Source: Elsinoe ampelina
Taxonomy: Eukaryota
Assembly (NCBI GenBank): GCA_010093995.1
Contig: ML992510.1
Coordinates: forward strand, 323,504-387,503
Length of the DNA stretch: 64,000 nucleotides
Direction: 5' to 3'
This document shows, piece by piece, positions 1-64,000 of this stretch. The notes under the pieces were generated by a model. It ran no database searches and was not told the origin of the DNA. It saw nothing but the letters and a program-made list of their open reading frames with translations. How positions within the stretch are numbered: position 1 is the stretch's first letter; every line of letters begins with the position of its first letter. A program made the translations under genes and the position numbers.

Positions 1-34
1 GTCTAGTACTATAGCGTAGATACAATTTTAGCTT

Positions 35-547
35 TAGTCCGCCGACGCTATATAATAGCTTAGTCCTATTAGCTCTACTACGAATTATAGTAAATAAGAA
101 CTAAACTAAGTAACGAGGTAGAAACGATAGCCTATAGCTAGTATAGAGTGTCCTTCTCTCTTTGCCTACTATATAGTATAGCATAGCGGATAATCCTCTT
201 AGTCTCTTTACTAACCTTAACTCTTAACCTCTAGCACGTAGAATAGACAGTAATAGTAATAGTAGGCTCGATAGCGACGTATATAAGGAAGAGAAGGGCA
301 TAGACAAGGTTATAATAGGAGGTATACACGAGAAAGAGTAAGTAATTACAGCAAGTATAACTAGTAGCACGTCTATAGGGTAGAGTACTAGGAGGTTATC
401 CTTATCTAGTAGAGCTATATCTAATTATACTACGTTCGAGATAGTAACTAGTATACTAGCTAGTAGCGAGGAGTTAGTAATAGACATAGTTTATCCTTAG
501 TTTATATTAACTAATCTTGTCTAGATCTCCCTAAGTCTATAATATAT
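35..547 (+). repeat. Direct repeat copy 1 (ungapped match to 7387-7899)
   Basis: Offset is 7352 with no gaps. Positions 149-547 differ almost only by transitions; 35-148 is more diverged and includes transversions. Confidence 0.95.
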
Positions 548-920
548 CCTTCGCCCCGAGCGATTAATAAGATATAGCTTAGCTAGAGACTCTCGGCTCG
601 GCGCTCTAACGTTTAATAAAAGGCAAGCTACTAACTTAGATAGATAATTTTAATTCGAGTTAGGTCGTTATAGTAGAAGCGCCTTCTAGTAGGATACACT
701 TACTATAGACTACTAGCCTCTATACAATGTTCTAATAAATCTACTTCTACTTACGTAAGGGTACTAAAGATATGTCTAAGTTATACACGCGAAGGCTATA
801 GTAGTCTAATTAATAGCAAAATAGTGTTTGCTAGTAGGAAGCTTACTCGGCTTAAATTTAGTAGTGTAAATTGTCGCTTTACTCTATCTCTAGCATGTTA
901 TATATAGCAGTAGTAGAGGG

Positions 921-1120
921 CAGCTAGTAGGGGACGGCTAGTAGTTTATTATATCGAACTAATAATTTCTTAGTTCTCTCTCTCGAAGTTTAAAAATAAC
1001 TTAAAATTTTAACCTAACTATAGCTAGTAGGGAATAGCTAGTAGTTTATTACGTCGAACTAACAATTTCTTAGTTCTCTCTCTTAAAGTTTAAGGATAAC
1101 CTAAAATTTTAACCTAACTA
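921..1120. repeat. 100-bp tandem duplication (2 copies)
   Basis: 921-1020 and 1021-1120 both read (c/t)agctagtaggg...aaaattttaacctaacta and differ by transitions. Confidence 0.95.
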
Positions 1121-2945
1121 GATTAAGCACTCCTCGGAACTTAATTACATAATGCTATCTAATTATATTCTTCTCTAAAGTTAGGTATTATATATTTAGA
1201 GACTTATAATCTTTATAGTATTATAAACGCGTTATAAACCCTGTTTATAGCGATATAACTACATCGTAGATACGATTTACTATAATGCCTTAGTTCGCGC
1301 CCTCTACTTATACTAACCTAAATATAGGCGTTAGTGTCTCTAGTATAACCTTTTCTCTCCTCTCTATCTAACCTCGATAATAGCTAGCTATCTATTATAG
1401 CGGATCCCCTACCTAGTATACTATAATTATCTATTGCTATATATATAATAGCAACTCTAATATTTACTCCTATATCGCTGTCGCTACTACTTCTAATAGT
1501 ATTCTTTACACCGGCTATATCGTGTTTATAGGATTAACTACTACTAGTACCTAGTAGTTACGCCGGAGTAAATCTATTATAGTATACCTCTCTATCTTAC
1601 CTACTACGCCGCTATAGGCTTAAGGGTATATAAGAAGACTCCGATACTTCTTTCTCTCTCCTTACTACCGCTACCCTCTATAGCTTCCTTTCTACTAGCT
1701 ACGTATTATTAGTAGGACTAGCTACTGTCTCTACCTAGTAGCTACAACTAAGCAAATCTATCGCAGAGCATCTCTCGATCTTATAGATAGCACTACTAGG
1801 GGTTCTAGCGTACATAAAGAGAGTAGAGAAGCTAGTATCTACCGGGGATTACCTGCCTTATAGTATAAGAATATCAAGGAGAGAATTATAGAGGAATAAC
1901 TAGTATAACAAAAAGGAAGAGATAGAGGAATATTGCAGGTAAAGATATATCTACTACCTCCTACTAGATAGTAGCTTACTATAAAGAGCGTCGTAGGCGA
2001 AGCTATACTAGTAGCGTCCTCTCTTGCTATTGCCTTCCTAGTAGAGCTAGGTAAGGAATAAAGCGTATTTATAATTATATAGAATATACTATTAACTGCC
2101 TATTCTACGGAATATATAGTCTTTACTCTACTCTACTACTCGATTCTATATGTAGTAATTATAAAGTCTAGATAATTAGATAGTAGTATATTACTTTCTT
2201 TATTCCTTTACTAGCATCTATAAGCTATACTATATGCTATATATACTATGCCCTTTATTCCGCTATAGGCTGCTAACTACCTTCTATTTATGTTCTATTA
2301 CTATTGTCCTTCGTATATAAATACTAGTTTCGCTATTAAAATATTATTTAATTATTTTACGTTAACTACTACTATATTTCTTCTATTTATTAGACTATTA
2401 TCCCTTAAGATCTACCCTAAACATAACGATAGTATTCTTAGTATATACGGCATATAAAATAAAAGGTAACTAAGTATATAGACTATAGTTACTCTTAGTT
2501 TAGTGTCTAAACTAAGTAATTTACTATTATATATATACTATATCTAGTATACTACTACGTGCTTAGTTTAGGGCCCGACCTAAGTTAACTAAATTTAGGT
2601 TACTTCTCTCCTTAATTGCTTTAGTTTACCTTTGTTTATACTCTCTTATATATAAATAAATAACTTATGTAGCTCTCTAGTATTTCTTTAACCTCTTTAA
2701 CTTCTCTTTTAAGCGCTCTTTACTTAAATATCTCCTCTTTAGTTAAGTCTTAGTTAGGCATATATTACGAAGTATATAGACTTACTATATTAACAAATTC
2801 TCTCCTTAATTCTTCTAAACTTATAAATACGTAATACCTTTATAGAATCTCTTCTTTAACATCTACTATACCTACTTAACCTATTTATTAGATATTATTC
2901 TAAGCTTTATTTGTAGTATATACTAAGCTTACGGACGTACGTAAT

Positions 2946-5900
2946 ATGTCTAAGAATTAGCCTAATAGCGCTAGTATAGCTACTAATAACATTCTACTCT
3001 ATAAAAGACCTCCTATAGAAATTTAAGTATAGCTTAATAAAAACCTTAAGATTAAGAGATTCTTCCTTAAATTCTTTAACTAGGACAACAACTAGTACGC
3101 TGCTATACGTATAAGAGCGTAGGAAGAATATAAGAATACCTACATAGTTCTAGAACTTAAATATAAGGAACCTTAGGACAGCAACATTAATATAACTACG
3201 ATTATAGACAACATCAAAACTTCCCTACGATACTCTTAGAATAACTATACAAAGATCTTCTTTTAAAGACTACACTATTAAGACTAAGACTAGTTTAAGA
3301 GGAACGTTAGAAACTATAATAATATATCTAGTTATAATGTTATTAAAGATTTTGTCCTTACTATTAAGGCGTAAGAGCTTAGGAATAAGAAGAATTAGAC
3401 TAAAGCAGATAAGAAGGCTTATCCTAAGAAGTATATTAGAAAGCGCCTCTCCGCTACCTAGTTTAATAGCGGACTCTCCGAAAGATTAGAGACTTCTATA
3501 CTTAGTAGCAGACTTATAAGTATAGATATTAATCACTACACTAGTTAGCCTATACATTAGTAGTAAATACTAGAAGATATGTCTTATCTAGTCTAGAGTA
3601 TTATCGATAAAACTATTATTGACCTTATAATTGTTAAGTAATTAGACATTAGCCCGGGCGTAATTATAAAGAGAGAATGTTTGTGTTATTTATAGGCGTT
3701 TAGTCTAAGAATTTTAAGGTTATATCTAGGGGATTATAATCTAAACGTATATAGCCTTAACAATATTAGGCTATTCCTAAAGGAGAAGAAGTTAGTTAGT
3801 AATAATATTATCCTTATATAGATAGATTATATAGAGCTATATAACATCCTACCTATCTTAGACAACTACGACCTACGTGCTACTATAATTAACTATGTTA
3901 ACTCCTTAGTCGAAGGTAGTAATATAATTTTTGTCTATCTTATGCCTAGTATAGATCTAGTTAAGAAGCTCCCCGAAGAAGTACTTTATAAGTTTAATAC
4001 TTAGTTTAACTTAGGTATATACTAACATACTTAGTTAACTCTCTTTAGTATTATAATAGTTAGAAGCTATCGACTCTAGTCTAGAAGGAAGAGGAAGAGG
4101 AACCTCTAGCCCTTCTATCTCTAGCTAAGCGCCTACTACTACGTAAATCTATCTCTAAGAAGTAACCTAGCCCTCTACTACCTAACGAGAATAATACTAC
4201 TATTGACTATTATTCTACTCGGGTAATAGAAGACAAATACTATAAGCAATGCCGAGACAGCAATTAGTATCCCTTTATAATTATACCTAGTAAGGAGTAA
4301 GTAAGGTACTATATTCCGTTAGTCCCTAAGATACTATCTATACCTATCTTAGCGCTTATAACTTATATATTTAATAAGACTCTTAGTAGCTCGGACTTTG
4401 TTAAACTTTATACTATAAACAACAACGATAATAAGTAAACTAGTAATAATCTAGCTAACTAAAGCTTTATCCCTATAGGCACTAGAATCAATTACTAGTC
4501 TAAAGAGTTCTAGGAGAGAGTCTATAACTTTATAGGCTTTAAGAAAGATATTTACTTACCGAACGCTAGTATATAGTGTTTTAGTTAGAATAAGAAGTAT
4601 CTAGTCGAGGTAGTATAGATATACTTAGCGCTTATTACACTTAAGAAATACCTCGAAGGCTACCTAGTATTTACGTTTATATATAAGATAGGATTTAGAA
4701 AAACTCTAATAGGACTCTTCTTTCTCTTACTAATTTAGAACTTAAATAAAAAAGTTATCTAGGATACTAACTATGCTACTATACCTAAGGACAAGTAGAG
4801 TAAGTACTAGAAGGTAAAGACACTAGTTAATAAGCTATAGCTAGATATCGCTTCTATAGATACTATTAGCTATAATCTAATTATTAGCGGATTAAACGTA
4901 ATAAAATAGTAGGCATAGGAGACACGGAAGTTTATACCTAATATAAAGGTCGTTCTATACTAGAGGAGAATATTCTAAGCTATATAAGAACATAAGTATA
5001 GCGACGTATATAACATAGACACTTTAATTCGCAAAGAGGATCTACCTATAGGCTACTACTAATAGGAGTCTTAGCTAATAGATAAGTCTAGTAAGCCTAT
5101 TAACACTATTATAGTCTTATAACTAGTCGATATGTATAAGCGACACCCCTAGACCTTATAGATAAATAATTAGTTCTTCTTTACTACTTGTAACACTATA
5201 ATCTACTACTTCCTTAGTAAGAACAACGTAAATACTAAGGATTAGAACTTTGTTCCTAAGGGACAAGAGAGAAAGCTAGGGTCTACGCCTATAAACTAGA
5301 CCGCTGTTATCTTTAATAAGTTCTATTAGGTCACTAGCTAGAAGACGCAGACCTAGTGTTGTCTAGGAATGCTACTAGGGAGGCCTTTTATACTAGGTAT
5401 AAGTAGGATACTATTTATTAAGTGCTTAAACGTAGTAGCGTTCTTAATAGTAGCTATATATAAGGACTTTAGATTAGAAAAGCTTAATATAAATAGAAGT
5501 AGAATAGGAGAATTTAATAAGAACTACATCTATAAATCTAAGTAGGAGCTAACTAAGGCTAAGAATAACAAACGTTAAGTAACACTAAAGATAACACTAG
5601 ACAAGACTTAATAAGCTATCGCTAACAAGCTTAACTTCTAAATAGTATCGGACTATGCCTTCGTAATTAACAAATAGTATAAGGCAAATAACGACCCTAG
5701 TAAGTTTAATAAAAAGAGAAGTATATAGTTTATAGAAGAGATTATAGTAACAGTTAGCAAATAGGGTACTATCCTTACGAACATTCTTATTAAGATAAAC
5801 GTAAACTACATCTAGAAACCTTTTAATACTACTCCTAGTCTGCTAGCTATTAGAGTCCTACTATATTTTACCTTCGACCTAAAGATTACTATCGAGGATA

Positions 5901-6930
5901 AGTATCTTTATAGTCTTATAAATATATAGAAGAAGATTAAACGGAATAAAAATAAGAGTATATAAGAGGTAATTAATAGGTAAAAGGACAAATCTAACAA
6001 GCCCGAAGTAATATTAGAGATAATCCTTAATAAGAAGACTAAGAAGCAAATACTAAGCCTAGTTACGCCGCTACTACTTTTCTCTATGTTCCTTACTCTT
6101 ATAGATATATTCTAGGACAATCCCGCGGTCGTAGAAGAGTTTAGCAACTTTACTATTAAGTTTACCTACAAAATTATATATAACTCCTTAGAGATAGCAC
6201 TATAGTAGTATATAGACAAGATCTACGCTAGTCCTTAGATAAAGGTCCTTCGTAGTGTTATTTCTAAGATTATTAAGTAGAATATCTCCTATTCGAAGGA
6301 GCTAAAGAGGCAAGTAATTGTCTATACGTTTATACTATTAGTGCTAGTAGTTGCTACGACAGTTAGTTTAGTCTATTTAGTCTATTTAGGTTATTACTAA
6401 TAAGGGTATAGTATCTAAAATAGCTCGAGAAGCACCTAGATAGTAAAGCAATTAAGATCGATAAGGATGCTAATATAGTTATTATCTACTATAGAATAAC
6501 ATCTATACCTGCCTATATAGACATTATTAATATAGCTATGTCTAACAATACGTTTATTAAACCTAATAGGCCGGAAGGCTTAAGGATCTTAATTGCTTAG
6601 AGTAGAGCTATTAAGACTAGTCTTAATCTAAACTACTTCGACACTATAATCTTGCTCGATATAGCGTTAGTATTATAATCTGTCCTTTAGTGTCTAGCTT
6701 AGGTCCGTAGGAACATTAAGTCTTAGAAAGCTAACTATATAGAGGCGTTTATAATAAAGCTAATAGCTCTGTTCTATAGGCCTCTAGAATAGCTTAATAG
6801 TAGACAGAGTAGGCCGTCAATAATATAGAAGGTTATCTACGAGGAAATAGAGAAGTAGAGAGTAGAGATCTAGAAACTTTAATAAGCTATAGCGAAGAAG
6901 AACATAATTATTGTAGATAATAATTAAGAT
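2946..6930 (+). pseudogene. RIP-inactivated SNF2-family / SF2 helicase-like gene (boundaries approximate)
   Basis: De-RIP motifs occur in order. Motif I HEMGFGKT (4682-4705) and motif II FVIDE(W/Q)H (5660-5680) share a frame, followed by motif IV-like KRQVIVYT (~6305). Motif V TGLNL (6616-6630) and motif VI QCLARVRR (6688-6711) share another frame. A 50-nt intron at 6362-6411 (gttagt..tactaat..tag) accounts exactly for the frame change. The 5' boundary is a guess (ATG at 2946). Confidence 0.75.
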
Positions 6931-7132
6931 TACTAGATAATAGTCTAACTGTATTACCTAAAAATATAATTCTTTAGTTTAGTAGACTAATTTAGTTTCC
7001 CGTATATGTTAAACTATCTTTTAGGTTACCTAATATAATATAGTATCTAAACGTTTCTTACTTTCTACTATCGCTAAAATTTAGCTAGCTAACTCTAACT
7101 ACAAATTTAGATCTTAAGCGATAAACACGGAC

Positions 7133-10100
7133 ATACTAAGGCAAATTAGTAAATACTTAGCCTACGGGAAGATTATATAATCTAGTAGAGGCCTTATCTA
7201 ACATCTACTATATTACTAGAGGAGAGAGCTACTAATAAGTAACATAGCGTAAGTCTTACTAGAGTAACATAGCGATAGATATCTACGTAGAGACGACGCT
7301 AGTAATAATCCTTGCTTATTTAATAAGGGAGAGCGCTTACTGTCTAATAAAGGCTAACGAGGTAGTATTACTAGTAATATATAATATAGTTCGCTAATGC
7401 TAAATAACTTGCTAGTCTACTTTACTCCGCTACGAATAATAGTAACTAAGAATTGAACTAAACACTAGAGTAGAAACGAAAGTCTATAGCTAGCGAAGGG
7501 TGTCCTTCTCCCTTTGCCTACTATATAGTATAGTATAGTAGACAATCCTCTTAGTCTCTTTACTGACCTTAACCCTTAACCTCTAGCACGTAGAATAGAC
7601 AGTAATAGTAATAGTAGGCTCGATAGCGACGTATACAAGGAAGAGAAGAGTATAGACAAGGTTATAATAGGAGGCACATACGAGAAAGAGTAAGTAATTA
7701 TAGCAAGTATAACTAGTAGTACGTCTATAGGGCGGAGTGCTAGAAGGTTATCCTTATCTAGTAGAGCTATATCCGATTATACTACGTTCGAGATAGCTAC
7801 TAGTATACCGGCTAGTAGCGAAGAGTTAGTTATAGATATAGTTTATCCTTAGTTTACGTCGACTAATCTTGTCTAGATCTCCCTAAGTCTATAACATATA
7901 CACCAACACCAACAATAAACTAAATTACAATTAGTTAGGCAAGACTTAACTAAAGGAAGCCTTTATTAGCGGCATAGACGTAGGTCTTACCTAGTAGCTT
8001 ATAAAGGAGAAACTTAGTAGAGCTACAATTACGTAATTGCTTAAAGACTTACGTATATAACCTCTAGTAGAGAGCCTTAGTTAGCGAACTACGAATAAAC
8101 TAATAGAGAAGATAGAGAATTTAGATATAGGTAGGGGTATTAATAGCTAGTAGACCTCGAGCTTTATACTAAACACTAATCGTAGGCCTAAAAGACATAC
8201 GTTCTAGCATCTAGATATTCTTATAGTAATATGCTTCTTACTTAGCTATTGTAGTTTTGTAGTAGATATAGACTATAGCTTATATAGAGTCTTTATAGAA
8301 GCTATTAAGAGTAAGCCGCTACGACAAGTGTATACTAAAATAGTAAGTAGCGACTAGTAGTAGAACATACAAAAGCGACTTAGAATACTAGGGGCTACTA
8401 TTATTCTATTAATCGTCGCGAGTGATTAGACCTAGGTAATAAACTATTAAGGAGATCTTATAGCATATACTATCTATCTATTATTAGGCAACCTAAAGGT
8501 AGAAGCATATAATAGCAACTACCGGCCGGGGTAGTTACTAATCGGCTTACTTTCTATTATTAAAGATAGTAGTAATATTGTTAAGGAGAAGACCTACTAC
8601 GCTTATATAAAGAAAATCTTTAACACTATTATTAATTACTACTCGAGAGAGGGTAAAATAATCTCTTATACGGATAGAAAGAGGCGAAGGTACTTCCCTA
8701 TACTTACTACTATACCTACGAATTACGCCGAATAGGTTACTATAACTAGTGTAAAGTTACTATATTATTATATAAGTTACCTAATCGGCAAGGACGAAAG
8801 AGAGGACCTAGTAGTTACTACGCTATTCCAAACTTACTACTCTATATAGCAATAATAGCGCTTATAGAGAGAAGTACGTAAGAGTTAGTAGCGGAGCAAG
8901 AAGATAGATATAAGCTCTTAGGTTTATACAGTTAGTTGCTTTGCGTAGGATCTTCCGTATACTAATATTTACTACGTAATAGTACTAGATATTCTATACT
9001 AACTTCTTAAAGGCGTTTTAATACACGTCTTATACTAGACTCGAAAATTGCTCTAGGATTTAATGCCTATATAGAGATTACTACGGTATATAAAGGCTAG
9101 AGAGACTATATAGCGAATAGGCTACTAGCGCTTAGTAAAGGAGATTATACTTAATATTATTAATAAGCGTTTTAATAGTATACTAGTATTTCCTAGCATC
9201 TAACACTTCTTGCACTACTCGGCCGTTAAGTAATAGACAAGTTAAGAGTAGAAGAGTATTATACGCTAGATACTTCTAGTATTTATACTACTACTCGAGG
9301 AGGTTAAGGCGCCTTAAGCTATTAAGTTTATACGCGCACTAGTCGACTTTATATTACTAGTAAACTATAAGACCTATAACAACGATATACTCTAGTATAT
9401 TAACCTTACGCTCTTTAGGATAAACAAGTATAAAGAAACCTTCCGGGCCTATTATAGTAACAGGAAAGAAGAGAGTAACTTTAACTTTCTAAAATAGCAC
9501 TTAATAATACATTTTTCGAAGGCTATTTATAATTTTAAAGTAGTTACTAGCCTCAATTCTAATTATTTAAAGTATAATTATATATGCTTTATTAAGGACG
9601 CCTTTAAACTCACAAATAAGAAGGCTAGATAGGAAGACTAGGTTACTACTTATAACACTAAACTAGCAAACATGTTAGTAGTATTCGATAACCCCTCGAA
9701 GTTAGTTAGGCTATCGGCTACTAAACTAATTAAGATCTAGAGTACGCTAGTCGGCGTAAGCAATATAGTAAACGTTACTTCTTAGTTTAGCTAGCCTAGT
9801 ACTAAGAGGGGGGCTATATAGCGTATAGTAAGAGAACTAAAGACGCTTATTAACATGCTACCTAGGCTATTACTATAGTAAGTAATAGCGGTGTTTGTCC
9901 GCGAGGCTTGTTAAGGTATAGCCGATATAGGCTCTAACTCGAGAACTAAATACTCTAATTAGTTTAACGCCGAACTAGATCCTAATAGACTTAAACTAGA
10001 TTCTTCCTAGGTAAGCAACCTCTACGTTAAGTTCTACTATTCTTTAAAGTGTAGGAAACTATCCGACTATAATCCTAATAATCCTAATACGGACGAATAA

Positions 10101-10670
10101 GACTTTATCTAGTGCATAACTAAATAGTAAAGGATATATAGTAATAAGAGGCGAGACTAGCTCTAGATATAAGAATAAATAACGAATAACGAAGGCACTA
10201 ACGGAGCATTACCTAATAGCCTATAAGGTAAGTTACTAGCTTATATTATGTTTATAATAACTATAGAGGATAGCTTCTAGTCTAGCAGATTAGGCCGGCA
10301 TTAACGCCTATACTACATAGGAGCGCTAGTAGATCTATATTAGCCTACTTAGCTAGATAAAGTAGCTAATTAAGAGCATAGTATAACACTAATTAAGCCT
10401 TAGACAAATCGACGCGCGCGAGCTAGATAGAACACCCTTACTAGTAGGCGTATCTACTCTACCTTATAAATCTACTATAGTATCTATGTCGTGCTAGTAG
10501 ATAAAATAAGACTATATAGCCGGATATACATTAACAATATAGTTGACTTTAATATATATAACATGCTATAGAATAAGTTATAGGAGTCTAAATAGCTCTA
10601 CCTAGCTAAGGCTTTAAAACGAGAGAGGTTAAGATCCCTAGGCGTAGTTAGTAAGTATAGTAGGCATTAA
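7133..10670 (+). pseudogene. RIP-inactivated Plavaka-type (CMC/EnSpm-related) transposase with N-terminal Zn finger
   Basis: De-RIP reading gives N-terminal CSACGK..SSGGLIQHLLHC (~7154-7216) and PLIVASDQTQ..GD..AYAVYLSLGNL (~8406-8495). Further motifs are DYAEQ..GVK (8721), PDILHQLLKG (~8985), QWTGQEQK (~9230) and FNFPKWH..THF (~9480). The three core motifs at 8421, 8721 and 8988 are in one frame. Confidence 0.85.
7387..7899 (+). repeat. Direct repeat copy 2, inside the acidic N-terminal part of the Plavaka ORF
   Basis: Ungapped match to 35-547. Confidence 0.95.
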
Positions 10671-10879
10671 CGAAGCTAGAGTACTCCTTTTATAGCTAGA
10701 ACAATTGTCTCTTATATCGACGGCCTAACGCTTAGGTACACTTAGGTTAACTACTAGACTATGTTAGGTAGGCGAGTTATAATAACTTCCGTAGGTATTA
10801 CTCTAACTAGTTAGTTTACACCTATATATTATTAGGTTAGTCCCTAAACTATATAGGGTTTGCGGCCTAAGGTGCCTTA

Positions 10880-11420
10880 TATAGTTTTTATGCTAAAGAG
10901 TTAGTCTATTCCTTTACTAATTATAATAGCTTAGAAAATTATAGCGAGGCGTTATAGAAGTTAGTCTTTAAGATGCTTAAGACATACCCTAAGTATTTAG
11001 CGACAGTAGTAAAAGGCTTAGGTTAGTAAGTTGTCTTTAGGTTAGTTTTACTAACGGAGTTAGTAGTCTAAGAGAAAAGTTTATTCTCTATAATAAGTTT
11101 ACTAATAAGACTCCGATATAGACGATAGTGCTTTACTCTATTCGCTATTATATTATAGAGATCTACTCGATGCTACTAGAGTAGTTACTAAGGACTTATT
11201 CCTTTCTATCTAACAGACAAGATCTATAATAACACTAGCTTAGAAGACCCGCTAGGGAATATTCTTATTAATCTTTATATATATACTATACGCGGGAAAC
11301 GAGTCGAGAAAGAAGCTACCCTTTAGTACGGCGAGTAGCCTCTTCCTTATCCTCTAAAGCCTCCTCCGTATCTATATAAGTTATAAGTATTTTCTCGTAA
11401 GATTATTAGTATATAATATA
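10880..11420 (+). pseudogene. Degenerate BTB/POZ-associated coding remnant, paralog 1 (boundaries approximate)
   Basis: 11200-11285 de-RIPs to PFHLTDKIYDNTGSEDPLGNILVDLYIY, which is paralogous to 12782-12865. Confidence 0.45.
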
Positions 11421-12289
11421 TGTGCGACAAATTCTATCTATAAGATTGTATACTAGATTATCTTACACGCGCTATTACTATAACTACTACTTAGTAGTAG
11501 TAATAGTAGAGCAGCGGGATATAGTAGGAAAAAGTGTTATTATACTTACCTCCGAGAGAGAGATACTCTCTTTCTCCTCTATACCTTTCTCCTTGCCCTC
11601 CGCTATAGTAAGGTATACTATAACCGAAGCTACTACTACTACTCCCTCTATAACTACTATTGCTTGTATATAGCTACAACTATAAGTTATTACCGGAAGC
11701 TTAGTACGCGTTAGAGTAACCTTATCTTTAATATATAGTAATAAAGTGCCGCGATCTTAACCCGGACACTGCCTCTATTACCTCTCTAACGACTGCTATA
11801 ACTAGCGCTAAGAGCCGGCAAGGCAAGAAGCGTACTGCCTCTACCTTTACTAGTGTCTATAGCTATACTAGCATTAAGCTTAGCAAGGTAGAGGAGAAGG
11901 GTAAGAAGCGGAAGGAGCCTCTTATTATTACTAATTACCTCCTTACTAATAACCTTATAGATAGGTAGTTAGAGTAGATCTTAAACTTCCTAGAAAGAGT
12001 ATTTACTTCTCTACTATAACTGCCTTTAAGCTGTCGTTTAGACTGCTATATCCTTAGTACTATCTTTAGAGCTACTTAGACACTATACTAATGTCTATTA
12101 GACCTTACTTTTCTAGGTAGTCTTTCGTAGCTCTAGAATTATTCTTCTAGTAGGTATACTATTCCGTATTAGTAGACAAGGGATTAGCTTAGCCTAAACT
12201 AAATATCTATTATATTTCCTACACTTGTCCGTGTTAGTGTTAATCTTCTTAGAATAGGCTATAGCCTCGCTACTATAGCTACTATTAAC

Positions 12290-12890
12290 GTGGTATATCT
12301 AGCTCCTATCGTTATTCTCTTTCTACGTCACTAACAACTTCTAAGTACTAGAATAGGTCTATAGGTATTTATACTTAATGTTGTAACTATGCTTAGCTAT
12401 AATAATTAAGTTCTTCTTAGGAAAAGCTTCCTTGCATCTATAAGTCTAAGTTATAAATGCCCCTCTATAAGCTTATTTTACATTGTCGACGATATAGGCC
12501 GCTAGATAGTAGAACTTATAGACTATAGAGTAATAGAGGTGCTTTTTGTTAGTGTTAACCTTTGTCGCTAGCTATATAGTTACGCGAAAGTACTTGTCTT
12601 TAGAGACATCTAACACCTTAATAGATAACTAAGTAGAGACAATAAAATAGAGTTAGAATAAGTATATATTAGTTTAGAGTTTTATGTTATAAGCTAGAAA
12701 ACAAGGCGTATAATGTCTGCTTTCCTATTATAGTAAAAGCGCTTCTATATCGAGCTTCGATAATATAGAGTATACACTTCTCCTCTATCTAGCGGATAAG
12801 ATCTATAATAACACCGGCTTAGAGGGCCCTCTCCGGAAGATACTCGTTGATTTCTATATCTATTCTAGTCGCGGTAAGTAGAGCATTTAT
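12290..12890 (+). pseudogene. Degenerate BTB/POZ-domain protein remnant, paralog 2
   Basis: De-RIP reading gives VH(R)|intron-like|KSFLASVSPSY...VELAD...RWLY and later LADKIYDNTGSEGPLRKILVDFYI. This resembles the VHK..L..SP.F / WLY / IY.NT...PLR..LVD pattern of fungal BTB proteins. Recognised by eye only. Confidence 0.55.
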
Positions 12891-12900
12891 CTAATCTAAG

Positions 12901-12975
12901 GCACGTACGGTGCATTTAACTAAAATTAGGTAGGTACGGTGCGTTTAACTAAATTTAGGTAGGTGCGGTGCGTTT
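12901..12975. repeat. 29-bp subterminal tandem repeat (~2.6 copies)
   Basis: Units of gtaggtacggtgcgtttaactaaatttag start at 12901, 12930 and 12959 (partial). Confidence 0.9.
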
Positions 12976-13080
12976 ATAGCGACCTAACGTAGTTAAACTT
13001 AGTTTAATATAGAGAAACCTAATATTCTAACTCCCTACGCTTAGGACTTTCGTGATGCTAGCGTTAGGGATTTTATAACG

Positions 13081-16000
13081 TATAGACGTACACTTCTTAG
13101 TAGTAGAGACATATAGTAATATCTTAGTATAATAGTCTATAATTACTAGTACTATATTATAGACGCTACTACCTTACTTGCTTAGTAGTAGGTTAGTAAT
13201 AAAATCTATTATAATTTCTTGCTATAGGTAGTCTAGTATTAGTAGCGTACGTAGCTTACTATAGAGGCGATAGTAGCGCGCCTTATATTTCTAATATACT
13301 TAGTATAACTATACGTAGTTATTAATGTCTTTTCTTATAGTTACCTAGAAGTACTTCTACAAGAGAAGTTTAAGTATCTTATCCTTGCCGAAGTAACTAG
13401 CCTATTCGCCGTTGTAGTATATACGTAGTACCTATACCTTAAGTACGCTATTATTCGAAATAACTAGTAACTCTTTATAGAAGAGAAGATTATCTTATAT
13501 ATTCTATAGCGCTCTACTCTTGTCTCTACTACTCCTTACTTACGAACGTAGCTTTATAATCTTAGAGTCTTATCTCTATAGTAGCTCTACTACTAATATT
13601 AGGTTAGTAGATAGATCTTTAAAGGGATTCTCTCTCGTAGTTGCCGTAACTATAACTCGCTAGGTCGTTATAAGCCCCTAGGAGTTCTTAGAAGAGAAGT
13701 CGCTACTATATAGTATATAGGCGGCCTAGGCCTATCCTAGAGTAGCCTTGTATATAGCGTAGATACGTCTAATAAGCGAAGTAGCTTCCTTAACGTTAGT
13801 AGTCTAGTCCTATATACGAAGCTTATTCTAAAGAGTAGAAAGGAGATATAATACCTCTTACTCTTCTACTACGTAGTTAGGGCGCCTTAAGAGTATATCG
13901 GCTAGGTTCCTCGTGCCTAGCTAATGCTCTATTATAAAGTTAAAAGTAGCAAGGAAGGTAGCCTAGTAAGCTTATTAGCCGTTTAGCTATTTTAGCTTTA
14001 TAAATCCTTAGAGATTGTTATAGTTAGTAAGTACTTAAATTATATACGAGACACCTTTAAGGTAGTATTACTATTACTTAAATATATATATAATTACTAA
14101 TAGCTCTTAGTTATATATCTTGTAATTATACTTAGCTAGGATAAACTTTCTCGACTAAAAGGCAATTAGGTACTAAGCACTATTAAATAGTTAAGATAGG
14201 ATCGCCGCCGCTATAAACTTTAATATATCGCTTTCGATATATAGGGGCAGTATAGAATTATAGTAACGGAGAATAGAGACACGCGTAAAGGCGTCCCTAA
14301 TGTCCTTAAACGCCTACTATTTATTTATGCTCTATATAAAAGAGCTATACTTACGACCTTTAACTAAGCCTTTAAAAAGGCTAGAGAGAGAAGTAATAAT
14401 CTTAGAGTAGTACTATACAAAGCAACAATAGAAGTTTATAAAGCTAGTAAACTACTAGACCTTATAATAACTCTTTAGCCTTAGCTAATTCTTAATTATA
14501 GTTACCTTACTAGGATCTATCGAGACGCCTATAGTAGAGATAATATAGCTAAGGAATTCTACCTCCTTAGTAAAGAATTTATATTTCTTAAGGTTAGTAT
14601 ATAAAGTAAACTTCTATAGCCTTACTAGAATCTTGTATATATAATATATATAGTTCTCTCTCGAATTGCTATAGATAAGAATATTATTAAGGTAAATAAT
14701 ATAGATAGTGTTAACTAGCCTACCTAGCGCCTTATTAATATACGCTTAGAAGGTAGCTAGAGCGTTAGTTAATCTAAAAGGCATAACTAAGTACTTAAAA
14801 TAGCTATAGCACGTGCGGAATATAGTCTTCTACTCGTCGCTATACTTAATAGAGATCCTATAGTAGGCATCCTTTAGATTTAACTTCGAAAACTACTAGG
14901 CTTACCTAAGCTAATTAAGCGTCTTACTAATAAGTAGAAGCGAGTAGCAATTCTTAATAGTTACCTTATTTAAGCCCTAATAATCTACGTATAAGTATAG
15001 GCTACTATCTTTCTTAGGTACAAATAGGATAAGAGTACCTACCTCGCTTATAGAGTGCCTAATTTACTTATTTAATTAAGTAGTCTCGAGATAGTCCTTA
15101 AGTACTATAAGCTCCTTAACTAAGAGGTTATATAAGGGCTAGAATAGAGGTCTCTTACCTAGCTCTAGCTTAATTGTATACTTTACGCCTAGTAGGCGTA
15201 GTAGGTTAGTAATATTCTTATATATAAAGACGTTAAAGAACTCTACGAACTCTAGTAGAAGAGCTAGGTCGCCTACGGCGTAAGTACTCTCCTTAGATAG
15301 AGTCTATACTATAGTATATACTCTCGGCTTGTTCTTAAGGTCCTTTATAAAGTCTTCTAGTTCGTATAAGCGAACTATACACGAGAAGTAGCTATATAAC
15401 TAGTTATCTATAGTGCTATTTATAATTATATATTATCTCCTTCGCTATAGGCGCTCTAAGATAACTAGAGGGCCTAGTCCTAAGTCTATAGCGTAGAAGA
15501 GGCCGATTATCTCCCTAAGGTTACTATAGAAGTCTACTAGACATACGCGAAGCTAGTATATACTATAGTAGAATCCGGCTTACTCTATAAAGAAAGATAT
15601 ACTTAAATACTAAGTATACTTAACTCTTAGCAAATCGTAACAAAGAGTAAATACCTAAGATATAAGATTAACTTCTATATAATTGTCTATAAGGAACATA
15701 TAGTCTTTACGCTCTATAGGCGCTATAATAGCGCTATAATAGAGTAGTAATAGGTAAGCGTTAATAGGAAGAGAAGAAGAGCTTAGTTACGCTCCCTAGC
15801 TAAGCCCTTAAAGTTTACTAGCTTAGAGTTATTAACCTTGTCTCTAGTAGTAACCTAGTGTACTACCTACGACTTATAGTCTCTCTATAAGTACCTCGAC
15901 CTATACTCCGGCTTAATATAACTAGTTTTGCTATAGCTATAGCACTTAGTATTCTTCTTCTACTTGTTAGAGAAACTCCTCTACCTACTAAACTATTTAG

Positions 16001-17218
16001 TAGGTAGGTTAGTAGCTTTATACTCGTAGTAAGCTTAAGAGCTGCTACTAGACTAGTAGTAGTATTCTTCTCGAGGGCTACTATAACTACTATACTTATA
16101 CGAGTAGTTACTTTTATCTTCTTATATAGCGCGCTTACTACTAGTATAGTCTATAGACTTAATATATAAGTCTAAAGAGACTAACTTCTAGCGCGTAGCT
16201 AGAATAGTATAGTGTTTAATAATAGTAGTACGTAGTATAGGCTATAGCTTAGTAAGGAGGTAGTATACTCTCTACTCCTTAGAGTAGAGAGCTAGTTACT
16301 TCTTAAGGGTAGTAAGCTCTAAGGCGAAGGCCTAGATAGATTAGCCCTTACGTTGTTAGGTACCCTTATATACGAGAGTTATATATACTCTATAGTTAAT
16401 AGAGTTATTAACTACGTCTTATATAAACTAGTAGAATTACTCCTACGTATAGTCTTCTAGGCTATCTACGTAGTAGTAGTAGTACTATGTCTTATCTAGC
16501 TCGCCTACGAGAAATATAACTCTATATAGCACCTTCTACTAGTTAGTAGAGTAAGCCTTAGAGGCTAGAGTAAAGATAACCTCGAGATTCTTTAGAAAGG
16601 ATCTTACCTCTTTTAGAGTCTTACTCTAATAGGGATAAGGTTCCCTTAGTTAAGGTTGTTTAGAGAATAGTCTTATAAATAGTCTACTACTGCTATATAT
16701 ACTCTACGTACTAGCGTTACTTACTATAGGCTTAGTAGAAGCATGTAAGTCGTAGTTAAAGCCTTCTTAGTAGTATTCTATATTATATACGTAGTACATT
16801 TACTTAATCTCTTCCTCGAGGCTCTAAGTCTTAAGCTCTAGCTCTAAATACTTACGCTTAGCACGTAGGTATAGTAGCTACTTCGTAAGAGTTTCTTCTT
16901 TCTCTAGGGGAGTCTACTTAATAGAGTCTATCTCTATAACATTGTTTATATAAGGTATAGGCGCCTCGCCGATAGAGTTCTAGTTGTCTATAGAGTCTAA
17001 TAGATTACGACTATAGAGGAGTAATTAGAACTATTAAAGCCTTATATTAAAGCTATATATGTCGTAATATAGAGAACGCCTATCTAACCGAATAGTCCGT
17101 TAGTAGTAGAACTAATTACTGTTAAGCTCTAGGCGTAAGCGCTACGTAGGATATTTAAGTACGTTACGTAAGTGGGACTAGCCGCTACTAAGTGCCGCTC
17201 TAATACTAAGCCCTTATA
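13081..17218 (-). mobile_element. Ty3/Gypsy family A copy, truncated within integrase
   Basis: The reverse complement is colinear with ~49117-53170 (gag, RT with RIPped YLDD at ~14685, RNase H, start of integrase). The 187-bp 5' LTR is at 17032-17218. Homology ends at 13081. Confidence 0.93.
17032..17218 (-). repeat. LTR family A (187 bp), 5' LTR
   Basis: Reverse complement of the LTR at 55537-55723. Confidence 0.95.
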
Positions 17219-17630
17219 TTATGCTAGCTAGAAGCTCTAGTATTATTACATCTATTAGCTAGCTAATAAAGATCTTACTAGTAATTAATCTATAGTAGAT
17301 TAAGGTACTAGGGAGATAGCTATTAATAGTAATAGCTAGTAACACGCTCTACCTCTTACTATGCTACTTTAGCTAGATATCTATATACTTCTTACTAACG
17401 GGCGCCTACCTATACCTCCTCTACGCTGTGCGCTTATTATAAGCCGACTTATTAATGTAAATAATTCTATTAACCGGCTAAAGTATATACCTTCGAGTCT
17501 AATTCGCTCTAAGTATTATATCTCTTTTAGCTACTACCTTCTTAGCTACCTTTCGAGACTACTACTAGCGCTAGATCGTGTACTAGATTATGCTTAAGTA
17601 TACCTAGCGATTGTGTACCTCCCTTAAGAA
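17219..17630 (-). pseudogene. Tc1/IS630-type (DDE_3) transposase fragment, interrupted by Gypsy A
   Basis: Minus strand de-RIPs to RII.IDESA.NERTAWRRYGWAPVG...KRWSVLPAITIDGYL...GSITGEIF (DES at 17445-17453). The reading stops at the Gypsy LTR edge. Confidence 0.75.
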
Positions 17631-18147
17631 GGCTTAAACTTCGTTAAGATAAGTAGTAGAGATATTATTTAGGTAGGCTATTACCTTCTTAGATAGGTTA
17701 GCATAGAAAGAGCTTAGCTATAAAGGACTTACATCTTCTAAGAAAGGGGTAAGAGTATAAGGGCGTAGTATATAAGCTTTAATAGAAGAATAAGAAGTAC
17801 TAAAGAACTTAAGGGATAGTCGAATTTAGCGGATTATAGCTCTAGCTACCTTAGTAGTAGCATAAATAGCACAATTAGTATACTCTTTAGTAAGCAAGAA
17901 CTATATATCTACTAGTTTTAATTTAGCTATCTAATGATTAACTATAATAGTAATAACCTAATTAGAGTAGTATAGTGACTATTATACCTTTTTTTAGCTT
18001 TAATTTATTAGTATTCTCTATGGACTTCTAGCTAGCTAAATTTAATAATAAGAGATTAATACGGAGTATAACACGCTAAGCCTAGAGTGGCTCGGTTAAA
18101 CTTAAAACAACTATATATAAACTCCTCTAAATTAATATATAGCTAAG

Positions 18148-18350
18148 TATTAAGAATATAGCTCTCTCTAGATAATTAGGCTATAAAGTTATATAACCTT
18201 AAGTTATATAATGCTAAGGCCTAGGGATTTATAGCTGTTCTTTCTTCTAGTAGATAGACTTCTTTTAATTAACTAACTCGTCTATTACCTAACTAGTATA
18301 CGATTAGTTCTATATAATATTCTACCCCTAAACGTGCCTTCTACTTAATA
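18148..18350 (+). repeat. Copia-1 5' LTR
   Basis: Matches 23308-23510 with transitions only. Confidence 0.95.
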
Positions 18351-21300
18351 GGTTATAAGCCTAGCTCGGATAGCATAAGTATAGAATTATATATACTGTA
18401 GTTAAGTATCTACATTATTAAAATTAGGCCGGATTCTATTAGTATTCTCCTCTATTTCTCCTCTATTATCTGAATCCTAGACAGATTAGTAGAGGTAGTA
18501 TAAAGCGTAAAAGACTAGTTACTTAGTGCATTAAGTAGAACGTATTAAGATGTCTACTATAGATTTATTTCTATAATTGTATAACAGCTGCTATTTATTA
18601 GCTATAAATAACTAAACAATATTTGTTTTATTACTATTTTCTCTCTTAAGATTAAGCACCTATTAATCTTATTAACAATTATCTAGTTAAGACTAGTATA
18701 AAGATCTTAACACCTAGAAGAATTAACTTAAAGGTTATTAACCTCTAGATCTTAACCTTTATTTATTTATTTATAAAATTCTCTTCTACTCTAGAATATA
18801 TCTTTAGCTATAGAAGATAATAATACCTAATTAAGGTAGCTAGTGCCTATACTCTCTAAAGACAACTATAAGAAGTAGTTCTAATAAATAAAGCTCTAGC
18901 TTATATTAAAGAAGGTATTATAGACCCTTACTTCCCTTACTAAACTATTAGTAATAACTCTAGGGTTATTATTAACTTTCTTATTTCACTCTTAGTATTT
19001 TCCTCTATTAGTAGAGGAGAATAGTGCTACTCTTTACTAGATCTATAGATATATCTCTAAGAGAGATTAAGAGATAATTTAGGAATAGTAGTAGGCTAAA
19101 CTAGCTTAGGAGAAGCTAAAGAGTAAGTATATAAAGTAGATAGGTATATAAGTAAGACAACTTTAAAAAGAGTTTATAATATACACTATAGGTAATAATA
19201 TAACTATCTTAGATACCTAGTTATACCTAACTATATTAGGAAGGAGAATTAATAGATCTTTAGAGATTAAGTAATACTCCTTGCTAATAACAAGAATTTA
19301 AAAACTACTTAGTGCTCTTCTAGCTTTATAGTTAACTATAAGAGATACCTTAGATGCTTAACTATACCTTAGTATAGATAAGATCTATAACATTCTTAAA
19401 GAAAAGAAAGCATAGAAGAGAGAAGAGAAATCTATTATATTTATAAGAGGTAGACTATAATAGAGAACTAGTAGAAGCTTAAACTATATATATATCTTAT
19501 ATAAGGAACCTAGATACTCTATATTAAAGTGTCCTTATCTCTAATAAGCTAAGAAGTATATCTAGCTATCCTATAGAGTTACTAAAAGGAGTAGCTCTAT
19601 AAGGAGGTAGTTACCTAAGCGCTAGGAACTACTTAAACTTATAAGATAGCTTACTAAGAGAATAGACTCTCTTAAAGTAGCTAAATTAAGAAGGAGAGGC
19701 AAAGCCTATCTAGCTACTAAGGGAGGTTTATTATTAATATCTCTATCTCTATTACTAGAAGTTCTATCTAGGGATAAAGAGCTTAAAACTATAGGTTCTA
19801 TATTAGAGGTTTAAGGTAAGCTTCTATATTATTAATAGATACTTAACTCTAGAGTATCTAACTATATAATAGACAAGCTAACTCTCTTTAGAGACCTATT
19901 AAGCAAGATTTACACTCGATAGATCTAGGTTAGAGGGAGTTACCTTTAGTTATAGTTAATAGAAACTATAATTATTAAGACTAAGAAGAGAGATAAGATA
20001 AAGATATAAGCTCTCTATATACCTAATCTTAGTATAAATTTAGTCTTCTATTACAAGCTATATATAGATTTAGGTGTTTCTAGAGTTCTTAATTTAAATT
20101 CTTTTCTTGTCCTTAATTAGTAGAAGTAACTACTACTTAAAGCTAAAATTCGAGGGGGGGTATATATTATCTAATCCCTCTTTAAGCAATTAGCTAATTA
20201 AAAGCCACATTCTAGATCTAAGCCCGGCTTAATTCTAGATCTAGCTAATTAGGATTTAGCATTCCTTACTACCTAGCTTATAATTATATTATAGACTAAG
20301 TATATATATCTAACCTAGGATAAGCAATAAGAGGATCTTATTAACTTAGGACCTAATAACTCTAAGATAGAGTATTAGCTTTAGTATAGAAGATTTACTT
20401 ACCTTAGGATTAAGAAGCTTAGGGATCTTTATAAAGTTATAACTCTTAAGAAACTTATTAACCTAAACTATAATCTGTCTATTTTATATAAGGTCTATTC
20501 CCTTATAAAGATAAGGAATAGAAGAGGTAAAACCTTATAAAGAAGACTCGAAGTTCTTTAGCTTATCTATATAAATATCTATAGTCCTATTAAAGTAAGT
20601 AGAGAAGGACTTAGATACTTCCTTAAGCTTATAGATAGCTACTTAAGAATAATATAGATTATACTACTTAAGACAAGAGACAAAGCTTTATAAAGGCTTA
20701 TTAAGTAGAAGCTAAGGGTTAAGAAGGAGAGTAATACTAAGGTTAAGGTTACTAAATTAGACAATACTAGTAAACTTAATAAGATCCTAAAGTAGTAGAA
20801 GCGCTAAGAAGATATCTATTATATAACTACTAAGCTATAAAATTTAATTTAGAATAGACTAGTAGAGAAAGGCATCTAAACCTTAAAGAATAGTATAAGA
20901 GTAATACTTAAGGACTTAAAGATACTAAATAAGTTCTAGCCTAAAGTAGTTTAGGTAGATATATATCTAAGAAACAGAATAGTAACTAGACCTATAATTA
21001 ATAATAAGCAAGTTACACCTATTAAGGCCTATATAGGTATTAAGCTATTAGTTAATTATATTAGAGTCTAGAGCTACAAGGTATATACCTATATAAACCT
21101 AAAGTCCCTTTCTATATATAGAAGAAAAGACAAGCTTATAGACAGAGGAAGAGTAGAAGTATTTCTTAGCTATATAGATAAATCTAACAGGATATATAAG
21201 ATATAGGCACCTAATAGAAAGGCAGTAATTATATTACTAAATATTAAATTCTCTAAGTTTAAGAAAGGTAGTAATATTAATCTTAGTATTAGAATTAATA

Positions 21301-23307
21301 CTATAAGTAATTAAGTACTAGTTAGGAGACTAGTTAGTAGACTAACTTAGATTTAGACTAAGGTTAGATCTAGGATAGACTAACTAAATTAGCCTATCTA
21401 GAATAAAGCACCTATAGGGAGAATCTTCTTACACATTAAGATCCTAAGAGTTAACTCTATTAACCTTATAGATTTTTAACATAGAAAAGAGCTAGTAGTT
21501 TAATCTTTACTAACTAACTATATAAGTTAATTACTTAAAAGATTAAGAGATAATAACTCTAATAATAAAGGCCCTAAAGCTAAGCACTATAGAGCTTTTA
21601 TTACTAAGTATATTAATTAGTAAGATAAGGTTAATAAGATTACTATAATAGCCTCTATTAAGTAACATATCCTAATCCTAAGGGACTACTATAAGGCTAT
21701 TACTAATCTAGTATAGGGAAGCAAATAGTAGAAAGTAATTAATATAGAGCTTAATACTCTATACTTAAATAATATATAGGAAGAGGTTATTCCTCTAAAA
21801 GGATCTAACTTAGTAACATCTAAATAGGTCTTTAATATTAAGTATAACATAGATAGCTCTATTAAAAAGTTTAAGGCTAGACTAGTTACTAGAGGCTTCT
21901 TATAGAAGTATAGTATTAACTATAAAGACATATTTATACTAATAGTTAAAGTAGATATACTTAGGCTATTCTTCGCTATTGTTTATATATATAACCTTAA
22001 GTGTCACTAGATAGATATTAATAACACTTTTATAGAGTTTTTTCTTTATAAAAGGATCTATATAAGGCTACTACCTAGACTAAAGGTTAGTCCTAGATTT
22101 GCCTTCTAAATTCTAAGGAGCTTATATAGACTTAAGTAAGCTACTAGAGACTAGAACTAGCACTACATCTCTAAGCTCCTAAAGCTAAGCTTTACTTAGA
22201 GCAAAGTAGATCTCTATCTTCTTATATACTATAATAAGAAGATTATTCTTTTAGTTTATATTAATAATATACTATTTATAGCATAAAGTAAGAAGAATAT
22301 CTAGTAGTTTAAGTAAGAACTTAGTAAGATCTTTAAGATTAAAGATCTTAGTAAAGTTAATAAAGTTCTTAGGGTTAAGGTTATAAGGGATAGACAATAA
22401 AGCACCTTAAGACTTAATTAAATCTACTATATAGATAATATGCTATAGAGGCTTAATATAACCTTTAACAAGGTTACTCCTATAAAGTAACTAATAGATA
22501 ATAAGCTTCCTTAGAGAGCTTAAAAAGATAATATAAGGTTTAGTAGGACTAAATATTTATATACTATTAGAAGCTAGATATACCTTAGTACCTTAATAAG
22601 GCTAGATACTACCTTTGCCTTAGGAAGGCTAAGTTAGTTTATAGTAGATCTAATAGATAGTTATACTATTAAGATAAAGAGGATATTAAGATATATTAGA
22701 TTAACTAAAGATCTTAGTATTATATTTAGGAGAAATAGAGGTAAGACCCTTAAGGGATACTCTAATTTAGATTATGCCTTAGATAAGTTAGATAGGGTTT
22801 CTATTCTTAGATATGTCTTTATACTTATAGGTAGTCTTATTAGCTAGATAAGTAAGAAGTAGAAGTCTGTTTTAACCTCTACTATAGAAGCTAAATATAT
22901 AGTAATATACTCTTATATAAAGAAATTACAGTTCCTGTCTTAGTTACTAAGAGATATAGGCTATTATAAGATAGTTAGGCAATTACTATAGAGGCTAACT
23001 ATAAAGGAATCTTAGAAAGCAATAATAAGATTACTCTTTACTACTAGGATTAATAGTAATAACTAAGTAGCTCTTTTACTCGTAAAAGAGCTATATACTT
23101 ATAAAAGGGTAAAGCACATTAATGTCGCTTACTACTACGTTAGAAGGCTATAGAGGAACTAGAGGATTTAAGTGGAGTTTATAAGGACAGTAGATATAGT
23201 AGCTAATAGGTTAACTAAGCTATTATAAGGTTAGATCTTTACAAGGTTTATAAAGTAACTTAGCTTATTATTAACCTAATAGCTTATCTATAGGAGCTAA
23301 GTAGAAG

Positions 23308-23510
23308 TGTTAAGAATATAGCCCTCTCTAGATAATTAGGCTATAAAGTTATATAACCTTAAGTTATATAATGCTAAGGCCTAGGGATTTATAGCTATTC
23401 TTTCTTCTAGTAGATAGACTCCTTTTAATTAACTAACTTGTCTATTACCTAACTAGTATGCGATTGGTTCCATACAATATTCCACCCCTGAACGTGCCTT
23501 CTACTTAACA
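23308..23510 (+). repeat. Copia-1 3' LTR
   Basis: Reads tgttaag...cttaaca, preceded by a purine-rich tract and followed by the TSD. Confidence 0.95.
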
Positions 23511-24057
23511 CTAAGAACTAATAGCAGGTAGAGTTTATAAATTACTTAGGTGTCGTTCCTTTTTGAATTCTATTCTTTTTAGATCACTATTAGACTCGTC
23601 TTGATCGTGGCTATCGATTGAGTTGAAGATCACTTCGTAAATTTAAGTAAGGTGTTCAAGTTGTAGTTTTATTGTTGGTGCTCAGGATTTGCTAGGCTGA
23701 TGTCTTGGCAAAGCTGTAGGGGACCCCTCATGCTCTGGCGGGTTTTACAATCCAGGCAATCGCTACACAACAAAGACAATGCATTATGAAAACATCCCCC
23801 GCACTGCTTTTCACGTATGTAGCAACTATAGGCGCGGCTTATCTGGCCTGGATCGGGCTTTATCCATTGCCTGTTTGTGACACGCACTTCCTGCTCGTGT
23901 AGTGCTCGAGCGGGATCATTCCGCGGACCTACAAATTTTTGGATGACTTCACAAGCCGACTCTGACTGCGACTATGCTCTGTCCTCTCAGATCCACCTTT
24001 CTTCCTATCTGCAGGACCCTGAAACTCCTCATGACGATCAAGTAACACATCTCCACC

Positions 24058-25434
24058 ATGTCCGCGCCAGAGTCCACCTCACCACCCTTCGAAAAGCCCG
24101 ACCAACTCTCCCCCTCCACCCCACCAACCTCCCTCCCCTTCCCTCCTCTCACCAAATCCCACATCCTCGCCTGCTCCTACCCATCCTGGTACCCTCTCTT
24201 CCGCTCACACACACCCAAAGCACGCATCCTCCCCCTCCCCGCCTCCTTCACCGCCTACCTCCGCTCCGACGGCATCCTCCTCCCCCCCTCCAACCCCACC
24301 ACCCCGCGGCCCCTCACCCCCACAACCGAAGACGAAGGCTTCTTCTCCTCGACCTCCCACGCCTCCTCCAACTCCTCCTCCAGCACCGCCTCACAACCCT
24401 CGGACCCCTCCCTCCACTGGCCCACCCTCCACGCCTCCGTCCGCTCCACCATCTCTTCCCTCGGCGGCTCCGTCGTCCCGAAACTAAACTGGTCCGCGCC
24501 CAAAGACGCCACCTGGATCGTCGCGGGAAACAGCCTGGAATGCCGCGCGGCCAACGACGTCTACCTCCTGCTCAAAAGCAGCGACTTCATCACGCACGAT
24601 CTCGAGCACGCATTCGACGGGTGCGTGGACTGGGCCCCTCCCTCTGCGGCGGAGAAAGAAGCAGGCTTGAACAGGGGGGCCAAGTTGGACAAGGAGGTGG
24701 AGTACGCGCTTGTGTTGCGCAAGTACTTCCGGCTGAACCCGAGTTTGGAGTTCAGGGTGTTTGTGCGACGCGGGGAGGTGTTGGGGTTGGGACAGAGGGA
24801 TTTGAATCATTTTGAGTTTTTGTTTGGGTTGAGGGGACGGTTGAGGGAGGTGATATTGTCGTTCTGGGAGAGAGAGGTCAAGGGGGTTTTCAAAGAGGAG
24901 AGTTATGCCATGGATGTATATGTCCCGCCGCCTCATGAGAGGTGTTGGGTTGTGGATTTTAATCCCTGGGATCAGAGGACGGATCCGGGGACGTGGAGCT
25001 GGTTGGAGCTGTTGACGATGGAGGCGCCGGAGCAGGTTTGGGGGAGGAGGGAGGAGGCCGGGTTGGTGGGGGACGTGGTGAGGTTGGATCTTAATGGGGA
25101 TGGCAACGCGGCGACGACGGAGGACACGGAGGAGGGTGAGGACGATGATGAGGAGAGCGAGGCAGGTGACTTCTCTGACGGTGGCGACGACGTTGAAGTC
25201 CTCTACGACACTATCGGCCCAGAGTTCCGCCTTGCTGAGCGTGACGACCCGGAAGCATACATGTTCAACTCGACGCGGTATAGCGCACATAAGCTCCCTC
25301 GCGACGTGGTGGATGCGAGCCAGAGTGGGGCGGGTGGCATAAGGGAATTTGCAGACCAGTGGAAAGAGATACTGGAGAAACGGACTCGGGAGGAAGAGGG
25401 AATGGAGAGCGATGCAGATGACGATGATGAATGA
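24058..25434 (+). CDS. CDC123: Cell division cycle protein 123 (D123 family, ATP-grasp eIF2 assembly factor)
   Basis: Intact 458-aa single-exon ORF with family motifs CSYPSWYPLF, YLRSDGI, PKLNWSAPKDATWI, LLLKSSDFITHDL, LVLRKY, EFRVFV, QRD and DFNPW. Confidence 0.96.
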   Translation: MSAPESTSPPFEKPDQLSPSTPPTSLPFPPLTKSHILACSYPSWYPLFRSHTPKARILPLPASFTAYLRSDGILLPPSNPTTPRPLTPTTEDEGFFSSTSHASSNSSSSTASQPSDPSLHWPTLHASVRSTISSLGGSVVPKLNWSAPKDATWIVAGNSLECRAANDVYLLLKSSDFITHDLEHAFDGCVDWAPPSAAEKEAGLNRGAKLDKEVEYALVLRKYFRLNPSLEFRVFVRRGEVLGLGQRDLNHFEFLFGLRGRLREVILSFWEREVKGVFKEESYAMDVYVPPPHERCWVVDFNPWDQRTDPGTWSWLELLTMEAPEQVWGRREEAGLVGDVVRLDLNGDGNAATTEDTEEGEDDDEESEAGDFSDGGDDVEVLYDTIGPEFRLAERDDPEAYMFNSTRYSAHKLPRDVVDASQSGAGGIREFADQWKEILEKRTREEEGMESDADDDDE

Positions 25435-25741
25435 TACCCAACTTGCATGGCGGAGTCACTAGGCGTGGGGAAGAGGCAAAGATATGAGATCTGATATAGA
25501 TATGACATCTAAAGTGTATATATAGAAGCTGTGGGTCTTGGTCCTCCTCTTTTCGTGCAAGGAAAGTCGTCCAGTGAGCTTGCGATCATGGTTCCGGTCA
25601 TTCGTGATGTCTATTATATAGGAGAGCTTTTCGTGCGTGGCGTTGTGCGTATCTGACATTCAGATCATCGAGTCAAAAGAAAAGGCTGATTGGGTATAAT
25701 AAATGTGCAAGAACGGAGTAGTCGTGGCGATGAGGCTGATT

Positions 25742-28341
25742 TCAACCTCTTGATGCGAGTACAGCAAGGGCAATCTGTAACGTATCAGTGTGTTTCTCAC
25801 TTCATAATTCGGGTGATTACTCACAATTGCGCCCAGAATCCCTACCCCGACAACTGACATGATTCTATTCAAGTTCCTCCACCAATTCGCCTTGAGGTAC
25901 CGCCTCTCATCCTCCCACGTCCACTGCTGCTCGATCTCCGCCTGGGGGCCACCGCTCTTCTCCTGTCCCTCCATCTCCCCGATTCCAGAGTCCTCAATGT
26001 CCCATTCTGCTTGATTCGCATCCCGCCAGCCACACTTGGGGAGTGGCAAGAAAGCAGCCAGCATCCAGAGAGGTGGCATGAGGAAGCCGAGGCAGAAGCA
26101 AACGATTTGCCTGTTGCCAGGACCAAGGATCTCCTTTGGGAAGGGCTCATCGATGCTAGGGACGCGCCAGGCAGTGAGAGACCGGGCAAGGCGGGCGTTG
26201 GGAATCAGGGTAGGGAAGGAGGCGTAGGTGGGAAGACCTGCGAGGGGACTGCTTCGGGTCTGAGGTTGACCGTGGTTGTTGACTGAGGGACGACCGGATG
26301 ATTTGCGAGCTTGCTTGCCTTTGGGCGGGTTCTGGCGGAGTGGGTGTTTCAGAGAGGAGCGGATGGATGAGCGGATGCTATGCTTCTTGGGTGCAGGCGC
26401 AGATAGAGCTGGCACAGGGGCGATCTCGGGCTCGGAGAAGATGGACATGCTGTCGCGGGTATTGTTGGGGGCATCAGTGAATGAGCGAGGACGACGGAAA
26501 ACACTATTCGCACGAGACCGCGGAGATTCGGTGCCGACGGTCTCCCAATTTGAATGCGTTGAATCAGGGCGAGTATTGAAAGTGAAGACTGTAGAATGGC
26601 GAGAGTGAGTGAAATTCGTGGAAGGACGTCTGAGATCGAGGCTGCGTGTAGCTGCGTCGATCGATGCATAAGGAGGCCCGGCCAAGGTGTACCGGTGAGT
26701 GTTAACGTTGCCGTCGTACTGTGGTCCGGCAAGCGTCTGAAGTGAAGGCTTAGCAGAAAGAAGTTGACCCTTTCCTGCGTAAAAGAACTTTGCCCATTGA
26801 GGAAAGATGATGCTGCCAGTGGACCAGCGTTCACTCTCGACGGCAGAGTGAGTTGTGTGGTTGGATTGACGGGAGGCAGGTCGCAGCTCAGTTTGAGATC
26901 GCTTCCGGACAAAGTATCCAGATCGCTTCTCGCGGAGGACAGGTGCTTGAAGCTCACCAATTGTATCCTCCATCTCAGACATGTGCTGTCCGCTGCTCAT
27001 TCTGTTGCTGAATGGCTTTTGGGGAATTGGTGCGCTTGAGCTGAAGAGGGGTTCAGGTACAGCACCATCGCTGTGCAGATTCGACCCTGAAGACATGGTA
27101 TCATATGAGCTTGAAGGCTTGACCAAATGATTAATTTTCGGTGAAGCAATAGATTCGCTGTAAGCACTGGAAGTGACCGTCTTCCTCCGACGCGGCCACG
27201 AACCTCCAGCTTGCGGGAATTGCTGCTGGCTTGCACGTGTCGAATCTGGTATCTCGGTCTCTGACGCAATTGTTGACAGGTGCGAGGCTCCAAGTCTCGA
27301 AAGTGAAGGATGGCTGTTTAGTGATGCTGAGTGCATATGCGCACGCTTGCGAGGAATGTGGAGGGGAGCAACTTCTGCATCTCCCACAGAGTCGGAAGAC
27401 CAAAGACTGTTATTGGACTTCGAATGGTACGGTGCTGGTCTTACTGACGCAAATTGTGGTTGTATGCTGTCGCTTGAACTCATGTAGCGGATAATGTGCG
27501 GTGTCCCTCGCTCTTGTGAAGACCCTGACCTTGCCGACTCTGCCATTGACTCGTTGGAGGCTTTCGTAGTCGGCTCTCCGTAAATTTCCAGCTCATTCTC
27601 GTTTTCCGAAATCGGTGAGACGCAGAATCCAAGACCAGAGCTGCTCGACCGGGGACGAGCTCGTCGGGGTGTCGTCTCGGAAGACAGCTCCTCGAATGCT
27701 GCGCTGCTGTACACGGAAGAGGAGTGAGCCATGTGACGCGGCCGGCTGGCTACTGACGAGGGCAGCTCGGGGATATCTGGCATGTCGCTTGTCTGCATCT
27801 CAGCAGGATCCGAGCTCATCTCCTCGAGAGGCTCCAGGTGATCGCCCTGGCCCTCCACTGTGTAGACCGGTCCAGCCTTGACTACTGACTCAACAGAGAA
27901 CCTCCGGCTTGTTGGGGAGAAGAGCGAATCTGCTACCAAGGTATCTGCCATGGAGGTAGTGGTCGATATCGACATCCGATTCGGCCGCCGTTGTGTCCTC
28001 GAAGCAGCACCATCTCTTCCTTCTCTTGAAGAGGGCCGCGAGTTCGTGGCTGGCAAATCAATGTAGATGGGATCCTTGGCCTTGCGCCTGTTCTCGTTCG
28101 CAGGCTCGAGCACATGAGATGGCTTGCTCGGGAAGGGACTCTTTGTGTATATGCTCGACGAATCGTTGTCCGAGTCGACCAGTCGTATGGTGGGCTTGGG
28201 CTTTCCGTTGTTCGTCTTGTTGAGGTCCGATAATGATCGTTCATGGAGTGGCTGCTTGCGCTGCTGTGCTGGCTTTACATTCAGGTCTCTCACACTCTCT
28301 GGTGTGAGTTCCGGGGCTCTTGCTCCGAAAAAGGCCGACAT
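25742..28341 (-). CDS. Ser-rich, largely low-complexity protein with two C-terminal hydrophobic (putative TM) segments; exons 28341-25825 and 25774-25742 (849 aa)
   Basis: Long intact ORF. C-terminal hydrophobic blocks are RQIVCFCLGFLMPPLWMLAAFLPLP and WWRNLNRIMSVVGVGILGAI. A 50-nt phase-0 intron at 25824-25775 (gtgagt..ctgat..cag) completes the second helix as IALAVLASRG*. Function not recognised. Confidence 0.85.
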
Positions 28342-29445
28342 GCTGTAGTCGTACAGGTCGTCGTGATATTAATGATATAGTCGTAACAAACAAAACGTAT
28401 ACAAAGGAGTGGCTGGCCTGGGTAGGCTGATTAAGAATAGTGGTCGACTAAATCCAAGACATTACAGGAAACCGACGCGACAGGTGTCGTGGAAGCAGAG
28501 AAGAGAAAAGTGGTACCCAGGGACGGTCCGTGAGGGCGAAGAGCAGGTTCTTAGGGTCGGGTTGAATGGTAGAGGCGGGCCAGGTAAGATAAAAGGCGCG
28601 ACACTGTGGCTTATCGATAATGGGTAAAAACGCGGGTCCCCCAGAGTTGGTGTAGATTGGTATGCAGGTCCAATATTAGGCGAGTTGATTAGCTTTAGAT
28701 TAGTGGCGGTCAATGAACGAGTGACTGGTCGAACATGCAGACAGGCAAAGAAAGAGAAACAGAAGCTGAAGCAAGAAGGAGAAGGTCGGCGGTAGATGAA
28801 TCACAACCTACTACTGTCTATTCAGGAGCTCTGGCAGTTGAGGGAACTGGAGCTTGAGTTGGATATGCCATTACCGGCGAAGATCTGGCGGGTGAGGTGG
28901 GAAATTGAAGCCCACCGACGTGGGCGGTCTGGCTGCCGAGACGGATAGGTACTTCGAATGGCACGGTCCAGTGTCCATCGATTGGAAAAGACGTGTCGTG
29001 GATGATGGTGCCAGCAAAGCAAACGAATCAGTGTACAGGGGGCGCGTCGTGAAACAATTTGCGGTGGGCTCCGGCCAGAGAAGCCGTAATTAGCACTCAC
29101 GAAAATACCGGGAGCTTGGCCGCTTGTGGTTAAAAGACTCCGGGCCTTCCCGTCGCCGGTAGCATGAAAACGTCCGTCATCAAACACTGCCACAGTCCGC
29201 AAGTCACAGGCCTCACTGCAGCATTCCTTGAGCCCGGGAGAGAAGGCCATTGTGTGTCTCTTGACAGCAGAACCCCTTGCCAGCCGTTGCATCTTCTTCA
29301 CAATCTCCACGCTCATTCATGACTTTCGAGATATGACTTCCGCGGTTTCCGAAAAGGGAAAGCGACAATACAACCAAACATACACGACTTTATGCCTTGG
29401 ACTTGGAGTAGAATCGTGTCACGAGCACTTATAATACGCAACAGG

Positions 29446-30679
29446 ATGAGGACGAGACTACAGAAAACGCCGTGTAAGCTGACACTCGTTGATATCACAC
29501 GCGACTACCGCTGATCTTGTCCAGTACACGGCTACCCGCCTATCACTCACGAGCGAGCCGTGTTAATCGCTGTTGGTATCCCCCTCAAACCTTGACAGTC
29601 TTGGCCACCTCCCTGACCGTTCGGAATTGACAGATTGCGTTCGCTCTCGCCTATGTCGCTCCATTCTACCTGTCCAAATCGCTCCGGATTAGCGAAAAGG
29701 TCAGCCGGAACAGTCCGGAATCGATACGTGCCCGATGCTATGCCGTCCTTCTCACGTGTTGCCTTTGCACCGCTGTAGCGATCAATGTGCAAGGGGTTCG
29801 TGGGATCGTCACGCCGGTCGAGCTGCTTCAGCGGGCGGGCGTTTATCCGATTATCTTGACAGACGTTGTCAAGACCATGTGCCTGGTTGCGGTTCTGTTT
29901 GCTGCGCCCCTCTATGAAGCTGGACTTGTAGAGGGAGGTTGGCGTCAATGGTTCCGGTGGCATGTAATCAGGTCGGAGCTCTACGATGACTGGGTGGGCT
30001 GGCGGAACTTTGTCGTCGGTCCTGTCAGCGAAGAGGTCATGTTCAGGTCGTTGAATGTCTCGCTGCTCATGTGTGCTTGGGTGAGTGCCAACCATGGATG
30101 ATTTTCAGGGCGGGCTGACTCTTATCTTAGACACCCGCGAAAAGGATTGTATGGGAGGCACCTCTTTTGTTTGGGGTTGCTCATCTGCATCATCTCAACG
30201 AGTTCATCATCACACACAAGCGTCCTGGCCAATCATACTTGTCCGCATTGATCACACCTCAAATCATCATCCCTGGCATCATCAGAACCTTGTTCCAGCT
30301 AGCGTTCACCACACTTTTTGGCATCTTTGTAACATTTGTACTACTACGGACTGGTAATATCTACAGCTGCATCCTGGCGCATACATTTTGCAATTGGATG
30401 GGATTGCCCCGGGTATGGGGTCGCCTCGGTCAAGATATCGAGCAGACAGGGGCTCACGCCCATCATGAGAAACGACATCAAGGTCAGGAATTGGATGACC
30501 TGGACCCATCCGGGTCTCAAAGCGGTGGTCCAGCATCTTCGGGCAGCGCGGGCACACAAAACGCATTGGGCATTCAGTGGACGGTTGTGTATTATTTGCT
30601 ACTCGCGGCAGGAGTCGTTGGGTTTTGGAAGCTGCTCTATCCCTTGACAGAGAGCGACAACAAGCTAGTCTCACTTTAG
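29446..30679 (+). CDS. RCE1: CAAX prenyl protease 2 (Rce1/Abi family); exons 29446-29473, 29525-29571, 29634-30080, 30131-30679 (356 aa)
   Basis: Catalytic motifs are RNFVVGPVSEEVMFR, FGVAHLHH and HTFCNWMG, with N-terminal YVAPFYLS..SR....IRAR. Introns at 29474-29524 (gtaagc..ctgat..cag), 29572-29633 (gttggt..ctgac..cag) and 30081-30130 (gtgagt..ctgac..tag) give one open frame. The first two exons are less certain. Confidence 0.92.
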
Positions 30680-31167
30680 AACCAACGCAAGTCGCTATAC
30701 AAGACTACCGAGCCTTCTCTGGCCACGACCATATCATGGACATGTTCGTTCACTCAGTGGCAATATGATTATCTACCAGTCTTGCGAAAGCATGTGCGTG
30801 GGCCCGGCAATTCGTGAAACGCTGAAGCCGTCACGTGACCAGAGACAGCTGTTGACTTGTGTGGGGAGGAAAAAGGATTGATTACTGCCTGAACCACCAA
30901 AATGAGGTAGACTGTAACTACATAAATACTTAACCTAGTATACTAAACAATAGCTAAATCAAAAGAACTCCTTAATAGTAATAGATTAAGATAATAACTA
31001 TCTAATTTAATTATAAATTAGTAGAGTAGTAGATAAGTATTTAGTTCTACTAGGGAATAAACTAAATTAGGGTCCTTCTTAGTACTCTAGCTTATACCTT
31101 AGTTAATACACCCCTTTACTAAATAGCTATAAGGCTATTATAGCTAGTTAGTAGACTACTAACTTAA

Positions 31168-31701
31168 NNNNNNNNNNNNNNNNNNNNNNNNNNNNNNNNN
31201 NNNNNNNNNNNNNNNNNNNNNNNNNNNNNNNNNNNNNNNNNNNNNNNNNNNNNNNNNNNNNNNNNNNNNNNNNNNNNNNNNNNNNNNNNNNNNNNNNNNN
31301 NNNNNNNNNNNNNNNNNNNNNNNNNNNNNNNNNNNNNNNNNNNNNNNNNNNNNNNNNNNNNNNNNNNNNNNNNNNNNNNNNNNNNNNNNNNNNNNNNNNN
31401 NNNNNNNNNNNNNNNNNNNNNNNNNNNNNNNNNNNNNNNNNNNNNNNNNNNNNNNNNNNNNNNNNNNNNNNNNNNNNNNNNNNNNNNNNNNNNNNNNNNN
31501 NNNNNNNNNNNNNNNNNNNNNNNNNNNNNNNNNNNNNNNNNNNNNNNNNNNNNNNNNNNNNNNNNNNNNNNNNNNNNNNNNNNNNNNNNNNNNNNNNNNN
31601 NNNNNNNNNNNNNNNNNNNNNNNNNNNNNNNNNNNNNNNNNNNNNNNNNNNNNNNNNNNNNNNNNNNNNNNNNNNNNNNNNNNNNNNNNNNNNNNNNNNN
31701 N
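31168..31701. other. Assembly gap (534 N)
   Basis: Run of N inside Copia-2. Confidence 1.
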
Positions 31702-33100
31702 NCTTAGCCTTTATAAGGCTAAAGTATCTTAATTAGGAGTAGTATTAATATTAGCCTTATTAGCTCTATAATAAACTTACTATATATCTACTATATATAC
31801 TAGGCTTAACTAAGCTATAGCTTCTTAGTTACTTTATCCCTTATAACTTAGATAGCTAGAAACTAGCTTAGATCTCTAAGTACCTTTATCTTATATTTAG
31901 TATAGAGAGCTATAATAATAAAATTAGCCTTCTCCTTATACTTCTTAAGATATATAATAGTAATATTATCTATAAAGAAGAAGATTATTACTTTAGAGGT
32001 TAGCTAGAGGTAAGAAGCCTTAGGAGCCTAAGTAAAACTAATACTCTTTAGAGTAGTAGTAAATTTAGTATACTAGAGAGCTAAAGCTTATTTAAGACTA
32101 TATAAGGCTTTATTAAGTAAGAGAATTATATCTAATAGAGTAATACTAGAGTAGTCCTTTATAAGCTTCTTTATAACTAACTTAAATCTAGAAGGAATAG
32201 TATAGTAAGTAGTTTTATTAATAGAGCTATTAATATAAGTATTAATAATATTTATCTAGATAGCCTTTATATCTTTATAAGTAAGTAGAGCTATAAGTAT
32301 TCTAAAGATCTTAGCTACTAGAGTTACTATATAAGTCTCTAATTCTATTAATTAGAGATTATCTCTTATATAGATTTTTACTTTATACTTTATAACCTCT
32401 TCTTTATTATTAACTTTATAGGTAAATACCTATATTAAAGAGATAGGCTTACCTATTACTTTAGTAGCTAGTATAATAGTCTATATATATTTTAAGTATA
32501 AAGTAAGTAATTTAGCCTTTATAGCTTCTTAAAATTGCTTTCTATAAGGGTAAGCTTTAAGCTCTTTAATATTAGCTAGTAGTAGAGGAAGATTATCCCT
32601 TAATTCTAGCTTAGGCTATATTAGCTTTATTAATAGATAAGTATTAAAGGCTTAGTAATATCTAAGAGTCTTATTAGTTTATATAAGGGTAGTAATATAT
32701 ATTTACCTTCTTAGCTTCCTTATTCTCTTTATAGTAAAGATATACTTAGGAAGAAGGTTAGCTAACCTAGTAGTAATTCTTTAAGGAGGTTACTTAGATT
32801 AGGCTTTAACTACCTCTTTAGTTTAAACTTCCTTCTTATTCCTCTTAGCTTTAACTCCTTCTATTAGTAGAGGAGATAGCTATATTACTATTAATAAAGG
32901 TAAGGCTAGAGTATTAAAAAACTAGTCTACTAAGGTACTATCCTTAATCTAAGCTAGGCTTAGATCTAGGGATAGTAGATTTAGTGCTAATTATACTAGT
33001 AAATAAGAATTATAAGGCTTATAAACTAGTAACTAAGATAGGCTTAGCCCTTAAGCTAGATCCTCGGCTAGAGTCTTAGTCTACATTAGAGACTAAGATA

Positions 33101-33340
33101 GACTCTAAACTAGATTCTAAACTAGATATTAAACTAGACTCTAAACTAGATACTAAACTAGATATTAAACTAGACTCTAAACTAGATTCTAAACTAGATA
33201 TTAAACTAGACTCTAAACTAGATACTAAACTAGATATTAAACTAGACTCTAAACTAGATACTAAACTAGATTCTAAACTAGATACTAAACTAGATTCTAA
33301 ACTAGATTCTAAACTAGATACTAAACTAGATTCTAAACTA
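33101..33340. repeat. 12-bp minisatellite, 20 units (gaNNNtaaacta) with 36/72-bp higher-order pattern
   Basis: Units are gactct/gattct/gatatt/gatact + aaacta. The first 12 units form two identical 72-bp blocks. Confidence 0.97.
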
Positions 33341-34147
33341 GATTTAGTTTAGTTGTTCTCTCTACTTTATATACCCCTTTAGATTTATTAACCTTCTATA
33401 GGAGCCTATAAGAACTAACGTAGTAAGTACGCTATACTAGCTTACCCCGGAGATACTATTCTCTATAGGAGAATAAAACACTCCTCGCCTATAGAATAGA
33501 TAGAGTAGAGATTAGTCTTATAATAATTAAGGGTATACTAGTATAACACCTATTCTACTTCTATATACTTGTCTTTCTAGCTCTAATATTCTACCTTTGT
33601 TATAATTCTAATCTCTCTTATATTCTATTAGATAGAGCTATATAGATAAGATAGTACACTATACTTAGCGCTAGCGAAACGACTAACTACTACTAGAGTA
33701 GTACTAGTATAGATAACTCTCTAATAGCTTAGCTATTAGCGAGACATTTACTAAATTAGCTATAACCCTAGAGATAACTCCTATTAAAGATTACTAGGCC
33801 GGGGAAGGCCTAGCGCTAAGACTATACTACGCTAATATAGCTTCTATAGGAAGTATAGCCGATATAGGAAATAATACTATATATAAAGCGCTTCTTACTT
33901 ATATTGCTTAGCTCGAGAATATACTTAGTAGTTACTCCCTAGTTATAGCGCTAGTACTATATAGTTGTTTTAATATATAACTTAACGACATTTACCTAAT
34001 AAACCTATAAATTATAAGAGAGTATATACTAAACTTATACTACCTCGAGGCCTTAGAGTCTACTATTATAGTAAGAGTTAAGGAATTTATATATATATAT
34101 AATAACGTCTTTAAGATAGTACCGAATATCTACTTTAAAGAAGTTAC

Positions 34148-37100
34148 TATAAGAGTAGGTATATAGTAACGTATAGAACTACTAATATCTATAAGCTAGA
34201 TAGATAGATAAACTAATAGCTGCCTTTGTTCGTAGTAGCTAAAGGCTATACGAAAGACAGCTAGAGAGAGTTTGTTACGTAATAGACTTAGCTAGAGCTA
34301 TATACTAAGTCTCCTTTACAATTATCTCCCCTCTATATTTAATCGCTCTCGATTAAACTACATTCTTCGTAGGCCTCTAATTACTATTATTAGTCTCTTC
34401 TATAAGGGTAGGTTAGTATTTCTTATATAGGGGAAGAACTTAGCTTCTTTATTTACTCTCTATATCTATTATGTCTTTATTTGCTAACGACACTAATATA
34501 TTAAGGTAAACGTAGCTCTCCTCTAATAGCTATTCTTTTATATTATAAGCTAAAGCATTTGTTACTTTAAGAAACAACTAGTGCTTTAGTAAATGTATAG
34601 GATTAGTTCGTTTACTACGTAGAACTCTCTTAAAGGTTCTAAGTAAGTATTATATATCGATACTTTATAATGTTAATCCTTAGATAATACTACTACCTCC
34701 TAGGAGATAGCGACGCGTATAGATCTACCTTCTATGTTTATTGTGTTATATAGTAACTAGAACGCGCCTATATAGACACCTCTTATGCTCTAACACGTTA
34801 GTCCTTTCTATATATAGCTTCTTAAACACCTTAGTAAGCACTATAGCTCCTAGAGCTTCTCGGGCGCTACTACTATATATTACCTCTTACTACTACTATA
34901 GTAACTACGTTAGGGATATAATTAGTAAGTCTCTAGTACCTCGCTAGTAGTCCTTTAGAGGCGCTACTAATATTCGCTAGATACCCCTTATAACTATAAC
35001 CTAGAGGTTACTAAGACTTATGCTTACTATAAGTACGCGAAGGTTACTTACTATAACATTAACAACGCTATTCTACTAGACTACGTTAATAACGCCTATA
35101 GCGCTATCTAGTACTATAACTATGTCTCCTAGAACTCCGCTAACCTCGTATCTATTAAGAAGTATAACCGCTACACTAATAAGTATATTAAGGCTATAAA
35201 CCTTATTAAGGAACGTAAGTAGACTAAGGGTATATAGGACACTTACGCTAGTACTAATATTACCTCCCTCTAGGGAGAGAATATAAAGCGTATTAAGGTT
35301 ACTAAAATATATAGCCTACGCTTTACTATTAAGAATATTACTACTATTCTCTATGCTATAGGTATTAACCTTATCGAGAGTGTTCTTTGCTGCTAACTTA
35401 CCTATAGCACTACTCTAGTAAGGACCTTCTAGTAGCTCTAACCCTCTTCCGCGTAGATATCTATAGAAAGAAGTATAAGGCCGAGAAGGCCGCTAGGTCT
35501 CTAGAGCCTAAGAAGCCTATTAAGCCTACTACTCCTAAGAAGCCTAAGGCTAGGAAACTTACTACCCTAGCTAAGAAACCTACTATATTCTCTAGTAAGA
35601 GCACCTAGGCTACTATACTAGCTACCTCTATTTGCTGCTCTTTCTACTTAAACTATAATACTAACATAGCTAACGCCGATACTAATAGCAATAATAAGAG
35701 CTTTATATCTCCTAGCGGTACTATTAGGCGTAATTTGCCTATAAGCGCCTAAGCCTACGAAGCTTCCGTTAGTAATTTAGTTAGCTCTTACGCTAGTTCC
35801 GTAGTTAACTACTTTACTCTTAAGACTTGCTCCCTTACGTCCTTTAGTAGCAATAAGGCTCGTTAGCGTTACGTCGATCTACTAGCTAAGTCTCTTAAGC
35901 TTCCTAAGGGTAGTAACGCTTATTAGGCTATAGCTAACTACTACTATGCTATTAGGCACTTTCTCGTTACTATTCTCTCTATAGATAATCTTCGCGCCTT
36001 TACTATTAGTACCTACGAGATGCTTAACTTTAGTAATAGAACTATAGAGGATCTAGTAGCTTATAAGACTAACCTATAGCTAAGGTCTAGAGTAGAGGAC
36101 CCTATTATTGCTACCTACTAGAATATATATAAGAATACTCTCTACGCTACTAAGTAGAGTAGCACTAAGTAAGACTAGGTAGTTAGTGCTCTAAGCGTAG
36201 AGTTAGAGAGTTATAGTAGATAGATTCTTAGAATATATAGTTTATACTACTTATGTTTACCTCCGTACTCTCTTTATAACTCTTCTATTAGCCTTCTAGC
36301 TAACGTTTGCCTAGTACTTAGTTACTACCTCTAAGGTATTCTCTAATATCTCTTCTAGTTCCTAGGTTGCCTCTACTAGGGTATAGCCTTTCTAGAGCAC
36401 CTTTAGGAACGTATCTTCTTTCTGCCGACTATACTCTAAGATCTGCTCTACTTTATATTCTATACTATCGTCTACCTTAACTAGCCTAGGATTTATCTCG
36501 GCACCTCTATAGGAGTTATATAGCTTAAGTAAAGAGATGTAAAATATATTATAGATGTAGGACTCCTCTAGTAACTACAACTAGTACGCCTAGACTCCTA
36601 CGGAATCTAGTACCTTAAATAGTCTAAAGTACTTCGGCGCTAGCTTATGTTTTACTACCTTTAGCCTTAGGTTCTTAGTAGATAGAAGAACTCTATCTCC
36701 TATATTAAAGGATATTAGCTTACGCTACTTATTATAGAAGTCCTTCTACTACTTCTAAGCTTACTTCTAGCGCTTCTATAAGCCCTACCTTATCGAGACT
36801 AGGGTAGCTATATAATCTTACGTAGCTAGTACTCCCTTCTAAGGGAAACGCTCTTAGTCCCTATTTAGATCTCCCTTAGTATTCTTACTAGTGTATATCT
36901 TAAATAGGGACATTTATAATATCTCGTTCTAGGAGATATTTACTACGTAAGCTACTATCTTTAACTAGTAAGACTAATCCGATTAGTCCTATGCTCTATA
37001 ATAGCGTAGATACTAGATTAGAGATCTATTTTGTCGTTCTATTTGTCTATCTATTTAAGGGTAAAAAGCAGTTAATAAACGCCTTATAAATTATAATTCG

Positions 37101-40100
37101 TAGACAAACGTTTACTACTAGGCTATAGTAAAGACTGTTCTATAGTCTAATACTACTTCTTCTAGAATACTATACTCTAGTATAATTCGATCGAAAAATA
37201 GCTCGGTAAGCTACTAGGCTATAATTGTCTTCTAGCACGGGATATACTTTACTATCTTAGTAAGTCGATCTACTACTATAAGTACTACGTCGTATACGAC
37301 GCTATTTAGCTTACTTAGAGGCATATCTATAATAAAGTCTATTATTAACTCTTTCTATAGCGCCTTAGGTATTAGCAAATTTACAAGCTTACTATAAGGG
37401 GCATAGGTCCGAGTCTTTATAGTTTAGTATATATAGCACGTCTTAACGTAGTTATCGACATTATAATATATACTAGGCTAGTAGTACTTTCTAGCTAAGA
37501 GTTTATATGTTTTATTACAAGCGAAGTAACTACTATTAAACTTATTATAGTACTACTATAGTAACTCTATATAGAGTGCTATATCTTCCGGTATATATAT
37601 AGCATTGTCCTTATATAGAAGTTTACCCTTTTAATACTATACTAGGGAGCCTCTATTAGCTCTCCGAATAGGGGAGTTTACGCGCCGCTACGCTATTAAA
37701 TTCTACTTCTATAGACTATAGATAGCTTCGAGAAGCTAGTCGCTAGAACTCTCTCTCTATAGATTTTCCTCTTCTATTACTACTATAGTAGTAACATAAG
37801 ATATTAATCTTAGTATCGTGCCTAATTAGTATAGCCTTGCCTCTCTATGCTTTAACTACTTACTTTGCAGCTAGTTAGGCTAGTTAGCTTCTAGAGAACT
37901 ACCTCTAGCGTTCTTAGTATCTCTTTTATATTTAGACTTATTTTCTAGAAACTCCTTAGAGTTCCTCTAGTCCTTATTTACGTTCGAACAACTAGTATAT
38001 ACTATATAGACAGTTACGTCTACGCCTTCTTCTAAAGTAGCGCCCCTTAAGTGTTCTAATAAGGATATATAGATCTACTATACTATACCGCCTATAGCTA
38101 GCTAGCTAGCCTTTAGCTTCGACTATAAAGTTAGTAGGCTATTTATAAGGCCTATCTTATCTACTATTAGGTTAGAACGATATAAGAGAGCATTTACTAG
38201 GTTCTTAGAGCCCGCGTAGTACTTAATTACAAAGTTAAATACCTATAGATATATAGCCTACTAGGCCTAGCGACTGTTTAAATGCTTCGTCGTTATAAAG
38301 TACCTTAGGTTATTATAATTAGAGATTACCTAGACTAGGTCCGGAGCACTCTCGTAGTAGTGTCTTTACTACTTAAATACCTCTATAATAGAGAGAAGCT
38401 TCTAATTGTAGGTCTCGTAGTTCTATTCTATAGGGAGTAGCTTATAAGACTAGAAAGTAATAGAGTGCTATTTACTAGTGTCCCTAACTAGAACTAACTA
38501 GGAGATAATTGCTCTAAGTGCTAGCTTAGACGTATTAGTCTCGATCTTAATTAGCCTAGACAGCTTATAGTGCCTAAGCACTAGCGCCTTAGTAAAGGCC
38601 TTCTAGATAGTCTCGAATGTCTTTTATTCTAGGGTAGCCTACTTCTAGAGTGCTAATTGCTTTCCTTTCTATAACCCCTTAAATAACACTATTAAGACCC
38701 TTATAATCTTTAAATAGTTCTAGATAAACCTTCGATAGAAGTTAGTAAAGCTAAGAAACTACTAAACCTTGTAGTAACTCCTAGGAGTTAGCTAATCTAT
38801 AATTGTAGAAACTCTCTAGGGGTCTATTATAACTCCCTTAGTAGTTACTATAAAGCCTAAGAACTTAATCTTCTTTTTAAAGAAGTTACACTTCTTTTTA
38901 AAGAAGTTACACTTCTTTAGGTTCGCATATAACGTAAACTGCCTTAACCTCTCTAGTACCTTCTCTAGGTACTTCTCGTACTTCTCTATAGAGTTACTAT
39001 AGATTAGAATATTGTCTAAATACACTATATAGAAGTTGTCGACTAGCCCTGTAAGTGCTTAGTTAATATAGGCCTAGAACATAGCTAGGGTGTTAGTTAA
39101 GCTAAAAGGTATAACTATGTACTTAAAGTGGCTATAGTAAGTTTAGAAAGTAGTTTTCTACTTATCTCCGGCCTTAATTCTAATACGGTAGTATATATCC
39201 TTTAGATTAAGCTTAGAGTACACTACTACTTTACCTAGCCTATTAAGCGTCTTACTAATTAAGGGCAAAGAGTGTCGATTCTTAATAGTAATAGCGTTTA
39301 AGCTATAGTAGTTAACGTATAGGCGTAGACTACTATCTTTCTTTAGAACGAAAAGGATTAGTGCGCTAGCTAGACTCTCCGACCTATAGATCTATTCTTT
39401 AGCTAGCGTATTATCGAGATACTTATAGAGCACTATAAGTTCCTTTACTAAGAGGTTATAAAGGGGTCGAAAGAGAGGTTATTTCTCTTCCGTTAGATCG
39501 ATAGAGTACACTACACTGTCTATAGTATATATATATATAGAGTCGATAATAAATATATTACTAAACTCTTTTATATAGGGTAGTAGGTTTATAGCCCCGC
39601 TAGGTAGTTTCTCTATAAAGGATCTAGCTACCTTCCGAACTATTATATCTAGTGTTATATCGAACACTACTAGAGTAAATCCTTAGTTCCTAGTAAGTAG
39701 AAGGTTTATAAACTTCTTCGCTTATACTACTCTAACGCTAGCGACGTTATAGCTATATCTCTACTAGTTAGTATAGCTGTCTATTATAACACCTTAGTTA
39801 TAACGCTATAGCCTACTAAGAATAATAGGAGAGCTAGTTTCTAACGTATAGAAAACGCCTTTCAACTCTTACGTTACTCTAGTGTTATCTATAAGGTATA
39901 AGTCTACTTCGTAGGCGCTATAATAGTAAGTCTTCTTTCCCTAGAAGCCTCTTACCTAAGGGTACTCTACGTCTGCCTTTTGTAAGTTATACTAGAGTAT
40001 AAACGCTAGGTTAATAATGTTAATATTAGCTATGTTATTTAAGAGCACCTTAACCTTAACCTTACTATCGGGGCTAAGAACTAAGCTTAAGTAAGCCTAT

Positions 40101-41623
40101 ACCGGAAGTACTATAGAAGCTCTATAGCTCCGGGGTAGGCTTCTCTAGCGTTCTATAACGTGTTACGTAGGTATAGGCGTACTACCCTTTACCTTTACAT
40201 TCCTAACGTTACTACCTCTCTTGCTACTACTATTCCGGCTCGAATCTAGCTTCTTAGGACAGGAGTAGGCGTAGTGCTCTTTCTTATAATAGTAGAAATA
40301 CTTGCCTATAGAACTCCCTTAAGAATTGTTTCTACCGCCGGCCTAATAGCTAGCCCTCTAGTAAGCACCTCTCTACTAGCCCTTACTCTTACCTTTACTC
40401 TTCTACTTGTCTTCTCTCTCGCCTCTAGAGCGCTTCCTGTAATTGCCGCCGGACGCCTCTAAGGAGGCTCTATAGTACTTCTATTAGTTGTAGTCTTTGC
40501 TCTAGGTAAGGTTCTTAAGAGTAGAGGCTTATATAACAAGCTCTATATAAGTAGTTAGTACATTAGAGAACTATAGAATCTACTTACGTAGATCGGGCAA
40601 TAGTTTAGCTAGGTAGTACTAAGCTAGGTACTTACTATTATACTTTAGCTCGATTATCTCTTCTAGAGATACTAATTAATTAGAGAACTTCTAGACGCTC
40701 TTATTGTTCTTCTAGTAGTAGCTATAATAGAATAGAACTACGTTTATTTCTTAGTTAATAGAGTCTTCTACTTAATTATTAACGAAGCTTAAGAAGTTTC
40801 CTTTATATAAGAGACAATACTAGTTTATCGATTCTAGCGTGTAGAGGCGTTCCTATATCTCCTAGAGAGACAAGAAAAGGTATATTACTACGTAAGTAAT
40901 ACGTTATTAGTCTAAATTCTCCGGATTAGAGAACTATATCGGTTCGTAGTTAAAGACTATCTAGAGGCTTCTTCTAAAGGCCTAAGCCTCGGAGATGCTC
41001 TTAGCCTTATATAGCTCTAGCTCCTTAGCCTTAGTTAATAGCCCCCTAGTTATTAGCGTTATAGATTAACCTATAGTAGGTAGACCTATTAATACTAGCC
41101 CCGGAGGTACTAAAGGAACTACTTCGGTAGTTATCTAGCCTCTAGCCGGAGTAGCACTAGCATATTAAAGTCGATTATAGTTCTATACTAAATTTTTAAC
41201 TTTGTCTAGCTAGGCTATTATTACTTCTAACATAAGAGCTACGCGGCTACTATTGCTACTAGTAGAAGTATGCCTCTCTTAGCTATCTCTATTATCTCCT
41301 AGCTCTTTTAACATTCTTAACTAAGAATATAAGACGTCCTTAATAATACTACTATCTGTCTAGACGAGTTTTAAATTAGAATAATCTTATATAATTTAAT
41401 CGTCTATAGTAATAATTCTATAGGCTACAACTAAAGGGAGCTATTAGAACTATAAGGATAGGTATATAGTGACGTATAGAACTACCGATATCTATAAGCT
41501 AGATAGATAGATAAACTAATAGCTGCCTTTATTCGTAGTAGCCGGAGGCTATATAGAAGGTAGCTAGAGAGAGTTTATTACGTAATAGACTTAGCTAGAG
41601 CTACATACCGAGTCTCCCCTATA
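34148..41623 (-). mobile_element. Complete Gypsy chromovirus family C, TSD GTTAC
   Basis: 173-bp LTRs lie at 34148-34320 and 41451-41623, with TSD gttac at 34143-34147 and 41624-41628. A minus-strand PPT agaggggagataat sits next to the left LTR. RT YLD(N) is at ~39010-39025, followed by integrase and a chromodomain EYEVEQIL..VLWKGY..EATWEP at ~36350-36470. Confidence 0.96.
34900..36175 (+). pseudogene. Antisense accessory gene of Gypsy C: Cys-rich N-terminus, intron-like segments, Lys/Pro/Ala-rich region
   Basis: De-RIP gives CHKC (35025-35036) ... C ... KKCDRC (35157-35174). Intron-like segments are at 35215-35273 (gtaagt..tactaat..tag) and 35362-35407 (gtat..gctaac..tag), then EPKKPVKPATPKKPKARK at ~35500-35560. 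Exact splice phases are not resolved. Confidence 0.6.
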
Positions 41624-41817
41624 GTTACTTAGTGCTATATAGCTACTAGCTACTTAAAAGGTTAGCTTAGCTATAATTAGGACTTATATACTAAAAGCGC
41701 TAGTATTATACCCTTATAGAGTCTAATATAGTTTATAAGGGCTTAGTATTAGAGTAGCACTTAGTAGTAGCTAGTTCCGCTTACGTAACGTACTTAAATA
41801 TTCTACGTAGCGCTTAC

Positions 41818-44800
41818 TATAAGGACTAATATAGTAAGTACGCTATACTAGCTTACCCTAGAGATACTATTCTCTATAGAAGAATAAAACACTTCTCGCC
41901 TATAGAATAGATAGAGTAGAGATTAGTCTTACGACAATCGAGAGTATACTAGTATAACACCTATTCTACTCCTATATACTTATCTTTCTAGCTCTAATAT
42001 TCTACCTCTATTACAATTCTAATCTCTCTTATATCCTATTAGATAGAGCTATACGGATAAGATAGTACCCTATACTTAGCACTAGTAAAATAACTAACTA
42101 CCGCTAGAGTAGTACTAGTATAGATAACTCCTTAATAGCTTAGCTATTAGCGAGACATTTACCGAATTAGCTATAACCCTAGAGATAACCCCTATTAAAG
42201 ATTGCTAGGCTAGGGAAGAGCTAGCGCTAAGACTATACTACGCTAATATAGCTCCTATAGAAAGTATAGCTAACACGGGAAATAATGCTATATATAAAGC
42301 GCTTCTTACTTATATCGCTTAGCTCGAAAATATACTTAGTAGTTGCTTTCTAGTTATAGCGCCGATGCTATATAGTTGTTTTAATAACGTATAACCTAAC
42401 GATATCTGCCTAATAAACCTATAAATCGTAAGAGAGCGTATACTAAACTTACGCTACTCTAAGGCCTTAGAGTCTACTATTATAGTAAGAGTTAAGGAAT
42501 TTATATATATATATAATAATGTCTTTAAGATAGTGCCGAATATCTACTTTAAAGAAGTTACTTAGTACTATATAGCTACTAGCTACTTAAAAGGTTAGCT
42601 TAGCTATAATTAGAACTTATATACTAAGAGCGCTAGTATTATACTCTTATAGAGCCTAATATAGTTCTAGCTTTAGGACTAAGCCTAGAGTTCTAAAAAC
42701 TGTAGTAATAGCTATATAGTAAAGTTCTTTATGTTATACTAGCGTAGAGAATAGTTAATTACTAATTTCTATATGTTTCTCGATAGTTATAAGTTCTATA
42801 TTAAGATAGCGCCGCTCCTAGATAATACCTACTATATATAGCTTATTACCTATACTACGCCGGAGCTACGCTCGGAAGTACTCTATTAGAGAAACCTACC
42901 CCTAATTAAGGTAGAACTTCTAGTATATCTATCCCGTTTAGAGTAGAACCTACTAGGCTACTTTAACTCTATATAGGGGTAGTATAAGTATAACGCTAGA
43001 GAGAAGACTAATACTTTTACTAAAAGGCCTTACTATAACGAAGACTATAAGGGCTAAAAGGATTAGTAGAGTAGCGCTAACGCTACCTCTATAGCTCCCT
43101 AACCTAGCGCTACTTACTCTTATAACATCTATAAGAGCCTAGACTATTAGGCGCCGAACTGTCCTTAGAAGAACTCTTTAAAACGGATAGTGTCCTTACG
43201 TTTACTAATTCTAAGTAGCTCTAGCGTAATATAGAATATACGCTAAATTTGCACTAACGTTATAGTTAACCTACCTAAAGGCCCTATTAAAGGGGTAGCC
43301 CTAATAGATAGTAGTACTAATAGTAACTTTATTAGCTAGTATTTTGCTATACGCTATTATATCGCTATTAACCCTCTAGTAGTATACTAAGTATATAGCT
43401 AAGATAAATACGAATTAACTACCTATAGATATACTAAGTTAGCCTTTACTATTAAGGATAGTAAAGGAATAACGTAGGCGTCGCGCTAGCGGTTTAAAAG
43501 CGTTAATATAACTAGTTATAATCTTATATTAGGCCTACTATAGCTATTGTCCTATAACTCTAAGATTTAGTAGAGCGCTAGTATATAGAGGCATTATACT
43601 AGCGCTATATAGGTATCGATCCTAGATGTACTCTCCTTCTCTTAGGAGCTAAATTAGCCTAACGCCTAGCTCTACCTAGTATATATACGCTAGGACAAAC
43701 CTAGCGCCCCGACTCTACTATACTAGCTTAATAACTACATAGATGTTTTTAATAAGAGTATAGTAATAGCGCTACTAGGTAATAATTTTACTTACTCTAT
43801 CGATATAAAAGAGGGAAAATAGCTACCCTAGGGACCTATCTACCCCCTTAGTAAGAAGGAGCTTTAGGTACTTCGAGAGTATATAGATAATAGCTTAGCG
43901 ACGGGTTAACTCTAGTATAGTACTAGCTCTACGGGGTCTTCTATTCTATTCGTTCCTAAGAAGAATAGTTCGCTATGCCTATATATTAACTATTGTAGGC
44001 TAAATAATATTACTATTAAGAACTATTACTTCTTACCCTTAATTACTAAGATGCTTAATTACATTAAGGGTATATACTTATTTAGTAAGCTAGACCTTAT
44101 AGATGCCTACTATAAGGTATATATCTAGCGTAGTAATAAATAGAAGATAGTGTTCTACTATTACTATAGCTACTTTAAATATACTATTATACCTTTTAGC
44201 CTTACTAACGCCCTAGCTACGTTCTAGGCTTATATATATTAGTACTTAAGTAGCTTAGTAGACTACTACTATATTATATATCTAGACGATATTCTAATCT
44301 ACGCCGGCGATAAGTAAGAGTATCGCCTAGCTATTAGAAGTATACTAGACTACCTATGTAAGAATAGCCTCTATATAAAACTAAAGAAGTATATCTTCGA
44401 GGTAATATAGGTAGTATTTCTAAGCTACGTTATTAGTAGTAATAGCGTTACGATAGGGTAGCCCTAGGTATAAGCCGTTACTAACTAGCCTACCCCTACT
44501 AGCCTTAAGAAGTTATAAACCTTTCTTGGATTTACTAATTTCTACTATTAATTTATTAAGAGCTTCTTCTACGTAGCGCTACTACTAACTATACTTATAT
44601 AAGAGTTAGTCTAAGAGAAGTAAGTAGGTCTATTTCTATAGAGTAATAACGTAGTATAGGCCTTTAATAGGCTTAAAGCTACCTTTACGTAAGTGCCTAT
44701 ACTACGCTACTTTTTATTAGGTAAGCCTCTCTAGCTCGAGACTAACGCTTTAGATTTTATACTCTCTAGAGTAATCTCCTAGTAAAATAAAAGTAATACT

Positions 44801-47800
44801 CCTATATAACACTAGTACTCTATAGCGTTCTAGTCCTAGAAGCTATAAGGTATAGAACTAAACTATACTACCTATAATAAAGAGCTTCTCGCTATTATAG
44901 AAGTAGTATAGCACTAGCGCTAGTACTTACTTAGCGCTACTACCCTAATTAAAGTTCTCTTTAACTATAATAACCTTAGGTATTTCCTAACTACTAAGAA
45001 GCTTTTATAGCGCTAGGCCTACTACGCCGAGGTACTAGCGTAGTTCGATATAGTTATCTAGTACTATAGTAGAAAGACTAACTTAGCTAATAGCCTATTA
45101 CATAGGCCTAACTACTATAAGTATAAAGAAGGTATATAGGAAGAGCGCTATACGTTAGTCCCTCTCTTAGAGTAAGTATTATAAATATAAAGCGAAGGAG
45201 TTATACCTATATCTATTATAGATAAGGAACCTAAGGCTAGTAGAGCCTAGGAAGATAGTAATAAAGCTAGTATAGCTTATATGCCTTAAACTACTCCCTA
45301 ACGTAATATACTTATATAATTCTAGTATACCTCTAGAATAGTACCTATAAGTCTACCTATTACCTTAAGGAGCGCTATAGCTATACTAAGAAGAGTTAGA
45401 GTCTCTAGAGTAAGAAGAGTAGTACTTAGAGAGTACTTATGTAAATCTTCCTCTAAGCTTAACTAGTAATATTAAATTAGAACGATATACGCCTACTCTA
45501 GTATCCTAGAACGTACTACTACTTGCCTAGGAAATAATAGAGAGCTAAGGGTATAAAGACGATATAACACCTACGTAACTCTAGGACACCTCTAGTAGAA
45601 AGCTTACTATAATTTTAGACTAGAGTCGGTAGATTATATACCTCTATACTATGTAAGTACTAGTAGATAAGACTACGTATACTCCTTCTACTCCTATATT
45701 ACTCTAGAACCTTATCTACGCGGTATAATAAAGAAATACCTTTACTTATAGTAAGAAATAGAAACTTCTAAAAGAGAGAACCTTAACTAGTAATAGTACT
45801 ACCCCTAAGTAGAGCCTATCTAGTAATAGCTTACTCCGGAACGGAGATAGAGTATATATCCTAGAAGAAACTACCTTAAGAGTAGAGCTTATATAGTACA
45901 ATTATAATAACCTCTTAGGGAGTTACTTTAGCTATATAAAGACCTACCTTAATATAAGGAGGAAGTACTAGTAGCTAGGTATATCCGTTGCTACGAAAGT
46001 ATATATTAAGCACTACAACAGCTACTAAAGGTATAAGGTAACGCGGTATAAGCCTTATAGCCTTCTATAACTCTTACTAATCCTACCTATACTCGAGGCC
46101 TTATAATACTAGTCGCTTAATTTTATTACTAGCTTACCCCTAGTAGAGCTCTAGCCTAGCGTTGTTATAGATATAATTATTATATATATCTATTACTTAT
46201 CTAAGTTTAGTATCTATACGCCGACGTTAACTAAGCTTAATACTAGGGACTTTACTAATCTATTTAAAATAGATATTATAACGTTGTTTAGAACGCTAAA
46301 GACACTAGTCTTAGATAGAGAGTCTATCTTTATAAGCAAATTCTAGAGTATACTATACTAGCGCTAGAAGGCGTAACATAAGCTTAGTACTAGTTTCTAT
46401 CCGTAGATAGATAGCTAAACTAAAAGGCAAAACTAGACGCTAGAGTAGTACCTACGCTACTTTATCGACTATTACTAGACGGACTAGCTATACTAGGTTA
46501 AGTAGGCATAATTCGTATATAATAACACGTATTAAGTGTTACTATACGCTACGCTAGTGTAGTTCTTATTTATATAGGAGATACACCTACCTAATAACAT
46601 TAAGGCGCTAGTACTACCTAGCTATACGCTAGCGTATAACCTATTAGTTAATAACTAAGTATAATCTATTACCGAAACGCGCGCGGAGCTTGCCTAACAC
46701 CTATATAAAGTATAGAAAGACTAAGTACTAGCCTATAATAGAGGTTAATAAGTAAAAGTCTTCTATAATAGTAACAAGGTTATACTTAGTACTAAGAACC
46801 TTTATAGCGCTAGACCTAGCTATAAGCTATTAGCTAAGTATATTAGCCTATTTATAATTATATAACAAATTAGTACGTAGGTATATAAGCTACACTTACT
46901 AGACAAGATAAAGCTAATCTATAACATCTTTAACATTATACTACTAGAGCTATATAGGCGTAGTAAGGGCATACGCCTACTACCCCTAGAGGTAGAAGAG
47001 TAGGAAGAATATATTATTAAATATATCTTTAGTAAGAGCTATACTAGTACCCTAAAGGCGCTATACTACCTAGTAAAGTAGTAGAGTTACTCTATAGAAG
47101 AAAGTATATAGGAGCTAGCAAAAAACCTTATAAACGCTAAGGAATTACTATATAAATACGAGGTAGCTTAGCGTAAGTATAGCGCTAGCTAAATACTCTA
47201 GATATACTTAGGATTAACAAGTTAAAAATACAAATTTTAAAGTAAAGAGTACCTAGGCGTAGCACTAGGTTAGCTTAGAGTATTATTAGCTTACGTAGAG
47301 AAAATGCTAGCGTAGTAAAAACTATAGAATTATACTAAAGTAAAGGGGGTATAGCATAGGCGTAGCGCTCTAGCCCCCCCTACCTTAACTATCTATATTA
47401 TCTACCTTAGTCTTATTCTTATTATTCTCCTTAACACTATTAATACGCCTAGTTAGCGCCCTTATAGCGTTATTAATCGCCTACGTAGTAGTAGCTTACT
47501 TATTCTTAGTAACTATCTATAGGGAAGTTAGCGTAGCTTAGGCGTTATAGAGGCACACTTCTAGACTTATATAATTAGCTAAAGCCTTAAGCATAAAGCT
47601 AGTATTACTAATTATACCTAGGTATAGCGCCTTCGCTAGCTACTTAGTGTCGACTTTAAGAGTAGAGGGCGTAGTAATAGCGCTATTATAGTATAAAGAA
47701 GTTATACTATTACTATTACTCTTATTAACTACCTTACTCTTACTCTTAGTATTAGACTTACTCTATATACGCTTAGCGCTAGTCTTCTCATATATATAGT

Positions 47801-49111
47801 TAGTATAGGTAGTAATCTAGCACTTTAAAAGAATAACGTTCTTCTTAAAAGTAGTAGCATCATTACGGAGTAGTATATATATAGTAAAGTATTTATCCTA
47901 GAGCTTCTTAGTAGTAACTTAATCCTTAGAGTTAAGCTTAGTAGGCTACTAAGATTAGTATAAAGTAGACACAGCATAGACATAAAGTATACCTAGTAGT
48001 AGTATTTATTACTATAACTATAACAATTATAGTAGGTAGCCTTAGCCTTAGTAATCTAGTAGAGAGGATCCTTAATAGAGAGTATACTATCTTTAAGCTA
48101 GAGGTACTTATTAATAGTAATAGCATAGTATAAGCATAGTATAGAGTACTAGTCCTAGTTAGTAAAATTGCTCTTATAAGGTCTATAAAAGGTTAGCGCT
48201 AGCGTAGCGTAAGTACTATATATAATACTTACTCCTTAGGAACTTTAGGAGCTGTAGTTATTAAAGTACGTAAGTATATAGGAGGTAAGCTAGCGTAGAG
48301 CTAGAATAACAAAGGAAAAAAAAAATTACTACGTAGGTACTACGCTAGGTTAGTAAATAAATAACTAAATAGATAAGCCCGATAGCTAGATCTATAGTAG
48401 CGTAGGCTTAGTATATACGCTAAGTCTCCCCTACTAGCCCTTAGGCTAGTAAGGCCTAGTCTATACTATATAGTACCTAAAATAGATTACTAGTATAGTA
48501 TTAGACCTATATAAGTATAGAGCTAGTGTTAAGTAGGATACTTATACGAAGGAAGTGTTATAAAGGAGAAAAGAAGAAGAGAAGGAGAAGAGAAGAATAT
48601 ATATCTAGCTCTAAGCTAAGACTAATCTAGAGAATAATAGGTAGTAGTATATAATAATAGATAGATTCTTATATATAAAGATAATAACGTAAGAGCGCTA
48701 TATTCTATATATAAAGAATTATACTATTGTTACTATATCCGGCATATAAAGAATAGTATAGGCTACTATAGGTATGCTATATATACGAAGAGTGCGCTAC
48801 GCCTAAGAGGCGCTAGTAAGATACTCTTTCCTAGTTTTCTCCTATACTAGGTTTTCTAGGTTTTATTAAGGCTTATAGGTATAAGGGTATACCCCTTAAA
48901 GAGGAAGAATAATTATAAGGACTAATATAGTAAGTATACTACGCTAGCTTACCCTAGAGATACTATTCTCTATAGGAGAATAAAACACTTCTCGCCTATA
49001 GAATAGATAGAGTAGAGATTAGTCTTACAATAATCGAGGGTATACTAGTATAATACCTGTTCTACTCCTATATACTTGTCTTCCTAGCTCTAATATTCTA
49101 CCTCTATTATA
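41818..49111 (+). mobile_element. Complete Gypsy chromovirus family B, TSD CTTAC, inserted in the 5' LTR of A
   Basis: 198-bp LTRs lie at 41818-42015 and 48914-49111, with TSD cttac at 41813-41817 and 49112-49116. Protease LIDSG is at ~43300, RT YLDD is still intact at ~44279-44290, the chromodomain is at ~47005-47120 and the PPT is aaagaggaagaataat. Confidence 0.96.
47330..48200 (-). pseudogene. Antisense accessory gene of Gypsy B: Zn-cluster-like Cys motif followed by an intron
   Basis: Minus-strand de-RIP gives C-L-R-C (48136-48125)-x21-C-x9-C-x2-C-x6-C, then an intron at 47992-~47946 (gtatac..tactaat..tag). Boundaries approximate. Confidence 0.6.
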
Positions 49112-52100
49112 CTTACGCCTAGGGCTTAATAGTAATTAGTTCTACTACTAACGGACTATTTAGTTAGATAGGCGTTCTCTATATTATAATATATATAGCT
49201 TTAATATAAGGCTTTAATAGTTCTAATTACTCTACCTATAGTTATAATCTATTAGACTCTATAGATAACTAGAACTCTATCGGTAAGGCGCCTATACCTT
49301 ACGTAATTAATATTATAGAGATAGACTCTATCGAGTAGACTTCCCTAGAGAAAGAAGAGACTCTCGCGAAGTAGCTACTATACCTACGTACTAAGCGTAA
49401 GTATTTAGAGCTAGAGCTTAAGGCTTAGAGCCTTAAGGAAGAGATTAAGTAAATACATTATATACGTAATATAGAATACTACTAAGGAGGCTTCGACTAT
49501 AGCTCGTATACTTCTACTAAGCCCGTAGTAAGCAATATTAGTATATAGAGCATATATAGTAGTAGCGGACTATTCGTAAGACTATTCTCTAGATAACCTT
49601 AACTAAGAGAACTCTATTTCTACTAGAGTAAGACTCTAAAAGAGGTAAGATCCTTCCTAAAGAATCTCGAGGTTATCTTTACTCTAGCCTCTAAGGCTTA
49701 TTCTACCGACTAGTAGAAGGTGCTCTATAGAGTTATATTTCTTATAGGCGAGCTAAATAAGACATAGTATTACTACTACTACGTAGATAGCCTAGAAAGC
49801 TATATATAGAAGCAATTCCGCTAGTTCGTATAGGATATAGTTAATAACTCTATTAATTGTAGAATATACGTAACTCTCGTATATAAGGGAGCCTAATAAT
49901 ATAAGGGCTAATCTATCTAGGCCTTCGCCTCGGAACTTGCTATTCTTAAGAAGTAACTAGCTTTCTACTCCGAAGAGTAGAGAGTATACTATCTCCTTAC
50001 TAAGCTATAGCCTACACTATATACTACTATTATTAAATACTATACTATTCTAGCTACGCGCTAGAAGTTAGTCTCTTTAGACTTATATATCGAGTCTATA
50101 GACTATACTAGTAGTAAGCGCGCTATACAAGAAGATAAAAGTAACTACCTACGTAAGTGTAGTAGTTATAGTAGCCCCTAAGGAGAATACTACTACTAGT
50201 CTAGTAGCGGCTCTTAAGCTTACTATAAGCGTAAAGCTACTAATTTACCTATTAAACGGTTTAGTAGTTAAGGGAGTTTCTCCGACAAGTAGAAGAGAAA
50301 CACTAAGTACTATAGTTATAGCAAAACTAGTTATATTAAGCTAGAGTATAGGTCGAAGTACCTATAGAAGAATAGCAAGTCTTAGGCAGTACGTAAGGTT
50401 ACTACTATAGATAAGTCTAATAACTCTAAGTTAGGAAACTCTAAGAGCTTAGCTAAAGAGTATAACTAAGTCCTTTCTCTCTTCTAATTAACGCTTATCT
50501 ATTACTACTCTATTATAGCGCTATTATAGCGCCTATAGGGCGCAAAGACTATATGTTCCTTATAGATAATTATATAGAAGTTAATCTTATGTCTTAGGTA
50601 TTTACCCTTCGTTATAATCTACTAAGGGTTAAGCATACTTAGTATTTAAGTATATCTTCCTTCGTAGAGTAAGCCGGATTCTACTATAGCGCGTACTATC
50701 TTTACGTACGTCTAGTAGACTTCTATAGCGACCTTAGAGAGACAATTAGCCTCTTCTACGCCGTAGACTTAGAACTAGGCCCTCTAGTTATTTTAGGGCG
50801 CCTATAGTAGAGAAGATAGTATATTATTATAGATAGCACTATAGATAACTAGTCGTATAGCTACTCCTTATATATAGTTTACTTACGCAAACTAGAAGAC
50901 TTTATAAAGGACCTTAAGAACGAGCTAAGGGTATATACTATAGTATAGACTCTGTCTAAGGACTACACTTACGCTATAGGCGACCTAGCTCTACTATTAA
51001 AGTTCGTAGAGTTCTTTAACATCTTTATCTATAAGGATATTATAAATCTACTACGCCTACTAGGCGCTAAGTATACGATTAAGCTAGAGCTAGGTAGAAG
51101 GCCTCTATTCTAGCCCTTATATAATCTTTTAGTTAAGGAGCTTAAAGTGCTTAAGGACTATCTTAAGACTACTTAATTAAATAGGTAAATTAAGTACTCT
51201 ATAAGCAAGATAAGTACTTCTATTCTATTCGTGCCTAAGAAAGATAGTAGTCTATGCTTATATATAGATTATTAGGGCTTAAATAAGGTAACTATTAAGA
51301 ATTGCTATCTACTTCTACTTATTAGTAAGACGCTTAATTAGCTTAGGCAAGCCTAGTAGTTTTTAAAGTTAGATCTAAAGGATGTCTACTATAGGATTCC
51401 TATTAAGTATAGCGACAAGTAGAAGACTATATTCTATATACGCTATAGCTATTTTAAGTATTTAGTTATGCCTTTTAGATTAACTAATGCTCTAGCTACC
51501 TTTTAAGCGTATATTAATAAAGCGCTAGGTAGACTAGTTAATACTATCTATATTGTCTATCTTAATAATATTCTTATCTATAGTAACTCGAGAGAGAACT
51601 ACGTATATTACATTTATAAGATTCTAGTAAGGCTATAGAAGTTTACTTTATATACTAACCTTAAGAAATGTAAATTCTTTACTAAGGAGGTAGAATTCCT
51701 TAGCTATATTATCTCTACTATAGGTGTCTTAATAGATTCTAGTAGGGTAACTATAATTAAGAATTAGCTAAGGCTAAAGAGTTATTATAAAGTCTAGTAG
51801 TTTACTAGCTTTACAAATTTCTACTACTACTTCGTATAGTATTACTCTAAGATTATTACTCTTCTCTCTAGCCTTCTTAAAGGCTTAGTTAAAGGTCGTA
51901 AGTATAGCTCTTTCGTATAGAGTATAAGCGAATAGTAGGTATTTAAGGACATTAGGGACGTATTTACGCGTACCTCTATTCTCTACTACTATAATCCTAT
52001 ACTGCCTCTATGTATTAAAGGCGATACGTTAAAGTTTATAGTAGTAGCAATTCTGTCCTAACTATTTAATAGTACTTAGTACTCTATAGCCTTTTAGTCG

Positions 52101-54199
52101 AGGAAGTTTATCTTAGTAGAGTATAACTACGAGATATACAACTAAGAGTTATTAGTAATCGTATATATATTTAAGTAATAGTAATACTACCTCGAAGGTG
52201 CTATATATATAATTTAAGTGCTTACTAACTATAATAACCTCCGAGGATTTATAAAGCTAAAGTAGCTAAATAGCTAATAAGCCTACTAGGCTACCTTCCT
52301 TACTACTTTTAACTTTATAATAGAGTATTAGCTAGGTATAAGAAACCTAGCTAACGCACCCTCGAGGCGCTCTAACTACGTAACTAAGGAGTAGAAGGTA
52401 TCTTACCTTCTTTTAACTCTTTAGAATAAGCTCTATATCTAGGACTAGACTACTAACTCTAAAGAAACTACTCCGCTAGTTAGACGTATTTATACTATAT
52501 ATAAGGCCGCTCTAGAATAGGCCTAGGCTACCTATATACTATATAAAGGCAAAACTTCTTCTAAAAACTCCTAGAGTCTTATAACGACCTAGCAAGTCGC
52601 TATTATAGTAATAGCGAGGGAGGATCCCTTCGAGGATCTATCCGCTAACCTATTATTAGTTATAGAGCTACTATAAAGATAAGACTCTAAGATTATAAAG
52701 CTACGTTCGTAAGTAGGGAGTAGTAGAGATAAGAGTAAGACGCTATAGAATCTATAAGATAACCTCTTATTCTACTATAACGCGCTAGTTATTCCGAATA
52801 ATAGTGCTATTAAGGCGTAGATACTACGTATATACTACAACAGTAAATAGGCTAGTTACTTTAGTAAAGATAAGACACTTAAGCTTCTATTATAGAAATA
52901 CTTCTAGCTAACTATAAGAAAAGATATTAATAACTATATATAGTTATACTAAGTTTACTAGAAGTATAAGGCGCACTACTATTGCCCCTATAGCAAGCTA
53001 CGTACGCTACCGATACTAGACTACCTATAGTAAGAAATTATAATAGATTTTATTACTAACCTACTACTAAGTAAGTAAGGTAGTAGCGTCTATAATATAG
53101 TACTAGTAATTATAGACTATTATACTAAGATGTTACTATATATCCCTACTACTAAGAAGTGTATATTTATAGAGCTAGTAGAGATCCTACGTAACTATAT
53201 TATCTACTATTATAGTATTCTAAGGGGAATAGTAAGCAATTAAGAATCGGTCTTTACTAGCTAGTTCTAGAGTAAATTCTATTACGAAACACGTATAAAG
53301 CATAGGCTTAGTATAGCCTTTTACCCGTAGATAGATAGTTAAACTAAGTAGTAAAACTAAACGTTAGAATAGTACCTAAGGTACTACTATATAGAGCTAT
53401 AGAATAACTAGGCTAAATGTCTATTATAAGCGGAATTTATAAGCAATAATAGCGTTTATACTACGCTACGTATAAGCCCCTTCTAAATAATATATAGCTA
53501 CTATCTAGAGTTAGAGGTAATAGCTATTAAGCCTCGAGATAAGACTTTAGAGAGAAGAGTACTAGTAGTAGTAGAGTTAGTATAACACTTATAAGACATA
53601 TATATAAAGCTAGTAGAGTAATAGAAAGAGGCTTCTACCTACTAGACTAAGTACTATAATAGGAAGTATACGCTAAAGGTATATAGCATAGGTAACTTAG
53701 TACTACTCTTAGCTAAGAACTTATAGCTACCTATACTAAAGAAGAAGATAGAACTATAATTCCTTAGCCTATTTTATATACTTAATATAATTAAATCGTA
53801 GGCGTATTACCTAGCCTTACCGAGTTAGTATTATATCTATAATATCTTTTATATATCTCTTCTCGAACTATAGATAAGTAGAGCTAGTAAGGAGCTAGAA
53901 GAGAGTATACCTCTCGCTAACGAAGTAGATAAGTAGATAGTAGAGAAGATCCTAGGTAAGAGAACTACGAAGGGTAAGGTATTCTACTTAGTAAAGTAGA
54001 AGGACTAGCCTCTTAAGTTTAATAGCTAGGAACCTAAAGAGAATTATATAAATACGAGAGAGCTAATTGCTATATATAAGTTATAGCCGAGAGTAGCTAA
54101 GAAAGGTTACTAAAGGCGTAAATTATAGAGTATATAAGTAGACAGATTATATAAATATATAAATAGGATAAAGAGTAGACTCCTTACCTAGGGAAATAC

Positions 54200-55110
54200 A
54201 TTTTAATAAAGCGCTATACTTATACTACTATTACGGGTATTAACCTAAACTCTATACTCTATTATACTCTATATAAGGCCTTATTATAGGTATAGCGCTA
54301 GAGATACGCACCTAGCTTATATATGCCTACTTGTCCTTACTATTCTCCTTATCTACCTCTATACTAAGATTCTCCTCTATAAGTACTATAGGGGCTATAA
54401 GCTATCTACTAGCTATAATATAGTCGATTTCGATAGTAGAACTACTAGAGTTACGTACTATCTAAACCTATTAGCTATGTTTATAACGTATATAGAGCAT
54501 AGTCTAACTTACCTCTTTACTAACAGTAATTAAGCTATAAAGGCTACGCCTAATCTTCTATAGCTTCTTAACCTTCTTATACTTAAGCACGACACTACTA
54601 AGTAAGTTGCCTATAGGCCCTATATAAGGAGTTAAGACCTCGCTAACAATCTTATTCTTATTAGTGTAGTATACCTTAAGTATAGTCTTAAACTTCTTAA
54701 CCTTAGGGACGTTCTTATAGACTATAGCACATATATACTTCTTAGCTGTAGTAATACTAGCCTAGTTAGAGGCCTTAAGCTTAGTAACTATATTAAAGGC
54801 GTTAATGTATATATTACGTAGAATAGATAGAAGCAGCTTATATATATACTTACTATAGGTGTAGTATTTATACTTACGATAGAAGAAGATACTAAAGTTA
54901 CCTCTAGTATAGATATAACCTACTATAAATTAGTTACGTCCCTTATAAGAGCTCTATTAGTTTACTCTTAGCGACGCTATTAGTATACCTAGTATAGGTA
55001 TTAGCCTTCTCTTTAGAAAGTAAGAGAGTCGTAGAGTCGGCGCTAGTAGTAATAGCTCCCTAGGCGCTAGCTAACCTTACGCTATAAGTATTAGCTATAG
55101 GGGGGCTAGA
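54200..55110 (-). pseudogene. Antisense accessory gene of Gypsy A: Zn-cluster-like Cys motif, helical region, intron
   Basis: One minus-strand frame de-RIPs to TCTRCAN (~54999-54979)...HIC...RKCEYCTRGKHVC (~54880-54840)...ELRKIRRSL.SLIAVGKE, followed by an intron at 54512-54462 (gtaagt..gctaat..tag). Confidence 0.65.
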
Positions 55111-57977
55111 GTTAAATAATATAATAGTCGTAGGTAGTACACTTATATAGTAAAAGGTTAATAAAATATAGATATATTTTAAGTAGAAAAGGAGAACGTA
55201 AGGGAGAATAACAAGATTATATAGACTAACCTCTAGTATACTATATCTTTGTTATAGCTACTAGCGTAAGGCACGTATCTCCTATAATACCGCTAGAAAT
55301 TCTAAGAAAAGTAATATTATTACTGCTAATTAGCTTTAGCGCTATAGTAACTAGATAAACGCCCCTATAGGAACTAGATTCCTAGGACTACTACTACTAG
55401 ACATTATATAAGACATATATAAGACCTTCGCAAAAATGTCTTAACTATCTTATACCTACGTTACCTCTAAATAACACTACACATTATATACTTCTAGTCG
55501 AGAGCTAAGGATAGCTCTCCTAGAGGAGAAGGTAATTATAAGAGCTTAGTATTAAAGCGGCACTTAGTAGCGGCTAGTCCCGCTTACGTAATACACTTAA
55601 ATATCCTATATAGCGCTTGTACCTAGGGCTTAATAGTAATTAGTTCTACTACTAATAGACTGTTTAGTTAAATAGGCATTCTCTATATTGCGATATACGT
55701 AGCTTTAATATAAGGCTTTAACATAGTTCTAGCTTTAGGACTAAGCCTAGAGTCTTAAAAACTATAGTAATAGCTACGTAGTAAAGTTCTTTACGTTATA
55801 CTAGCGTAGAGAATAGTTAATTACTAATTTCTATATGTTCCTTAATAGTTACAAGTTCTATATTAAGATAGTACTACTCCTAGATAATACCTACTATATA
55901 TAGCTTATTGCCTATACTACGCTAGAGCTATACTCAGAAGTACTCTATTAGAGGAACCTACCCCTAATTAAGGTAGAACTCCTAGTATATCTATCCTATT
56001 TAGAGTAGAACCTACTAGGCTACTCCGACCCTATATAGGGGTAGTATAAGCGTAACGCTAGAAAGAAGACTAATACTTTTACTAAAAGGCCTTACTATAA
56101 TAAAGACTATAAGGGCTAAAAGGACTAGTAGAGTAGCGCTAACGCTACCTCTATAGCTCCTTAACCTAGCGCTACTTACTCTTATAATATCTATAAGAGC
56201 CTAGACTATTAGGTACTAAACTGTCCCTAGAAGGACTCTTTAAAACGGATAGTATCCTTACGTTTGCTAATTCTAAGTAGCTCTAGCGTAATATAGGATA
56301 TATACTAAATTTACACTAACGTTGTAGTTAATCTACCTAAAGGCCCTATCGAAGAGGTAGCTCTAATAGATAGTAGCGCCGATAGTAACTTTATTAGCTA
56401 GTATTTTACTATACGCTATTATATTGCTATTAACCCCTTAGTAGTATACTAAGTACGTAGCTTAGATAAATACGAATTAACTACCTATAGATATACTAAG
56501 TTAGCCTTTACTATTAAGGATAGTAAAGAAATAATATAAGTATTATACTAGCGGTTTAAAAGCGTTAATATAACTAGTTATAATCTTATATTAGGCCTAC
56601 TATAGCTATTATTCTATAACTCCGAGATTTAGTAGAGCGCTAGTACATAGAGGTATTATACTAGCGCTATATAGGTATTAATTCTAGATATACTCTCCTT
56701 CTCCTAGGAGCTAAATTAGTCTAATACCTAGCTCTATCTAGTATATATACGCTAGGACAAACCTAGCGCCTCGACTCTGTTATACTAGCTTAATAACTAT
56801 ATAGACGTTTTTAATAAGAGTATAGTAATAGTACTACTAGGTAATAATTTTACTTACTTTATTAATATTAAAGAGAGAGAATAGCTACTCTAGGGACCTA
56901 TCTACCTCCTTAGTAAGAAGGAGCTTTAGGTACTTTAAGAGTATATAGACGATAGCTTAGTAATAGGTTAACTCTAGTATAGCACTAGCTCTATAGAGTC
57001 TTCTATCCTATTTATTCCTAAGAAGAATAGTTCGCTACGCCTATATATTAACTATTATAGGCTAAATAATATTACTATTAAGAACTATTACCTCTTATCT
57101 CTAATTACTAAGATACTTAATTATATTAAGAGCGTATACTTATTTAGTAAGCTAGACCTTATAGATGCCTACTATAGGGTATATATCTAGTATAGCGATA
57201 AATAAAAGATAGTGTTCTACTATTGCTATAGCTACTTTAAATATACTATTATACCTTTTAGCCTTACTAACGCCCTAGCTACGTTCTAGACTTATATATA
57301 TTAGTACTTAAGTAGCTTAGTAGACTACTACTATATTATATATCTAGATAATATTCTAATCTACGCTAGCGATAAGTAAGAGTATTACTAGGCTATTAGA
57401 AGCGTACTAGACTACCTATATAAGAATAGCCTCTATATAAAACTAAAGAAGTATATCTTCGAGGTAATATAGGTAGTATTCCTAGGCTATATTATTAGTA
57501 GTAATAGTATTATAATAGAGTAGCCCTAGGTATAAGCTATTACTAACTAGCCTACCTCTACTAGCCTTAAGAAGTTATAAACCTTTCTTAGATTTGCTAA
57601 TTTCTACTATTAATTTATTAAGAGCTTCTTCTATATAGTACTACTACTAACTATACTTATATAAGAGTTAGTCTAAGAGAAGTAAGTAGGCCTATTTCTA
57701 TAGAGTAATAACGTAGCGTAGGCCTTTAATAGGCTTAAAGCTACCTTTACGTAAGTACCTATACTACGCTACTTTTTATTAGGTAAGCCTCTCTAGCTTA
57801 AGACTAATACTTTAGATTTTATACTCTCTAGAGTAATCTCCTAGTAAAATAAAAGTAACACTTCTACGCGATACTAGTACTCTATAGCGTTCTAGTCCTA
57901 GAAGCTATAAAGTATAGAACTAAACTATACTATCTACGATAAAGAGCTTCTTACTATTATAGAAGTAGTATAGTACT

Positions 57978-60900
57978 TAATACGAGATAGATACGAACTA
58001 GATTTAGTTAGAATCTAGTTTAGATTAGTTATATAATCTCGGCATTATAGCCTAGGCTTCTAGCTACTTTACCCTTAATATTACGTGTGCTTTATATACT
58101 AGCTCTTCTTCTTCTTCTTCTTCTAAGTCTTAATATTTTAATAAATAGACGTAATTAACCTCTTGTCTTACTAGTTATAATTACTATATCGAGACTTTAA
58201 AACGACTATAACTAAGTAATAGAGCTATTAAATTATCTAGTTATTCTACTACTTACGTAACTACTAATAACTACTACTTACGAAGAATTAAAGAATTAAA
58301 GAAGAAGCTATTATAACTATAGTTCCTGCGTATACTATAATAGATCCTTACTACTACTATATAAGTTAATACTATAAACCTCGAAGATATAAGAAGAAAG
58401 TAATAAGTCGAGTTATAGACGACTCTTAAAGGAAGTAGACTACTAGCTAAAAATCTTAATATTCTCTTTATTACGTATTAATGTTTTATACTGTTTTATT
58501 TATAACTAACTATGCTAAGTATAGCTCGATCTAACTATAGCGACGAAGAGCGCTACTAAAGTAAGCTACCTTAACTTATCCCTAATAATAATAACACCTC
58601 TATCTACTCTCTCTACTATAATCTTTTTGCTCTCTCTAACGCTATACTCCTTAAGAAGCTATAGGAAGAGCATAGTATATAGGCACTAAGAGATATATTT
58701 AACTATATTAAGTCCTTCTATAATAAGTAGACTACGTAGGTAAAAGGCACTTATACTAACGCTCTCTACTATTACTACGAGTTAGATACTACTTAGGCCT
58801 AGCTCGGCAACCTCTAATCTAAACTAGACGTATCTTAGTCCTATACTAACGGCGTTACTACCTAAGCTACTTACTACCTAGACAAAATCTAAAAGCTTAA
58901 GGCTAAAGTAAACTAACTAAAAAACGAGATAGAGCGTAGTATACTAGCTCTTTCTATACGTAGCTCTACCTTATTAGAAAAGATACTCGACTCTACTATC
59001 TTTAGTATAGATATACCGGAGTAGTTTAAGGTCTTTAAGTACTAGATAAGAAATAAGATATATACTAATATAAATTGTTTCTCTATAAGAGACACCTAGT
59101 TTACCTATCTATACTTACGCCTCTCTAGAGAAGCTTATATCCTTATTATAGACTTAGCTAGTAATAACGTTATTAGCGTTAAAGAGGTTCGTACTCTACT
59201 AGCCTAGCGCTTTAAGGATCCTAACTATAGAGCTACTATACGTACTTAGTTCGCTAACCTCTTCTAGTTTAATAGTATATTTAACTTCTTTATTAGCGAG
59301 TTTAATAAGTACGCCCTTTACGCTAAGATTACTAAAGAGGAGTAGCTATACTAGATTCGTTAGAAGATATCTAATAAGCTACGCGATACTCTAGTTAACT
59401 ATAATACTAATAACTTTACCGCCTTTATAGGCCTATACTACTAACTATAACATTTAATAGAATAACCTTATTACTAAGCGTACTTAGGCTTTATATTCTA
59501 TACTAGCTATAAGCCGCGCTACTACTATACCTACTTACGTACCTTATTCTACCTCTACGCCTATAGCTCTACTTACCTTTCGCCTTATTACTAGAGGTAC
59601 TCTATAGCCTTTTTGTCTAGCTCTAGTACTTACCTATTATACATGTAGTAAGCCTAGATATATCTCTACTAAGTGTATAGCTAGTACCTTAGAGAAGGCT
59701 ACTTATACTACTATATGCTCTATATATATTAGCGCTATAGAGGAGATATAGTAGCTTTAGGATCGCTTAGCCGAATTAAGTAACTAGGTCGATACTAGTT
59801 TAGCCTACGAACTAGATCTAGTTTAGCCTTAGTTTAACCCTAAAATAGACTATAAGTCTACTAGCTACTCTAGCTAGAGAAATAAGTAGCTAGAGAATAA
59901 GTTCTATTCTCTAGTAGAATAAGAGTAATTCGAGATAGATCTAAAGGTATATAGTTACTAAATAGCGTTGTTAGCTACTATATCCTCGCTATTATAACTC
60001 CTATTACTATTTACGACCCTTATAACTGCTCTTATACTATTATACTTTAAGCCTTTATCGATACTAGTACGCTTATTAGCGCCGTAGTTAATTATAACAT
60101 TCTTAATAAGCTAAAGAGCTTCGGCTACCCCGTAGTACTAGCTAGTTCTATTTAGCTTTAAGCTTATAATAGTGTTCTAATAGAGTAAGTTATATATAGC
60201 GTTCCCCTTACTACTACTATTTCTAGTAAGCTAAATAACCTTACTACCTTTCGTATTATAAATATTAGCTAATTTAATATTATTCTTAGCCTTAGCTAGC
60301 TTAAGGCTAATAGGGCTACTATTAACTATAAGTATAGCCGAGTTATATATAAAGAAGAGTTTTCGCTAACAGTTATTAAGTAGAAGCTACTATAGCTAAT
60401 TAAAAGGCTAGAATCTAGATCTAAGCCTAGCTTAGATCTAGGAATCTAGCTTAGTAAAGCTACTACTCTAGTTTAGAACTAGTTCGGTTCTAGTCTAACT
60501 CGTAAACTAAGTTCTAGCTTAGCTACTAAGTTAGGACGAACTAGACTATATCGGCTACTAGCTCTTAGGTCGAACTTTAAGCTAAATTAAGAGAAGTTTA
60601 AGCTAATCTCCTATAGTACTTAGTTAATATATAAGTTCTCCTACGTACCTACCTATATAAGTAATACTAAATAAGAAGAGCTAACTATTGCCTTTATTAG
60701 TATAGCTACCTTTATATTAGTAGCTAAATACTAAAAGAATAAGGTATTTATAATCTTAGTAAAGAATATTAAAGACTACTACTAGATAGCCTCCGAGCTA
60801 GAACTAGATTCTATAGTAGTTCTCCTAGAGGAGTTATAGAAGTTTACTAACATCTTCTCTAAAGAATAATCTAATATACTTCCTTAGTATCGGCCGGATT

Positions 60901-63900
60901 TTAATAACTATATTATACTTAAAGATAGCGCTAAGCTACTACGTATAGAGCCTTTACGCTACCTATTACTAGAAGAACTTAATATAGTAGAACAATTTAT
61001 CTAAGAATATCTTAATAAAGGCTTTATTATACTAAGTTCTACTAGCTATTCCTTACCTATTCTCTTTATTTATAAGCTAGGTAGAGAACTCTATCTCTAC
61101 GTTAACTACTATAGTCTTAACAAGGTAACTAAGTAAGATATTTGTTCTCTATCCCTTATCGAAGAAACGCTTATATACGTAAGTAAGGCTAAATAGTTTA
61201 GTAAGATTAACATCCGTTAAGTATTCTACTAACTCTATAACTCTATCGATAGTAAAGACCTTACTATGTTCTTTATACGTATAGGCAACTTTAAGTAGCT
61301 AGTAATGCCTTTTAGCCTTACTAACGCCTCTATAGTATAGTAGAGGTTTATAAACTAGAACTTCGTCGATATACTAGAGCGCTTTATGTCGATCTATTTA
61401 GATAATATTCTTATTTATACTAACGGAACTTATAGAGAGTACGCTAAGTATATTAAGCTAGTGCTCTAATAACTCTACGACTTAGGCCTAAATACTAATA
61501 TTAAAAAGAGTAAGTTCTACCTAATAGAAGTAAAGTATCTTAGTATTATTATTAGCCGAGATAGAGTTAAGATAGATCCTAAGAAGGTTAAAGCTATATA
61601 AGCCTAGAAATAGCTAGCCCCTAGTAATACTACTTAAGTAAGGAGCTTTATTAGTTTCTATAGCTACTACTGCTACTTTATTAAAGGATTTAGTACTATC
61701 GCTAAGCTATTAAATAATCTACTTAAGAAGGACGCTATACTATAGAACAATAAGTATACTGCTGTATTTAACTATATAAAGTATACTATTATAAGTACGC
61801 CTATCCTTATATACTTTAATTACTTAAAGTAGATAGTTCTTAAGACTAATACCTCCGACACTACTACTACTAGAATTCTATTATAATATAATAAGTCTAA
61901 CGTTCTCTAGCCTATTACCTTTTTTAGTAAATCTATAAATAAAGCTAAATATAACTACGCTATCTACGATAAGGAACTACTAGTAATTATCTAAGCCTTT
62001 AAGGAGTAGGCCCCTAAGCTTATAAGTACTTAATCTAATAAGGCTATTTACGTTCTTACTAACTACTAATCCTTAATATACTTTATAAAGACTTAGAAGC
62101 TATTATACCGCTAAGTACGCTAGGCTCTCTACCTTGCGTAGTTTAACTTTAAGATTATATATAGGCCTAGCGCTACTAACGGCAAGGCTAATATACTTAC
62201 GAGGAGGAATAGAAATATACTATATTCGAGAGAAGACTCTAATCTACGCTAGACACTACTACTATATAAGGTACTAGATTAGCGTATTATCGACGAACTA
62301 AATCTAAGTTATATCCGAACTAGATTACTAATCTAAGCCGAACTAAAATCTAGTTCGGCATCTAGTTCGTAAACTAGTTTACTATCTAGTCTATTACCTA
62401 TTTTACCTTCTATTTTACTACCTATATCGGCGCCTATTTCGGCTACTAAACTAGGTATCTACGTAGTACCTATCTTAGCTATAGAAGAGCCTTTACTCCT
62501 TTTCGACGAAGTAGCTAAAGCTAACCTATAAGACTTCGATTTTAAGACAGTTTATAGTATTTACTATATAATAGAAGTCTTCCTAAAGAGGAAATAGCTA
62601 CTATTAACTAATATTACAATTAAAAAGGGAATACTATAGGCTAATAGCCGACTAATTATACCTTTCTCTATAGCTACGAAGGTTATCTAAGGAGTTTATA
62701 CATTAAAGAATTATATACACGTAGGAGCTACTAAGACGGCTACTATAATAAAGTCTACTTTCTATATCTCTAGATACAATAGTAACGTTAAGAGGTTTAT
62801 TACTAACTATTATAACTATAAGCGTTTAAAGGCTCGTTATAGTTTACTAGCTAGTCTCTTATTACTATTGCCTATTCCGGAAAGGCCTTAGTAATATATT
62901 ACTATAGACTTTGTTACTAGTCTACTCTTAGTAGATAGCTATAACGTAGTACTATATATTATAGATTACTTATCTAAGGAATAACACTTAATTTCTTACT
63001 TCTCTAGAGAAGGAGGCACCTTAGCGTTTAAGACTACTAAGTTATTATTCTTCTACGTTTAGAAACTATATAGCCTACTAGATAGTATTACCTCTAACTA
63101 TAGCTCTTAGTTCGTTAGCGACGTATAGAAAAAGCTCTACTAAATCCTAAAGATTACTACTAAACTATCTACTATAGAGTACCTATAAATAGATAGCTAA
63201 TTAGAGGTTATAAATTGTAAGTTTAAGCGGATTATTCGTTTATATACTACACGTTTTAGCAATTAGACTCTTATTCTACTAGTAGTAGAGTTCTCCGCTA
63301 ATACTAGCCTATTAGAAAGTACTAAGCTATTACTATTTAAGGTTACTAGGGGATATAAGCCTAGGCTAAGCTTCTAGCTCTCTTCTAACGTACTATTAAT
63401 AAGAGCTAAGCTAAATAAGACTAACATTTACGCCTTTACTAAGTAACTAAAAGAAGCGCTAGCTATTACTAAGGCTAACCTCGCTATTACCTAATTACAA
63501 ATAGTAGAGTAAGCTAATAGGCACTACTAGCTAATAGAGTTTAAGGTAGGCGATTTAGTTTAGCTATTAATAAAGAACCTCTAGTTACTAGGCAATCTAA
63601 AGCTACTACTAAAGTATATTAGTCCTTATAAGATCCTTAAAAAAACAGTTACTATTAGTATATAAGCTTAATCTACTAGCTACTCTATAAAGGATTTACT
63701 CTATATTTTACACCGACCTCCTTACTAAGCACCCGAATAACCCTCTACTAGGCTAAGCCTTTAAGGAACTACCTCTAGTAGAAGTCGATAGTAAAGAGAA
63801 ATACGAGGTAAACGATATAATTAATATACGTATACTATAAGAGAAGCTAGTTACTTATATAAGCTAGAAGAGCTATCTAGAGAATCTTACCTAGTAGCTA

Positions 63901-64000
63901 ATTAATAATCTTAAAGGAGTAGCCGACGTACTACGTAACTATCTAGACTCTTATACGGATAAGCTAAGGCTAAAATAGATTAATAAATAATATATAATAG
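57978..64000 (+). mobile_element. Gypsy chromovirus family D inserted in B' RNase H; 3' end beyond window
   Basis: Homology to B stops after gtact (57973-57977) and new sequence starts taatacgag (RIPped TG..). Domains: protease FIDTG (~60055), RT YLD(N) (~61395), RNase H (~61840-62190), integrase (~62700-63350) and chromodomain-like YEV.DII..SWK.Y..PTW (~63800-63900). Only one LTR is visible and its 3' edge is not fixed. Confidence 0.88.

What the first reader, a model, noticed from the sequence alone, without database searches (positions are those of the whole stretch)
1..13080. Large composite DNA element: Plavaka transposase travelling with an SNF2-like ATPase and BTB-like genes
Seen: all these genes are co-oriented and equally RIP-saturated, so the whole block was multicopy. 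It ends in subterminal tandem repeats and a sharp junction inside a Gypsy integrase. Established: Plavaka transposases are fungal DNA-transposon enzymes, SNF2 ATPases remodel chromatin, and BTB proteins are often Cullin-3 adaptors. Inference: this is a >13 kb multi-gene transposon carrying chromatin/ubiquitin-related cargo, possibly to counter silencing. The left end is not in the window.
Basis: partly seen in the sequence, partly recalled or inferred. Interest (0 to 1): 0.8.

Follow-up and report, generated by a model that had tools for sequence, protein, structure and literature searches.

The report
RIP-dead giant Plavaka transposon relic
A heavily mutated, dead copy of a large multi-copy 'Plavaka' jumping gene in a fungal genome that probably also carries an SNF2-type chromatin-motor gene, an unusual passenger whose membership of the same mobile unit is not yet proven.

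Summary
The observation largely holds. Window 1-13080 is uniformly RIP-mutated and every part of it is multi-copy in the source organism's reads. It ends in a 29-bp x3.2 tandem repeat. At 13080/13081 it abuts a Gypsy element cut inside its integrase.

A Plavaka transposase relic is certain (PF18759, E 1.8e-23, nt 8178-9029, + strand).

The SNF2-like gene is invisible to Pfam, to PDB phmmer and to a 1.84-billion-protein phmmer search. There, 18 of 24 covered universal SNF2 invariants are RIP-compatible, including Walker A, DE and TxTP. Two real false positives gave 8 of 14 and 10 of 24, and 180 shuffles gave at most 11. The alignment sits in frames that a RIP-invariant purine/pyrimidine codon measure independently calls coding.

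BTB found no support, although that stretch is coding-like.

- a 513-bp internal direct repeat (35-547 = 7387-7899);
- coding-like segments on the minus strand;
- a right terminus that is not canonical for Plavaka.

The left end is not in the window, so "one >13 kb transposon" stays likely but unproven (about 0.55). The anti-silencing role is speculation. Giant Plavaka elements with chromatin-related accessory genes are already known in red algae, so this is a new variant of a known kind.

The parts
35..547 (+). b': first copy of a 513-bp direct repeat. It duplicates the presumed 5' coding part of the transposase gene.
   Evidence: blastn: 35-547 = 7387-7899, 87.8% over 515 columns. There are 53 transitions and 14 transversions. 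Coding-like in frame +3: 7.8 bits against -13.2 and -12.8 in the other two frames.
922..1120 (.). 100-bp tandem repeat, 2 copies
   Evidence: TRF: period 100, 88% matches. Copy-number variants are seen in other copies (joint 1120->1029, both runs).
900..3000 (-). Coding-like relic(s) on the minus strand, family unknown
   Evidence: RY-codon coding measure: 900-1900 scores 15.5 bits and 1800-3000 scores 11.9 bits in one minus frame each. All + frames are negative. No Pfam hit at E<=0.1.
3003..4082 (+). Coding-like ORF relic in frame +3. It may be a separate gene or the N-terminal part of the SNF2-like protein.
   Evidence: RY-codon measure: 20.5 bits over 360 codons, against -5.6 and -28.3 in the other frames. 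Pfam gave no hit at E<=10. PDB phmmer gave 0 hits at E<=10.
4082..6900 (+). SNF2-family ATPase-like gene relic. Frame +2 runs to about 6100-6500, then frame +1.
Motifs:
- motif I (Walker A), about 4676-4705
- motif Ia, 4841-4966
- motif II (DExH), 5291-5332
- motif III (TxTP), 5711-5830
- putative motif V, 6511-6660
   Evidence: RIP-aware profile alignment: 34.3 bits in frame, covering columns 25-326. 18 of 24 covered universal invariants are RIP-compatible. Controls gave 8 of 14 and 10 of 24, and 180 shuffles gave at most 11. Coding measure: +2 4082-6100 scores 30.5 bits and +1 6250-6900 scores 8.8 bits. Negative in Pfam, PDB and the 1.84e9-protein phmmer search.
7387..7899 (+). b: second copy of the 513-bp direct repeat. 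It lies between the SNF2-like gene and the Plavaka domain and is coding-like, so it is probably the 5' part of the transposase ORF.
   Evidence: RY measure: frame +2 scores 9.6 bits against -13.0 and -11.2.
7900..10400 (+). Plavaka transposase relic, frame +3. The PF18759 domain is at nt 8178-9029.
   Evidence: Pfam PF18759: E 1.8e-23, 83.7 bits, profile positions 38-321 of 325. Confirmed in two of the 51 tiles at 2.6e-22 and 5e-22. Coding measure: 9030-10400 +3 scores 9.0 bits.
11205..11298 (.). 94-nt direct repeat, first copy. The partner is at 12784-12877, just before the terminal tandem array.
   Evidence: 77% identity.
11700..12800 (-). Coding-like stretch on the minus strand near the right end, family unknown
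   Evidence: RY measure: 14.7 bits in one minus frame. The + frames score -13.9, -20.4 and 6.1.
12883..12976 (.). Subterminal tandem repeat, 29 bp x 3.2. The units are partly self-complementary.
   Evidence: TRF score 118 and family D2. Self-inverted match 12903-12973 scores 42 against a null maximum of 35.5. A copy-number variant is seen in other copies (joint 12974->12938).
13067..13080 (+). Right terminus of the block, ...GGGATTTTATAACG
   Evidence: Read directly. Similarity to Gypsy copy B begins at 13081.
13081..17218 (-). Gypsy LTR-retrotransposon copy A, truncated inside its integrase. This is the flank, the target of the insertion.
   Evidence: Pfam: RVT_1 1.5e-14, RT_RNaseH_2 1.7e-13, Integrase_H2C2 0.0014 at residues 1320-1374 of 1440. 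87% identical to 53171-49112.

Best explanation
Window 1-13080 is the right-hand 13 kb or more of one RIP-inactivated copy of a large, multi-copy Plavaka-family (CMC/EnSpm-related) cut-and-paste DNA transposon in an ascomycete. It was inserted into the integrase region of a Gypsy retrotransposon.

Shown:
- a Plavaka DDE-transposase relic;
- uniform RIP across the block;
- multi-copy status of every part of the block;
- a subterminal tandem repeat;
- the exact junction with Gypsy.

Supported but not proven: upstream of the transposase and on the same strand lies the relic of an SNF2-family ATPase gene. It is preceded by a further coding-like ORF of unknown family. Two or three more coding-like stretches lie on the other strand.

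Inferred: all of these travelled as one unit mobilised by the Plavaka transposase acting on termini, of which only the right one (...TTTTATAACG) is visible. The subterminal repeats would serve as protein-binding sites, as in En/Spm. A role for the SNF2-like gene in opening or protecting the element's chromatin is only an analogy with the TET/JBP, SET/methylase and VANC accessory genes of other transposons. After amplification to many copies, RIP (C>T and G>A at CpA/TpG) destroyed every reading frame, so this copy does nothing now.
For: - Plavaka: PF18759, E 1.8e-23.
- RIP: indices are uniform over the 9 sub-blocks. Per kb, the block's substrate index averages 0.268. The other RIPped repeats of the window average 0.149 (Mann-Whitney p 1.3e-6). 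The left half does not differ from the right half (0.260 vs 0.277, p 0.63).
- Multicopy: 13,255 and 9,693 diverged contigs were laid, cover is even in all bins of 1-13080, and 96.7% of differing places are transitions.
- Junction: it lies inside the Gypsy integrase. The missing Gypsy part is nowhere in 1-13080, so the inserted DNA spans at least 13 kb.
- SNF2: the RIP-aware alignment is colinear over motifs I, Ia, II and III in frame +2. 18 of 24 universal invariants are compatible. Real false positives gave 8 of 14 and 10 of 24, and 180 shuffles gave at most 11. Five negative-control or cross profiles scored 19.8-30.1 against 41.2.
- Frames: the alignment's frames are independently coding-like, including the switch to +1 where the best C-lobe hit lies.
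- Packing: the coding-like ORFs at 2850-10400 lie on one strand and are closely packed.
- Precedent: giant Plavaka elements of 17.4-19.1 kb with three accessory genes and tandem repeats (bioRxiv 10.1101/2025.02.11.637652, passages).
Against: - No left terminus. No inverted partner of the right end exists in the window: the RY-alphabet scan stayed at chance level and the local alignment scored 30.5 against a null mean of 31.6.
- The right end ...ACG fits neither published Plavaka terminus (TGT..ACA or CATCA..TGATG; PMC12730594, passages).
- The 513-bp direct repeat 35-547 / 7387-7899 is not expected in a simple element. It may mark a rearrangement or a nested or tandem arrangement.
- Logan contigs are about 200 bp long and cannot show that other copies keep the same order. 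The tool warns that summed depth is not a copy number.
- SNF2 is absent from Pfam at E<=10, from PDB, and from the phmmer search of 1.84e9 proteins (0 hits at E<=0.001).
- The RIP-aware total score does not separate this hit from other RIPped DNA:
  - in-frame, it is 34.3 against 32.1 for a false positive antisense to a Gypsy gag;
  - with frameshifts allowed, it is 41.2 against 35.1 and 35.4;
  - with strict gap costs, it is 29.1 against 29.4;
  - one or more of 274 column permutations (maximum 42.3) reached 41.2.
- The C-lobe taken alone is at the null level (18.7 against a null mean of 18.7).
- Motif spacings are long. Motif I to motif II is about 205 residues in the DP placement, or about 330 in an alternative placement judged by eye.
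- Minus-strand coding-like segments show that the block is not a simple co-oriented operon-like unit.
Confidence: 0.55

Rival explanations
1. Mosaic of at least two independent repeat families. A Plavaka element of about 5.7 kb (about 7387-13080) lies next to, or nested with, a separate multi-copy block carrying the SNF2-like gene (about 548-7386). The 513-bp repeat b'/b would mark the seam, through recombination, tandem duplication or nesting between copies.
For: The sharp-edged 513-bp direct repeat has both of its edges inside the window. Coding-like DNA of opposite orientation lies at 900-3000. No left terminus is seen. An SNF2-bearing RIPped repeat with no recognised transposase is on record in a Dothideomycete: X3X3R8, 26 kb (PMC3017866, passages).
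Against: If the Plavaka element ended at 7387, the missing half of the Gypsy integrase should lie at 7386 and leftwards. It does not. RIP load does not differ between the two halves (p 0.63), while both differ from the other repeats. No contig joint such as 547->7900 was among the joints listed; only the best supported are printed. Region b is coding-like and continuous with the transposase ORF.
Confidence: 0.3
2. Not a transposon's cargo. A host gene cluster (an SNF2-like gene and neighbours) was amplified by segmental duplication, as X3X3R8 was interpreted, then invaded by a Plavaka element and RIPped. The end at 13080 would be a duplication or recombination breakpoint.
For: The authors read the X3X3R8 precedent as an 'endogenous gene cluster' (PMC3017866). 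The terminus is not canonical.
Against: The breakpoint falls inside another transposon's integrase, right after a subterminal tandem repeat. That is the anatomy of an element end. Thousands of diverged contigs cover the stretch evenly. The phmmer search of 1.84e9 proteins found no close homologue of the SNF2-like ORF in any predicted proteome.
Confidence: 0.1
3. The SNF2 resemblance is an artefact of permissive RIP-aware scoring on AT-rich DNA. The block is then a Plavaka relic plus unidentifiable coding relics.
For: All standard searches were negative. Total scores are comparable with known false positives. The RT positive control reached only 27.6 against a null maximum of 27.3.
Against: 18 of 24 a-priori invariants are compatible, against at most 11 in 180 shuffles and 8-10 in the real false positives. 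The extended Walker A motif occurs once against 0.1 expected. The frames agree with the independent coding measure. The best C-lobe hit lies directly downstream on the same strand.
Confidence: 0.15

Closest known systems
Giant Plavaka elements of red algae (Bostrychia moritziana, Chondrus crispus); bioRxiv 10.1101/2025.02.11.637652, passages read
   Same: Plavaka transposase. Very large size (17.4-19.1 kb there, more than 13 kb here). Several accessory genes with chromatin or DNA-modification flavour. Tandem repeat arrays inside the element. Massive amplification followed by decay.
   Different: The accessory genes there are PAG1 (unknown), PAG2 (N6-adenine methylase + SET) and PAG3 (ParB-like + 2OG oxygenase). 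Here it is an SNF2-like ATPase plus unidentified ORFs. The host is an ascomycete with RIP. Homology of the transposases beyond the Pfam family was not tested.
Fungal Plavaka families A and B, with or without TET/JBP (Kojima 2025, PMC12730594, passages read)
   Same: PF18759 transposase. DNA transposon carrying a gene that could act on silencing.
   Different: Published termini are TGT..ACA (A) or CATCA..TGATG (B), with 2-3 bp target duplications, and the families were reconstructed from Agaricomycotina. Here the visible end is ...TTATAACG. No TET/JBP hit was found. The host is RIP-active. The paper's supplements (Figure S2, Data S1) were not seen.
X3X3R8 repeat of Parastagonospora (Stagonospora) nodorum (PMC3017866, passages read)
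   Same: RIP-degraded, multi-copy, multi-gene block in an ascomycete containing Rad5/SNF2-like helicase genes and unknown ORFs. It was recognised only after allowing for RIP.
   Different: It is 26 kb, with three helicase genes and a Rad6-like ubiquitin-conjugating enzyme, and some copies are intact. No transposase was reported. The phmmer search found no close relative of the present ORF, so this is not the same family. The additional files were not seen.
En/Spm (CACTA) elements
   Same: Related transposase clade (CMCT). Subterminal repeats next to the end. More than one gene.
   Different: There is no CACTA terminus at the visible end. TIRs and the 3-bp target duplication cannot be tested without the left end. 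The En/Spm features named here are recalled, except those quoted in PMC12730594.
Starship giant transposons of Pezizomycotina
   Same: Large cargo-carrying mobile blocks in ascomycetes.
   Different: Starships are moved by a tyrosine recombinase (DUF3435 'captain'; recalled). No such hit was found in six-frame Pfam scans of the block. A DDE Plavaka transposase is present instead.

Membership tests
Plavaka transposon (PF18759; CMCT clade) | Transposase domain above Pfam's gathering score | tested here: met
   83.7 bits against a cut-off of 26.3, E 1.8e-23, profile positions 38-321 of 325, nt 8178-9029 +. Repeated in 2 tiles.
Plavaka transposon (PF18759; CMCT clade) | Termini 5'-TGT..ACA-3' (PlavakaA) or 5'-CATCA..TGATG-3' (PlavakaB) (PMC12730594) | tested here: not met
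   The right end reads ...GGGATTTTATAACG. ACG cannot derive from ACA by RIP. Only one end is visible.
Plavaka transposon (PF18759; CMCT clade) | Terminal inverted repeats and a 2-3 bp target-site duplication | not testable with these tools
   The left end is not in the window and no genome is held. No inverted partner was found within the window.
Plavaka transposon (PF18759; CMCT clade) | [quoted passage not shown] | not tested
SNF2 family ATPase | SNF2_N (PF00176) / Helicase_C match | tested here: not met
   No hit at E<=10 in 51 tiles of the + strand, nor at E<=0.1 in six frames. PDB gave only E 0.74-1 hits to unrelated proteins. The phmmer search of 1.84e9 proteins gave 0 hits.
SNF2 family ATPase | Conserved N-lobe residues (Walker A LA..GLGKT; P/W/E/F of motif Ia; DE of motif II; T.TP of motif III), colinear in one frame | tested here: met
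   Allowing only C>T and G>A reversal, 18 of the 24 covered invariants are compatible, out of 25 invariants shared by two bacterial SNF2 subfamilies. Controls gave 8 of 14 and 10 of 24, and 180 shuffles gave at most 11. This is a custom test.
SNF2 family ATPase | C-lobe motifs IV-VI | tested here: inconclusive
   The best C-lobe hit (6511-6660, frame +1, motif V-like) lies directly downstream. It scores 18.7, equal to the null mean of 18.7. Motif VI was not recognisable.
BTB/POZ domain protein | BTB (PF00651) match or a related solved structure | tested here: not met
   No Pfam hit at E<=10. PDB phmmer of 3003-4082 gave 0 hits at E<=10. A RIP-aware test was not possible because no reference sequences could be reached.
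En/Spm (CACTA) | CACTA termini; subterminal repeats | tested here: inconclusive
   No CACTA terminus at the right end. A subterminal 29-bp tandem array is present.
Starship | DUF3435 tyrosine-recombinase 'captain' at one end | tested here: not met
   No such Pfam hit in the block. The left end is unseen, and RIP may hide weak domains.

The most novel reading that the evidence does not exclude
An undescribed ascomycete lineage of giant Plavaka transposons that carries an SNF2-family chromatin-remodelling ATPase, plus further ORFs, as accessory genes. This would be the first SNF2 cargo in the CMC/Plavaka clade that my literature searches could find. If so, puzzling SNF2-bearing RIPped repeat clusters such as X3X3R8 in Pleosporales could be cargo of such transposons rather than amplified host gene clusters.
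Probability: 0.4. Interest if true: 0.65.

Novelty: new variant of a known kind. Interest (0 to 1): 0.5.

Why it matters
Transposon-borne genes that act on chromatin or DNA marks are rare. Known examples are TET/JBP, SET/methylase/2OG genes and VANC. They are the clearest cases of mobile DNA fighting host silencing. An SNF2 motor as Plavaka cargo in a RIP-active ascomycete would add a new class of such genes. It would also give a mobilisation mechanism for large SNF2-bearing repeat blocks seen in plant-associated Dothideomycetes.

The case also has a practical side. Standard HMM and sequence searches miss a whole gene in RIP-saturated DNA. Two RIP-invariant devices recover it: purine/pyrimidine codon classes to find the reading frame, and ancestral-codon compatibility at invariant residues. 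This copy is dead, so its direct biological effect is nil.

Tried and rejected
Earlier-findings look-ups were empty.
- The search for homologous proteins on the transposase region (7401-11300, stops read as X): the 8000 candidates scored gave nothing at E<=0.001. The word prefilter fails on RIPped sequence.
- The search of protein representatives on 4082-6820 frame +2: 0 hits.
- tblastn of the three translations against the window gave only self hits.
- Stop-codon density per frame discriminated poorly.
- A RapA-family profile did not find the SNF2 region. It scored 24.2 on the + strand, in a different place, and 30.1 on the - strand.
- The RIP-aware total alignment score was rejected as a sole criterion. 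A 32.1-bit hit at 40148-41218 proved to be antisense to the gag region of a Gypsy element. Frameshift-aware scores of 35-39 arose in Gypsy pol.
- The reading of 35-7899 as an LTR retrotransposon (b', b = LTRs) was rejected. There is no RT, integrase or gag hit inside, b is coding-like, and no target duplication is visible by eye at its edges.
- Search for the left terminus: a 24-mer RY scan and local alignment of the last 300 nt gave nothing above chance, apart from the tandem array's own self-complementarity.
- Literature, by search listing only: 'SNF2 + CACTA + transposase' gave 21 papers, of which the 12 listed showed no SNF2-carrying CACTA or Plavaka element in title or abstract. 'Plavaka' gave 20 papers.
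- Iyer et al. 2014 (PNAS) is not held. Whether it mentions SNF2 next to Plavaka is unknown to me.


Full report
**Setting.** The window is AT-rich (GC 0.26-0.38) apart from a GC-rich island at about 24000-31000. No whole genome is held. Earlier notes of the scan hold nothing on this genome.

**Check of the observation: RIP and copy number.**
- In 1-16000 only one ORF of 60 aa or more survives.
- All nine sub-blocks of 1-13080 have TpA/ApT 1.73-2.20 and (CpA+TpG)/(ApC+GpT) 0.20-0.33. The GC island has 0.60 and 1.22.
- Per kilobase, the substrate index of the block averages 0.268 (sd 0.050). The other RIPped repeats of the window average 0.149 (sd 0.057; Mann-Whitney p 1.3e-6). Its left and right halves do not differ (0.260 vs 0.277, p 0.63).
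- So "equally RIP-saturated" is right. The block also has a RIP history of its own, though this index depends on ancestral composition as well.
- Two public runs of one sample (X1, X2) hold 0.55 and 0.53 of the sampled words. They may be the sample the window was assembled from.
- Laid on 1-18000 at 80% likeness or more, they give 13,255 and 9,693 contigs. Only 3,339 and 1,962 of these are at least 99% alike.
- All 30 of 30 bins are covered. Summed depth is even over 1-13080 (8.0-15.4 thousand in X1).
- In X1, 1,568 of 1,622 differing places are transitions.
- The tool warns that summed depth is no copy number. Thousands of diverged short contigs on 18 kb nevertheless mean that every part is repeated in the genome and that the copies differ in the RIP manner.

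**The right end.**
- TRF finds a 29-bp unit repeated 3.2 times at 12883-12976 (family D2). The array is partly self-complementary. Other copies vary in unit number (joint 12974->12938).
- Similarity to a second Gypsy copy starts exactly at 13081 (13081-17139 = 53171-49112, 87%).
- Copy A lies on the minus strand. It carries RVT_1 (1.5e-14), RT_RNaseH_2 (1.7e-13) and Integrase_H2C2 (0.0014, residues 1320-1374 of 1440), and then stops.
- Copy B runs on past the equivalent point with SH3_Tf2-1 (1e-4) and Chromo (2e-5).
- The junction is therefore inside the integrase. The missing part of copy A has no match anywhere in 1-13080.

**Plavaka.** Six-frame translations with stops read as X gave one Pfam family for the whole block: PF18759 Plavaka, E 1.8e-23, 83.7 bits, profile positions 38-321 of 325, frame +3, nt 8178-9029. 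Two of the 51 overlapping 500-residue tiles of the + strand repeated it.

**SNF2: standard searches all failed.**
- Pfam gave no hit at E<=10.
- PDB phmmer gave 3 hits at E 0.74-1, none of them SNF2.
- phmmer against 1.84 billion representative proteins gave 0 hits at E<=0.001.

**SNF2: the RIP-aware test.** RIP changes only C>T and G>A, so I wrote a profile alignment that allows for it.
- Each observed T may have been C, with probability 0.35 in TpA and 0.08 elsewhere. Each A may likewise have been G. These values were fixed beforehand.
- A column is scored by the posterior-weighted odds.
- The profile has 455 columns. It was built from 28 of the 30 bacterial SNF2 loci fetched for the purpose (L114 and L121 were dropped as unalignable).

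**SNF2: alignment scores.**
- Frame +2 scored 34.3 bits over columns 25-326, nt 4628-6493. The other five frames scored 16.9-23.0, the reversed profile 16.0-24.7, and the same alignment without the RIP model 19.0-22.5.
- The aligned blocks are the SNF2 motifs in order:
  - motif I: observed FIYKIGFRKT for LADDMGLGKT;
  - motif Ia: nt 4841-4966;
  - motif II: observed VIFNKFY for LILDEAQ;
  - motif III: observed LTNIL for LTGTP.
- None of 228 codon shuffles (maximum 33.4) and none of 230 column permutations (maximum 32.85) reached 34.3.
- With frameshifts allowed, the + strand scored 41.2 and the - strand 23.8.

**SNF2: results against the score.**
- At least one of 274 column permutations (maximum 42.3) reached 41.2.
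- Other RIPped parts of the window gave 32.1 in frame, and 35.1, 35.4 and 39.1 with frameshifts. With strict gap costs the block scored 29.1 and another segment 29.4.
- The 32.1 hit (40148-41218, + strand) lies antisense inside a complete Gypsy element. That element has LTRs at 33406-34148 and 41817-42562 and its pol on the minus strand. The hit is a false positive.
- The positive control was a bacterial group II RT profile run on the Gypsy RT. It found the YxDD box on the right strand, but at only 27.6 against a null maximum of 27.3.
- The total score alone therefore proves nothing.

**SNF2: two sharper and independent tests.**

Test 1, invariant residues.
- I defined 25 universal invariant columns beforehand. 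These are residues conserved at 85% or more in both the canonical bacterial SNF2 set and the divergent RapA set.
- The block's alignment covers 24 of them, and 18 are compatible with the observed codons under RIP reversal alone. They include 7 of 8 in L-A-D-..-G-L-G-K-T, W82, E85, F89, D141, E142, T169, T171 and P172.
- The two real false positives reach 8 of 14 and 10 of 24.
- In 180 shuffles the maximum over six frames was 11 (mean 4.1).

Test 2, reading frame.
- Purine/pyrimidine codon classes are unchanged by RIP.
- A log-odds measure was trained on the pol relics of Gypsy A and B. On a held-out third Gypsy pol it picks the right frame (31.2 bits against -55.5 and -22.3). It does the same on the Plavaka domain (7.2 against -9.2 and -6.8).
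- It gives 30.5 bits for frame +2 over 4082-6100 (the other frames score -18.7 and -35.0) and 8.8 bits for frame +1 over 6250-6900. The false-positive region scores -1.2.
- The best C-lobe hit among all six frames, although at null level (18.7), lies at 6511-6660 in that same +1 frame, directly downstream. It reads like motif V (SRAIKTSLNL...DTIILLD).

**SNF2: further controls and verdict.** Negative-control profiles on the block scored 19.8-26.2, and RapA scored 24.2 and 30.1 elsewhere. I put the chance that this is a true SNF2-family relic at about 0.85. Subfamily, C-lobe and exact gene model remain open.

**BTB.** It is clearly coding-like (20.5 bits against -5.6 and -28.3). It has no Pfam hit at E<=10 and no PDB hit at E<=10. 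BTB reference sequences could not be reached, so no RIP-aware test was possible. The ORF may be a gene of its own or the N-terminal part of the SNF2-like protein.

- (i) A 513-bp direct repeat: 35-547 = 7387-7899, 87.8% identical, 53 transitions and 14 transversions. Both of its edges lie inside the window. It is coding-like on the + strand and continuous with the transposase ORF.
- (ii) Minus-strand coding-like stretches at 900-1900 (15.5 bits), 1800-3000 (11.9 bits) and 11700-12800 (14.7 bits).
- (iii) The right terminus ...TTATAACG fits neither published Plavaka terminus.
- (iv) No inverted partner of the right end exists in the window.

**One element or several?**

For one unit:
- at least 13 kb separates the Gypsy junction from any Gypsy remainder;
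- RIP load is homogeneous and distinct from the neighbouring repeats;
- read cover is even;
- the same-strand ORFs from 2850 to 10400 are tightly packed;
- giant multi-gene Plavaka elements are on record.

Against:
- the left end is unseen;
- the internal repeat is unexplained;
- the contigs are too short to show long-range order in other copies.

I give 0.55 to one Plavaka-mobilised unit that includes the SNF2-like gene, 0.3 to a mosaic of two repeat families, and 0.1 to an amplified host cluster.

**Comparison with what is known.**
- Kojima 2025 (PMC12730594; passages) places Plavaka in the CMCT clade, gives the termini and target duplications of its two lineages, and reports TET/JBP as cargo in some fungal families.
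- The Bostrychia preprint (passages) describes giant Plavaka elements of 17.4-19.1 kb with three accessory genes and tandem repeats. It states that in basidiomycete fungi only TET/JBP is known as a Plavaka accessory gene.
- Hane and Oliver 2010 (PMC3017866; passages) describe X3X3R8, a 26-kb RIPped repeat of a Dothideomycete with SNF2-like helicases and a Rad6-like gene.
- Arkhipova and Yushenova 2019 (PMC6431247; passages) cite 16-20 kb En/Spm families with 4-5 ORFs.
- I found no report of an SNF2 gene carried by a CACTA or Plavaka element in the listings of two searches: 21 papers of which 12 were listed, and 31 of which 15 were listed. This rests on titles and abstracts only. Iyer et al. 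2014 is not held. The supplements of these papers were not seen.

**Verdict.** This is a real, well-delimited right end of a dead, multi-copy Plavaka-family element. It probably carries an SNF2-like accessory gene, which makes it a new variant of a known kind. The anti-silencing idea is untested.

Noticed in passing
window 24000-31000: A GC-rich (0.48-0.61), un-RIPped gene island lies between RIPped AT-rich repeat blocks. It holds a D123/CDC123 gene at 24058-25434 (+) (PF07065, E 6.5e-98) and an 893-aa ORF at 25660-28341 (-) with no Pfam family.
   Followed up: partly
window 31168-31702: A run of N (assembly gap) at the right edge of the GC island.
   Followed up: no
window 33406-42562: An apparently complete Gypsy element on the minus strand. 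LTRs at 33406-34148 and 41817-42562 are 90% alike, and pol similarity runs 40003-36314. A third LTR-like copy lies at 48914-49114.
   Followed up: partly
window 18145-18348 and 23305-23508: A 204-bp direct repeat, 94.6% identical, 5.2 kb apart, flanks the most AT-rich stretch (GC 0.26-0.29). It may be the LTR pair of another element.
   Followed up: no
window 42657-44915 and 55719-57977: A 2.26-kb direct repeat, 91.5% identical, part of the nested Gypsy landscape to the right.
   Followed up: no
window 12583-12781, 12418-12491, 1400-1477, 11462-11512: Contigs from other copies skip 199, 74 and 78 bases at these places, and one contig joins opposite strands at 11462/11512. These are indel and inversion variants among copies of the family.
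   Followed up: no
window 40148-41218 (+): Method note. RIP-aware profile alignment gave a 32-bit 'SNF2' false positive antisense to a Gypsy gag region. Total scores from such permissive scoring need real-sequence controls, not only shuffles.
   Followed up: yes
window 11205-11298 and 12784-12877: A 94-nt direct repeat (77% identical). Its second copy sits immediately before the terminal 29-bp tandem array. It may be a repeated subterminal module.
   Followed up: no

Follow-up and report, generated by a model that had tools for sequence, protein, structure and literature searches.

An extra coding-like block, probably antisense and inactivated by RIP, between pol and the polypurine tract in three nested chromovirus families

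The 64-kb window studied here (the whole stretch of DNA that was analysed, 64,000 nucleotides) contains three nested Ty3/Gypsy chromoviruses, A on the minus strand and B and C on the plus strand, and each of them carries additional DNA between its chromodomain and its polypurine tract (PPT). The question arises what this DNA encodes and on which strand. A preliminary description of the locus had proposed, for each family, an antisense gene with introns whose product resembles a GAL4-type Zn2Cys6 protein. From our point of view, it is somewhat probable that each of the three families carries an extra ORF in the spacer between pol and PPT, that this ORF is of the aORF-3R/brtn kind and probably antisense, and that it has been killed by RIP.

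Element A occupies 34149..41622 on the minus strand (7,474 bp) and lies within a B-family element, flanked by the target-site duplication GTTAC(T); its junctions were checked against the uninterrupted B-family site at 42540-42580. Self-comparison, which pairs 34146-34314 with 41449-41617, together with reading of the junctions places its 3' LTR at about 34149..34322 (~174 bp, minus strand) and its 5' LTR at about 41449-41622, and its PPT was read directly at 34323..34337 (minus-strand reading AGAGGGGAGATAAT). Element B (41808..49111, plus strand, 7,304 bp, target-site duplication CTTAC) is nested in the 5' LTR of C, its own LTRs being located at 41808-42013 and 48905-49111 by self-comparison and junction reading, and contigs of DNA run X1 connect 41812 to 49112, which represents the empty site of the B insertion. 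The main part of C extends over 49112..55723 on the plus strand, with the 3' LTR at 55537-55723 and the target-site duplication TAGTT, and the first 74 bp of C are found at 41734-41807, to the left of the B insertion. Both A and C were inserted into the B-family host element, the 5' part of which lies at 33406..34148 (plus strand) and which resumes at 41623-41733 and then from ~55729 onward. In a comparison of this host with the B copy, 33406-34148 matches 41817-42562 (90%), 41623-41733 matches 42556-42666, and 55719-57977 matches 42657-44915 (91.5%). The X1 contigs also contain a loose end at 41733 that resembles the PPT region of C.

That the three Gypsy families possess unrelated LTRs, as originally described, is borne out by the self-comparison, which gave no cross-matches between the LTRs, and by the junctions and target-site duplications as read. 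Ty3/Gypsy chromoviruses have a pol with RT, RNase H and integrase, followed by a C-terminal chromodomain and flanked by LTRs with a PPT, and A, B and C belong to this class by their RT motifs, pol matches, chromodomains, LTRs and PPTs. With intact pol proteins as tblastn queries, A and C yielded both RT and integrase, whereas B yielded RT; the RT motif of A is situated at 39022 on the minus strand. The chromodomain of C scores above the Pfam cut-off (E 2.5e-6), that of B (47013-47162) is a weak Pfam match with an E of 0.19, and that of A was recognised by eye only; A also has an SH3_Tf2-1 domain found with Pfam (E 5.6e-12).

Measured from the chromodomain to the PPT, the spacers amount to ~2.0 kb in A (34323-36316), ~1.74 kb in B (47165-48904, PPT AAAGAGGAAGAATAAT) and ~1.45 kb in C (54085-55536, PPT AGAGGAGAAGGTAAT), which agrees with the 1.4-2 kb of extra DNA initially noticed in each family. 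Spacers that are direct or inverted copies of the elements' own gag-pol were considered and rejected (z ≤3.3 in 18 tests). In the X1 contigs, at a likeness of at least 80%, the depth of tail versus pol is 1794-1866 versus 1855-2853 for A, 11706-13535 versus 13575-18631 for B, and 15271 versus 10849-23440 for C. The spacers are hence covered about as deeply as pol and are present family-wide, with the proviso that contig depth is not a copy count. Two runs presumed to be RNA (X3, X4) and one from a second organism (X7) yielded no contigs on the 20-kb stretch, which has no bearing on expression.

Judged by thresholds in common use, the DNA bears the marks of RIP, with a TpA/ApT ratio of 2.20, a (CpA+TpG)/(ApC+GpT) ratio of 0.16 and a TG count of 194, and the differences between copies in the X1 contigs comprise 1819 transitions versus 37 transversions (1856 sites). 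The genes at this locus are dead relics, all copies seen being full of RIP transitions. As such, the copies in the window have no bearing on present-day activity.

A coding signal that outlasts such damage is the three-base periodicity of purines and pyrimidines, which is unchanged by C>T and G>A and so cannot be erased by RIP. In a scan of 33.4-55.8 kb, this periodicity peaks in the spacers, and most pol windows reach p values of 1e-2 or weaker, the strongest gag-pol window having 1e-5. Over the full 64 kb, the A and B spacers rank at the top and the best value outside the spacers is 3e-6. A repeat check excluded tandem repeats as a sufficient source, as they did not account for the signal. 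In A, the block read on the plus strand, i.e. antisense to the element, falls into two parts, namely part 1 at 34920..35379 (codon starts mod 3 = 0; p 6e-7) and part 2 at 35457..36340 (codon starts mod 3 = 2). The latter gives the strongest signal of the window (p 2.6e-10), which fades near 36250; a Lys/Pro-rich stretch (35505-35548) and a period-9 repeat also lie in this part. In B, a coding-like core is present at 47350..47950 (p 9e-8), tentatively listed on the minus strand, antisense to B, and in C the block at 54201..55148, read on the minus strand and thus antisense to C, has a periodic core at 54250-55000 (p 1.2e-5). These periodic and stop-poor blocks all lie inside the spacers between pol and PPT, i.e. 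at the position that defines the aORF-3R/brtn type.

The mean over 2184 windows is 22 stops per 200 codons, and the antisense frames contain 5 in A (plus strand, 35402-36001), 9 in C (minus strand, 54549-55148) and 10 in B (minus strand, 47651-48250). The coding-like frame opposite gag-pol that had been noticed at first sight is therefore stop-poor as well as periodic, but the codon-aligned sense frame is equally poor in stops, with 6 in C (plus strand, 54303-54902) and 9 in A (minus strand, 35651-36250), and the strand does not follow. Since the frames on both strands are codon-aligned and both look open, stop counts cannot tell the strand, and stop types are uninformative as well because RIP leaves no TGA.

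The openness of the sense frames is what one would expect if the blocks were coding on the sense strand, either as a third ORF after pol or as a C-terminal extension of pol reached by read-through or splicing, with antisense openness as a by-product. This alternative, which we regard as unlikely, has further points in its favour: in 3/3 elements the block shares the phase of the pol/chromodomain frame (by chance, 1 in 27), which would not be expected of an independent antisense gene, and all three blocks are purine-rich on the minus strand, which is the sense strand of A. It has to contend, however, with a stop-dense gap (14-18% stops) that lies between pol and the block in each of the three; in the pol frame, the stops amount to 10/150, 9/150 and 10/150 at the end of pol, to 4/22, 9/62 and 8/56 in the gap, and to 13/270, 12/200 and 9/250 in the cores. 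Moreover, none of the 85 intact pol relatives extends into the block, the alignments ending at the latest ~20 residues past the chromodomain, and among the 21 that can be aligned as far as the end of the chromodomain, 18 stop within 40 residues.

A comparison between the elements also bears on the strand. When A and C are aligned as purines and pyrimidines, identical sites amount to 118/145, 97/142 and 92/143 at the first, second and third codon position of the antisense reading, respectively. In the RT and integrase controls, position 3 is the least conserved one when read in the true frame, and since the same holds for the antisense reading of A and C, the antisense strand is favoured; in a sense reading, the third position would be the best conserved one (118/145 versus 92/143), opposite to the controls. 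The similarity between A and C is, in addition, confined to the antisense translation. A composition-based strand classifier, which was correct in 39-40 of 45 cross-validated windows and in which positive values count towards antisense, gave +3.4 to +8.4 for C with the TE and pooled models and +0.8 to +1.8 with the host-trained model. For B the values were +1 to +3, and -1 to -3.3 with the host-trained model; for A they lay at about 0 (-3 to +2), and part 1 scored -6.5 to -7.6 with the host-trained model. The values near zero for A and the negative host-trained ones for A part 1 and B would fit sense coding. Strand indications from the purine content of the codon positions and from 8-class codon frequencies were weak or in conflict. 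Taken together, three individually weak lines, namely the A-C similarity, the conservation by codon position and the classifier, provide modest evidence that favours antisense coding for A and C.

The kinship between A and C emerges most clearly from part 1 of A, which aligns to the antisense reading of C with an SW score of 79 that was reached by 0 of 500 shuffles, as compared with a score of 47, reached by 219 of 500 shuffles, for the complementary reading. With this query, only two of 648 frames across the window reach 79, both of which overlap the C antisense frame, and the next one scores 68. The same diagonal is recovered by an unweighted purine/pyrimidine alignment, with 2 of 200 shuffles reaching its score. 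When C is used as the query, A only shares second place among 1314 frames; stretches rich in Tyr and Lys at other places score 82, 79 and 79, and because these values are as high, the A-C similarity may in part be compositional. From the readings compared, the A and C genes are nevertheless probably related by descent.

For B, similarity to A or C was not detected by purine/pyrimidine, codon-class or protein-level alignment. Among the three pairs of spacers, in-frame codon-class alignments gave nothing (z -1.6 to 1.0), and the purine/pyrimidine alignments gave z values of 0.7, 2.6 and 1.9, versus 18-31 for integrase. The latter method finds the kinship of gag only for A and C (z 9.4, as compared with -0.9 and 1.7 for the two pairs that involve B), and since it misses gag in two pairs, these values are compatible with a kinship of B with A or C.

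The dissimilarity of B to A and C by any method is in line with another alternative, namely that the blocks are unrelated passengers, i.e. fragments of host genes or mobile elements that were captured separately and play no role in the life cycle. A third-position pyrimidine fraction of ~0.6-0.7 in the blocks versus ~0.5 in pol would fit such a different origin, as would the outcome that no homologue or domain was found for any block. We nonetheless consider separate capture rather improbable: the blocks occupy the same position in three families and are found across copies, A and C are weakly related and share orientation and relative position, similarity to the elements' own gag-pol is absent in either orientation (z ≤3.3 in the same 18 tests), and the aORFs described in PMC7264820 likewise occur family-wide in this position and not as one-off captures, as far as the account given there goes. 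The idea of a shared accessory factor instead of random capture, which the preliminary description had put forward, hence retains the extra coding-like block at the same position in each family and, with modest evidence, the antisense orientation and kinship for A and C, with no similarity to either detected for B.

Introns in an antisense gene survive retrotransposition, since splicing does not remove them from the genomic RNA, which is of sense orientation. This argument is sound in general and here rests on one candidate intron in A. Whereas fungal-type introns had been assigned to each family, a single candidate was obtained in A and none could be established in B or C. The candidate spans 35380..35456 on the plus strand (77 nt; it starts with GTGTTC and contains CTCTAAC 15 nt before the closing ...GCGTAG) and would bridge the frame change between the two parts of the A block. 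Its removal lengthens the A-C alignment and raises the SW score from 79 to 90. The alternatives 35362-35432 and 35362-35456 fit as well, and the sense strand of A also offers GT..AG options, though without a branch-like motif.

GAL4-type Zn2Cys6 clusters follow the spacing C-x2-C-x6-C-x5-12-C-x2-C-x6-8-C (PROSITE PS00463). The proposal that the antisense genes encode such proteins, with an enlarged first loop and with Cys codons turned into Tyr by RIP, draws on the loss of nearly all TpG, so that any TGY codon for Cys would now read TAY. If Tyr may stand in for Cys, 9 instances of the first-half signature are found across 127,996 codon positions, including two close to the starts of the antisense frames of A (35019) and C (54872); a stricter half-motif that also demands the leading residue is found 3 times in the window, once in A. 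We still consider it very improbable that the blocks are of this type. With Tyr equated to Cys, a search of the window in all six frames for the full spacing gives 6 matches, of which 0 fall on the antisense and 2 on the sense strands of the spacers, and relaxing the first loop to 6-25 residues yields 89 matches, as many as make a match expected by chance. The half-motifs of A and C stand at non-aligned positions in both A-C alignments. TAY may, by the genetic code, equally stem from Tyr, from His or, in two steps, from Arg (CGY), and among 40 listed of the 1856 variant sites in other copies, 0 lie in motif codons. A match to Pfam Zn_clus (PF00172) was missing at E values of up to 1, which is a weak argument as RIP would have removed the Cys residues.

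The Cys motifs first proposed for A, B and C are accordingly not found in the sequence itself and require Tyr codons to be taken as Cys. The B motif (CLRC...) could be placed at 48215-48050 on the minus strand, in aperiodic, stop-dense DNA with 14 stops in the first 70 codons, and those of A and C, as they had been written, were not located with the Tyr/Cys substitutions tried. As the B block has no similarity to A or C, a motif common to all three families falls away too. The likeness to a Zn2Cys6 cluster is confined to a spacing like that of the first half, in A and C alone and with three Tyr codons read as Cys; it differs in that the six-Cys spacing is absent from the antisense strands even with Tyr taken as Cys, in that there is no profile match, and in the lack of conservation of the half-motifs from A to C. 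A Zn2Cys6 identity of the extra blocks is therefore not supported by the readings obtained.

One could speculate further that the block is an accessory gene which a whole clade of ascomycete chromoviruses, A, C and Boty-type elements among them, has long inherited vertically, and that it encodes a Cys-rich, zinc-binding nuclear regulator of the element's own transcription or of host silencing, with the Cys residues hidden by RIP; we regard this as highly unlikely.

If the blocks are antisense extra genes, as we favour, the following arrangement is the most likely one. The gene would sit opposite the gag-pol strand, with its own promoter in the 0.5-0.9 kb of aperiodic DNA adjoining the PPT and the 3' LTR, and would run toward pol to end ~50-170 nt from the pol stop. 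In A, it would contain one short intron, able to persist since splicing of the sense RNA would leave it in place. The predicted product of ~300-460 residues, in A with a Lys/Pro-rich basic stretch, is presumably a nuclear, nucleic-acid-binding accessory factor that acts in trans on transcription or silencing of the element, and the antisense RNA could also pair with the genomic RNA.

Searches for homologues that start from RIP-broken readings are poorly sensitive, the chromodomain itself being barely found, and their blanks do not show that relatives are absent. With X placed at the stops, the antisense reading of A had 0 matches among 1.84 billion representatives, and those of B and C had no relatives of near lengths in a word-indexed library. 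Against metagenome contigs, A and C produced pattern matches and no relative, and in Pfam no family was found in the A, B and C blocks on either strand. In the literature searched, nothing was found that combines Zn2Cys6, LTR retrotransposons and antisense, and one paper on Leptosphaeria TEs contains no mention of antisense or of an additional ORF.

The principle of an antisense gene located between pol and the 3' LTR has been published before, namely with brtn in 2011 and with the plant aORF-3R genes (PMC7264820), and the blocks of A, B and C are probably new examples of it, all inactivated by RIP. The brtn gene was reported for Boty-like elements of Botrytis (Zhao et al. 2011, Virology 417:248), as described in PMC7264820, PMC8365987 and PMC4227169, and extra ORFs of Botrytis elements are drawn in supplementary figures of PMC8365987. 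With Boty and brtn, the elements of the window share the nature of a fungal Ty3/Gypsy chromovirus and an extra gene between pol and 3' LTR, opposite to gag-pol if our antisense reading holds, with no function assigned. They differ in the host, a heavily RIP-mutated ascomycete, in the families and in that all copies are dead, and the comparison is one of described features. Plant examples of antisense aORF-3R listed in PMC7264820 are gene23 of maize Grande, rice RIRE2, Silene Retand and Phaseolus PvRetro13. According to that account, such ORFs are present in most copies of a family and have no database similarity, Grande has a promoter of its own for the gene, some of the products localise to the nucleus, and a role as regulatory protein and/or via dsRNA has been proposed (PMC7264820). 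Retand is described as belonging to a non-chromovirus lineage. The position is the same as in the window, and so is the orientation if the blocks are antisense, whereas the plant elements belong to other lineages without sequence relation and the fungal blocks are degraded by RIP.

Antisense extra genes have so far been described in plants and one fungal family, none of them with a known function. If confirmed, the present blocks would add two or three more fungal families, two of them related, and would suggest that such genes recur in fungal chromoviruses and are perhaps inherited with them; non-RIPped relatives would then be the place to study the gene. In any RIP-degraded genome where ORF and homology tools fail, purine/pyrimidine periodicity can be carried over as a measure of coding, and conservation by codon position as a measure of strand.

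The region at 33.4–55.8 kb lies in AT-rich fungal DNA with one 7-kb GC-rich gene island, and shows a TpA/ApT ratio of 2.20 and a (CpA+TpG)/(ApC+GpT) ratio of 0.16. When the window was compared with contigs from a DNA run on this organism, 1819 sites differed by a transition and 37 by a transversion; this excess together with the dinucleotide skew is diagnostic of repeat-induced point mutation (RIP). Since TpG is nearly absent from the region, ancestral TGY (Cys), CAY (His) and TGG/CAR codons now tend toward Tyr or stop, and ATG codons have mostly changed to ATA.

From self-comparison, the reading of junctions and contig joints, a nested structure was derived in which a B-family host element (start 33406) received two insertions, namely the minus-strand element A (34149–41622; LTR about 174 bp, duplication GTTAC) and the plus-strand element C (41734–55723; LTR about 190 bp, duplication TAGTT). 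The plus-strand element B (41808–49111; LTR about 206 bp, duplication CTTAC) is located within the 5' LTR of C, and its empty site is visible in contigs joining 41812 to 49112. All three are chromoviruses and, as proposed in the preliminary description, their LTRs are unrelated (no cross-match in the self-comparison) and extra DNA precedes the polypurine tract (PPT): between chromodomain end and PPT lie spacers of about 2.0 kb (A), 1.74 kb (B) and 1.45 kb (C). A truncated second copy of C (13081–17218, minus strand, 87% identity over 4 kb) and the continuation of the host element (55729–57977, 91.5% identity to B over 2.26 kb) both lack the spacer, so that the window holds one copy of each. 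In plus-strand coordinates, TATAAG starts the LTRs of A, B and C alike (34149, 41734, 41808, 55537), families that are otherwise unrelated; in B and C this start directly follows the PPT, and in A it is the LTR end in the element's own reading. The common motif may reflect a shared ancestral terminus with TG turned to TA by RIP.

The observation that the spacers contain coding-like DNA is largely real. The antisense frames, i.e. those opposite to gag-pol, are indeed stop-poor, with 5 stops per 200 codons in A, 9 in C and 10 in B (window mean 22). Stronger evidence for coding comes from the three-base periodicity of purine content, which outlasts RIP because purine identity is unchanged by it. 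In a scan of 33.4–55.8 kb with 450-nt windows the maxima fall in the spacers, at 34900–35500 (p 6e-7) and 35350–36250 (p 2.6e-10) in A, 47350–47950 (p 9e-8) in B and 54250–55000 (p 1.2e-5) in C. Pol windows mostly gave p 1e-2 or weaker, the best gag-pol window reached p 1e-5, and no value in the rest of the window was better than 3e-6. Tandem repeats as the source of the spacer periodicity were ruled out by a repeat check. Within the A block, 66 bases (22 codons, in frame; 35615–35682) that come shortly after a Lys/Pro-rich repeat (35505–35548) are missing from one contig of another A copy.

These blocks are distinct from pol. Stops in the pol frame rise from 6–7% at the pol end to 14–18% in a gap of 22–62 codons and fall to 4–6% in the block cores. 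None of 85 intact pol relatives aligned more than about 20 residues past the chromodomain, and 18 of the 21 that reach its end terminate within 40 residues. Despite the stop-dense gap, block and chromodomain frame share one codon phase in all three elements (34920–36340, 47350–47950, 54250–55000), for which the chance is 1 in 27. Contig depth from other copies is about equal over spacers and pol, and the spacers are thus a family property.

Antisense coding had been proposed from the open frames, which does not follow, since each open frame has a codon-aligned complement on the other strand and stops are equally few in the sense frames. Composition gives little strand information. An 8-class purine/pyrimidine codon model assigned 39–40 of 45 cross-validated 300-codon windows to the correct strand; its scores toward antisense were about 0 in A and +3.4 to +8.4 in C, and B scored +1 to +3, or below zero when the model was trained on host genes. 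The comparison of A with C is the better strand evidence. Antisense translations of the first A block and the C block align with a Smith–Waterman score of 79, equalled by none of 500 shuffles, and the complementary translations gave no signal (219/500). With the A block as query against 648 window-wide frames, this score occurred only in two frames overlapping the C antisense frame; with C as query, two Tyr/Lys-rich frames elsewhere in the window reach it as well. An unweighted purine/pyrimidine alignment recovers the identical diagonal (2/200 shuffles reach the score), and an in-frame codon-class alignment gave no A–C signal. Along the diagonal, identity is 81% at the first antisense codon position, 68% at the second and 64% at the third; a sense reading would make the third position the best conserved, contrary to the reverse transcriptase and integrase controls, in which position 3 is lowest when read correctly. 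Taken together, we consider antisense coding of the A and C blocks combined with their kinship fairly likely. Kinship of B with A or C appeared in no test, and the purine/pyrimidine method misses even gag homology in pairs containing B.

Of the introns postulated for each family, one candidate was found in A and none in B or C. The A block shifts frame near 35400, where an antisense 77-nt GT...CTCTAAC...AG stretch (35380–35456) spans the change stop-free. Its excision extends the A–C alignment and raises the score from 79 to 90 (reached by 3/1000 shuffles). GT..AG options exist on the A sense strand too, without a branch-like motif, and the stretch is a candidate intron rather than a demonstrated one.

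The proposed Zn2Cys6 identity is unsupported. With Tyr allowed for Cys, the canonical six-Cys spacing has 6 matches in the window, none of them on a spacer's antisense strand, and loosening the first loop to 6–25 residues gave 89 window matches. For the motif reported in B (48215–48050), 14 of the first 70 codons are stops and the DNA there is aperiodic. In favour of the zinc cluster, the first half of its signature, in a pattern relaxed after inspection and with Tyr allowed for Cys, was matched at only 9 of 127,996 positions; two of these matches fall close to where the antisense frames of A and C begin, but they occupy non-aligned positions. A TAY codon is compatible with an ancestral Tyr, His, Cys or Arg codon, and the sequence does not discriminate between these. 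No reading of the blocks matched a Pfam family, which is weak evidence as Cys codons would have been lost anyway.

Homologues were found neither for A among 1.84 billion representatives, nor for B and C in the indexed library, nor for A and C in metagenome contigs, blanks that RIP damage makes uninformative. A literature search combining Zn2Cys6 with LTR retrotransposon and antisense found nothing. The principle of an antisense gene between pol and the 3' LTR is already known. In Botrytis and Sclerotinia, brtn is described at this location in Gypsy elements of the Boty-like type (published 2011), and antisense ORFs of unknown function at the same site in the plant elements Grande, RIRE2, Retand and PvRetro13, some with an own promoter or nuclear localisation reported (PMC7264820, PMC8365987, PMC4227169). 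The blocks of A, B and C share this location with both, and the best reading makes them antisense ORFs of this kind that RIP has killed, two of the three probably being related to each other.

Several neighbouring features were also recorded. A 12-bp tandem repeat (33099–33344; 20.5 copies, with a 36-bp higher-order unit at 96% match) lies a short distance upstream of the B-family element. The GC-rich island (24046–30704, 48–61% GC), flanked by RIP-degraded repeats and followed by an N run at about 31170–31700, contains a D123 family gene (E 6.5e-98), a 901-residue ORF with no Pfam family and an Rce1-like CAAX protease gene (E 1.9e-7). Another plus-strand Gypsy element (58000–64000; reverse transcriptase about 61395, integrase to about 63644) extends past the window end, which places its spacer outside view, and a Copia-like reverse transcriptase motif lies at 22257.
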